From the NCBI GenBank assembly GCA_043228905.1, contig JBHGNT010000002.1, positions 16,678,001 to 16,742,000 of the forward strand: a stretch of 64,000 nt of DNA, given 5' to 3'. The notes below the pieces were generated by a model. It was not told the DNA's origin. It made no database searches and saw nothing but the letters and a program-made list of their open reading frames with translations. The position numbers and the translations under genes were made by a program. This DNA comes from Azolla caroliniana (Eukaryota > Plantae > Polypodiophyta). Below are positions 1 to 64,000 of this stretch, one piece after another (positions within the stretch are counted from its first letter, which is position 1; the number at the start of each line of letters is the position of its first letter).

Positions 1-294
1 CAAGCAAGGAAAGACATTATTGCAAGAGTGGTGAGGGATGGTTGGGGCAACAATTTCAACGTTGGTGAGTCTGTCGTGTATGGAAACTATTATGCAAAGT
101 TGCCGCAGTGCAAGAACACATATGCATTACTAAAAGAAGCACCCATCGCAATAATCTACGCTGATGCCATTCTTGCGATCAAATTCAATATGACTCAAGC
201 AAAGCACAAGGTTAAGGGATACAACACTATCTACAAGGTCCCCCAAGAGGTTCATGAGCACATATTAGGGGAGGTCTCTCTATTTAATGCTTGA
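1..294 (+). CDS. C-terminal end of an ORF entering from outside the window; possibly a DDE (Sola2-like) DNA transposase
   Basis: Frame is open from base 1 (QARKDIIARVVRDGWGNNF...IKFNMTQAKHKVKGYNTIYKV...HIL) to TGA at 292-294. It resembles, from memory only, the C-terminus of bryophyte/fern proteins whose upstream part has an HGKGxxDG DDE core. The catalytic core is not in the window. Confidence 0.35.
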   Translation, partial: QARKDIIARVVRDGWGNNFNVGESVVYGNYYAKLPQCKNTYALLKEAPIAIIYADAILAIKFNMTQAKHKVKGYNTIYKVPQEVHEHILGEVSLFNA

Positions 295-479
295 AAGTCA
301 CCCTATCAATACATTGTACTAGAAAACTGAAAAACATCCACTTGGAGTTCACTATTAATTTTGATGATTGACAAATGAATTGATATATTTCGTCTTTCTT
401 CCAAAGGGTTTATGCCTCTCAACCACTTGTACTTATCTTTCATAATATATTAGTTGTTATCAACAGGACTTGGATTTCT

Positions 480-1290
480 TCATTGCCGATATTGCTCATG
501 TTTTCTGATGTTATTTGAGCATAGGAGTTTTGCAGAGTTGGTGTGTCCTCTGTTGGCACATAAATCTGCTCTTCTTTTGCTACCAAGAGAAGATTGTTAG
601 TTGAATTCATTAAAGACTTTAATATTGTAAGATTTTCTACTGTAAGTTCATTTTTCAAAGGGGGCGATGAATTCTGTGAAGACAACAATGAAAATTATTC
701 TCTCAGAATCCTTTTTTGTTTCATGATATGTCCTGTGAAGCCATCTGAGTTTTTACTTCTTGTATATAAGTCCTGAATATCCAGGCTATGGATTTTAAAG
801 TACAAACCTTCCTTTCCTTAACAAAATAATCCAACTTCTGAAACAATAATTTGTGATAGCTCAAAAAGGTAAGTGTTTCCTTACTACTGTTAGTGGATGA
901 TTCATCCTTTGGGATGATATCATCAAAATATGGCCCACATTGCTTCAACAATTTGCACACATTCTGGTTACCGTCCAAATGGGATTGATGAAACAGTCTA
1001 TACTTCAGGATATCTTCAATAACACCCGATACCCGATATTTTCTGTTTCTCATCATCAAAACCTAAAAACCTAAATTTTCCTAGCAAGCTAAGAAGACTT
1101 TCAAGCATTTTATCTACAATAGACTGAAAGACTTTGCGAGGATTAGGAGATGATCTCAAAAAAGAAACAAAACGTTGTAAAATAAGAATACTTAGATCAA
1201 AAAGTATATTCCCATTGTTTTTGATATATGTTGATGAGCAAAATATAGAAGCAATCCTTAAACATGAACTTGATTTCACACTGGTATAAC
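480..1290 (-). pseudogene. URB2/Npa2-like (nucleolar pre-ribosomal protein) gene fragment, frameshifted
   Basis: ORFs 1016-1279 and 721-1059 join into one frame if a 7-bp tandem duplication (ACCCGAT x2, 1024-1037) is removed. Peptides LQRFVSFLRSSPNPRKVFQSIVDKMLESLLSLL, IEDILKYRLFHQSHLDG and SYHKLLFQKLD resemble plant URB2 as recalled. Stops follow at 721 and below. Confidence 0.45.
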
Positions 1291-1408
1291 TATTTCAGAT
1301 TCATGAACTGGATTTTTTACATTGGCAATTGAAACAGTATTTTGGTATCCAAATAGTTCAATTTCAGACATCACTAACAACTAAAGTTCAAGTACAATCG
1401 AAAGACAA

Positions 1409-4400
1409 TCAGGCACTAGAGGGTAACTTGGCCGATCTTGTAATGCGCTTGTTGTTGGTGCCAGATTTTTCTGATTTTACATTCTTCTTTATCTTAAAGC
1501 CTTTAGGTATGAGCTGACTAAGTGGCACTTCATCATCAGAGGCATCAGAGACAGGCGTGGATGCGCGGGCACCTTGTACTGGTGGCAAGCTTGAGAGAGC
1601 AACTATGTTTTCTGCAACTGCAATGCTTGTACACAAATCCACAAAGGTGCTGTCGATAGACAAATTATCACTCATCTCCTGAATGCTTGTACTCCTAGCG
1701 ATCTTTATTGCCCTATCATCATCACCGATGCCTATACACTCGTTCTTATTAGACTCCTGTATGTGGACCGTGGCAGTAGTCATGGTCAACTCCTCTTGTA
1801 CGATGGATGTCACCTCATTCTTAAGACAACGTTGTTCGCTCTGAGTACAATCAGGCCCACCTTCATTAGTAACGTTGCTCGCTCTACACTCCTCATGGGA
1901 TTCTGTACAATCAGGCTTATCTTCAGGGAAAGCGATGTTCTTTCCACGATCCTCATGGGCTTCACAAGACACTACTAGCACATTCTCAGTACAATCAAGC
2001 ACCTCTTCATTACTAGCAATGTTCTTTCCATGATCCTCATGGGAATCTTTAGATAGTACTAGCACATTATCAGTACAATCAGTCTTCTCTTCAGCACTTG
2101 CCACATTATCAGTACAATCAGTCTTCTCTTCAGTACTTGCCATATTCTTTCCACACTCTTCATGGGCTTCAATCTTCTCTTCAGTACTTGCCATATTCTT
2201 TCCACACTCATAGGCTTCTTTAGACATAGTGTTGTTTGTACATGCCAGCTGCTCTTCACATATGAATGCTTCGTTTTTCTCACAATCCTCATGTGTGGAA
2301 GATTTGCTTCTAGAGTCTGCCTCCTTGCAAAGGTTAATTTGATTCTGACTCTGATGGGAATCTGATTCTGCACTTGTGCTCCATGAAGTTCCCGATTCAT
2401 TTGATTGCAGTTGGGAATCAGACTGCTCTTGTAAACCTAATTAATGGGATTCCAAAGAATATTGGTATGAACTCACATGCTCAAAAGTTTGCAAACAATG
2501 AACATAGGGTTTAGGGCCACATTTTTACCTAATGTTACATCGTCATACTGTACAACCGTAGATACCCCATTGCAAGTGGTGGGCTCGGTCATCTTCTCCA
2601 CAACATCTAGGTGCTCAACAGTGTTGTTATGATCTATAATAACAACAAGAATAGGGTTGTTATGAGCTAAATCATTGTTTTCAAAGTCTGGCTTTTGACG
2701 TGTACCTGGGAGTGTGATAAATTCGTCTTCATGATCAGGTTTTGGACTCGTATCTCCGTCACCAAATATCATTTCATCATCAGCTAGTAACACAAGTACA
2801 TGGTATTAGACAATGGATTAGGTTGACAATGCTCCAGACAGGTGAGAACTTATATGACTCACCATTGCATTCAACTTTGCCTTTCTTGCCGTTTCCATAC
2901 AACATTCTTGCAGCATTTCTCTTCTTACTGGGCTCTATTTGTAAAGAAACTGCATTTCTCTTCTTAGTGGGCTCTATTTCTTGATGTTGACCGGAGCTTG
3001 GGGAATTTGTTTGTAGAAGCATATGTTCCACTGCTCCAATGGCCCTTCTCATACATTCATCCTCATCATAAAAATCATAGGTTATTGGTAATGATGGTCC
3101 CTGAACCTTGGAATGTGCAGCAGATATTGAGGGTTTAGGCACAGGGGCTGGTTGTTCCATTACCTTCCCTGGCGTGGAGTTGCTTGACACTACAACATTC
3201 ATTGCAAGAAACAAAAAAACCTTGAATGTTAGTACCATCATCTAAAATATATAATGTAGGTCACAAGAGCTGCTTCCCATTTTACACAATGTACCAGTCA
3301 TGAACAATGTACTACTCACATAGTTCCTAAATTATTGAACTAGTACTAATAAGGAACACTGTACTGCTCACTTAGTTCCCAATTTACACGATTAGTACTA
3401 ATCATGCACAATATACACAAGTAGTACTAATCATCCACAATATACTACTCACTTAGTTACCAAATTACACAAGTACTAATCCCGAAAAATGTACCACTGA
3501 CTAAGTCAAATTAATAAGTAGTACTAATCTTGAACAATGTACTACTCACTTATTTCCTAAATCACTGAACTAGTACTAATCCCGAACAATGTAGTAGCTC
3601 ACTTAGTTCCCAATTTACACAAGTAGTACTAATCATGCACAATATACTACTCACTTAGTTAGCAAATTACACAAGGAGTACTAATCCCGAACAACGTAAT
3701 GCTCACTTAGTTCCCAATTTACACAAGTAGTACTAATCATGCACAATATACTACTCACTTAGTTAGCAAATTACACAAGGAGTACTAATCCCGAACAACG
3801 TAATGCTCACTTAGTTCCCAATTTACACAAGTAGTACTAATCATGCACAATATACTACTCACTTAGTTAGCAAATTACACAAGGAGTACTAATCCTGAAC
3901 AACGTAATGCTCACTTAGTTCCCAATTTACACAAGTAGTACTAATCATGCACAATATACTACTCACTTAGTTAGCAAATTACACAAGGAGTACTAATCCC
4001 GAACAATGTACTGCTCACTTAGTTCCCAATTTACACAAGTAGTACTAATCATGCACAATATACTACGCACTTAGTTAGCAAATTACACAAGGAGTACTAA
4101 TCCCGAACAATGTACTGCTCACTTAGTTCCCAATTTACACAAGTAATACTAATCATGCACAATATACTACTCACTTAGTTACCAAATTACACAAGGAGTA
4201 CTAATCCCGAACAATGTAATGCTCACTTAGTTCCCAATTTACACAAGTAGTACTAATCATGCACAATATACTACTCACTTAGTTAGCAAATTACACAAGG
4301 AGTACTAATCCCGAACAATGTACCACTGACTTAGTCAAATTACACAATTAGTACTAATCCTACAAAATGTACTACTCACTTATTTTCTAGATTACTGATC

Positions 4401-6420
4401 TAGTACTAATAAGGTACAAAACTAGTACTAATAAGGAACAAAGTACTACTCAGTTCCCAAATTACAAAACTAGTATTAATCATGAGCAATGTACTAGTAA
4501 CTTAGTTCACAAAGTACAGAACTAGTACTAATCATGAACCATGTAGTACTTACTAAGTACTAATCCAACAAATGTAGATTGGTATTTTGCACACAAGTAA
4601 TACTAAACATGATATGTCTTCTACACACCTAGTTACATAACTTGTACTAATTACACCAACAGTATTAATCTTGAACAGTATTAGTACTAAACGTGATATG
4701 TGTTTGACACACCTCATTTCCAAATTACAATAATTGTACTATTATTCAACAATTTACTATACACCTTGTTCCCAAATTACATTACTAGTACTAATTCCCA
4801 AGTTACACAAACAATCTTAACAGTCAACAGTGTACTATAAGTATAGTGTTTACTAAACTAATACTAGGCAAGTTGCAATATAGATTGGACGATGTTGTAC
4901 CTGGTTCCCTTTTAGTACTACTAATTGTGGAAAATATCCCTTCAACTACACATACCAATTATATATTAAGAGTACTGCCAATACTAACCCACATAATTAG
5001 GGTTCCACATAATAGTTGTTAGAGATTACACTAAATTTGAAGTATGCATTGTGGCATACACTAGTTCTAGTCCAAATGTTAATTGACATCATATAATACA
5101 AACAATAGAATAGTAGAGCCACATACCGTACGGGTGTACTTTTAAACCCCAAGCATAGTACCACTCAGCCGCAATTGTAGTTTTACAGTCCATACATGTA
5201 TTCTCTTTCTCAAAATGATACTTAGCACATAGCACATGATATGTGTGCAAGCATGGTGTAATCACAACATCCATAGCCTCCAGCTTGAATCCGAGGCCAC
5301 AAAATATACACCTGGAAGATTGCAAACACAAGTTATAATATATTAGTTGCTCACTTATTTATACCAAAGAAGTAGAAATAAATAACTTTTAAAGCCAATA
5401 CCGTGATATAGCTATACTAATAATGGTACTTTCTATACCACTTGGGTGCTCAATTACAGATGGACACAAAGTATCAAAACCATTTTGTTTTAAATCCTGC
5501 ATCAAGCATGCAAGGTTCTCAGAATGCAACTTTAAGGCTGACAACTTATTATCTATTTCTTCATGTGCATTCCTGCAAGTATCAAGGTCTCTCATCTGTG
5601 AACCTAATTGAGTGCCCATATTGTTTAGCTCTTTCTTCAACTCCTCTTTCAACACCTCACTTTCTGAATTTTGGATTGTCGATGCAATCCATTCATATGT
5701 AGTTTTTATTGAAGAAAATTTCTTTTCTGCCTGTATCTCAGCTGATTTAACTGCTTCCAAATCAGCAAGTAGTGTTTGTATTCTTGAGCTCATAGAAGCT
5801 ATGCAACCGGCCATCATCTGTTCATGCTTTTCAGTCATTGTGGCCCGTACCTTTGCCTCTAGAACTTGGTGGATAGGTGTTATAGCTAGAATATCCACAT
5901 GAGAGGTTCCAGATGACTTCAAGCCAGTGTTGGTACTGGAGGACCCTTTGTAATGTTCTGACCGGTGCCGATTAAAATCTTCCCAATTTACGTCAATGCC
6001 ACCTTGAACTTCACATGCAAAAGCACGTGCAAAAACAATACCCACCTCATTGTTAGTGATTTGATTTGTATCATAAACATGTTCGTATCTCGTCTTCAAT
6101 AAATTCATGTATTCCCTCTTCAAACCACTTATGTGGAATCCTCGCCTTGTGTCGGGATGTGCTGACCCCCAGGTTTTTAACAACCACTCTCTCAGCTCTG
6201 GATACACGTCAGGTCGTGCTCGAAGGAAATAATTCCATCCAAGAGGTGTGTCTCGACTGATGGAGTGGTACATCTTCTTTCTCTGTGTTGATGAATTCAT
6301 CACCCTTTCTCTTGTGGGTGTCTTCTTGCTTTCTTTCATGGGTGTCCTTCTTCCTTCCTTCACTGGTGTCTTCACTTTCTCTTTCATCAATGTCTTCTTT
6401 ATGGGTGTCCTTCTCGTCAT
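1409..6420 (-). CDS. Spliced gene, about 950 aa: TP-x-K/R repeats, coiled coil, RING-H2 finger, long acidic repetitive tail
   Basis: Exons 6420-5402, 5311-5127, 4945-4901 (putative), 3189-2863, 2783-2529 and 2436-1409. All introns are GT-AG, phases are compatible, and the joined 2859-nt frame is open. RING-H2: CIFC-x15-CLHTYHVLC-x10-CMDC. An alternative start lies at 6459. Confidence 0.65.
1880..2215 (-). repeat. In-frame coding tandem repeats in the last exon of the RING gene
   Basis: Repeated peptides (HEE)CGKNMASTEEK, TDCTDNV and HED(H/R)GKNIA. Confidence 0.8.
3270..4930. repeat. AT-rich satellite with 52-bp monomers arranged as a 104-bp dimer
   Basis: Monomer a CTCACTTAGTTCCCAATTTACACAAGTAGTACTAATCATGCACAATATACTA alternates with monomer b CTCACTTAGTTAGCAAATTACACAAGGAGTACTAATCCCGAACAACGTAATG. 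About 7 near-perfect dimers at 3598-4325; both flanks are degenerate. Confidence 0.92.
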
Positions 6421-6489
6421 TGTCCTAGTCAACACAATTCTCAGGGAATGAATATGCATGTACTAGAAGAAAACTCAAGCAATTACCAT

Positions 6490-7045
6490 CAACACATAGC
6501 AAATCATCTCATTGCATGTACAAACCATGTCAAACACACAATAACCCTAAATAGTCGGAAAAAAACTCATCCATGTCAAACACACAGACAATAAAAACAG
6601 ACGGATAGGAAAGTCAAAGAAAACGAAAACATTGTAAATCATCATAGCCAACTCCATCACATCGCATGTACAAGCCATGTCAAACACACAAAAACCCAAA
6701 ATAGTCGGAAAAACACTCATCCATGTCAAACTCACACAAAATAAAACAGATGGACAAGAAACAAGAACAAAACGAAAACATAGCAACTCATCATAGCCAA
6801 CTCCATTTACGTTGCATGTACAAACATGTCTAACACACAACCACCTCGATCAAAATATTTTCATACATTTTTAAAAGAAACACAGAGAAACACAGAGAAA
6901 ACAAAAACATACCAGTTGGGCATGCAACACATAGACTATGAATAATCAAACCCTAAAAATGACAATACACATGCAAATAAAAAACAGACAGACAGGAAAC
7001 ATTCAGAAAAAGAAAACATACCAGTTGGGCATGCAACACAGAGAA
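6490..7045. repeat. Degenerate direct repeats upstream of the RING gene start (probable 5'UTR intron)
   Basis: CATGTCAAAC(A/T)CACA occurs four times (plus one CATGTCTAACACACA variant). AAAACATACCAGTTGGGCATGCAACACA occurs at about 6904 and 7013. Confidence 0.6.
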
Positions 7046-7446
7046 TACCTGGAGGTTGTACAACTTGCAGAGGTACCAGACCGTGTTGATTTCGACAAAC
7101 GAGGCTGCTGCAGAGGAGACAAACGAGCATAGACAGAGGAAACAAACGAGCATACACAAGGAAGGAAAATCAACAACACATACAACGAGCAGGGGAAACA
7201 AAAATCTCTGCGTTCAGAGATCGAACCTGGCACAGAGGGGAACACAAGAACAGCTACGCGGGGAAACAGAGAATCGAAGGTGGAGTGAGAGAGAGAAACA
7301 GAAAGAAAGAAAGAAACAGAGCTTTGAAAGAAAAAAACAGAAAGAATCGAAGGTGGAGTGAAAGAAAGAAACAGAGAGATAGACCTGTAATAGATATGTC
7401 GTCTTTCTTTAACTTTCTGCCACTGTCTGTCTGACAACTTCGAGAC

Positions 7447-7449
<3 letters not shown>

Positions 7450-7484
<35 letters not shown>

Positions 7485-7556
7485 GTGAGTGAGAGAGAGA
7501 GACATACCAATTGACACGTTCGACTACCCATACCAGAGAGAGAGAGAGAGAGAGAT
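7450..7556. repeat. (GA)n microsatellites; CT-rich on the minus strand, typical of a plant 5'UTR
   Basis: GA runs at 7451-7502 and 7535-7556. Confidence 0.9.
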
Positions 7557-9406
7557 ACTGAGACTGACCAACTGTCACAATGGATACCTTCTCCAGGTGT
7601 GCTTTCGTACAACTCTACCTAGGAGACTGGGGCAACAATTAATGTATTAAATATGGCCTAGGGACATTTCGAGTGTGACGTACAATATCTTTGTGCATTC
7701 GAGTGTGACGTAATGAATTTGTTTTTTGTTTTTTGAAACTTATTTACAATTTTTAATGTTTATTTTCTTCTTCGATTTAGTACTAAATTTTTGGCCAAAA
7801 GTTGGTACACCGTAGCATGCTTCGACCCTGTTCGGTTTTCTATTGCTTCCGCAAGCTATTCTTTTCATGTTTGTTGTAACCACAAATTTATTTCTATAGA
7901 GATAGTGCCTCCATGTTTTAAGTGCATGTATTACCGCAAACAACTCTTTCTCTTGAACCGAATACCGAGATTAGGCAGCATCAAGCTTCTTACTTTCAAA
8001 AGCAATAGGGTGACCGCCTTGATAAAGAACGGCACCAATAGCATAATGACTAGTATCGGTGTGAATTGAGAAAGGCTTAGAAGGGTCCGGTAAGAGAAGA
8101 GTGGGAGCGTGACACACATGCTCTTTGAGTGTCTCAAATGATTTGTCAAGTTGTTCATTCCATGCAATTAGTTTGATAGACTTACGTCGATGACCTTTTA
8201 AAAGGTCAGTTAATGGCGTAGTCAATTTGGAATTGTTACGAATTGATTTTCGTAAAAAACCAAAAAACCCTAAGAATGATCGCAATTCACGAATATTACG
8301 AGGAATAGGCCAAAGTTGAACCTTTTGAATACAAGAAGGTTCAATTTCAACGCGCCATTTTCCGTAATTAAATGACCTAGGGGCACAATAGATTTTTGGA
8401 AAAAATCACATTTTGTCACACAAATTTTGCAGAACAAATCAAACATGTTGAACATGATCTTGCAAGGTACGACTATATATCAAAATATAATCCCAAAAGA
8501 CAACAACAAAATTACCGAGTTGATCTCGGAAAACGTCATTCATCGCTTGTTGGAATGTGGTTGGAGCATTACTCAACCCGAAAGGCATGACTAAAAACTC
8601 ATAATGGCCATAGTGCGTACGAAAAGAGGTTTTAGGAATATCATCCTCGGCAATGCGAATCTGATGATAACCTGTTCGTAAGTCAATTTTCGTAAAATAT
8701 CGGGCCCCATGCAAACAATCAATCAAATCATCGGCACGAGGTAACGGATATGCATTTTTAATTGTCATTTTATTCAAACATCGATAATTGATACACATTC
8801 GCCATGAACCTTCCTTCTTCTTAACTAATAGAACTGGGGTCCTTGTCATTGACAATCCAATGGTAATCCCCATTGGGAATACCATTCAAAAAGCAAGCAA
8901 CAAACCATTTCTCACCTGTAAGTCCCAATTTTTGGATCTGGGTCCGAGCATGATGCACATAATCCTTGAGAGAGGTAAATGGCTTACTCGACAATGTGAG
9001 CAAGTGTTGCGCTTGTTCAGTTTGAGAAGGTGGCTGCAAAAACTGTTTCTTAAAAACATGAATGAAACCTTCCCAAGTTGTGGGCAAGTTCTTTGTCGTC
9101 CTTAGGCCGTGCCACCAAGCAGCAACTCAACCACCTAACTCACGACCGACATAACCAATTTTTACAGCATCGGGCTTGTGGTGGAGCTCAAAGTGAGACT
9201 CCCAATGACCAAGCCAAGTGCTAATGGCGTCCTCGGTTCTTTCTTTCTTATCTCCCTTGAATGGCATTACTATGAAAAAAGGTTCACCTTCTTTCTTGGA
9301 CCCAATAGTCAATTCTTGGAATTTCTTTTCCAATGCCATATTGGCTTGCCTTATTTTGGCCAATTCATTCAAGGTAGTAGTGAGCAATTGCTCAATAATG
9401 ATCTCA

Positions 9407-9697
9407 GCTTGTGTGTGAGATGTAGATTGGAGTTGAGAGGTCTCGGTCGAAGAGATCCCTCCTACAACATTCAAAACTTGTTCCATGATGCAAGTTGTGG
9501 TTATGCAATATAAATAAGGAGATTCAGAAAATACACAAGCAAAATGAATGCTTGTGTGTGAGATGCAGATTGGAGTTGAGAGGTCTCGGTCGAAGAGATC
9601 CCTCCAACAACATTCAAAACTTGTTCCATGATGCAAGTTGTGGTTATGCAATATAAATAAGGAGATTCAGAAAATACACAAGCAAAATGAATGCTTG
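9407..9697. repeat. 143-bp tandem duplication at the gag start of element 1
   Basis: Copies start at 9407 and 9550. GCTTG microhomology lies at all three boundaries. Confidence 0.9.
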
Positions 9698-10553
9698 AAA
9701 TTTTGATTGTAAGAACTTTACCAAGAAAGTATCTCACGTCTTTACCCCTCTAGACATATGAGATGTGATTCGAGATCCAATGGGGGAAAAATATATAAGA
9801 TGTCTTTCTCATATCTCTATCGGGTTGGTATTTAATGACAATTATGAGAAAATCATCAGAAAGTGAAAAGAACATTTGTGTAATTAGAAAATAATTAGAA
9901 TAATAATCAATTAGGTGTATGAACATTAGCATGCCATAAGGTAAGAAACCCTAGGGTAGTCGACATGCGCCTCCTCAAGACCACCACATCTCCCTAGAAT
10001 AGGCCAAGTGATAGATCAATAGAGAGTAGAGTGGCATAGGTAGGCGACATACACCTCGTTAAGACCCAACATCCCATAGAATTGGCCAAGCGATGGCTCA
10101 ATAAAGGAAAGGGTGGCCTACGCAACATCATATGCAAAAGGGCCATGAGGTGAGCGTGTGCGATTAGGCAAGCACGCTCGAGCTAATGCACAAGAATAAT
10201 TATTATTGTAAGAGATGGCTCATGAGAGGGGAGAGTGGGAGATACATCGCAATATTGAAAAGGGCCATGAGTTGAGTGTGTGCAATTAGTGCAAACACGC
10301 GCGGCCCAATGCACAATAATAATTAAAATCATAGCATGGTAGAAAGTAGAAAGAAAGAAATTAAAACATAATACAAATTTGATTCGACCAAGAAGAACGC
10401 ATCATAGAAAAGGAGAGAGAGATCAAGAAAGAAGAATACCCAGTTAAGAATGTTGTTTTGATCTTGTGAAGAGCATGACGAGCCTTGTTAGATCCCCATC
10501 ACTCACACGCAAAAAAACATCAAAACAACAACAACAAAAAATTGTTAGTAAAT

Positions 10554-10565
10554 GCTCTGATACCA
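10554..10565 (-). promoter_or_regulatory. Primer-binding site, tRNA-iMet
   Basis: TGGTATCAGAGC on the minus strand, adjacent to the LTR end. Confidence 0.9.
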
Positions 10566-10566
10566 C

Positions 10567-11041
10567 TATTAAGAGTCTATTACTAATCAATAGACCAAAG
10601 TAAAGTAAAACAAGGAAAATAGGTTGGATAGAAGAACCCGTTCCACCCGACCACCCCCAAGCTATGATCTAGACATAGCCAACCTACCACCGACGTCCCA
10701 TACTGCCGGATATTAGGATCATGAATACCTTGGAAGAGATAAACACGATCGTCGAGATGAAAGCCTAGCCTGCACCACCAGTGTCTAAAACATCAATCTT
10801 CCGACGTAATGTGCTTATGAGGGTAGCTAAGCCTCATATTTATACCTTTTCCTAGGCCCCTTGAATAGATGTGCCTTTCTAAAAGGGTCTCCATTCATTG
10901 GTTTCCCAAATCATGATAGTGCATGCACCTATCATTCCTTCTATCCAATCACATTAGCCCCTTTTTTAACATTAGTGAACATACCCTTCACTAATGTAAA
11001 TATTAGTGACCTACCCTCACCAGCGTTATGTGTACATAACA
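10567..11041 (-). repeat. 5' LTR of element 1
   Basis: Minus strand starts TGTTATG at 11041, interrupting the integrase GHF(G) motif of element 2, and ends ..TTAATA next to the PBS. No second copy is present to confirm the boundaries. Confidence 0.6.
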
Positions 11042-13010
11042 CGAAATGCCCCACTGTATATGTGTTACGAAAATTTTGGAATACTCGAAGAAGACAAGAA
11101 CCATTAGGAACATACAAGAGTTTCTTAAGAATAGTAATCCATCATGACATTCGAATTGTCGATAGTCTATACCTAGTTGTTGCGATTGTGAACAAGATGC
11201 CCGAGAGGGATCAATTTGTGCTAGAATGGCTTGAGTGAAAGCTTATGTCTTTAATTCTTCACGTATGGTATCGATAATGTGGGAATCCAATGGCGTATCG
11301 AAAACCCATGTTGCTTGCAGTCGTGCCATTCCCAGGATTACTTGCTTTTGATTATCGAACACTAGCTCACCGGGACGCGATGCTAGATACGAGCGTCGTG
11401 ATAAGGGATCTGCCTTCACTTGTTCCTTCCCATAAGGATATGTAATTTTGAAGTCGAAACGATTGAGGAATTGGGCCCACCGAGCTTGACATTGATTTAA
11501 TACACGAGCATTCTAGAAGTAGGCAAGATTTTTGTGATCACTAAATACGGTGACTTGATGAGAAGATCCCTCTAAAAAATGTCTCCATTGTTTAAAAGAG
11601 TCCACTATTACTAATAGCTCCTTGTCATGTATTTCTTAGTTGATTTCGGCGGCGTCAAACTTGTGTGAGTCAAAAGCCACAAGATGTCATTTTTCATAAT
11701 CGCCTTGTTGTGACAAAATGCTACCCAGGGCGAAATCTAATGTGTCTGCCTCAATGATGAACGGTTTTTTCGGATCAACATGACCTAGAATAGGAGTTGA
11801 TGTAAATGCTTTTTTAAGAGTCACAAAATCCGTGTCCACTTCTTCAGACCAAATAAACGACTGCCCCTTCTTGGTAAGCTATGTGAGGCAGAATAATCTT
11901 TGAGTAATCCTGTATAAACTTGCGGTCGAAATTGACGAAGCCCAAAAAGTATTGCACATCTCGTAACGAATGTGGAGTCTGTCACTCTACCACAATTTTG
12001 ACCTTAGTTGGATCCATAGAGATGCCTTCCGAGGAGATGACATAGCCTAGAAATTCCACCTGGTTGCACTCGAAACTAAATTTTTCTAGTTTTGCATAAA
12101 GACCATGTTCTCGAAGTCATTTTAGTACTAATAGTACATGAGAATCATGTTCTTCTTGAGTCTTCGAATAAACCAGTACATTGTCCAAATAGATGATCAA
12201 AAAAATATCCAAGAGATCTCGGAATATATCATTTTCCATATGCTGGAAGATTACTAGCGCATTAGTGACACCGAATGGCATAATTGTATACTCAAAGTGC
12301 TCATATCTGGTGTGAAACGCGGTCTTCCATTCATCACCTGGTCGGATAAGTACGAGGTTATATGCTCCTCGTAAATCGATCTTTGTGAAGAACTTTGCAC
12401 CATTGATCCGTTCTAAAAGACTCAAGATAAGGGGAAGTGCATACCTATTCTGGATGGTAACCTTATTCAAGCCACGGTAATCTACGACAAGACAAAGTGA
12501 TCCATCCTTTTTCTTGACAAAGAAAATGGGTGCACCGGCTGGAGATTTCGAATGTTGAATGAAACTGTTTACCAAATTCTCCTCTATGTAGGCTCGAAGA
12601 ACTTCTAGCTCTGTTGATAACAAGTTGTAGATCGGTCCCCATGGTGGCTCTTTTCTCGGTTATAAATCAATAGGCCAATCATACAGTTGGTGGTGAGGAT
12701 GCGTAGTGGTTTGTACCTTATCCAACACATCGGCATAATGACGATACTTCTCTGTTGGTTGAACTGTGGATTCCTCTTTAATGCTGTTGGAAGGTTTTAC
12801 TCATACTACGAAGAAAAACATTGCTTCCTTGCGTCCTTCCTCACGCAATTGATATAGCAAAATGGTTGCAGTCCTATGAGTAGGTCCTTGGGTTTGTCGT
12901 TACCGGATTTATCTTGTTCTCCAATCTATGTCTAGGTTATGTAATTCGAACCATGGTAACCCCAAGACAATTGGATGATCTGGACTACTATTTATATTTT
13001 AAATGATACT
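11042..13010 (-). mobile_element. Ty3/Gypsy element 2 (Tcn1-like chromovirus) pol remnant: end of protease, RT, RNase H, start of integrase
   Basis: Motifs [52 protein letters not shown] and YLDN. Many stops. Confidence 0.85.
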
Positions 13011-13082
13011 ACTAATTGGACTACTAATATACATGGATTTCCGAAGTGAAGTAAGAATGGAATAATATTTTTTGTATTATAA

Positions 13083-13151
13083 TGTATAGCTTAATGGTAA
13101 GGCTTCAACCCATGTGACACAAGGTAATCGGTTCAAATCCTTTTGAAGCCA
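13083..13151 (+). other. tRNA-derived sequence with A and B boxes; not a functional tRNA
   Basis: TAGCTTAATGGTAAGGC (A box and D arm) at 13087 and GGTTCAAATCC (B box) at 13130, ending GCCA. No acceptor or anticodon stem. Confidence 0.55.
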
Positions 13152-13170
13152 TACCATGCTATATCATGAT

Positions 13171-14824
13171 ACCAGCAATGGTACCGAAAGTTCGAATCCT
13201 TGATGGTGGATCACGGTTCTGTCAAGACACAGGCTGATCATTGTGTCTTTGTTAAGAAGTACGATGGAGGATATTTTCTCATCCTCATGTTGTAGGTGGA
13301 TGACATGTTGATTGTTAAAAAGGACCTGAGGAAAATTGGAAGTTTGAAGAAAGCCTCAAGTAGGTCGTTCTTGATGAAAGACATGGGTCCGACAAAACAA
13401 ATCTTGGGAATGCACATTTTTCGGGATCAAACAAAGAGATTATTGTGGTTGTCACAAGAGAAGTACGTGACAAAGATGTTCCAGAGATTTGGCATGGAAA
13501 GCGGGAAACCGATCGACTCAACACTGCCGACAAACTGTAAGTTGTCCGGAAGCTAGAGTCCGAAATCGAAAAATGAGAATGTTGAGATTTCAAAAGTCCC
13601 TTATGCTTTGGCATTCGGAAGCCTGATGTATGCAATGGTTTGCACTAGGCTGTACATCGCATATGCAGTCAGAGTGGTCAGCGGATATATGAGCAATCCT
13701 GGAAAAGAGTATTGGGCTGCTTTGACTTGGATACTTCGGTACCTGAGAGGCAGCTCGAATGTGTACCCTCGATTCAGCTCGGGTAACCCAACGTTGGAAG
13801 GTTATACGGATTCAGACATGTCAGTTGATGTGGATACCAGCCGATCCACGTCAGGATACGTAATGACATATGCAAAGGGAGTTGTTTCGTGGCAGTCGAG
13901 GTTGTAGAAGGCCATGGCATTGTTGACCACAGAAGCTGAGTTCATGGCCGCAATGCAAGCCGATAAGGAAGTAATTTGGATGAAGGAATTTATCGGAGAG
14001 GTGGAAATTCAAGAAGAGGAATTACGACTCCATTGCGATAATTAGAGTACCATCCACCTTGTGAAAAATGGTTCTTACCACTCGAGGACCAAGCACATCC
14101 AAAGAAGATATCATTGGCTCCGAGAGCGAGTAGAAGAAACGGTGTTTGCTTTGATGAAGATCCACATGGCCGAAAATGGGTCACACATGCTGACGAAAGT
14201 GTTGTCAGTAGAGAAGTTGAACGAGTTCCGACAGTGAGTCGAATTGGTAAAGTACCCCATGTGAGAGTGAAGGGAGAGTTTGTTGGGAAACATGTCCCTC
14301 CGGATGGGAAGAAGAGAACGAACCGAATCAAGAACACAAGGGTAATTCAGTGCCGAGAACCGAAATCGATATAAATAGTTGATTCAGAAGACTATATTTG
14401 AAAATAGTCCAAATTTGCCCTTGTGGGCTATAGTTGTAAATAGCCAGAAAGTTGTTGTAGTATGTAAACAACTAAGGCAAACTTTAAGAGCATGTAGGAT
14501 TATTATTCGTTGTATAGTTACAAACAAGGTAGTTGCCTCTGTAACTATGTAAGAGAGAGAAAGAGAGAGAGTGTAAGAGTTAGTAATTGTACAGTCGTCA
14601 GCCCGACGAAGAAGAACTCGAGGTCGTTGCCTCCGAGCTTCTTATTGTACTTCTCCTCTATTATAGTGATTCTGTTTCTCGGGGTTTGTGGACCCCCGTG
14701 GTTTTTCCCAGTTCGGGTTTTCCATTTTAAATATATTGTGCCGCTGCTCTTCATTTCCTGCCCCTCGTTTTTATTTGTGCATCACCAAACTCGTTTCTTT
14801 GCACCCGAATGCAAACGTCTAACC
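13171..14824 (+). mobile_element. Ty1/Copia element Ia (Tnt1/Tork-like): second half of RT, RNase H, PPT and 3' LTR
   Basis: Motifs QWYRKF, VDDML, GYTDSDM..DVDTSRSTSGY and RTKHI. PPT GAGAGTGAAGGGAGAG at about 14263. LTR starts TGTTGGG at 14281; its right end is approximate. Confidence 0.82.
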
Positions 14825-16404
14825 GGTTGTGGCCTGTCGAGACCCTTACAATATGCCCTATTGACTGATGAAGGTTAGCCAAAATATTATAAAGAAGCCA
14901 TGGTTGATGAGCACAAGGAGATGTGGCAGAGTGCAATGCAAGATGAAATGAACTCCTTGCATGAAAATTACACCTACGACTTGGTGGAGCTACCAAAAGG
15001 TAAGATAGCCTACAGAAACAAGTGGGTCTTCAAGCTGAAAAATGGGGAAGATGACAACACACCCAGATACAAAGCCCGAATTGTAGTGAAAGGATTTTAG
15101 TAGAAAAAGGGAGTCGATTTTTATGAGATCTTTGCACCGGCCATAAAGATGACATACATTTGAACTGTACTAAGTATTGGTGCCAGTATGAATCTTGACT
15201 AGAGCAATTGGATTTCAACACAACATTCTTGCATGGGGAATTAGATGAAGAGATCTATATGCAGCAGCCTGACGGTTTTGAGGAAAAAGGAAAAGAGAAT
15301 TTGGTGTGTCAATTAAGGAAGAGCTTGTATGGTCTGAAGCAAGCTCCACATCAATGGTATAAGAAGTTTGAATCCTTCATGTTGGAACATGGGTTCCATA
15401 AAATACAAGTTGATCACTGTGTGTTTCTCAAAAGGTATAATGAAGGCGATTTCTTGATTCTTCTGCTATATGTGGATGACATGTTAGTTGTCGGACAATA
15501 CACCAAGAAGATTGTGAGGTTGAAGAAAGTACTAGGCAAGTCATTTGCCATGAAAGATCTTGGATCGGCAAAGAAAATCTTGGGGATGCACATAGTTCGA
15601 GACAAAACTGAGAATGTGCTATGGTTGTCACAAGAGAAGTATGTGACAAAGGTTTTGGAAAGATTTAACATGTCAAAAGCAAAACCAGTAGGGTCTGCTT
15701 TGCCGGCAAATTGCAAATTGAATGCTAGGCAATGTCCGAAGAGCAAAAAGGACAAGACCGAGATGAGGAAAGTACCATATGCCTCGACCATTGGTAGTTA
15801 TGGTTTGTACGAGATCAAACATAGCATTTGCATTCGGAATAGTGAGTCGATACATGAGTAATCCAAGAAGAAAACATTGGGCAACTATAAAATGGATAGT
15901 CAGGTACTTGAAAGGCACCTCAAGGGTATACCTTAGGTTTGGTTTCAAAAAACCCGTGCTCGAAGGTTTTACTAACTCAGACATGTTGGGGGATGTGAAC
16001 GCCAGTCGATCCACATCAGGTTATGTGATGACCTATGCGGGGGGAGCAATGTCGTGGCAATCAAGATTGCAAAGGGCTATGGCCTTGTCGACCATAGAGG
16101 CAGAATATATGGTTGTGGTAAAGGCTAGAAGGGAGATAATATAGATGAAGAATTTTCTCAGTGAATTAGGAATGAAACAAGAAAGATTCCTACTCCATTG
16201 TGATAATTAGAGTGCCAACATCTAGCCAAGAACATTGCTTACCACTCTCAGACCAAGCATATATAGAGAAGGTATCACTAACTATGAGAGAAAGTGGATG
16301 AGGAAGAGCTTACCCTTGTGAAGATCCATACTGATGACAATAGATACGATATGCTTACGAAGAACCTACCAATAGAGAATCTCAGAGTCAGTTGACAGAA
16401 GACG
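14825..16404 (+). mobile_element. Ty1/Copia element Ib: RT-RNase H remnant of a related family
   Basis: Motifs KWVFKLK...RYKARIVVKGF, LRKSLYGLKQAP, LLYVDDML and ALSTIEAEY. Confidence 0.88.
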
Positions 16405-17072
16405 GTATTGGCTGCGGACCGCGCAGAGGGGCATGTGCGCGAGGTCATTGGCTGGTGTGACCCAGTTAAAGAAAACACCGGCTTTGTGGAAGCCACGTGC
16501 AAGAAATACGAAGCTCTGATTGACGAAAGGCGAGCCAGAAAGACCGGGGGGGCGGGCCCTTCGGGGAGGTATGACACCTGAAATGGGCCCAAGAGGCACG
16601 ATGCCAGTCCAACCAGGTCCCAAGAGAAGGAAAAGGATAGGGGTCCAAGCTTTCAATTAAGCTCGGAGATCGAGAAAACAACGAACCTACAGAAGGTTCT
16701 AGAGGAGCGAGTTCTCGACAATCGCATAGAACTCACGCTAAGGGAAGTTCTTGGAATAGTGAGAAGGGAATTCCACGATAGCATCATGGATCTCATAAAA
16801 AGAAAGCGTCTCGCGATGGAACCGGAACACGAGAAGCCGGTTGAAGGGCGGCGCTCCTCGACGAGATGGCCGCGGAAGATAAGCTTGCGGAAAGCCACTA
16901 CGCTAGGCCACACTGGGCAAGAGTGACTACGGAAACCCCGGTTCGCATCAAGGACGTGAAGGAACCGGTGGTAGCGTTGATCGACCACAGGTCGGAAATT
17001 AACCTGATGTCTATGGACTTCTACAAAAAGGGGAAATGGCCGATCAACACCCAACACGGGTGGAAGATATGC

Positions 17073-17729
17073 TGTCGTGAAGAAAACCGTCCCTTGGCGC
17101 AATCGGTGCATAGCGCGCGTGAACCGGCTCTTCACGTATGCACGCCCTTAATGTATATAATAGGGAATTAAGTACAAAGGCATATCCGGGTAGTTAGATT
17201 CGGTAGGTAGGAAGTAAATGAGGGAGACGGCTCCCTTCTTGAAGCTATAAAGGAGAGGGAGACGCAGGGAGAAGGGGATCGCGCATTAAGGAGGACGAAG
17301 TGCTGTCGGACCAGAACCGAACACTTCTCCTCAGATTCGTTCTCCATCACTCTTCTCTGCAGGGTTTTCGGGAGGCTCGCGCTGCTTCGAGGAACGCCCG
17401 TGTGCTTCCGGCAGCACCTCCACCCTTTTCTCCTTTTCGTGCGCAGACGAACAGGCATCGGCATCTATTCGCCGGCCTGTTCGGTTGTAACCGCTCGCGT
17501 GCTCTATTTTGTATTTGTTATTCGTTAATATACAGACACTTATCTTATGTCTCCCTATCTCTGTATCCATTCGCGTCTTCTGTGTTGACGGGCCGTGCCC
17601 CTGTGTTTCTTTGCTCATACGTGACTGGGTCTCTCTCTCCTTCTCTTTCCCCTTCTATCACCTGCTCTTCGGCTCAAGACCCCGGTGGTTCCGCCTCGAT
17701 TCTCCACGCACGCGCGTAGTAACGCGACA
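17073..17729 (+). repeat. 5' LTR of element A
   Basis: TGTCGTGAAG...CGCGACA; TATA-like CTATAAA near 17245. Confidence 0.95.
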
Positions 17730-17733
17730 TCTT

Positions 17734-17750
17734 TGGTGAACCCGACGTGA
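17734..17750 (+). promoter_or_regulatory. Primer-binding site, tRNA-Trp
   Basis: TGGTGAACCCGACGTGA is the complement of the plant cytosolic tRNA-Trp 3' end (UCACGUCGGGUUCACCA). Confidence 0.85.
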
Positions 17751-17773
17751 AACAGGCGACAGAGGAGCAGAAG

Positions 17774-19749
17774 ATGAGGGGGTCAGATCTTGCTGAGGCC
17801 ATGGCTTCGGCCGTGGACCGGATAGTGAGCGCGTGCGAGGGCACCGGCGCCCTTGACAGGGCTATTGAGGCGATCGTCGGTATGATCGGCCGGTTCAGTA
17901 GAAAGGATGCCACGAGTTATTTGGCGTCCTACCGGGCGGAGATGTTGATGAGGGATATTCCGGAAGAGAGGCGGCTTGCCGGATTCCCTCGAGTGACGAT
18001 GCCGGGCATCCATGCGGAGGTGCTCGAGGTTCGGGCGGAGAGTCGGACCTGGGAGGAGTTCGAAGGACGGCTTCTGGAGAAATACGGGCTGGATGACGCG
18101 CTTCGACTTTCAAAGCGGAGCTTCATGGAGTTGGTGGAGTCCCCCAACAAAGGAAGAAATGCGTCGGTACTCCTCCGGGAGTTTGAGGAACGCTTTGCGC
18201 GCCTTTCGGCGCTCGATCGAACCGTTCTGGACACAAGTCGTGTCCTACTGTTTGTCAAATCGGTTGATGCACGAGATCGGGGGCAAGTTGGCTCCTTACT
18301 GGAGACCGAAGACAGGTTGACGGCTGACTGGGCCGCGGTAAAAAGAGTCTGCAGCCGTTTTGACCAGCGGTGGGAGTGGGCTGATACAGAGGCGACCGGG
18401 GCGGGACCTGTCGCAGCAAGGAAGCTCGAACCGATACCACAAGCGCGAAGGGAAGAGACCCGGGAGTGGCTCGAGACCGGTTCGGCTTCAATCGGCGTGA
18501 TCAGAGGCTCGTCCGGGGGAACAGCTCTAGAGGAGTTGACGCGAGCCAGGTAGTGTACCTGTGGGAAGGTCAGGTGCACGCCAGCGATACCCGGAGGGCC
18601 CTGAACCGAAACGATGGGCGAGGAGGAATGAAAAGGCTAATGGAAGAGGCGGCAGCCCGGCACGCGGAGACCGTCCACTACTCGGCGTCAGCCGGTATTC
18701 GGGTCGGAGGCAGCGAGGCCCGGAAGGAGAGCAAAGCCGAGTTCTGGCCGACGGTGCTGGAAGGCCTCGCCGGTGCCCGACTAAAGAGAGACGAGGCGGA
18801 CCGCGCGGAGAAGCAGGTCCAAGAGGTAACCGGGTGGAGTGATCCGGTCGAAGAAAAGACGGGTTTCGTCGAAGCAACTTGCCAGAACTACGAGGCTCTG
18901 GTTAAAGACAAACGGGTAGGTAAAACCGGAGGGGCCGGACCCTCACAGAGATACGAAACCCGATTTGGGCCGAAACGGAACAAGGCCGGTGAGTCTAGTG
19001 CCCGGGATAACCACAAGAAGGGCGGGTACCGTTTGAGCACAGAGATCGAAAGGACCGCGCACCTACGAAAGGTCCTGGAAGAACGAATCCTCGACAGCAA
19101 AGTGGAACTGTCGTTGCGAGAGGTGCTCGGAATCGCCAAGAAGGAGTTCCACGACTCCATCGTGGACTTGGTGAAGAGGAAGAGGCTGTCGACGGAGGCA
19201 GAACCGGAAAGGCTGGTGGAGGTGCGGACGGCGCACATAGAGGACATGGTGCTGGAAGACGAGTGGGCGGAGAGCCACTATTTGAGGCCACACTGGGCCC
19301 GAGCGACCACGGAAACCCCGGTGAAGATCGGAGATGTTCAGGAACCGGTGGTGGCGCTGGTGGACTACGGTTCGGAAATAAACCTGATGTCCATGGACTT
19401 CTACAAGAAGGGGAAATGGCCGATCAACACTAAGCACGGGTGGAAGATACGGGCGGCGATGCGCGCCACCGAGGAACTACATGGGGCCTGCCCAAACGTG
19501 CGAGTCAAGATCGGCGACGTCGAGATAGACCAGCACTTCTTTGTGCAGGAGACGTCCTCGCACCCGGTCAAACTGGGAGAACCATACATTACGGCAGCAC
19601 GAATGGAGGCCAAGGTGCTGGATAACGGGTCGGCTTACACGAGGGTCAAGAGTCAGGACAGGCGACATTCAGTCCAGTTCCTGACGGTGCGACCGAACCA
19701 CGAGCGAAACCGCGAGTCCCTCGGTGGCGAGAACCGAGAGGATTTTTAG
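17774..19749 (+). pseudogene. Gag-protease ORF of element A; zinc knuckle lost by a deletion near 18550
   Basis: ORFs 17747-18553 and 18466-19749 are collinear with element E. Protease motif ALVDYGSEINLM; ends EDF-stop. Confidence 0.85.
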
Positions 19750-19806
19750 AGAGGGCTGCCAAGGCGTGGGACCGCGACAGTCCGGACAGTCCGGGAAAAC
19801 CCCACA
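19740..19806 (+). promoter_or_regulatory. Putative -1 ribosomal frameshift signal (element A)
   Basis: G GAT TTT TAG, 6-nt spacer, stem GGGCTG/CAGTCC, and loop GTGGG able to pair with downstream CCCAC. Confidence 0.7.
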
Positions 19807-22800
19807 AATGTACGATAGAAGCGAAGCCAAAGAAACCTTGTACCATAAGTAGGAATTTTTGTTTCTCCGACAACGGAGGGTGTACGATAGTCGGCGTTGT
19901 AGGCCGAGAAAAGACAAGGGTGGAAGAGTGACTTCGGGCGTGCGGAGTTCTCGGGCCCAGCGAGGAAATCAACGAAGCCGTGGAGGCGGTCTCCTTCGAT
20001 GATACCTTGGGAATACTGTGAGAGGTGGTCGGAGAGGGCCTTAAAGACGACCGGACGATACCGGTTTGTTCAGAAGAAATGTACGAAGTCATCGCGGACT
20101 TCAATCGAGGGCTCGAGTCGGAACGGACGGCCCGGGTTAACACGAAGTACAAGACTGTGGACTGGAAGGTAAGGCCAGTCGCGGCACCCTTACCGAAGGG
20201 CAGCGAGTTGCGAATCAAGGGGATCGCGTCGGACCCCAGTTTACGAGATCCGGCCTGCATAGGACACACCTTCACCGACAGAACGCTACGGGAGATCAAA
20301 ATCGGTGGGGGCGGGTTCCTACTGCCGACGGAAGAAGACCGGTTTCGGAGAATGCTTGGAAGGCATGGGAAAGCCTTCGCATTCTCACCGGAAGAAATCG
20401 AAAGGACCCGACAGTCGTAAAGCCGATGGTGATATTCACGGTACCGCATGTGCCATGGAATCTCAAACCAATTCCGGTACCGAGAGCTCACATCCTGGAG
20501 CTGATGGAGCTATTGAGGTAGAAAGTTGATATGGCCATCCTCAAACCGTCGAGTGCCCCGTACTCGAACCGGTGGTTTACCGTGCCGAAGAAGAACAGGT
20601 CACTGCGCTTCATTCAAGACCTGCAACCGGTCAACAGAGTGACCATTCGGAACGCAGGAATAGGACCAACGATAGACGAGTTCGCAGAGGCCTTCGTCGG
20701 AAGGTCGATCTACTCAGTTGGGGATCTGTACTCGGGGTACGACCAGTTCCAACTGGCCGTAGAGAGCAGAGACATTACGACAATGCGGACTCCTCTCGGC
20801 CTAGTGCGGATGTGTACCCTGCCACAAGGAGGGACGAACTCGGTGGCCCACATGGTGAATGCGATGAACAAGGTGCTGAGGGACTGTATCCCGGACATCA
20901 CCATGCCATTCTTGGACGATATCCCGATCAAGGGGTGTCCGGTGGGAAAAAAGGATGAAACGATCGGACGGGACGGATGCCGGAAATTCGTGACGACACA
21001 CATTGACGACTTGCGAGAGGGTGCTGCAGAGGCTAGAGGACGCGAGGCTCACCTTCTCCGGGGAGAAATCGGCCTTCGGGCAATCAGAGATCATGGTCGT
21101 CGGACATCTATGCGGGCCGTATGGCCGGAGACACCGTCTCCGCAATGAAGCCCGATTGTAACTCGGTCACGGAGGTACGGAGGTTCTTGGGAGCGTGCAC
21201 GTTCTACCACATATGGATCCCGCATTACGCCCACGTTTCCGAGCCGCTATACGGGTTGCTGAAGAAGGAGCGAAAATTCGAGTGGCGAGACAAGCATACG
21301 GAGTCGGTCCGAAAGATGAAGGAAGCTCTTGCTGCAGCACCGGCACTCCGGAAGGCTGTCTACGAGAAAGGCACTCCCATCTACATAACGGTAGATACAA
21401 GTCCGACCGGGATCAGATGGGTTGTCAACCAAGAAGATGAGGACGGCATTCGGTTCCCAATCCGGTTCGGTGCAAAGGTCTTCAGCGAGCGACAGCGAGG
21501 ATACGCCCAGGTTAAACGCGAACTCTGGGGTGTCGTTTCGGTAGTGAAGACCGATAAAGACTATTTGATCGGGACAGAGGTGATTATCGAGACGGATTGC
21601 CTGCCGATTCTCGGCATGGTTTCCGGATGTGCAACCCCGGACCTGGCAATGCTCAGGTGGATAGCGTACATCAAGTCCCTGGATCCCGAAATACGACACA
21701 TTTCCGAGAAAGACAATGCCATGGCCGACATGCTTTCGAGGGCGCGATTCGACGACGAGGGCGGCATGGTTTCGGAAGACGAGGAAGTCGGCGTGGACTT
21801 CTTCGAGGCGGCTTACGTAACAACCGAGGGAGGGAGCACTCCGGCGCTTAACGATTTCAACGAGAGCAAGTATGACGGGGAGTGGCTGCGGATTGGGGGA
21901 TTCTTGAGGACGATGACGCCGGACGCGTCATGGACAAAGGACGAGGCCAACCGGATCCGGAAGAAAGCGTACCGATTCTTTCTCCGGGACGGATACTTGT
22001 GGAAGCACCCGAAGAAGAGAAACGGCATCCCGCTCCGAGTAGTGGCGATGAAGGAGGAACAAGAGGAGTTGTTGAAGGCCTACCACAACAGCCCCTGGGC
22101 TGGGCACCGTGGGACATGGGCCACGTTCGAGAAGCTAAAGGAGAAGTACTAGTGGTCGGGACTGTACCAGGACGTGCATCGGTTCGTGACAACTTGTGAG
22201 AGCTGTCAGATGCACTCCATAGTCCGACATCGGGATGAGCTTCACCCTACTTACCCTCCGGCCATCCATTTCAAATGGATGGTAGATTTGGTGACAATGC
22301 CGATGGGCGTAGGGCAGATGCGATATTTGGTATTGGCCCGGGAGGACCTGACGAACCAGGTGGAAGGTCGAGCCCTGCAGAACAAAATGACTGCGGCCGT
22401 GTGTCGGTTCCTGATCGAGGACGTGATATGCCAGTACACGTGCGTCGGAAAGATCGTGGCTGACCGCGGGGAGTTGGACGCCGAAGAGGCCGAGGAGTTG
22501 TTCGACCGGTTAGGGTCAAGCTCTCGCTCACCACAGCGTACAATCCGAAGGCGAACGGGAAGGTGGAGCGCAGGCACGGGCCGATCGTCAAAGCACTAGT
22601 CTGGGCGTGCGAAGGATAGGTCGGGAACTGGCCACGACTGTTACCCTATGGCTTGTGGGCGGACCGGACAACGCACAGTTCGGTAACTGGGTTCATGCCG
22701 TCAGAACTCATGTTTGGGCAGAAGCCGATCATGCCGATGGAACAGACGATCTCCTCTTGGGCGACAGTAGACTGGAGAGACGAGATGGGTCGGGAAGAAC

Positions 22801-23303
22801 TGCTAGCGGCGCGTATACGGCAGCTCGAGCGGAGGCCAGAGGATGTGGAACGAGCGGTGGAGAGACTTCGGACAGCGAGGATGAAGAACAAAGCCCGGTT
22901 CAACCGAACGCACCGGCTCTGGCCAGAGAAAAATGAGGATGGCGACTGGGTGCTAGTCTACGACAGCAGCCTTGACAACCAGCACCGAGCAACGTGGAAG
23001 TTTGCGAAGCGGTGGTTCGGGCCTTACGTGGTAACGAGCGCCAACGACAACGGGACGTATCACCTGGCAGAACTCGACGGTACGAGGATGGCGATGCTGA
23101 TAGTAGGGAAGCGGATCAAAGCGTTCAAGAAGCGCCACGACGATGAACCGGATCTAAGAGGCCTGAACAGCGAAGACGAACAGTCTGAAACGGAGGACAA
23201 ATTGATGGACGAAGAAGCAGAACCCGGGCCGGTTTTCTCCAACCAGAACCCAATTTTGGCGCATACCGGTGGATGCGCGGTTAGGTGGGGGTGGATGTCA
23301 TGA
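19746..23303 (+). pseudogene. Pol (RT-RNase H-integrase) of element A, disrupted
   Basis: Motifs DLYSGYDQF, LPQGGTNS, PFLDD, VDTSPTG, HNSPWAGH..CESC and WMVDLV..ADRGE. Several stops and frameshifts. Confidence 0.9.
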
Positions 23304-23947
23304 AGAAAACCGTCCCTTGGCGCAATCGGTGCATAGCGCGCGTGAACCGGCTCTTCACGTATGCGTGCCCTTAATGTATATAATAGGGAATTAAGTACAA
23401 AGGCATATCCGGGTAGTTAGATTCGGTAGGTAGGAAGTAAATGAGGGAGACGGCTCCCTTCTTAAAGCTATAAAGGAGAGGGAGACGCAGGGAGAAGGGG
23501 ATTGTGCATTAAGGAGGACGAAGTGCTGTCGGACCGGAACCGAACACTTCTCCTCAAATTCGTTCTCCATCACTCTTCTCTGTAGGGTTTTCAGGAGGCT
23601 CGCGCTGCTTCGAGGAACGCCTGTGTGCTTCCGGCAACACCTCCACCCTTTTCTCCTTCTGGTGCGCAGACGAACATGCATCGGCATATGTTCGCTGGCC
23701 TGTTCGGTTGTAACCGCTCGCGTGCTCTGTTTTGTATTTGTTATTCGTTAATATACAGACACTTATGTCTCCCTGTCTCTGTGTCCATTCGCATCTTCTG
23801 TGTTGACGGGTCGTGCCCCTGTGTTTCTTTGCTCATACGTGACTGGGTCTCTCTCTCCTTCTCTTTCCCCTTCTATCACCTACTCTTCGGTTCAAGACCC
23901 CAGTGGTCCCGCCTCGTTTCTCCACGCACACGCATAGTAACGCGACA
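23296..23947 (+). repeat. 3' LTR of element A
   Basis: Direct repeat of 17073-17729. Confidence 0.95.
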
Positions 23948-24020
23948 ACGCGCGGCTACGAGAGCCACGAAAGAACTACACGGAGCTTGCCCGAACGTCA
24001 AAGTGAGCGTCGCAGACATC

Positions 24021-25104
24021 GATATAATAGTCCCCAAAGCTAGGAGTTTGATATTCATATGTGACATAATTTCTTTCTCAAAAACCCAGAGGGAAGAACA
24101 AGGAAGAGGGGAAAAAAAAAACTAGTAAGGAAAAATGGGACATATATCCAGCTCCTCATTGATCCTCCCTCCCTAATGTTACTTTGCATGCCCACTTTTA
24201 GTTGGATGGCCTCTATTTTTAGTTGCATGCTTCCATTTTTAGATGCATGCCTTTTACTTTTAGTTGCATGGCCTTGGCTTTTGGTTGCATGCGATTGTCC
24301 GTATAATTCGGCCAAATGACACAATCATCCATAAAGTTTAGCCCGTGCGCAATCCGTACGTGCGTCGCAACCAAACCGTAGACGCATCCGCACGCAAAAG
24401 TCCCGACCGCGCAGTAGTGTACGCATCCACGCATGCGCGCGTCCAACCCGCACCGTGTACACATCCGCGCGCAAAAGTCTCGACCGCGCCATAGTGTACG
24501 CATCCACGAATGCGCACGTGCGCGCACACGCGTACATCCGAAGACGTCCACGTGGCCATGTACACGCGCATATGCCCGAAGCGTTAACACGACCATGCAT
24601 ACGCACATACGCCCGAAGCGTTAACACAACCGTGCATACGCACATACTCCCGAAGTGTTAACACGACCGTGCATACGCACATACGTGCATACGCCCAAAG
24701 CGTAATCACGGCCATGCATACGCACATACATGCATACGCCCAAAGCGTAATCACGGCCATGCATACGCGCGTATGCCCAAAGCGTGCACACCACACAATG
24801 TAGCCCAAGTCACCTTGAACATACTGTGTTCCACCTTGAACATACTGTGTTCCATGTTTTCGTTTCCCTTATATATCCTGGGTTCCAATGTTTTCCTATC
24901 TATGTGGGATATCTCACCATTTTGTCTTTTCTTTCTTCTTCTTCAAACTTCACACTCACATAGCTTGATACTTGTTTATACGTTTCATGCGTAGTAAAAT
25001 ACGCTATAAAACTCTTGAAGACACCTATCTATATGAATACATTAAGCTAATATTAAATAATTATTTTACTAGTTTTCATATTGTGTGAGAAAAACCACAC
25101 GACA
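24021..25104 (+). mobile_element. Left-truncated LTR (element X), probably of the Trp lineage, inserted in pol of B
   Basis: Ends CACACGACA, followed by ACGT and the resumed pol (H)VPWSLKPI. TATA-like CTTATATA near 24868 precedes a CT-rich tract. The left end is lost together with about 1 kb of B. Confidence 0.55.
24380..24853. repeat. GC-rich tandem repeats within LTR X
   Basis: 37-bp units CATACGCCCGAAGCGTTAACAC... at 24569, 24606 and 24643, then longer variants. A 21-bp duplication CACCTTGAACATACTGTGTTC starts at 24811. Confidence 0.8.
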
Positions 25105-27572
25105 ACGTGCCATGGAGTCTCAAACCAATTCAAGTACCGAGAGCTCACATGCCAATGCTGATGGAGCTTCTCAAGCAGAAGGTGGAGCAGGGCATCCTCG
25201 AAACGTCGAGTGCCCCTTGCTCTAACCGGTGGTTTACGGTACCAAAGAAGAACAGTACGTTGCGGTTCATCCAGGACATACAACCGGTCAACAAGGTGAC
25301 CATCCGCAATACGGGAGTTGGACCATCGATCGATGAGTTTGCAGAGGCCTTCGTGGGAAGGTCCATATACTCGGTCGGAGACGAGGTATGACTAGTTCCA
25401 GCTGGTCGTGGAAAGCAGGGACATCACAACAATGCAAACCCCTCTCGGCCTAGTTGGAATGTGTACCCTACCATAGAGAGGGACCAACTTGGTGGCACAC
25501 ATGGTGAATGCAATGAACAGAGTTCTGCGGGACTGCAATCCGGATATCACCATGCATTTCCTGGACGACATCCCTATAAAGCGGTGTCTGGAGGACCCCA
25601 AGGATGAGTCGATCGGTGCAGACGGGTGCCGAAGGTTTGTCACCGACCATATCTCTGACTCCGAGAAGATACTACAAAGGCTCGAAGACGCGTGGCTTAC
25701 CTTCTCGGGAGAAAAGTCGGCCTTCAGATAGCCAGAGATCTAAGTGGTGGGTCATCTATGTGGGTCGTACGGCTGGAAGCCATCGCCGACCAAGGTAGAG
25801 GCCATCTTGGCAAATAAGGCAAAGTGCAGATCCATCACAGAGGTCTGACGGTTCTTAGGAGCATGCGCCTTCTACCACATATGGATCCCTCATTATGCAC
25901 ACGTCGCCAAACCACTCTACGGCTTGCTAAAGAAGAGCAGGAAGTTGGAATGAACAAAGGAACATACCGAGGCGGTCCGGAGGCTAAAATGAGCGCTCAC
26001 CGCGGCACCAACTTTTCGCAAAGTGAAATACACACCAGGAACTCCGGTCTACATCACGGTGGACACCAACCCGACCGGGATCAGATGGGTTGTAAATCAA
26101 GAGGGAGAAGACGGCACACGTTTCCCTATCCGGTTCGGTGCGAAAGTACTGAGTGAGCGACAACGAGGATACACCCAGGTCAAGCGCGAACTATGGGGTA
26201 TCGTTTCGGCGGTTAAGGTCGACAAAGACTACCTAGTCGGGACGGAAGTGATTATAGAAACAGACTACTTGCCGATTCTCGGTATGGTCTCCGGATGCGC
26301 AACTCCCAACCTGGCCATGCTCACGTGGATTGTGTACATCAAGTCCCTGAACCCAGAGATACGACACATCTCAGGTATTGGAGTTCCACGAAAGCCCTTG
26401 GTCTGGGCACCAGGATACATGGGCCACGTTCGAGAAGTTAAAGGAGAAATACTAGTGGCCGAGTATATATAAGAGCGTGCACGACTTCGTGTCCACATGC
26501 GAAAGCTGCCAGATGCACTCGGTGGTTCGACACTGCGACAAGCTGCACCCAACATACCCCCTGACAGTGCACTTCAAATGGATGGTCGCCTTAGTAACCA
26601 TGCCAATGGGAGAGGGTCAGAAGCGATACTTGGTGTTGGCTAGAAAGACCTAACGAACCAGGTAGAGGGCCGAGCACTAACGAACAAGACCACCGCGGCA
26701 GTATGTAGGTTTCTGATTGAAGATGTCATATGCCAATACGAGTGCGTGGGAAAAATCGTGGATGACCAAGGCGAGCTAGACATAGAAGAGGCCAAGGAAC
26801 TGTTTGATCGGTTAGGCGTAAAACTATCCCTCACGACGGCGTACAACTCGGAGGCAAACGGAAAGATTGAGCAGGGCCACGGTCCGATCGTAAAAACTAT
26901 TGTACGCGCGTGCGAAGGACGAGTCGGCGACTGGCCGAGGTTGCTCCCTTACGCATTATGGGCGGACAGGACTACCCACAATTCGGTGACAGGTTACATT
27001 CCGACGGAACTAATGTTCGGACAAAAACTCATCATGCCAGTAGAGCGGACGATCGCCTCGTGGATGGCGATCGATTTGGCCAACGAAATGAGCTGAGAAG
27101 AATTGCTTGCGGCTCGAATCCGGAAACTCGAGTGAAGGCCAGAAGACATGGACCGGACCACGGCGAGGGTGAAAGAAGCAAGAATTCAGAAACAAGGCCC
27201 GGTTTGACCGAATACACCAGCTCCAGCCAAGGAAGATCGAGGAAGGCGATTGGGTGTTAGTCTACGACAACAGCCTCGACAACCAGCATAGGTCTACGTG
27301 TAAGTTTGCGAAGCGATGGTTCGGGCCATACGTGGTAATTAGCGTCAACGATAACGTGACGTATCATCTCGCCGAGCTCGACAGGACTCGAATGACGACT
27401 CCAGTGGCCGAGAAGTGGATAAAGGCCTTCAAAAGGCGGAGTGAGACGGAACCTGACCCTGGAGCCGAGAGTGCCAGTTCAGAAGGGGAGGACGAGTAGC
27501 AGATAGCCGGAATCCCTCCCTAAATTCGCTACCCGGCACATAATGGAGTATGTGCGGTTTAGTGGGTGTAGA

Positions 27573-28334
27573 TGTCGTGAAGATTCTGGGCCATAGGTGG
27601 AAACAACGTGAAACGCGCGGGAACACTGGTGTGCACGAGTGCACACCCCTAGCGAATTAGATAGTGTAAGTACTAGGCATAGGTAGATGGAGGTGTACTA
27701 GGTAGTTAAAGCATTAATAGGGATTCAGACATTGCGTAAGTAGGGAGAGTTACGAGGAGAGCAAATCAGTTGGGGGGAGAATCTAGGAAGTTAAAGCGAC
27801 AAGGCCATGAATGCTCTGTAACGGTCGCTCCTTGTGCTATAAAAGGGGAGACCCTCGATTGTTTTTGGGAAGTCTTCTAGAGAGAAGAGAAAGGAAGCAG
27901 ATACAAAAGAAGATGGGGAGTCCTACGACGTGTGACCGGAAGGCGCTTCCCCTGCTCGTGTCAGACGCCCGAGTGCTCCCGACCAGGGGATCGACCTTCT
28001 GTGTGCCCGCTCAACTTTGTATCTAACTACTGTAGAGCCAACGCTCAAACACCGGCACTGATCCGGTTGTAGTCAACCATAGCGCTACGCGCATATATTG
28101 ATTAATAGAAGCTTATCCACCTAACGCAAGTTATTCATAGCATATCTGTTTGCGCCTATGTCTACGCACGATCCTCTTACACTATCTCCCTCGTTTCGCT
28201 AATCTTTTCCGTTTAAACTACCGTCTCAGGGCTTACGTAAACCACGGACCCTTCCTCCTCGCTTCCCGATTCCTTGGTACAAGACCCCCGTGGTCCTGCC
28301 CAATTTCTACGCATCCATGAGGATTTACCCGACA
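27573..28334 (+). repeat. 3' LTR of element B
   Basis: TGTCGTGAAG...CCCGACA; CTATAAAA at about 27837; right flank ACGT. Confidence 0.8.
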
Positions 28335-30375
28335 ACGTGTTAGAAGATCATCAAGGATAAGGTATCCAATTCAAAGGTTGACTTATGATAGTTTAAAACA
28401 TTTTGCATATATGATGCAGGTTGTCAAAGACAAAGAGCCCGAGACATATGAAGAAGCTTGTACACAAATGTAATGGAAGCAAGCTATGAAAGAAGAGATC
28501 AAAGCTCTCAATGATAATCACACATGGGATCTTGTGACAAAGAAAGAAGGTATGAAAATCATTCCAAATAAATGGGTGTTCAAAGTGAAGAGAAATGTTG
28601 ACGGTTCATTAGCTAGATACAAAGCTAGGTTGGTTGCAAAAGGGTTTAAACAAACACAAGGCATAGATTATGACGAAATTTTTAGCCCAGTTGCAAAGAT
28701 GGGGACAATTAGAACCTTGATAGAAATCAGTGCTTCTAAGAGGTGGCCATTATATCAACTCGACATCAAGAATGCCTTTCTAAATGGAGAACTACAACAA
28801 GAGGTATACATGAGTCAACCGGTTCGATTTGAAGACGAAAACTATCCAGATTTTGTTTGTAGATTGAAAAAGGCCCTTTATGGCTTGAAACAAGCACCAC
28901 GAGTGTGGAACCAAAGATTGGTAGAGTATCTAATGAAATGTGGATACAACCCAAGCATTGATGATCCCTCATTGTATATGAAGAAAAAAGGGAAAAAAGG
29001 AGGTATATATCTATATATATGTTGATGATTTCATCATAACAAGGAATGATGATACATGGATTAAGGATATAAAAGGAAAGCTTGGGAATGAATTTAAAAT
29101 CTCAGATCTAGGAGAGCTGAAATAGTTTTTAGGAATCGAAGTTGTTTATGGGAAAAGTGGCATCTACTTGCTGCAAAGGAAGTACTTGTTGGATGTTCTT
29201 TTCAGATTTGGAATGAGTGAATGCAAACCACTCACTCAACCCATTGATACAAATACAAAACTATTCTCAAGTGATGGAGAAATACTAGAAGATATAACAA
29301 CATACATAAGTATTATAGGATCATAAATCTATGCGAGCATTACAAGACCTGATCTATGTTATGTTATGCAAACTCCAACAAATGAACATTTAAATGCAGC
29401 TAAGAGAGTGTTAAGATATATAAAGCATACAACTCATCATGCTTTATTTTATAAGTGTGATGAAGAATTGCATGCAAAGGGTTTAGTGATGCGGATTGGG
29501 CAGGTTCAAAGGAAGATAGGAGATCAACCTCAGGTTATGTATTTATGATTGGAAGCAATCCTATCACATGGAGCTCGAAGAAACAAGCTATTGTTGCACT
29601 TTCATCCATGGAGGCTAAGTATAGAGGATTAACATTTGCTACATGTGAATCAATGTGGCTTAAAAAGCTTTTGCCTGATCTTGAAGTGCATGTGGGAATC
29701 ATTCTGATATACAGTGACAACATCGCAAGTATTTACTTGGCAAGCAATCCCACTTTCCATGCGCAGAGTAAGCATATTGAAGTTCATTACCATTATTGAC
29801 GAGAGAAGGTGTTGAGCAAAGATGTGGAGATAAAGTTCATCAAAACCAAAGATCAAGTTGCAGACATGTTCACAAAGTTCCGGATGCTTCTAAACTAAAA
29901 GGTTTCAAAGATGTGATAAATTTGCTAGACATGGCTCAAGATAACTCCCAAATGAGCTTGAGGGGGTGTGTTGAAGATAAATGTACAAGCTCAAATTGAT
30001 ATGAGTTATGATTGTTTATGGTTATAAAGTTGTATGGTGAATATTTATCTAAAGACTATAGTGAATAGCATATAATGGGTAAATATATGTGGTAGGTGAG
30101 AATTCGGCACAAAATCAGTGGCTACAAAAGTGTCGTCTAATAGGTGAGTCAAGTTGTAAGTAGCTAGCATAAACATAAGGTATAAATAGGTATAAAATGA
30201 GTTCTACACATATAGAAAAAAGGAGAGCAAGAGGAATACCTTAAGTGTCCTATGTAAGTGAGAAGTTCTATAGATTGTCTTTGATATACATTGTTAGTCT
30301 CTCTCTCACGGTCTCTTTTGTATTAGCTATTTTGTAAGATTCATATCTTAATGAATATATAGCCATTTCTTATGT
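28335..30375 (+). mobile_element. Ty1/Copia element II: linker, RT, RNase H, PPT and partial 3' LTR
   Basis: Motifs [34 protein letters not shown] and SKHIEVHYH. PPT GAGGGGGTG; LTR starts TGTTGAAG at 29969. Confidence 0.88.
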
Positions 30376-33300
30376 TTAAACACTCTTTGGAAAGCTCGTT
30401 CTGTGTATAAATTGCAGCCTCAGATTCATCATATTATTGGAGTTATCAATCTGAGAGTGAAAGGTGTTTGTCCATGTATTGGACCTACAACGGTTCACTA
30501 TACACTTCTTACTCTGAATAGGAGGACAAATTCTCCACAACACATACACACACATATCACATAATCTTCCGCTTAACTTAATCACATAATTAGGTACTAA
30601 TTAACCCATACTTAATTAGTTACCTAATTCTTAACATGGTATCAAAACGTGTGGTTTCGAAAATCCATTAAGCCCACCTCACTCCGTGATTGTGTGTTCG
30701 AGACACCGACAACAAAATCCGGCTATTGGCTACCGTAGTGCCACTACGTAGCACGTGTATGTGATCAAAGGAAAAAAAGCAAAAGAAGAGAAGACACTAC
30801 AATCAACATGAACACACAAATGGGTAGCTCGCTCCCTAGTGAAAAGCTAGACCGAAGCAATTATTCATCTTGGGAGTACAAGATGACCCAATACCTCGTC
30901 GGCCAAGGGTATTGGAGCTACATCAACGGCGCTCAAGAAAATCAACCCGACTCAAAGAACCCCAACTACGCAACATGGGAGCAAGCGGCTAGTCGAGTCA
31001 TGTATTGGTTGGCAACATGTGTCCACGACCACATGCTCAGCCATATTCGAGACGCCAAAACGCCTAAAAAAGCGTGGGCGAACTTAAAGAAAATGTTCGC
31101 TGCCAACACAACCGCCCGAAAGCTTCAACTCTGACAAGAGTTGAATAACATTCGACAAAAAGACGTGTCTGTGTCGGACTACACTACCAAAATCAAGAGC
31201 ATTTGCGACTCACTTGGCTCCATCAACATAAATGTCGACAAAGACGAGATGGTTCAAGTATGCTTGGGCAGCCTCAAAAAACAATTTGATCCATTACGGA
31301 CGGCAATCTTGGCGAGAGAAAACCCTCCTTCATTCTTCGACCTCCAATCAATGCTATTGGTCGAAGAGAACCACGTCCGAACCAAAAGCAAGACGTCGGA
31401 AAGACAGATGTTCTTCTCGAATTCAGACGGTGGTCGAGGAGGAGGTCACGGCGGTAGAAGAGGTCAATTCGACCCATCACAAGAAGGGAACTCAAACCTT
31501 CATGGAAGCCATCGAGAAACCTTCAGAAGAAGGGGGAGCTTCCACGTCGAACATCGTCGGTCAAATGAGGCCTGCAACTTGCAATTATTGCGGCAAAATC
31601 GGCCACCACGAGGTGGAGTGAAGTGAGTTGGCTTCAACAAGTCGACAACTCACAAACTACACATCAAACTCTTACTACGACAATCGTAGCGGAATGTTCA
31701 CAAATTACACCACAAATTCTGACTACGGCGACCGTGGCGGAATGTTCGTAATGAGGCATAGAGCGAACTCTATGACGGCCTCCAACTCCACAAGCACCTC
31801 CAATTCGGAAGACGTGTGGTTCGTCGATTCCGGCGCCTCACATCACATGACATCCCACAAGGAGGGGTTAAATGACTTGCGTACACCGGATCGACCCGGC
31901 TACATAGAGATGAGAGACGACACCACATCCCATTCGGCACATCGGCAATGGTGGCAAGAACAATTGCATCAAGAATGTTTTGCACGTGCCCACAATAACG
32001 AAGAATTTGGTCTCAGTCAGCCAAATCGTGGAGAAAGGCATGCAAGTCCATTTCAACAAAGAAGGATGCTTCATCGAGAAAGATGGCCGACTCATAGCAA
32101 AGGGGTGGAGATACGGCCGAATGTTCATCCTCGATTCGAATGAGGTGAAATCGGCAATGTACGCTAAAAGTTTCAAAACCGAGACAAGCATTGAGTTGTG
32201 GCACAAGAGAAACGGCCACATCAACCTCCAACGGCTTCGAGCTATGCAAACAGAGGGAGTCGTCATCGGACTTCCGACATTCGAGTCGAAACGAGTCAAC
32301 CGAGTATGCGAAGCGTGTCAACTCGGCAAACAACATCGACTCCCATTCCTGAAGGAGAGCTCTGCAAGCAAAGGCCTCCTCGACGTCATACACTCGGATG
32401 TATGGGGACTGGCTCAAACGCCGACGATTGGCAGATGCCGATACTACGTAACCTTCATCGACAACTACTCGCGCTACGCGTGGATCTACCCGATGAAGAA
32501 GAAGAGAGAAGTGTTCTCCCACTTCCAAAAGCTCAAGGGGCAAGTTGAAAAAGAAACTGGTCGGCACATTCGCTGCCTACGATCGGATGGAGGCAAGGAG
32601 TACTTCTCCAATAAATTCACCTCCTACCTCCAAAGTGAAGGCATTCGAAGAGAACTCTCATGCGGACACACCCCCAACCAAAATGGAGTCGCCAAAAGGA
32701 AGAATCAACAAATACTCGAGGTAGCACGCGCCATGATGCATGAGAAGCACATGCCGAACTTCTATTGGGCCGAAGTGGCATCCACGGCCGTCTATGTCAT
32801 GAACCGGTGCACCACCAATGGAGTCCATGAGCTAACTCCCTACTAGCTCCTCGTCGGAAGGAAGCCGATCCTGTCGCACCTCAAGGTGTTCGGAAGCATT
32901 GCGAATGTGTGCATCCCGAACAAAACACGACAGAAGCCCGATGCGAAGTCGGAGGAATGTATCCTCATAGGATACTCGTCCAAGAAGAAGTCATACAAGT
33001 GCTACAACCCTTCTACCCAAGCGGTTCGACTAAGTCGAGACATAGTCTTCGACAAGTCCGCATCCTGGTACGCACCAGAGACAACTTCGACTCCGACTCC
33101 GCTCGACCCGGAATCCGCCAAACAAGAGGTAGACGATGAAGATCACTTCGAACACATGTTCGAAGAAAGTCTTATTACGGCAAAGCCTAGTGGGCCACAA
33201 GAGCCCCCACGTGACCCAAGCACGTCGCAGCCAAGTATGAACTTGGACAAAGGCAAAGGTAAGATGCATGAATACGAAGTTGATCACCCCGACAACAATG

Positions 33301-33877
33301 ATTCGGATGGATCGGCTTCCTCACTAGACAATGAGTTTGATGTACCCATCATGCGTACACCCGGAGTAAAGAATGCGCTCACATCGGCGAGCGAAAAGCT
33401 TGGATACTCTTCTAGAGAGAAGAATCCTGTCACTCGGCTCGGCTACAACGAGTATATGACCCATCATTACGCCTTCGCGATGAAGGTAGCGGCCGAACAA
33501 GAGCCGAAGAGCTCCACCAAAGTGGCTCGTAACCCACGATGGGTGGAAGTAGTTGCCCTTCGCCCACACACTACAAGCCTTCGTCACTGGCTTAACGGGG
33601 AGGACCCAAGATTGGTACGGCAAAGAAAGCCGAAGGCCGAACGGAAGCCGCATAGAAGCCGACATCGAAAGCCGGACAACGCCGAAAGCCAAAGAGGATG
33701 TCAGATGCCTTCACCACAGGCTTGAGGGGGAGGAACCGAAACTGCGACAAAAAAGTTGACGCCGAAAGAAACAATACCGGCCATCCAAATCCGAAGCCGA
33801 TTCAACCGAATCGAAGATCCGAATGTCGAAAGCCAAAGCGAACATCGGATGCCCCGTACTTCAGCTTGAGGGGGCGT

Positions 33878-34668
33878 TGTCATGAAGAATGTGCTTCACG
33901 ATATAAACATGAGCTTAAATATTGTATTTAATAATATTTGATAGACTTGAACCCACATCCTTATATACGAAGTACAATGTACATACCACTACACTAGGCT
34001 ATTTATTTGTAAAAGTGTGTAATAAATGTGCTTCATGATATAAGAATGAAGTTATATATTGTATTAAGTAAAATTGAGAGAGAGACTTGAACTCTCAACC
34101 TTGTATGCCAAACACAAAGTATACACCACTAAGCTAGGTTAATTATTTTAGAATCCATTTTCATCATTATACTTATCCCATATCTATTTTCATACATGGG
34201 AGCTCAAGTGAGCATGATGGCTACCATGCATCACGTGCAATACATGTGCGCCAAATGGCGATCATGCATTACATGTAACTCATGCATTGCATGCATGCCA
34301 TGCTCCCATACATTACCATATGCATGGCAACACTTATATAAAGAGGGGCAAGGAAAACAAGAGAGAATCAAGAGAGAGTGAGAAAATAATACACTTAAGT
34401 AAAGAAGACTAGCTCATTGGGTGGAGAATCTCTCGTTTCGAAGTTGAGGTCGTGGGTTCAAATCAAGGGTCGATAGAGAATGTGTTCACTTTGCGATCAA
34501 GGATTGTAAAGTTGGTAAAATATTATACTTTTAATATACATTGAATGTTTATATCATATACTCTTGTTCCTTGAATCATACTTTGTCTCAATCTTCTTTC
34601 TAGAATCATACTTTGTCTCAATCTTCTTTCTTGAATCATACATTGTCTCTATCTTTTATCTATGCTTG

Positions 34669-34706
<38 letters not shown>

Positions 34707-34842
34707 TACTCGTAACTCTTCTTCTTACTATCCTTAACCATTCTATCATCACCATACAAGCCTTATTAAAAGTTAAGTTTCTTCAACTCCCCTTAACCTT
34801 AGTCCCCGCGACTTCGCCGCACGAACCACAACTACCCCGACA
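33878..34842 (+). repeat. 5' LTR of element C, containing three tRNA-like cassettes
   Basis: TGTCATGAAG...CCCGACA; TATA near 34335; tRNA-like units at about 33935-34003 (-), 34075-34145 (-) and 34405-34475 (+). Confidence 0.95.
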
Positions 34843-34846
34843 CATT

Positions 34847-34863
34847 TGGTGAACCTGACGTGA
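34847..34863 (+). promoter_or_regulatory. Primer-binding site, tRNA-Trp (one mismatch)
   Basis: TGGTGAACCTGACGTGA. Confidence 0.8.
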
Positions 34864-34881
34864 AGGCAGCGTCAAGGAAAA

Positions 34882-36995
34882 ATGGAGGAGCAAATGAGGC
34901 TTATGTGTACGATGATGGAACGAATGATGCGAGAGCAAGGGATGATGGTAAGCATCGACAAAGCCGTCGACAATATTCTTGCACGAGTGGGAATCTTCGA
35001 AGGTATAAATTTAACAAGATATTTGAAGATTTACAATGAAGAAATGCTTAAACGTGGTGTCGACGAAGCTGCCAAAATTAATAGCTTTAGTCGAGTCGCT
35101 GCGATTGGGCTACAACAGAGGATCCAGGAGCTACAGAGGGAGCATCAGACATGGGCAACTTTCGAAAGAGCATTACTGAATGAATACAACCTGAACGATA
35201 TGTCAAGGATGACAAGGCGATCTTTCATGGATTGGGTAGAGTCTAATAAACATTTAAGTGTTTTGGAAGGGTTAAAAGAGTTTTCAGAAAGATTTGAGCA
35301 ATTAAATGTTAGGGATAGAAATATAATAATGCCAGATAAAGTAATATTGTTTCTACAAGCTACTAATATTAAAGACACGAAAGACTTGGGAATGCTTCTG
35401 GAAGATCAGAATAGTCCTACTGGACTTACCGAAGATTGGGAGGAGGTAAAAAGGGCTTGCACCCATTTTTGTAAAAGAAAGTTATGGTTTATGGAGCTGC
35501 CAGAGAGAAATGAAGAAGAAACGGGGAACAAGTCGGGAGAAAAGAAAGTGGAAGAGTCACTCTTGCATGAATTAGTGAAAGGCATGAAAGACTTGTCGAT
35601 CAAAGTGACGAAGCTAGAATCGGGACAAAGCTCGACTTCATCAAGGCAGGGAGGTGGAATGGTGCGAAGGTGTATGTGGTGTGATAGTATCGACCACCAG
35701 AAGAAAGATTGTCAAGAGCATAGGGATGCTCTTAATCATAATAAAATCCACTATCAAGAGGGCAAGATTCACTCGACAGAGACTCGACAACCACTTCAAC
35801 TCAACTTCGGACGAGGAGGAATGAAAAAGCTAATGGAAGATGTCGAGAGAGAAACGACTCAAGTGATACAATCCGTGGCAACCTTAGGGTTGCGCGTAGA
35901 AGACTCATATGGTGGATCTGGCTTTTGGCAAGATGTGATGGATTATGCAAGAAAAGGGAAGGTTCGAGTGGATGAATTAAAAAGAGTGGGAGATGAAATA
36001 CGAAACTTCACTGGATGGAATGATCCAGTAGACGCGCTATCAACATTCGCCCAAGTGAATGCACAAGATGTGCTAGTGGAAGAGAAGTTGAAGAGAGAGA
36101 GGAAGCTGATCCGACAAAGAGACATGAGACACAAGAACAGAAGAGAAGGGAGATGGAAAAGGGTGCTACTGAACCGAAGGAAGCTGATAAAGTAAAAGGA
36201 AAGACAGGCCCATCTTTCAAGCTTGCCTCAGACATAGAAACAACAACGGATATAAAAAAGGTACTAGAAACAAGAATACTAAATAGTAAGGTAGAATTTA
36301 CTTTAAGAGAAGTGTTGGGTATAGCAAAGAAAGAATTTCATGAAGTTATCATAGATATTATTAGAAGGAAGAGACAGGTGACAGAGGAAATTACGGGAGG
36401 GTGTGCAACAACACTCCAAAATTTGTATGGTGGCACCATCAATGCTGCAAGTGTAAAAAACCAGAATGATGTTGGCGTCCATGAAGGGGATAGGAGTCAC
36501 TATACAAGGGACCATTGGGCTCGAGCAACAATGGAGGCACCTGCAAAAATTGGGGAGCAGCAAATTCCATGTATTGCTTTGATCGATCATGGATCCGAGA
36601 TTAACATGATGTCATCAGAATTTTACGCTTGAGGACGGTGGCCGATCAACAAGAATCATGGGTGGAAAATAAGAGCTGCCACAGAGACTACGGAGGATCT
36701 ATTTGGAGCATGTCCTAGTGTGAAGGTAACAATTGGTGATGTGTTGGTGAATCAAAATTTCTTTGTGCAGGATCGATCAACCTACCCCATCATCCTTGGT
36801 CAACCCTACATCATTGCAGTGAGGATGGAAACAAAGGTTATTGATGATGGTTCGGCTTTCGCGAGAATCAAGAGTCAAGATGGAAGAAAGACTATCCAAT
36901 TCTTAACCGTGAGGCCCAACCATGAAAGAAACAAAGAATGCTTGAAGGAACATCCAATTCAAGAGATGGATGAAGAGTTTTCCTAGGATTTTTAG
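34882..36995 (+). pseudogene. Gag-protease ORF of element C
   Basis: Zinc knuckle CMWCDSIDHQKKDC; protease ALIDHGSEINMM...PIILGQPYI. Frameshift near 36100; stops at 36632 and 36986. Confidence 0.88.
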
Positions 36996-37048
36996 ATAGG
37001 TCTTTTACAGGTAGGGGTTGTGATAGCCCGAACATAAAAGAAAACCCC
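36986..37048 (+). promoter_or_regulatory. Putative -1 frameshift signal (element C)
   Basis: G GAT TTT TAG; stem 36999-37008/37020-37029 (8 of 10 pairs); loop GGGGTT pairs with AACCCC at 37043. The -1 frame is open into the ORF at 37199. Confidence 0.7.
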
Positions 37049-40000
37049 ATAAATAATCATGTAAATAAAGATATTCCTTGTACAATCTCATCTAATGGTG
37101 CTACTTTTATACTAAAAGTAAATAATAATAAAATACAAAATGCTTTCGAGTACTTTAAGTGTTCTGGATTAATAGAGGATGACGAAGAAATTCAAGATAT
37201 GTTTGAAGAATTAAGTTTTGAAGATACAATAACTCATTTGGAAGCAATGGAAGAAGACAACGAAATCCAAGTTCCTATCCATTCAATCAAGATGTACGAG
37301 GTCATTGAAGAAGCTGCTCGAAAGGATCATGAAGCACATGTACTAACAAAATACAAGACAGTGGAGAAAGTGGAGAAGAAGGTTCGTCCTATTGCTGCTC
37401 CACTTCCAGGGGATAGTGAAAAGGAAATCAAAGAAGCAGCCACAGAGACAATGATCAGAGACCCACGAAAGGTAGGACATGTGTTTACTCCGGAAACAAT
37501 ACAAGGGATGAAAATAGGAGGGGGTGACTTCCTATTGCCCGCTGAAGAAAAGCAGTTCAGGGAGATGTTAAAAAGGCATGGAAAGGCGTTCGCATTCCAA
37601 CCGGAGGAAATAGGGTGTGTGGATCCAGAAATTGTGGAGCCCATGGTTATATTCACTATCCCTCATATTCCATGGAACTTTAAGCCAATACCCATGCCTA
37701 TGGCTAGAATCCCTCAACTATTAGAACTTTTGAAAGAAAAGATAAGGATGGGTATCTTGGAACCATCGAACGCTCCTTACTCGAGTTGATGGTTCACTGT
37801 GTTAAAGAAAGATGGGCGACTCCGATTTATCCAAGATATGCAACCCGTGAATAAGGTAACAATCCGAAACTCGAGAGTAGGGCCAATTATGGATGAGTTT
37901 GCTGAGATGTTTGCAGGAAGAGCTATATATTCAATGGGAGACCTTTATTCCGGGTATGATCAATTTCAACTTGCTATCAAAAGTCGAGATATAACTTCTA
38001 TCAAGACACCTATAGGGTTAGTACGGATGTGCTCCTTGCCGCAAGGAGCAACCAACTCAGTGGCGCATATGATGAATGGAATGAACAAGGTACTTCGTGA
38101 TTTTATTCCTCATATCACAATGCCTTTTCTAGATGATGTTCCAATTAAGGGATGCAAGGAGGAAGAGAAGAACGAGGAATTGGACGAAAGTGGTTGCCGT
38201 CAATTTGTTGTTGATCATATCAAGGATTGTGAGAAGGTGCTATCAAGGATGGAAGAAGTGCATTTGACCTTATTAGGGGTGAAGCCAATATTTGGGGCAA
38301 AAGAGATATTAATAGTTGGTCATATCTGTGGCCCATACGGGAGAAAGCCATCCCCAACCAAGGTCAATGCAATTCAAAATATGCAAGAGGAATGTACATC
38401 CGTCTCAAAAGTACGAAGGTTTCTGGGGGTATGTGTTTTTTACTCTAAATGGATTCCGCATTATGCCCATTTATCTGAACCTTTATATAGACTCCTAAGA
38501 AAAGGAGAGATATTTTAATGGAGTGAAGAGCATTCACAGGCAATGAAGAAATTGAAGTACTACTTAGCACAAGCTCCACCATTAAAGCAACCTGCCTACA
38601 CCCGACCCATATATCTCACAGTAGACTCTAGTCCCATTGGAATTGGATGGGTGATAAGCCAACAAGATGGGGAAGAAAGGTATCCAGTCCGATTCGGAGC
38701 AAAGGTTCTTAGTGGTCGACAAAGAAAATATGCACAGGTGAAAAGAGAGCTATGGGGGATAGTAACAGCAGTAAAGACAGACAGAGATTACTTAATTGGT
38801 GTTGAAGTAATAATAGAAACAGATTGTTTGCCTATTCTTGGTATCATAGCTAATTGTGATATTCCAGATCAAGCCATGTTAAGATGGTGTATCTATATTA
38901 GATCAGTCAACCGTGAAGTTCGACATATCTCTGGGAATAGAAATGCAGTAGCAGATATGTTATCAAGAGCGAGGTATGAGGAAGAGGAGATTCCAGACTC
39001 GGACGATGAGGACAAAGAACAAACAGTCCTTACCACAAGCATTACTCGGGAAGGAGGAATGCAGTTTCTAGAAGAGGAGTATGAAGAAGAATTCACGGAA
39101 ATAGGGAAATACCTACAAACCCCTGACAAGTACAAAGGTCGATCTGGAAAAGAGTTCGCACAGTTTTGCAAGAAAGCCCATAAGTTCTTCCTGCATGAAG
39201 GATATCTATGGCGACATCCGAAAACCAAGACTGGAAACCCGCAAAGAGTAATAGGTTCTGAAGGGCAAAGAAAGGAGATAATCAGAGAGCTGCATGACAA
39301 AGAATGGGCTAGTCATCGAGGAGTGTGGGCCACTTTCAGTAAGATTAAAGAACGATTTTGGTGGCCTCGATACTATGAGCAAATAAAAAAGTATGTGGAA
39401 ACTTGTCCCACTTGTCAATATTATTCAAACGTAAAATTTTGTGATGAATTACACCCAACATACTCACCGAGGGTGCATTACAAGTGGATGATAGATTTGG
39501 TAACAATGCCACTTGGAGTAGGACAAAAGAGATACTTGGTTCTTGCTAGAGAAGATCTAACAAATCAAGTGGAAGGTCGTTCATTGCGAACAAAAGGGAC
39601 ATTAGGAGTATGTCAATTCATCTTGGAGGACATTGTTTGTAGATATGGATGTATCGGGAAGATAGTGGTAGATAGGGGAGAACTCAATTTTGCGGAAGCT
39701 CAAAATTTTTTCGACAAAATAGGAATTCAACTTTCTTTGACAACGGCGTACAATCCAGAAGCTAATGGAAAGGTAGAAAGGGGACATGGGCCAATAGTCA
39801 AAGCTTTGGCAAAGGCATGTAGAGGACAAGTTAGTGATTGGCCAAAAACCTTACCCTATGCACTATGGGCTGATAGGACAACTCATAGCACTGTTACTGG
39901 ATATATGCCTACAGAATTAATCACAGGACAGAAGCCAATAATGCCAATTGAAGAAAAGATAACTACATGGGTTGTGTTGCCTTGGGAATCAGAAATGAGT

Positions 40001-40438
40001 AGGGAAGATTTACTTGCGGTTCGAATACGACAACTTCAATCAAGGACAGAAGACATAAAAAAAGCAACTACTAGATTGAAAGAGGCAAGAATCAAGAATA
40101 AGGACAGATTTGACAAGACGAAAAGAATACGACCAAGAAAGGTGCAAGAGGGAGATTGGGTATTAGTATATGATAGTAGCCTAGATAATCAATACAGTAC
40201 TATTCGGAAGTTTGCAAAAAGATGGTTTGGACCTTATGAAGTTAGGAAAATAACAGATAAAGCCACATATTTCCTCAATGAATTAGATGGGACAGAAACT
40301 CGTATCCCAATTGCAGGAAAAAGGATTAAAATGTTTAAAAGGAGGGAGTCATTAGAGCCCGAATTTTGTGAAGAAGTAGAAGTGTTGGATAAACTCTGCA
40401 CAACCAATGTGCAAGTTCAGAGGGGGTGGGTGTCGTGA
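36992..40438 (+). pseudogene. Pol (RT-RNase H-integrase) of element C, two in-frame stops
   Basis: ORFs 37199-37789, 37799-38518 and 38543-40438 share one frame. Motifs PFLDD, VDSSPIG, H-H-C-C and DDE. Confidence 0.92.
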
Positions 40439-41381
40439 AGAATGTGCTTCACGATATAAAAATGAGCTTAAATATTGTATTTAATAATATTTGAGAGACT
40501 TAAACCCACATCCTTATATACGAAGTACAATGTACATACCACTAGGCTAGGCTATTTACTTGTAAAAGTGTGTAATAAATGTGCTTCATGATATAAGAAT
40601 GAAGCTATATATTGTATTAAGTAAAATTGAGAGAGAGACTTGAACTCTCAACCTTGTATGCCAAACACAAAGTATACACCACTAAGCTAGGTTAGTTATT
40701 TTAGAATGCATTTTCATCATTATACTTATCCCATATCTATTTTCATACATGGGAGCTCAAGTGAGCATGATGGCTACCATGCATCACGTGCAATACATGT
40801 GCGCCAAATGGCGATCATGCATTACATGTAACTCATGCATTGCATGCATGCCATGCTCCCATACATTACCATATGCATGGCAACACTTATATAAAGAGGG
40901 GCAAGGAAAACAAGAGAGAATCAAGAGAGAGTGAGAAAATAATACACTCAAGTAAAGAAGACTAGCTCATTGGGTGGAGAACCTCTCGTTTTGAAGTTGA
41001 GGTCGTGGGTTCAAATCAAGGGTCGATAGAGAATGTGTTCACTTTGCGATCAAGGATTGTAAAGTTGGTAAAATATTATACTTTTAATATACATTGAATG
41101 TTTATATCATATACTCTTGTTCCTTGAATCATACTTTGTCTCAATCTTCTTTCTAGAATCATACTTTGTCTCAATCTTCTTTCTTGAATCATACATTGTC
41201 TCTATCTTTTATCTATGCTCGTCTCTCTCTCTCACACACACACATTACTCGTAACTCTTCTTCTTACTATCCTTAACCATTCTATCATCACCATACAAGC
41301 CTTATTAAAAGTTAAGTTTCTTCAACTCCCCTTAACCTTAGTCCCCGCGACTTCGCCGCACGAACCACAACTACCCCGACA
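40431..41381 (+). repeat. 3' LTR of element C
   Basis: Direct repeat of 33878-34842. Confidence 0.96.
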
Positions 41382-41384
41382 GCG

Positions 41385-41831
41385 TGTTGAGAGATCAAGC
41401 TCAACTTAGTTTAGTTAGTTAGTTAACCTTGTAACTTCGTAGTTACCTAGATAGAATCTAGTTAGAAGTGTTGACTATAACGCCTTAAATAGGACTTTGT
41501 ACTTAAGTGGGATATTCTAGATCCTCCACTCCTAAGTACATTTAATATAGGACTTGCACTTTTGTACCTATATTATCTTCACACATGTGCACCCTTGCAC
41601 ATGAGATGTCTATATACCTCATTGTAGGTATTTTTGTAATGGATGATGATGTTGCTAATTTAATATAGAGTTTATCATCCCCCATCTTGTGTTGTTCATA
41701 AGTGTAACTTCCTCTCTCTCTCTCTTCCTCTCACACACATACACACTCATATCACATAATCTTCCGCTTAACTTAATCACATAATTAGGTACTAATTAAC
41801 CCATACTTAATTACTTACCTAATTCTTAACA
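41385..41831 (+). repeat. 3' LTR of Copia III
   Basis: TGTTGAGAG...TTAACA; the last ~95 bp match 30540-30636. Confidence 0.85.
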
Positions 41832-42905
41832 AGCGGCAAAAGCTAGATCCCAAGTTAGAGAAGTGTATCCTCATAGGATACTACTCATTAGGGCAAAACG
41901 GGTACAAATGCTTCAACCCCTCTTCTTGGAAGTTTCGTGTAAGTCGAGACGTCATCTTTGACAAATCGGCATCATGGTACAAAGCTCAGCCGACTCCTCC
42001 TGAATCATTTCCAGTCGACCCGAACTTGGTCAACCAAAAGATAGAAGACAAAGATCAATTGAAGCATATGTTCGAAGAAATTCCGATCATGGCCAGGCTC
42101 AATGGGCCACAAGATCCCCAGAGCGACCAAAGCACATCTTGGCCAAGTCTGAAGATGGACAAAGGCAAGGCCAAAAGGCCAAAATATGAAGACGATCAAT
42201 TCGACAACAACGAATCGACTCACTCACTCAACAATGAGTTTGGTGGCTTCGATGTACCCATCATGAGGTTATCCGTAGTTAAGAAAGCACTCAAATTGGC
42301 AAATGAAAAACTCTGACGCTCCACCCAAGAAAAGCATCTGGTTAGAAGATTCGGCCACAGTGACTATGTGGCATACCACTATGCCTTTATGATGAAGGTG
42401 GCAGTAGTTCGAGAACTGGAAAGTTTTTCTGAAGCAACCAAGGATCCCCAATGGGTCAAAGAAATGAACGAGGAGATGCATGCACTATGCAAGAACAAGA
42501 CATGGGATTTCGTTCCCCACTCACATCAGAAGCATGCAATCGGTTGCAGATGGATATACAAAGTGAAGTATAATGCCTAAGGCTCCATCAACCACTACAA
42601 AGCTCGACTTGTAGCAAAAGGCTACACACAAACACATGGAGTCAACTATGGAGGGACCTTTCCCCCGGTGGCAAAGATGACGATTGTGCGGACCATGATT
42701 GCACTTGCAGTAGTGAAAGGGTGGCACCTCCACTAGATGGACGTCAAGAACACCTTTCTTTAAGGTGAATTAGAAGAGGTGTACGTGGTACAAGCACCCG
42801 GCTTCAAATCCAACAACCGTCCAAAAGCAATCTGCCAACTCAAGAAGCCATTGTATTGCCTTAAGCAAGCATTGCGTGCTTGGCATTAGAAGATAACACA
42901 ATATC
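41832..42905 (+). mobile_element. Ty1/Copia element IV remnant: integrase C-terminus, linker and RT N-half
   Basis: Motifs [37 protein letters not shown] and LKKPLY.LKQA. Confidence 0.85.
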
Positions 42906-44555
42906 TGTTGAGCTGACAAGCTCAACCGGATCCAAATGCGGATCGGCTGAATAACCGGAACGAAGAACCGGATCAGTGTCTGGGTGCTATCCGGAACCAG
43001 GAGCCAGATCGGACTATAACCGGTACGCCATTAGAGGCCTACGAATCTAGCCTAGTACGTAGGCATAGTTTTAGGAGTCGGTGTCAATCTCTCATATGAG
43101 CATTGAAGTACTTGTCAATACTTCTGTTAGTCCTTTTTAAGAACTTGTATAAAAGTGTTGACTGAGCACATTGTATATACAAAGGGTTATTATTTTGAAT
43201 TTAGTTCATGTTATTCTGCTCTCTTTGTTTCTCCCACTCTTTGTCTGTGTTTTGTAAGGTTTCCATTAAACTTGTGTCTTTATTCTTTGTTGCTATCCGG
43301 ATGAACCAATTTGTCAAAGCTTCCGCATATTAACTTTTACATGGTTTGAGAGTGCGAGGGTTGAGAACCTCTACTGCCGACAAGTGACCCTCATAGACAA
43401 ACCCTAACACCTAGTAAGGGACAGGAAGGAAGGTATGGACAAAAGCATGGCGAGCTCGCTTCCAACAAAAAAGCTCGACCGGAGCAACTATGAGTCCGAG
43501 TCGTATAAAATGCACCAATACCTATTGGGGCATGGGTACTGGAGCTACATGGAAGGAGCTAATGGAGCAGCGCCGGATTCGGCACACAAGGATTTCCCGG
43601 TATGGGAGCAAGGAGCGAGCTGAGTGTTGTACTGCCTCGTGTCCTCTGTGCACAACCAGATGCTTGGCCACATCAAAGATGCAAAATCACCGAAGGAGTC
43701 CTAGGAAAATCTTCAGAAGATTTTCGCCGCAAGGTCCACAACTCGAAAGTTGCAACTCTGGCAAGAGCTCAATAGTGTCCGGCAACGAGACATGTTAGTC
43801 ACCGACCACACCACCAAGATCAAGGAGATCTGCGACGCGCTCGGGTCCATCAATGTGATGGTGGACGAGTACAAGATGGTACAAATCTGCCCCGAAGGTC
43901 TAGCACACCGGTACAGGCCAATCCAGATGGCAATTTTCACCCGGGAGAAGCCACCCTCCTTCGACATGCAATCGAGGCTCATGGTCGAAGAAAACCATGC
44001 GAGTGGGTCAAGGATCACTCAACCGGATAGCCGGATGTTGTACACAGAGGCAGATCGGCCCCGTGGGCATTGAGGATGAGGTGGGTCGGCACACAATGCG
44101 GGCGATAGTAGTTCCGGACCCTCCACGAGCAGGGGGAGTCAAAGCGGCACTGGAAACTAACAATCAAAGACTGAAACAGAATGTTGGTATTGTGGTAAGA
44201 AGGTTCACCGAGAGTACGAGTGCTAGAAGAAGCGCTCCGATTTGGATAGATCCGGATCTGGAAAGGCCGGACAAGGGAATCGACAAAGCTCACACTACGC
44301 TGAGGGATCAGAAGTATTTGGAACCGGTAAGACCGGAAAAGGGCCAGCCTTTGTGATGAAACACAAGGCAAATTCGATTAAGAAGACCGCAACGGATCAG
44401 AGGAAGTGTGGTACATTGACTCCGCAATGTCTAACCACATGATGAGCACAAAGAGCGGTTCTCGTTTCTGGAGAAGCCGAAGCAACAGGGAGTTGTCGAG
44501 ACCGGAGACGATACTCGTCACCCTATTGTGCATGTCGGAGAAGTTCCTGAGTCAT
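42906..44555 (+). mobile_element. Ty1/Copia element V: 5' LTR, gag and start of protease
   Basis: LTR 42906-43341 (TGTTGAG...TTTACA). Degenerate iMet PBS at 43342. Gag SSLPTKKLDRSNY, zinc knuckle CWYCGKK and WYIDS motif. Confidence 0.85.
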
Positions 44556-47500
44556 GTCACACTCCGTGATCCTCGGGAAACCCTTTATCACGGCTTCACA
44601 GATGGAGACAAAGGTGCTCGATAGCGTAGTGGCTTTTGCATGAATTGGAGCCAAAGTGGGGGGAAAACCGTCCAATTCCTAACCGTGCCATCAAATCACG
44701 AAAGGAACAAGAGAGAGCACGTGTCCCAAACAAAAATGGATTTTTAAAGCGGACTATTGCGGAGTGGGGATGTAATAGTCTGAGAAGCCCTGATACTCCA
44801 CACAAGAAGAAAACCCTCGGAGCAAAACAAGTATAAATCGGTAGGGATGGGGCATCTATGTACACGGCCATAACCGGAGTAATGAAGGAAGAATTTTGAA
44901 AGGTGCAAGATGAGTTATGGTCTGCATCAATAATAAAAGAAGACGAAGAAATCGTGGGAGCAGTTGAAGAAGTGTTCTATGGGAGCATGCTACAATGGCT
45001 TGAAGAGCTTGGAGAAGAGAAAAGCCAGGGAGACCGGGTAGTTCCAGTGGAATTGGTCGAGATGTACGAGATCATTGTGAAAATAAGGCCGGATGCGCTC
45101 CGCAAAGAAGAAGAAATGATATGTACGAAATATAAGACCGTGGAAAAGAAAGTGAAACCGGTCGCGGGACCGCTACCCGCTGATAGCGAACAAAAGAGGA
45201 AAGAAGTCTCAGGAGATCCGACACTTTGGAAGTCCGTGGATATCGGACATGCCTTCACGGATGAGACCCGGGAAAAACTTCGGATTGGTGGAGGCGGTTT
45301 CCTCTCACAAAATGAAGAAGAACGGTTTCGTGAGATGTTGGAGCAGCATGGAAGAGCATTTGCATTCACATCGAGAGAGATAGGGTGCGTTGATCCGAAG
45401 ATAGTTGAGCCAATGGTGATCTTCACAATTGATCATGTACCGTGGAACCTGAAGCCGATTCCGGTGCCACGGGCGCATATTCCGAAAATCATTGACTTGC
45501 TCAAGGAGAAGGTGGCGATGGGGATTCTAGAGCCATCAAACGCTCCGTACTCAAATCAATGGTTTACGGTTCCGAAGAAGAATGGGTCACTCCGGTTTAT
45601 TCAAGATTTGCAACCGGTGAACAAGGTCACAATCCGGAACTCCAGAGTCGGTCCAATAGTGGACGAATTTGCCAAAACGTTTGCCGGTCACGCGATATAC
45701 TCCATCAAAGACCTATACTCCGGGTATGATCAATTCCAACTAGTCGTGGAGAGTTGAGACATCACTACCATGTGGACACCAATAGGATTAGTCCGGATGT
45801 GCACGCGACCACAAGGCACAACGAACTCCGTCGCACATATGATGAATGCGATGAACAAGGTGCTCCGGGATTGCATTATGGAGATAACAATGTTGTTCCT
45901 AGATGACATTCCGATAAAAGGATGTGCGGTGGAAGAAAAAGATGAGACTATGGATGATCGGAGATGCCGAAAGTTCATAGTCGACCATATTTGCGATTGC
46001 GAGAAAGTGTTACGGAAGTTAGAAGATGTGCACCTAACACTCTCCGGAGAGAAATCGGCATTCAGGCAAGAAGAGATATTGTTAATCGGACATCAATGTG
46101 GGCCCTACGGTCGAAGACCATCACCAATCAAGATTGATGCGATTCAAGCTATGAAAGAAATATGCGAGTCACAATCCGAAGTCCGTAGGTTTCTTGGGGC
46201 ATGTGCATTTTATCACATATGGATTCCGCATTATGCACACATTGCGGACCCACTCTATCACTTGTTGTGGAAGGGAAAAAAGTTTGAATGGAAACCAGAA
46301 CATACCAAATCCGTGAAGAAGCTCAAGAAATCAATGCAGAGGGCAGAAGCACTTAAGAAGTTGAACTATGACCGACCGATTATAGTAACAGTTGATACAA
46401 GTCCAACCGGGATCGGATGGGCCATCAATCGAGCCGATTCGGATGGTTCACGATATCCGATCTGATTCGGAGTAAAGGTTCTCAATGAAAGGCAGCGCGG
46501 ATATGCACAAGTTAAAAGAGAATTATGGGGAGTCGTGTTGGTGATAAAATCAGATCGAGATTACCTAATCGGAGCCGAAGTAGTGATCGAAACGGATTGT
46601 CTTCCGATACCCAGGATGATGCGGTGTTGCACAATACCAGATGTGGCTATGCTAAGATGGATTGCATATGTAAAGTCACTTAATCTGGAGATACGACACA
46701 TCTTCGGAAAAGACAACGCGGTAGTGGATATGCTATCAAGGGCACGGTTCCGAGACGACATAGCTGAATCCGATAATGAAGAAGTTTCTAAAAACTACTT
46801 TACTTCAGAGCACATATGCCGGGTGAACGTAATCCGAGAATTCCGGGAAGAAAAACACGTGGGAGAAAGCTTGCTGATTAGGAAAGTGCTACAAGAAATC
46901 AAGGAATCATTGGACAATAAAGAAAAGAGAGTCGAGATCCGAAGTAAGAAGCGACAAGTCTAGAAGTTTTTCTTGAACAACAGATTAATCTGGATGGAGC
47001 CGAAAAGATCGGATGGCATACCACTACGAGTAGTTGGAACAAAAGAGCAACGAAACCGGATAAAGTCCGAATTTCATGAATCCAATTGGGCTGGACATCA
47101 GGGAACATGGGCAACATTTGCGAAGATCAAACAAAACTATTGGTGGAAGAATATGTACAAAGATGTAGCGGAGTTCACGGAAAGCTGCGAGAAATGTCAA
47201 ATTTACTCCAGAGTTCGACACCGAGATGAATTGCATCCGACATTCGCACCGATAATCAACTTCAAATGGATGGTCGACATTGTGGCCATGCCAACCAGGA
47301 TTGGACAAAAGAAGTACTTGGTGTTAGCCCGGGAAGATCTGACAAACCAAGTAGAAGGACGGGCACTACGAAGGAAAACATGTTCTACAATATGCCAATT
47401 TCTCTTGGAAGAAGTGTTCTGCGGGTATGGGTGTGTAGGACAAGTGATTGCGGATCGGGGAGAACTTGACTCTGATAAAGCTAGGGAATTCTTTGTCAGA

Positions 47501-47776
47501 CATGGACTAGGATTAACACTAACCATGGCATACAATCTGGAAGCCAACGGGAAGATCGAACGAGGACATAGTCCAATCATCAAAGCACTTGCAAAAGCAT
47601 GCAACGAAAGGGTGAAGGATTAGCCACAAATGTTTCCATATGCACTATGTGGGGATCCCACGACGCATAGTTCTGTGACCGGTTATATGCCAAACGAACT
47701 TATGACCGGACAAGCACCGGTAATGCCGACGGAAACCGCGATGGCAACATGGACAGTGCTACCGTGGAAGGAAGAA
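44556..47776 (+). mobile_element. Trp-lineage Gypsy element D, internal fragment from end of protease to integrase
   Basis: PVILG.PFITA...QFLTV; GGATTTTTAA at 44738; DLYSGYDQF, FLDDIPIKG and WMVDIV..ADRGE. No LTRs remain. Confidence 0.88.
44738..44801 (+). promoter_or_regulatory. Putative -1 frameshift signal (element D)
   Basis: G GAT TTT TAA; 10-bp stem GGACTATTGC/GTAATAGTCT; loop GTGGGG pairs with CTCCAC at 44796. Confidence 0.72.
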
Positions 47777-48050
47777 AATGAATGAAGAACGGCAATTAAC
47801 ACAGAGAGATAAAAACACTAAGCTTCATTAATTATCCGCTCCTCATTACATTGTATCCGGGCCTTTAAATAGGTTTCTAGTTTGTAGTACAAAACGGTGC
47901 CATCCGCACCTGTTCGGGATCGGTCCGGATCCAAAACGGCATACCGATTCCGGTCCGTCCGTCCACACTAATAGCTTACTTACAACCATTCCTTAATAAT
48001 TAAATAACTCCTTCGTTTCACACTCTGGACTCCTTTGCCGGTCGGTAACA

Positions 48051-50902
48051 CATGGCACGCCCGTGGGACAGTACCTTCTACGTCGAATCCACCATCCGAC
48101 CCTTGCTATTCTTCGTCCAAAATATCCAGAATGCTTTGTTCAAGAGTCTCCAATGGTTCATCTGGAATTGGTTGTTGTTGTTGTTGTTGTGGTTGCTGCT
48201 CCGTTGATGGCTGTTGCGACTGGTCCGTTGGTGGCTGTTGCGGCTGCTCCTCCGTTTGTTGCTCTGACACCAGTGTTTCCGTCGTTGCTCCCTCCGTCGT
48301 AGTGGTCTCCGGTTAACTGGTTCCGGCCTGGCCCTCATCCGGCGACGGTTCCTCATCACTAAGGTTAACCGTTGCCACTTCCCGTGCTTTTTCTTCCCGA
48401 ACCCGGGACCACTCGTAGCTCTCAAACTGGATTTGAGCGTCCAGTCTATCATCGTCTAGCTGAGCTATGAGTTGCCGGACTTGCACCAGTTGTTCATCTG
48501 CCAGGACTTGGAAGTCTTCGGCCAGCTCGTCCCGTATGGCGGTGAAGTCCTCGAAAGTCAACATGTAACAATCATCTCCTTCCTTCCGCCGGTTTTCCAC
48601 GTCTGCCCGTAGCAATTGGAGTTCCGCCATATTTTGTGCCCACTTTGTCCAACATCTTACGGAGCTTTCTTCAATCAAGTGTTTTGTCTGATTCAGCCAT
48701 GCCCGAAGGATGCACTGAATCCGGCCCGTTCCCATCTGCGATTTGATCTCCGCAACTTGTCGTTCCTCCTTCAATTGCTTGATGATTTTGACGTTGTCGT
48801 CTGCCTGCTCCTTGTAATGCGTCAATTGCCCTTGATATGTGCTTTGTAATTTTTGCAATACTGTTGACGCTCTCTCCCTTTCTTCCTACTACTGCCTCTG
48901 GAGCTCCATCCGGACCCTCTCCGCCTCGTCCAACCGTCTTGTATTTTCCGCTCGTTCGTCGGCGAGTGCCGTCGCGGCCCGATCAACTTCCTGCCGGAGC
49001 TCAGCCATCCGTTCCTTATGCTCTGTTTCTAGCCGTTTGTAGTCCCAGTGCAGGTGCTCAAAATCATCTGTCTTTTTCTTGAGCCGTACGTTGATCTGTC
49101 GACAGGCCCGGTCCTCGCGGTCCTTCTGCTGGCAGAGCTCCTCCTTTAGCCGTTCAATTTCCGTTTCCGTCGTCTTCCGCAGCTTGTCCTTTTCCTGCAG
49201 CACTTTGTCTTTTTCCTCCCTTAGCCGGTCGTAAGCTTGATGGCCTTTCCGGAGGCTCTCCTCTGCCCGGCAGAGGTTCTCAGCAGTCTTCTTGAATTCT
49301 GCTTCGGCCGCTGTCTTCAATTCCCGTTCACGGCTCCTTAGCGCTTCTTGTGCGGCAAGTTCATCTCTCAATTCCGCAAGCTCCTGGGCTTGCGCCGCAT
49401 CTCTCTCTGGAACGGTTTCCGTTGCCGGGGTCTTATTAGTATGTACAGGTTGGTCTATTTCTTTATTCTGTACACTTACCGGAGTCACCGGTGATTGGAT
49501 CTTTGTTGCCGTTAAGGCCATTTTGGCCATTTCTGCCGTGACCTGATCCCAGTCTTTTTCAAGGCACCGGGTTCTGGACCGGGCCGTCTCTAGTTGTTCG
49601 GTTGTGACGAGCAACCATTCGCTTTGCGCTCTTTCTTCCGCCTCAATATACCCCACTGCTCCGGCAATCTGTTCTCCTATCCACCGGAGCCACAGGCTAC
49701 CGGTGCATTGATGTTGCGCTTGCACGGAGGTTTGACGGATGGGCTCGCTTGTGGGTGGGTGGTCCCACCTGATTGCGCTGAGTTGCAATTCCGTTTCTGC
49801 CCGTGGACCACCCTGCTGTCCTGGTTCCCCTTGCGCTTCTTCTTGGTTGGCCGAGGGAGGCTGCATTGACCTTTCTGGCTCTAGCGGAATGGGACTTGCC
49901 GGTGCTGCTGGTGGTGCAGGGGCTTCTGATTCCGGTGCCATGCGCACCGGTTCCGGTTCCTCCCTTGGCGTGGGAGTCTCAGTATGGGGAGCCGGTGTTC
50001 CCTCTGTCTGAGGGTCCGAACGTTTCCCGGCTGCCTCAATGGTCCTTGCCGACGACCGTCGCTGGAGGTGCTCCGTAGGCTCCTCCTCTATTTCCTCTTC
50101 CTGAGTCCCAGCATTGAGTTTCGCCGCCAAGGGGTCCGCTTCTCTATTCACCGGTCGACGGAGTGTAATCTTTACGGGCCGTACCGGTGGTTCCTCCTAC
50201 GCATCCGTTGGCCGCTTCCGGCTGGCGCTCTCCTTTCCCCCCTGTTCTGCGTCCGCCGCCTTCCCCTTAGTGGCCTTAGAGGCCAACAACTGTTGTCTTT
50301 TGGAAGCAGTCTTTGGGGTGCCGTCCGCCACTCTTCCCCGCTTCTTGGGCTCGACGGGCTCGATGGGTGGCACAAGCAAGGTGAGCCACTGCGTTACTGC
50401 ATGCCATATCCTCTGTCCATCTCGGCCTTCTCTGCCGTCTTTTCCTCTGACGATCTCGATCGCCGCACACAAACCGTCTGCAATCAATACCGGCCAATCC
50501 ACCTTGATCCCTTCATAGGTGGCGATGATCATCCTTGCCCGGTTCTGCGGCATTGACAGAGGGTCTAGGGTACACATGGCCGTATTCGTGGAGCACACGG
50601 GCAATCTCGCGGAACAGCATATCTCCGCCGCCCTGTGTCCGGTAGCCCTTGCTGGCTAGGGAGTACTCACCAAAATACTTGATGAGTTGCTCCGAGGTCG
50701 GATTGTCGATCGTGAATATGCCTCCCTCCGGAAGGCCTGTTAACGCACGGATCGCCTCCTCCGTTATGACCTCTGTGTCGATTTCTTTGATCACCTTGTC
50801 GGCTTCTTTGTGTGGCGGTGCCTCCATAATCGTCAAGAAGCCCTCGAGCCCGTGTTGCTTTAGCCATTTCTTGGCGGCTTCTGACAGCGTTTGCGGGTCC
50901 AT
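48051..50902 (-). pseudogene. ORF3 of element F, about 930 codons: globular N-terminus, Pro/Glu linker, long coiled coil, polyQ tail
   Basis: Consecutive same-strand ORFs 50513-50902, 50197-50604, 48889-50151 and 48313-48858 are joined by frameshifts and by TAG TAG (likely from CAG CAG) at about 48886. Confidence 0.7.
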
Positions 50903-51269
50903 GTCTGTGTCGAGGTCGGATTGTGGTGGTGAGGTTGGATGGTGATGAGAGTGAGAGAGAGAGAGAGAGAGTTCAGAAAGCGGGGGTTCTCTGTGCGTAG
51001 GTTCTCGTCTGATGATCTGCCAACGCCTTGGTGCTTATGTGCTCCTGGGTTCGTGAAATGAGAAGGTCTCCATGCGTTGTGGTTTTTCTTTGTGCATTCT
51101 GGCGCCTTTTTCGAGCGTGTGCACGTCGTGTACTAAAATAGCATTATGTCCTGTGGCGGCGCTTAAATGCCCACTACGTACCTTTTCGCTCCTCGCTCTC
51201 TTGTCCGTTCATACCTCGCTTTTGCATTATTACTTCGCTTTTTTTTTTTTTTTTTAATGTAGTGTGAGG

Positions 51270-54225
51270 TTACTTGTCTGTTGGTCCTGTCGGACCCTTA
51301 CCGGCCTCATTACGGTTTGCCGTCGCCTCATTGTCCCCAGTTATCGGCTTGCCGTCTCCTCCGTCTTGGTGGTTGCCGTTTCCCTCACAGGTTGCCGTTT
51401 CCGCACCGGTTCCCAATCCGGTGTCGGTCCTTTGCTCAAATGGGTTCTTGGGCATCGGTCCTCTATATGGCTTCAATCTGAATCCGTTAACCCATTTTCC
51501 TAGCACTTCGCCGGCAAGTGTCCCTAACTGGTAGGACCCATTATACTCACGTGTCAGCCAATACGGGCCGGTCCATCTAAACCGTAGTTTACCCGGCATC
51601 TTGCCCATCCGGATCTGAAATACTAACACCGGCTTGCCGATTTCGAACATTTTTTCATTTCCTTTCCTGTGCCGGTCGACAAATGCTTTCCGTCACTGTT
51701 GTTCCAATTCTAAGTGCAGGATGCTTGCCAGTCGTTGTTCCTCGAGTTCACACAGCGTTGTTAACCGTATTGCCTCCGACCCCTTCTCCTTCAGCCGTTC
51801 CCGTAGCTGGATCCATAAGCTTGGTACTTGGAATTCAACCGGCATGACCGCCTCTAGTCCGAACGCTAACCGGAACGGTGTTGTTCAGATGCTCGTTTTG
51901 TATGTTGTCCGGTATGCCCAAAGCGCGCTATGTAGCTTGGTATCCCAATCCGTTCGGTTTTCGTTAACGATCTTCCGGAGGATATTCTGGAGCGTTTTGT
52001 TCGTCGACTCAGCTAACTCGTTTGCTTGCGGATAGTACGGTGTGCTCCGTTTATGGACAACGGCATAGAATGTCGTCAGGCTTTCAACTACTTGGCCGAG
52101 AAAGTGCCCCCCTTGGTCTCTTATTAATTCGATTGGGCATCCGTAACGGCACCAAATGTATTCGTATAGAAATTTTGTCGTTGACGCAACGGTGTTGTCT
52201 CTTAAGGCTTTGGCCTCCACCCATTTCGTGTAGTAATCCGTCGCGACGATGATGTACCAATTACCTGTTCTCATTGCCGGTGGTTTGAACGGTCCAACAA
52301 AGTCCAGCCCCCACTTCTGGAATGGTTCGAGTGGTAGTACAGGCTGGTGTGGCATCCGAGCTTGCTCCGTTGGCTGGCCCATTCGCTGGCATAGGTCACA
52401 TTCTTTTGCATACCGTACAGCATCTCTTAATGTAGTTGGCCACCATAGGCCACTTTGCCATATTTTCCTGGCCGTCGCATCTCCGGCATAGTGACCTCCG
52501 GCAACTCCGCAGTGGGCTTCCCTCAGTATGAGGTCCTTTTCACTGCTACGAACAGCTCGTCTCCATATGTCGTCCGTGCCCTTGTGGTAAAGTGTGTCTC
52601 GCAGTAAGCAGAAATGTCGTCTTTGCACCGCCAGGCGTTTCCTTTCGTCCCGGTTCATCTCCTCCGGAGGCAGTCTTGTGCTCAGAAACTGGTGCATATT
52701 TGTGAGCCACTTGTCTTCCTGCGCCACCGTTTCTTCTGTTGTTGTTTCCGTAGTGACTCGAAACAGCTCCGCATCCGGAAACTCGTCCGCTACTCCGTCG
52801 CCCGTCTCTCCGGACTCTAGACAACTTAAATAATCCGCTACGGCATGCTGTATACCGGGTCGGTGGAATATTTCGAACTCAAATTCCTGTAACAGTAAGG
52901 TCCACCGGGCCAACTTACCGGTGAGTGATGCCTTGGACACCAGGTAGAGGAGTGCCGAATGATCTACATGGAAGGAAAACTTCCTTCCCAATAAATAATG
53001 CCAAAACTTTGTCACACTGTAGATCATCCCTAGAGCTTCCCGTTCCGTGGTAGAGTAGTTCCATTCCGCTTGGGATAGCTTTCGGTTGGCATAGTACACT
53101 GGCCGGTACCACTTTGGCTCCGTAAGCTGCACCAGTGCACTTCCGATTGCGATGTCAGAGGCGTCCACGAACACATGAAATTCTTTACTCCAATCCGGAG
53201 GCTGCACTACCAGTGCTTGCGACAATAGTACCTTGATGGCCCTATACGCCCTATCCTCGGTGCCGGTCCACTGGAATGGTGTTCGATGTACCGCAGCATG
53301 CAACGGTGTAGCCAGGTCGGCCAAGTATCGGAGCATCCGGCTGTTCCACCGGATCTGGCCTAAGAACCGGCTCAATGCCTTTGCCGTTGCCGGCGCCAGT
53401 GCTTCTAATATGGCTTTCACTTTGTCCGGGTCGACTGCAATGCCTTCCTTGCTCTCAATATGTCCTAGTAGGGTTCCACTGGACACGCCAAATACACACT
53501 TCGCCGGATTCAAGCTTAGCCGGTACGCTCTACACTTTTCTAGACAAAGACGGAGGTGCTGCAAATGATCCTCTTCCCGGCTATAGATGGCAAAATCGTC
53601 AAGGAAAAAGTGCATAAAAGCCGGGATATATTCACCAAGGATTTCCATGATGATTCGTTGGAATTTTGTCGGTGCCGTTTTGAGTCCGAACATCATCACC
53701 ACGGCCACAAACACCCCCCATTCGGTGACGAAAGCCGTTTTCTCTTGGTCGTCGGGGTGCATCCGGATCTTATTATACCCACTGAATCCATCTAGAAAGC
53801 TATAGACCTCATGGCCGGCGACGGCATCCAACACTCCATCTGTGAACGGAAGTGGAAACGCATCCGTTACCGTAGCCGCATTGAGTTTCCGGTAGTCCAC
53901 ACAAACTCGAATTTTTCCGTTCTTCTTCGGTACGACTACGATCAAGCTCAGCCATGTCGCTTTCTTTACCGGACGGATAAAGCCAACTCTTAGCAGTTTG
54001 TCGATTTCCTCCTTGACTTTGGCAGCATAATTGGGATTCATCCGGTACCGTATTTATGCCGCTAGTTTTGCGTCCTTGCTCAAGTGAATCTGATGCTGGT
54101 ATAACTGAGGGTCGAGCCCTCGCATGTCTTCGTATGACCAGGCAAACACGTCACGAAATTCCGTGAGAAGTGTGATCATCGTCGTTTTGTCTTCGGACTT
54201 CATCTCCTTGGCGATGCTTTGCAAT
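51270..54225 (-). pseudogene. Pol (RT-RNase H-integrase) of element F
   Basis: Motifs FLDGFSGYN, MMFGLKTAP, FLDD, FVDASDIAIG, HCGVAGGH..CDLC, WGLDFVGP and RWTGPY. One 718-aa segment is open. Confidence 0.92.
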
Positions 54226-55547
54226 TGGACGGCTCTATTTGTCGGACGGGCGGTGCTTGCCGGTTCAATAGATTATACTCGCACCTATCCGTCGTATGGC
54301 CCTTGGATTGACAGATTACACATTGCGTCCTCATAGTGCATTCTAGTGCCGAGTGTCCGGAATTCAAGCAGGTTGTGCACTGTATTGCTTGCCGAAACCG
54401 GAGGTCTTCATCGGACGGTAACGCCCGTTGGAGTGCTCCCAGTGTGAGCCAGGAGCTTGTCTTTTCCATCTCTCACCCGTTCAATGACCTGGTCGATGGT
54501 ACTTGCGCGGAAGTCAATTACCATGCAAACCGTGCGTAGGGGTTCCCGGAGCGCATTTAGGAATATAGTCCGTAATTCCTCCTCCGGGGGTGCGCGGGCA
54601 AGCTGACTATGCATCCGTTGAAACCAGATGACAAACTGGGGAATGCTCTCCCCTTCCTCCTGTTGGATGGTATGAAACAAGCCCACCATTACTGTCTGGT
54701 CCACCTCCTTGTGGAAAAAATGCAAGAATTTAGCTTTTAAATCTGCGAAGGTGGTGATGGTAGACGGGTCCTGCGTCCGGCGCCATCTTGCTGCCGGTGC
54801 CTCCAATGTGACGCCAAATTCCACTATCTTAGAGCGTTCCTCTTCCTCCGGGGTCAATCGCTGAGACACATGGTTTTCTTCCCATGTCTGTTCAAAGGCG
54901 TGACCATGAGCTTCCGCGTCCGGATCATCTCTATACTTGGAGTACTGGAACGGCATGTCGTCGTCTGGTATCGGTGCGCGGGTTGGTGGTGTTGGTGGTC
55001 ATTCCTGGTTTTTCTCCGGCGTCGGTGGTCGTTCCTTATTTGTCTCCGGCGTCGGTGTTCTTTCCTCTTCTTTTGGTGACGGAGGCCTCTCCTCCTCGAC
55101 TTCCGGTGTCGGAGGTTGCTCTTCCTCTGCTTCTAGTTCCGGAGGTTCCAGCCTTAGCACTTCCGGTTCCGGTATCGGTAAGGTGTCTGATCCTTCGTCC
55201 TCCGGTCCGCCCGGGGTGTCGTTGCTGCTACGGTAGTTCGTGTGCACGTTGTATCCCCCCTCGGAATCTGATTCATACGCTGAAAAGGCTTCTGCTTCAC
55301 CTTCTCCGCTTGCCAACGCATGGAGAAGGGATTCGGTTTCCCGGAGGCTGCTTAGGCTGCTGCCGTCGTCCGGGTGCGATGTTTGCTGTAACCGAAGGGA
55401 CTCCTCCGCTACTCTCCAGATTACGTTGGAAAACGAGCGATCCGCTCTAATTTCCTACGCCGCTTGCTGGAAAGCCTCACGTCTCCTTTGCCTTTCGGCA
55501 AGGCATCGAGTTCGATCTATAACCAGGTTGTGCGTTGATCTAGTCAT
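54226..55547 (-). pseudogene. Gag of element F
   Basis: RPPTPE repeats, capsid-like region, and two knuckles CTTCLNSGHSALEC and CVICQSKGHTTDRC. Confidence 0.8.
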
Positions 55548-55582
55548 CCATTCATGCCGTCGTTCGCTGCAAAAACAGGAAT

Positions 55583-55593
55583 CGTGGTCGCCA
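55583..55593 (-). promoter_or_regulatory. Primer-binding site of element F, tRNA-Arg-like
   Basis: TGGCGACCACG a few bases from the LTR end; tRNA assignment from memory. Confidence 0.55.
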
Positions 55594-55600
55594 AAAACTG

Positions 55601-56037
55601 TGTTAACTCTTAGGGCCGGACAATGGCCTAACACAGGGTGTCTACGGAAGACACTTCACCAAAGGGGTGTTACGGCAAGAGGATTAGGCTCAACAATTAA
55701 TCCGACTTAATTAGGTCACTTAGCAAGATCGTCCTTAATAATCACACACGCGTAAGATATAACAATGAATGCAGAACGGCAATTAACACAGAGAGATAAA
55801 AATACTAAGCTTCATTAATTATCCACTCCTCATTACATTGTATCTGGGCCTTTAAATAGGTTTCTGGTTTGTAGTACAAAACGGTGCCATCCGCACCTGT
55901 TCGGGATCGGTCCGGATCCGGAACGGCATACCGATTCCGGTCCGTCCGTCCACACTAATAGCTTACTTACAACCATTCCTTAATAATTAAATAACTCCTT
56001 CGTTTTACACTCTGGACTCCTTTGCCGGCCGGTAACA
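55601..56037 (-). repeat. 5' LTR of element F
   Basis: TGTTACC...GTTAACA on the minus strand; repeated at 47777-48050. Confidence 0.9.
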
Positions 56038-56044
56038 ACCTCCA

Positions 56045-57665
56045 TGTTAAGAATTTTAAGCCTTACCACTGTACTAGCATATCATGAGTTTTAAAGTTAT
56101 ACTAAACTTTATCCCATGTAAATATTCTAGATAAGCATGATAGAAAAAATTATTCATGCATACACACTCAAGTTAAAAGAAAAGATGTGATAGAAAGCTA
56201 ATCATGCACATGTAGTGTGCATGAAAACTAAAGTTAGAAAAAGCATTATTGCTTGCATGTGATAAACTTAGACTCTTCCATCACTATATAAGGAAGAGAG
56301 AAAGATGTATAGGGGTTGTTGATTTTTTATAAGGGTGGATTAATATAAAATATTTGTGGGATTCACGATTTTGCCATCTATTTCTCTCTTACAATCTAAG
56401 TATCAATTAATACACTATACTCGTGGGATTCACGAGTTTCATATCTTCATCTTGCAATCTATTCATAACTAACCTTATCTCATATTCTTCTTTCTCCTAT
56501 TCCAAAACCCCAGCGGTTCCCACCCGACTCACGCAAACGATCCGGAGCAAAAGGCCTAATAACCTTCCCCTCGACGTGGTCCTTCAGCGATAGTCGCATA
56601 GACATTCACCCACTTATGCGATGTGCCTTTCCTTGTTCCGATGTTGGCATTACTCTAACCTTTGGTGATTGGTAGTTGTGGGAGTTCGTTTTGTTTGGAT
56701 GTTTTCATGGTCTGGATTTTGTCGAGATTGGTTGGAGGTGGTTGGGGTGTTGTTGCAATGGGTTTTGCTGACTTCACGCCATTCACAATTTGGAAGGAGA
56801 CGGTGTTCCTGCTTGGTGATAGTAGACAAGCACTCATGTGACACCAATCCAAACTGAGGAGGCAAGGTGTGTACAACACTTTCGGTGGAAGGACCCGAAC
56901 TTGAATGGAATGGGCACTATATTGTGTCGTGATTGTGCACTCGAAGGTTCAGAGGCAGCATGATGTGGATCCATCGAAGCCAAGGAAGTTGTCGTGGCAC
57001 ATTTCAAGGTTTGGGAACCCTAGACATGTTTCGAAGGAGAAGAGGTTTAGTGAGGCTCCGGTATTGATTACTGCCTTTAGAGGTATGTCGTTGGCGAAGC
57101 ATGGTAAGTGTGTTGTCACGACATTAGGGTCCATTAACCTGGCAATAGCTGCGAGGTGGATATCACAGTGTCGTTTTAATTTCACTTGTGCATTGTGAAG
57201 GTCAGTTTCGAGTTGGGCCATACGGCCTTCTGATGTTTTAAGTTTGGCTTCCACTTCGCGTTGTCGGGCTGTGAGTAGAGCTTCGAGGGTAAGGGGTCCG
57301 TAGTAGTGTTTTAGTTTGCTACCGTTGATGAATCCTGGGATGTCAATTCCTTCGAGTGTGCGTATTCGACATGCTCCTGTCATGGTAATCTCTGAGACTA
57401 CATACGAGCCTTTGCCCCATAATTTGAGCTTCTTTTTGTGTCGTTGAGAGGCAAATTTGAGGGCCATGTCCCCTTCAACTAGGTCTGCCACGCCTTTCTG
57501 TTGGTTTTCTCTTCCAAGAGTGCTTGGAATGCGAGTAGTCGAGTTTCTATTAGTTGTTCCAAGTTCTCTAGACGTGATGGGAGGGGGTTCCCATCCCATC
57601 ATTCTTGGATGGCTATCCTGAGGCTAGGGACAAGGAACTCAATGGGTGTACTGCCTCTTGTCCGT
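56045..57665 (-). mobile_element. Ty3/Gypsy element G 3' end: integrase C-terminus fused to an aspartic-protease-like domain, then PPT and 3' LTR
   Basis: YGQEAV.PIEFLVPSLRIA and WGKGSY..INGSKLKHYYGP, then AVINTGASLNLFS, GFDG and LLSLDWCH. PPT GAGGGGAAGG at 56563-56572; putative LTR 56045-56561. Confidence 0.78.
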
Positions 57666-58456
57666 TGTCGTGAAGAAAACCGTCCCTAGGCGGAATCGGT
57701 GCACCAAGGCGTGGGAACCGGTTCTTCGCACGCGCACGCTCCAAGTAGTACATAGAAGCGAGTTAGGAGGATAATCGACAGGAACGGGCCCTAACACAAG
57801 TGGAGACAAAGACCGCGCGAACAGTCTTTTCGGTCGCGCGCGCGAGCTAAGGAACTGTACGAGTCGGCGGCGTAACTACGCGGATGCGTGAAGAACGGAG
57901 CGGATCCCTGTTCAAAAGGGACAGGGAATAAAGCTGACAGGACGGCCTGCTCGTCGGCCTATATAAGGAGCAGGAAAGAGCTGTTGCAGGGATCTCGCGC
58001 AGAGAGGACGAAGTGCTGTCGGACCGTTTCTGGACGCTTCTCTCTCTGTTTCCTTCCTTCTCGAGCTCCATAGCTTTTCTGTGCAGGGTTCCGGGGAGGC
58101 TCGCGCTGTTTTGAGGAACGCCCGAGTGCTTCCGGCAGCACCTCCGACCTGCTACCCCTTGTGCGTCGAAGCGAACAAGCATCGGCATCTGTTCGCCGGC
58201 ATGTTCGGCTGTAGCCAACCTGTGCCCCATCGAGGGTTGTAGTCGTGTTAGCCATTTTCTTAATATACATATTTAGTCATTCGCATCTGTCTGTGTCGGT
58301 GTCTGTTCGCGTTCTCCGTGCTGAAGGGCCGAGTCCCTGTGTATCCCCGGTCCTGCGTAGCCGGTTCTCTCCCTTTCTCCTCCCTCGCTTGCTCTTTGGT
58401 TCGAGACCCCCGCGGTCCCGCCTCGTTTCCACACGCACTTGCGTAATATCTCGACA
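57666..58456 (+). repeat. 5' LTR of element E
   Basis: TGTCGTGAAGAAAACCGTCCC...CTCGACA; ends and R/U5 similar to the LTR of A. Confidence 0.88.
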
Positions 58457-58460
58457 TCTT

Positions 58461-58477
58461 TGGTGAACCCGACGTGA
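58461..58477 (+). promoter_or_regulatory. Primer-binding site, tRNA-Trp
   Basis: TGGTGAACCCGACGTGA. Confidence 0.85.
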
Positions 58478-58500
58478 AAGAGGCGGTAGAAGAGCAGAAG

Positions 58501-60627
58501 ATGAGGGGGTCGGATCTTGCAGAGGCCATGGCTTCGGCCGTGGATCGGATTGTAAACGCGCACGAGGGCACCGGTGCCCTCGACAGAGCCATTGAGGCGG
58601 TCGTCGGCACGATCGGCCGGTTCGATGGGAAGGATGCCACGAAGTATTTGGCGTCCTACGGTGCAGAGATGCTGATGCGGGACATTCCGGAAGAAAGGCG
58701 TCTTGCCAGATTTCCCCGAGTGGCGATGCCGAGCATCCATGCGGAGGTGCTCGAGGTGCGGGCGGAGAGCCGTACCTGGGAGGAGTTCGAAGGTCGGCTC
58801 CTAGAGAAATACGGGCTGGACGACGCGCTCCGGCTTTCGAAGTGAAGGTTCATGGAATGGGTGGAGTCCCCGGGGAAGGGAAGAAACGCGTCGGCACTCC
58901 TCCGGGAGTTCGAGGAAAACTTTGCGCGCCTTTCGGCGCTCGACCGAACCATCCTGGACACGAGCCGGGTCTTGCTGTTTGTCAAGTCGGTCGACGAGCG
59001 GGATCGGGAGCAAGTGGGCCTCTTGCTGGAAACCGAAGACGGGCTCACTACCGACTGGGCGGCTGTCAAAAAGGTCTGTGGCCGTTTCGACAAACGGCGA
59101 GAATGGGCAGATAACGGGGCAACCGGGTCGGGCTCGGTCGCAGCAAGGAAGCTCGAACCAGCGCCACAGGTGCGAGAGGAAGAGACCCGAGAGTGGTTGG
59201 AAACCGGTTCGGCTTCGACCGGCGTAGTCAGAGGCTCAACCGGAGGAGCGGCGCTGGAGGAATTGACGAGGGCGATAAAGGACCTCCAAATCGCGCAAGC
59301 CCGAAGGGAAGGTGGCGAACCGGCTCGTGACCGACGGCCGGCGGCAGGAAACAGGTGCATGTGGTGCGATGAAGTCGGCCACATTCGGAAGGACTGCGGC
59401 GACTTCGCGGAGGCGCTGAGGAACAGGGTGGTGTACCTGTGGGAAGGACGGGTGCATGCCAGCGACACCCGAAGGGCCTTGAGCCGAAACGACGGGCGAG
59501 GTGGTATGAAAAGGTTGATGGAAGAGGCGGCGGCCCGACATGCGGAAACCGTCCACTACTCGGCGTCGGGCGGCATTCGAGTTGGGGGCGGCGAGGCCCG
59601 AAGGGAAAGCAAAGCCGGATTCTGGCCGACGATGCTGGAAGGCCTTGCCGGTGCAAGGCTTAAAAGGGAGGAATCGGACCGTGCGGAGAAACGGGTACGG
59701 GAGATGACCGGGTGGAGCGACCCGGTCGAGGAAAAGACGGGCTTCGTGGAAGCCACTTGCCAGAACTACGAGGCTCTGGTAGAAGAGAAGCGGGTGGGGA
59801 AACCCGGGATGACCGGGCCCTCACAACGATACGAGACCCGGTCCGGGCCACGACGGGACGAAGCCGGCGGGGCCGGTACGCAAGATAAACCCCAGAAGGG
59901 CGGGTACCGTCTAGGGACGGAGATAGAAAGGACCACGGACTTAAGAAAGGTCCTGGAGGAACGGATCCTCGACAGCAAGGTGGAGCTGTCGTTACGAGAG
60001 GTGCTGGGAATCGCCAAGAAGGAGTTCCACGACTCCATCGTGGACTTGGTGAAACGGAAGAGGCTGTCAACGGAGACAGAACCGGAAAGACTGGTGGAAG
60101 TGCGGACGACGCACCTAGACGACATGGCGCTGGGAGACGAGTGGGCGGAAAGCCACTATTCGAGACCACACTGGGCCCGAGCGACCACGGAAACCCCGGT
60201 GAAGATCGGCGATGTCCAGGAACCGGTGATAGCTTTGGTGGACCACGGATCGGAGATCAATTTGATGTCCATGGACTTCTATAAGAAGGGTAAATGGCCG
60301 ATCAACACCAAGCACGGGTGGAAAATAAGGGCAGCAACGCGCGCCACCGAGGAACTGCACGGGGCCTGTCCGAATGTGCGAGTCAAGATCGGCGACGTCG
60401 AGATTGACCAGCACTTCTTCGTGCAGGAGACGTCTTCGCATCCGGTCATACTGGGAGAGCCGTACATCACGGCGGCGCGAATGGAGACCAAGGTGCTGGA
60501 CAATGGTTCGGCCTACGCGAGGGTCAAAAGCCAAGACGGGCGCCATTCGGTCCAGTTTCTGACGGTACGGCCGAACCACGAACGTAACCGCGAATCCCTC
60601 GGTTCCGAAAACCGAGAGGATTTTTAG
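58501..60627 (+). pseudogene. Gag-protease ORF of element E; one CGA>TGA stop at 58843
   Basis: Knuckle CMWCDEVGHIRKDC; protease ALVDHGSEINLM...PVILGEPYI; ends EDF-TAG. Confidence 0.9.
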
Positions 60628-60683
60628 AGAGGACTGCCAAGGCGTGGGGCCGCGACAGTCCAGATGCTCCGGGAAAACCCCAC
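60618..60683 (+). promoter_or_regulatory. Putative -1 frameshift signal (element E)
   Basis: GGATTTT at 60618-60624, spacer TAGAGA, stem GGACTG/CAGTCC; GTGGGG (60644) pairs with CCCCAC (60678). The -1 frame is open into the ORF at 60750. Confidence 0.78.
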
Positions 60684-63600
60684 ATCTGTACGATAAAACC
60701 GTGTACGATAGGTAGGAAATTTTGCTTCTCCGACAGCGGAGCATGTACGATGGTCGGCATCGCCGGCCGAGAGAAAACAAAGACGGAGGGGAGACTTCGA
60801 GCGTGTGGAGTTCTCGGCCCTGACGAAGAAATCAACAGAGCCGTGGAGGCAGTCTCCTTCGACGACACCTTGGGAATGCTGGGGAAGGTAGTCGAAGGAG
60901 ACCTTAACGGAGACCGGACGATACCGGTAAGTTCCGAAGAAATGTACGAAGTCATCGCGGACTTCGGTCGAGGGCTCGAGTCGGAACGGACGGCCCGAGT
61001 TAGCACCAAGTACAAGACTGTGGACCGGAAGGTGAGGCCAGTTGCGGCGCCCTTACCGGAGGGCAGCGAATCCCGAATCAAAGGGGTTGCATCGGACCCC
61101 AGCTTACGAGATCCGGCCTGCATAGGACACACCTTCACCAACGAGACGCTCCGCGAGCTGAAGATCGGTGGGGGCGGGTTCCTACTGCCGGCGGAGGAAG
61201 ACCGGTTTCGGAGAATGCTCGGAAGGCACGGGAAAGCCTTCGCATTCTCACCGGAGGAAATCGGGTGCGTAAACCCGACGATCGTAGAGCCGATGGTGAT
61301 ATTCACGGTACCGCATGTACCGTGGAATCTCAAGCCAATTCCGGTTCCGAGAGCTCACATCCCGAAGTTGATGGAACTGTTGAAGCAGAAAGTTGATATG
61401 GGCATTCTCGAGCCGTCGAGCGCCCCGTATTCAAACCGATGGTTTACCGTACCAAAGAAAAACGGATCGTTGCGCTTCATTCAGGACCTGCAGCCGGTCA
61501 ATAGAGTGACCATTCGGAACGCCGGGATCGGACCGACCATAGACGAGTTCGCGGAGGCCTTCGCCGGAAGGTCGATTTACTCGGTCGGTGATCTATACTC
61601 AGGGTACGACCAGTTCCAGCTAGCCGTGGAGAGCAGAGACATTACGACGATGCGAACTCCCCTCGGCCTAGTGCGGATGTGTACGCTGCCGCAAGGAGGG
61701 ACCAACTCGGTGGCCCACATGGTGAATGCAATGAACAAGGTGTTGAGGGACTGCATCCCGGACATCACCATGCCGTTTCTAGACGACATCCCGATCAAGG
61801 GATGCCCGGTAGAAGAGAAGGACGAGACGATCGGGCCGGACGGATGCCGGCGATTCGTGGTGACGCACATCGACGACTGCGAGAAGGTGCTGCAAAGGCT
61901 AGAGGATGCGAGGCTCACCTTCTCGGGGGAGAAGTCAGCCTTCGGGCAGTCGGAAATCATGGTGGTCGGAAATTTATGTGGACCATATGGCCGGAAACCG
62001 TCTCCGGCAAAGGTAGAAGCCATCTCCGCGATGAAGCCTGATTGCAGCTCGGTCACGGAAGTACGAAGATTCTTGGGAGCATGCGCCTTCTACCACATAT
62101 GGATCCCGCATTACGCGCACGTCGCGGAGCCGCTGTACGGATTATTGAAGAAAGGGCGAAGGTTCGAATGGCTAGACAAGCACACGGAGTCGGTCCGGAA
62201 GCTGAAGGAGGCTCTTTCGGCAGCACCGGCGCTCCGAAAGGCCGTCTACAGGAAGGGCACCCCAGTGTACATAACGGTTGACACGAGTCCGACCGGAATC
62301 GGGTGGGTCGTCAACCAAGAAGACGAGGACGGCAATCGGTTTCCGATCCGATTCGGCGCGAAGGTCCTCAGTGAGCGGCAGCGAGGATACGCCCAGGTTA
62401 AACGCGAACTCTGGGGTATCGTTTCGGCGGTGAAGGCCGACAAGGACTATCTGATCGGGGCAGAGGTAATCATAGAGACGGATTGCATGCCGATTCTCGG
62501 CATGGTTTCCGGATGCGCGACGCCGGACCTGGCAATGCTCAGGTGGATAGCGTACATCAAGTCCCTGGACCCGGAAATACGACACATTTCCGGGAAAGAC
62601 AACGCCATGGCCGACATGCTTTCAAGGGCGAGATTCGATGACGAGGGCGGCATGGTTTCGGAGGACGAAGAGGTCGGCGTGGACTTCTTCGAGGCGGCAT
62701 ACGTAACAACCGGCGGGACGAGCACTCCGGCGCTTAACGACTTCGACGCGAGCAAGTACGACGGGGAGTGGCTGCAGATCGGCGGGTTCTTGAGGACAAT
62801 GGCGCCGGATGCGTCATGGACGAAAGACGAGGCCAATCGGATCCGGAAGAAAGCGTACCGGTTCTTTCTCCGGGATGGCTATCTATGGAAGCACCCGAAG
62901 AAGAGGGACGGCGCTCCGCTCCGGGTGGTGGCGATGAAGGAGGAATAGGAGGAGCTGCTGACGGCCTACCACGACAGCCCTTGGGCCGGACACCGTGGAA
63001 CTTGGGCCACGTTCGAGAAGATAAAGGAGAAGTACTGGTGGCCGGGACTGTACCGGGATGTGCATCGATTCGTGACAACTTGCGAGAGCTGTCAGATGCA
63101 CTCCGTGGTCCGACACCGGGACGAGCTTCACCCTACGTACCCTCCGACCATCCACTTCAAATGGATGGTAGATCTGGTGACGATGCCAATGGGGGTAGGA
63201 CAGATGCGGTACCTGGTCCTAGTGCGGGAGGATCTGACGAACCAGGTGGAAGGCCGGGCCCTTCCCAACAAAACGACCGCGGCCGTATGTCGGTTCCTAA
63301 TCGAGGACGTGATATGCCGGTACGGGTGCGTCGGGAAGATCGTGGCTGACGGAGGGGAGTTGGACGCCGAAGAAGCCGCGGAGCTGTTCGACCGGCTGGG
63401 AGTCAAGCTCTCGCTCACCACTGCGTACAATCCGGAGGCGAATGGAAAGGTGGAGCGCGGACACGGACCGATCGTCAAGGCGCTGGTTCGAGCATGCGGG
63501 GGCCAAGTCGGTAACTGGCCGCGGCTGCTACCTTATGCTTTGTGGGCCAAGTCGGTAACCAGGTACATGCCGACGGAGCTCATGTTCGGCCAGAAGCCGA

Positions 63601-64000
63601 TCATGCCGATGGAACGGACGATCTCCTCGTGGGCAACGGTCGACTGGAGGGACGAGATGAGCCGGGAGGAGTTGTTGGCCACGCGTATGCGACAGCTCGA
63701 GCGGAGACCGGAGGACGTGGAACTGGCTGCAGAGAAGCTCCGGGTGACGAGGACAAAGAACAAAGCCAGGTTCGACCGAACGCACCGGCTCCGACCGAAG
63801 AAAATCGAAGAAGGTGACTGGGTGCTCGTCTACGACAGCAGCCTCGACAACCAGCACCGAGCTACACGGAAGTTCGCACGAAGGTGGTTCGGGCCTTACG
63901 TGGTACGGAGCGCCAATGACAACGGGATATATCACCTGGCGGAACTAGACGGCACGAGAATGGCGATACCGGTTGCAGGGAAGCGGATCAAAGCGTTCAA
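60624..64000 (+). pseudogene. Pol (RT-RNase H-integrase) of element E
   Basis: Open from 60624 to TAG at 62948; integrase continues with a short deletion near 63549. Confidence 0.92.

Follow-up and report, generated by a model that had tools for sequence, protein, structure and literature searches.

The Azolla caroliniana locus examined here raises the question of how a retrotransposon that carries Gag and protease in one ORF reaches its reverse transcriptase (RT), RNase H (RH) and integrase (IN), which lie in an overlapping ORF in the -1 frame. In the window, namely the whole stretch of 64,000 nucleotides that was analysed, tblastn with the two ORFs of copy E as queries brought out five mutually related elements, labelled A to E. 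The two ORFs are likely to be joined by programmed ribosomal frameshifting in the -1 direction (-1 PRF) at the heptamer G GAU UUU, and the stimulus for the shift would be an H-type pseudoknot, predicted to lie 6 nt 3' of it. On comparison of many related sequences, a real and conserved -1 signal throughout the lineage is well supported, at a probability of about 0.88. In a sister clade (L044 and L050) the junction is one base shorter, G GUU UUU, and there the same knot may well drive a shift of -2.

Elements of the window

The elements are LTR retrotransposons of the Ty3/Gypsy type, with paired LTRs bounded by TG...CA in A and C, a primer binding site (PBS) and the order GAG-PR-RT-RH-IN (Table 1). 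The PBS of A and C, located 3' of their 5' LTRs, is the same as that of E or nearly so, and the sequence common to the three is what we take to be the complement of the 3' end of tRNA-Trp. Target duplications are 4 bp long, ATGC/ACGC with one mismatch in A and GCGT/GCGT in C. By their 4-bp NCGN duplication and putative tRNA-Trp-type PBS the elements are filed as Phygy-type Ty3/Gypsy. A text search of the literature for the tRNA-Trp identity gave no match, and no match to a chromodomain was found on the complete Pol end of C.

Table 1. Coordinates of the elements, the junction signals and the neighbouring repeats in the window, with the junctions of the two sister-clade sequences
Feature	Position	Strand	Remarks
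Tandem array	3276-4790		52-bp unit, 104-bp higher-order period
Ty1/Copia fragments	15199-15861, 31914-33725		RVT_2; gag_pre-integrase, integrase, SH3
Element B	16414-17069, 23949-24026, 25095-27432		older element
Element A	17073-23947		LTRs 17073-17729 and 23296-23947
Copy A signal (predicted)	19740..19805	+	GGATTTT, then TAG
Element C	33878-41381		30-bp tandem repeats in both LTRs, 34532-34691 and 41085-41244
Copy C in-frame stop	36984-36986		TAG
Copy C signal (predicted)	36986..37051	+	GGATTTT, then TAG
Copy D signal (predicted)	44738..44801	+	partial copy; GGATTTT, then TAA
Ty3/Gypsy element next to D	47777-56037	-	repeats 47777-48050 and 55764-56037; Pol 51885-54053
Copy E primer binding site	58461..58477	+	starts 4 nt past 5' LTR end (58456)
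Copy E ORF1	58501..60627	+	Gag + DUF4100 + protease, ending ...ENREDF*; one premature stop, 58843-58845
Copy E nucleocapsid zinc knuckle	59356..59397	+	CX2CX4HX4C, seen in translation
Copy E retropepsin-fold protease (predicted)	60220..60570	+	end approximate; D-H-G motif at 60241-60249
Copy E slippery heptamer (predicted)	60618..60624	+	G GAT TTT, then TAG
Copy E spacer	60625..60630	+	6 nt; first three nt are the ORF1 stop TAG
Copy E stem 1 (predicted)	60631..60661	+	arms 60631-60636 and 60656-60661
Copy E loop G-tract	60644-60649	+	inside stem 1
Copy E C-tract	60678..60683	+	would form the 3' arm of stem 2 in an H-type pseudoknot
Copy E Pol	60618..62948	+	-1 frame; linker, then RT, then RNase H; one premature stop, 62946-62948
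Copy E linker	60618-61010	+	about 130 aa, heptamer to RT
Copy E RT	~61449-61970	+
Copy E RNase H	~62169-62558	+
Copy E integrase	62949..64000	+	frame same as Pol; cut by window end
L044 junction (predicted)	L044:2497-2560
L050 junction (predicted)	L050:2835-2900

As the original prediction held, GGATTTT followed by a stop codon is present in A, C, D and E, the 6-nt spacer and a stem-1 span of 31 nt recur in 4/4 copies, and the loop G-tract is complementary to the downstream C-tract in 4/4, with 4-6 Watson-Crick pairs. In each of the four, moreover, the homology to Pol is carried on in -1. The stem of ten pairs ascribed to C has to be corrected, as 8 of its 10 positions pair.

All four signal-bearing copies are decayed. 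The Gag and protease ORF was said to end at the heptamer in each; the site is present in four, but in C an in-frame TAG lies directly 5' of GAT, so that its ORF1 as it stands ends upstream of the heptamer, with a second stop inside the protease, and in D most of Gag is gone and ORF1 is frameshifted within the protease. The close relatives of C (L058, L067 and P0035) have a sense codon where C has TAG. The -1 frame was likewise said to be free of stops into RT in C and E; this is true of E, with 776 open codons, but the 267 open codons of C end 4 codons upstream of the start of the Pfam RVT_1 match. Stops interrupt the linker at codon 63 in A and at codon 32 in D.

The surroundings are rich in repeats. 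Element A sits inside the protease of B, where unrelated repetitive sequence has taken the place of the B junction region, C begins about 150 bp past the second Ty1/Copia fragment, and the minus-strand Ty3/Gypsy element lies directly beyond the integrase of D.

The junction across the lineage

The layout was followed in 121 proteins (the query and 120 listed of 251 matches), and in 99 of them, query included, no more than 90 aa separate the protease core from the end of the ORF. The residues DF, GF, NF or VF occupy the site in 93 of these 99: 63 end DF*, 24 end five residues past DF or GF, and GF*, NF* and VFx* account for 2 each; the other 6 have earlier stops. The more distant P0227, P0242, P0222, P0215 and P0186 likewise end DF*, GF* or NF*. 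In contrast to these, the protease continues in frame with no break in the distant relatives P0189, P0183 and P0228; either the split is not universal, or these are mutated copies or gene models, and P0189, a single sequence of 1374 aa, could be either a copy that has mutated or a relative that truly has a single ORF. P0228 reads ..RDFLETAI.., which resembles a fused transframe product. Named species with ORF1 homologues are Physcomitrium patens, Riccia sorocarpa and Adiantum nelumboides, in line with a probable host among the mosses or other seed-free plants. In Riccia, P0096 ends ..RRRDF*, and P0152, P0153 and P0154 end ..RRRRVFPDSLL*, which might represent another G GUU UUY variant of independent origin. 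A scan of viral contigs for relatives found none.

At the DNA level, the best 80 of 169 metagenome loci and 3 genome-collection loci (1 of the 3 usable) were taken, and codons were counted from an anchor on the protein only, by which 70 of the 83 loci could be scored and 13 could not. G stands just before the Asp/Val codon in 69/70 loci, across 11 different amino acids; the codon itself is GAT in 68, GTT in 2 and GAC in 0, and the Phe codon is TTT in 66 and TTC in 4. As background, in the protease 28% of codons end in G, GAT and GAC stand at 141:69, and third-position identity, taken over 125 columns, has its 95th percentile at 0.81. This pattern is the expectation for an X_XXY_YYZ heptamer in which only Z is free. 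The loci are related rather than independent draws, mostly from one metagenome assembly series, and many are near-copies, 29 remaining at under 90% identity. L081, a divergent locus with the full signal, is in a cyanobacterial genome bin that likely contains eukaryotic DNA.

Pol was examined at 79 anchored junctions, of which 61 are open in -1, 3 are in -1 with stops, 2 are open in -2/+1, 2 are off-frame and 11 are without RT, so 61 of 68 scorable junctions are open in -1 from the heptamer, itself in frame with ORF1, to RT. The off-frame L028 and L038 have stops, yet their junction is canonical. A separate search for the RT-start motif scored 51 of the 79, and 49 of these were -1; among these the linker takes 11 lengths, from 121 to 156 codons, with the frame preserved throughout, and neither of the remaining frames is open in any (0/49). 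Both ORFs are fully open in many contigs, among them L007, L018, L021, L029, L046, L062, L070, L071 and L078, where ORF1 exceeds 700 and Pol 1140 codons. The Gag-Pro / Pol reading of the original prediction therefore stands, with protease in ORF1 and Pol in -1 across many families.

Covariation, which had been proposed as a check on the signal, was found in an alignment of 40 junctions, a manual selection out of 55 distinct loci and the 4 window copies. In the 9-bp stem 1, 90.8% of cells are paired and 7/9 pairs show two-sided changes; the covariation is 0.42 versus 0.26 in shuffled alignments (0/500 reached it) and at most 0.18 in slid registers, values to be read with the provision that the shuffle and permutation controls ignore relatedness and that the structure model came from these same sequences. 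The most variable pairs are 20-42 (UA 31, CG 6) and 23-39 (UA 17, CG 12, UG 10), and each of them links the wobble position of one codon with a first position in the Pol frame, a pattern not accounted for by protein constraint. Stem 1 is 8-12 bp long in most relatives, its ninth pair is unpaired in 22/40 rows, and in A and E it has 6 contiguous pairs only and a competing hairpin takes up the G-tract. For stem 2, 29 non-redundant junctions gave a mean of 5.4 Watson-Crick pairs with their own tract, 4.2 with the tracts of other families and 3.5 with shuffled ones, a difference reached in 0/5000 permutations; the own partner surpassed the swapped one in 24/29. Telling pairs are GCGAGA/TCTCGC (L078), GCAGGGA/TCCTTGC (L071) and ATGAGGGT/ACCCTCAT (L050); in a fixed window stem 2 is weak, with 3 Watson-Crick pairs, in L033, L071 and L081. 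The sum of stem-1 and stem-2 scores is at least 13 in 22/29 non-redundant junctions versus 9.6% of 583 control windows drawn from the same elements. Consequently, computation points to a conserved 3' stimulatory structure, and, together with the synonymous positions kept in the heptamer, the stem-1 covariation fits the -1 signal that had been predicted. Rfam gave no significant match to the element, flavi_FSE appearing only at E 4.7.

The last 135 residues of ORF1 have a predicted fold like those of Ddi1 and the retroviral proteases (model pLDDT 64), and Foldseek with this model gave the RVP domain of human DDI1 as the best match (E 6e-5), followed by the XMRV, HIV and EIAV proteases. Pfam gag-asp_proteas matches weakly in 8 of 25 aligned members, and a search of PDB sequences with ORF1 found nothing significant. 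On the modelled retropepsin fold, then, the protease is in ORF1. The usual retropepsin catalytic motif is D-T/S-G, but D-H-G is present in 25/25 aligned members, so the enzyme departs from the canonical motif and its protease activity is putative. Some distant relatives have DSG, DTG, DNG, DGG or DAG. Speculatively, with the protease produced at the level of Gag, lowered activity of the enzyme would be fitting. The linker is conserved at the protein level, with an invariant Gly and acidic helices; it has no Pfam match and no recognisable fold in a poor model (pTM 0.34), and the idea that it is a degenerate additional RNase H (aRH) or a second protease gained no support from fold comparison with this model, where the best Z was 2.9 and Foldseek gave no match at E 0.001.

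The sister clade and the routes into Pol

The original prediction missed a sister clade in which Pol lies in the -2/+1 frame. In L044 and L050, ORF1 ends CAG GTT TTT (T/G)AC TAG, and the same stem stands 5 nt past G GTT TTT. Both ORFs are open in L044 (ORF1 761 and Pol 1106 codons); in L050 the 1181 codons of Pol are open and ORF1 has one stop. The L050 junction has gapless matches in contigs from three other runs (0, 1 and 12 differences), so it is not an assembly slip. In addition, the ending QVFD* is seen in at least six members of the P0031 cluster. A Pol tree, for which 3 too-short and 1 stop-rich of 29 candidate rows were left out, places L044 and L050 as sisters among the -1 families with a support of 99/100; a distant outgroup gave no root, and the clade is called derived because all other branches have -1 junctions, not by a rooted test. 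It rests on two families, and a search with the sister-clade tail found no third of the kind. As the sequences suggest, absence of the A of G GAT TTT T would bring the new heptamer, the 5-nt spacer and the new frame together.

A -1 slip in L044 or L050 would meet a stop within 2-7 codons. The downstream ORF is in the -2/+1 frame and a re-pairing site exists 2 nt upstream, and the reading that this clade gets to Pol by a -2 shift is favoured, though by no means firmly. The P-site tRNA-Val would re-pair poorly on AGG after such a slip. Lin et al. found -2 shifting optimal at spacers 1-2 nt shorter than those for -1 (PMC3458567), and GG_GUU_UUU is described as the -2/-1 site of PRRSV, which is stimulated by protein and works without RNA structure (PMC4937337). 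The main competitor, a +1 shift with the P-site Phe-tRNA moving forward on the U run beside a -1 shift in the main clade, is possible but distinctly less probable. It leads to the same frame as -2, the +1 frame is mostly accessed by +1 shifting according to one review (PMC5009743), and L044 has UUU U before AC, permitting +1 re-pairing; L050, however, has UUU G, which would need Phe on UUG, whereas -2 gives Phe on UUU in both families, and both keep G GUU UUU with a 5-nt spacer to the knot, a geometry favouring -2 (PMC3458567). If -2 is true, nature would here have switched the direction of frameshifting through spacer length and thereby set up a test of the mRNA-tension model; the two clades form a matched natural pair, with the same knot and a 6- versus a 5-nt spacer, for the effect of spacer length on -1 and -2. 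The wider reading, that a whole retrotransposon lineage of seed-free plants meters RT-RH-IN only by a pseudoknot frameshift placed after the protease and that within it a -1 signal became at one stroke a working, pseudoknot-stimulated -2 signal when the A of G GAU UUU U was lost, is put at little better than an even chance.

The main clade itself might join its ORFs otherwise. Splicing of a small intron that removes the ORF1 stop, or a separate RNA for Pol, is very improbable. It has precedent in Ogre, which separates GAG-PROT from RT-RH-INT and splices the gap, and the position of the break is common to plant non-chromoviruses (REXdb, PMC6317226). Nevertheless the ORFs overlap, Pol is open from the heptamer itself, and splicing gives no account of the invariant G-GAT or of a knot at fixed spacing. 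Furthermore, two poly(A) RNA runs, with 315 and 205 reads on E and depths of about 14 and 7 over the junction, listed neither a joint nor an indel there; this weighs only weakly against splicing, since the reads lie on both strands, derive from relatives (90-95% alike for the most part) and represent 12-13% of each run.

It is equally improbable that Pol arises by termination-reinitiation or from an internal AUG, the structure serving that or packaging. A Met in ..EMY.., about 105 codons downstream, is common, but it is missing in L021, L062, L078 and L079, and no Met of the linker is universal; the 100 codons upstream of it are open, conserved in protein and changed by indels in threes only, and the stop varies (TAG, TAA, TGA) or sits five codons further on. 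More improbable still, and largely refuted already, is that stem and motif are a by-product of protein conservation, at a cleavage site or the N-terminus of the linker, and of ancestry, with the frame offset an old inactivating mutation: the region does code in -1, the sequences are related and the controls are without tree correction, but amino acids are poorly conserved here where pairing is kept, synonymous sites of the heptamer are fixed and many contigs have both ORFs fully open. Transcriptional slippage or stop-codon readthrough, suggested by the T5 run and adjoining stop of most copies, is scarcely credible either, as the T run is broken in the TTC variants L061-L064, no indel was listed at the site in the RNA reads (low depth) and frame 0 past the stop is closed in 49/49.

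Under -1 frameshifting, most ribosomes would stop at the heptamer or a few codons beyond and yield Gag-PR. For a minority, a pause at the knot would let the Asp and Phe tRNAs re-pair from GAU UUU to GGA UUU, and these ribosomes would continue (DF-LERT... in E) via the linker of about 130 aa into RT. What the sequences show directly is the layout of the ORFs, their frames, the conserved motif and the covariation; we infer folding in vivo, frameshifting, its efficiency, the ratio of products and, for the sister clade, -2 over +1. The protease would be made at the level of Gag, as the ORF layout predicts a stoichiometric relation between the two, and the frameshift would meter RT-RH-IN only.

Comparison with known systems

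The nearest described elements are Phygy, for which REXdb gives a 4-bp NCGN duplication, tRNA-Trp in 81% and an ORF organisation not determined (PMC6317226). The elements here share with Phygy the 4-bp NCGN duplication, the PBS that is presumably of tRNA-Trp type and ORF1 homologues in P. patens; they differ in that A and C, at 6.9 and 7.5 kb, are under the 7.7-10 kb range described for Phygy, and in that Phygy comes from Physcomitrium patens whereas relatives here are also found in Riccia and Adiantum. The present finding fills the entry left as not determined. A practical consequence is that automated gene prediction merges these ORFs, or cuts them short, when moss, liverwort and fern sequences are annotated.

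Rous sarcoma virus is a retrovirus with env and a different heptamer, and alpharetroviruses keep the protease inside Gag. Its -1 shift with a pseudoknot into Pol, as outlined in PMC5009743, resembles the signal here, and it is at most an analogy to this lineage. The same type of heptamer, G_GAU_UUU, is described for umbraviruses (PEMV-2), dianthoviruses and insect-specific flaviviruses, with plant ribosomes and, in PEMV-2, a nearby stop; RCNMV and PEMV-2 are described as having a stem-loop with long-range pairing, whereas a local knot is predicted here. PMC5009743 lists G_GA sites for umbra- and dianthoviruses and accepts G_GA as X_XX. In PRRSV nsp2TF the heptamer is that of the sister clade and a -1 shift meets an early stop in both; PRRSV needs nsp1beta and PCBP with no RNA structure, whereas the sister clade has AG_GUU_UUU and a pseudoknot predicted 5 nt from it. 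A 2016 review names phage Mu, arteriviruses (with stimulation by protein) and Trichomonas virus 1 as natural cases of -2 shifting.

No description of the signal was found in the literature covered, most subscription journals and Repbase being outside this scope. The word 'frameshift' is absent from the P. patens transposable element paper PMC7466625, and nothing on the junction came from passages of PMC1142308, PMC5014426, PMC5006619, PMC11963269, PMC3542737, 10.1101/2022.06.16.496473 and 10.1101/2022.12.06.519325. From the 2003 survey of Gao et al. that it cites, the same 2016 review reports none among plant LTR elements to have pol in -1.

The original prediction contrasted the protease placement with most Ty3/Gypsy elements, which keep protease in pol. 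The placement itself holds, but the contrast was overstated for plants, as REXdb describes GAG-PROT split from RT-RH-INT in both Ogre and Retand (PMC6317226); since this split is already known, the new part is the frameshift mechanism. Ogre, as described, has a spliced gap, aRH, a tRNA-Arg PBS and a 5-bp duplication, and Retand has mostly a single stop codon and an aRH domain; the present elements have overlapping frames and a 4-bp duplication, and their linker, in its poor model, gave no match to aRH. For Tcn1 and Selgy the GAG/PROT frames overlap according to REXdb (PMC6317226, its table), and the version with overlapping frames at the present position is not in that table, where Ogre stands for splicing and Retand for a stop. 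Plant non-chromoviruses thus suggest one break point, after the protease, that is bridged by three means: splicing in Ogre, a stop codon in Retand and, probably, frameshifting in the lineage described here.
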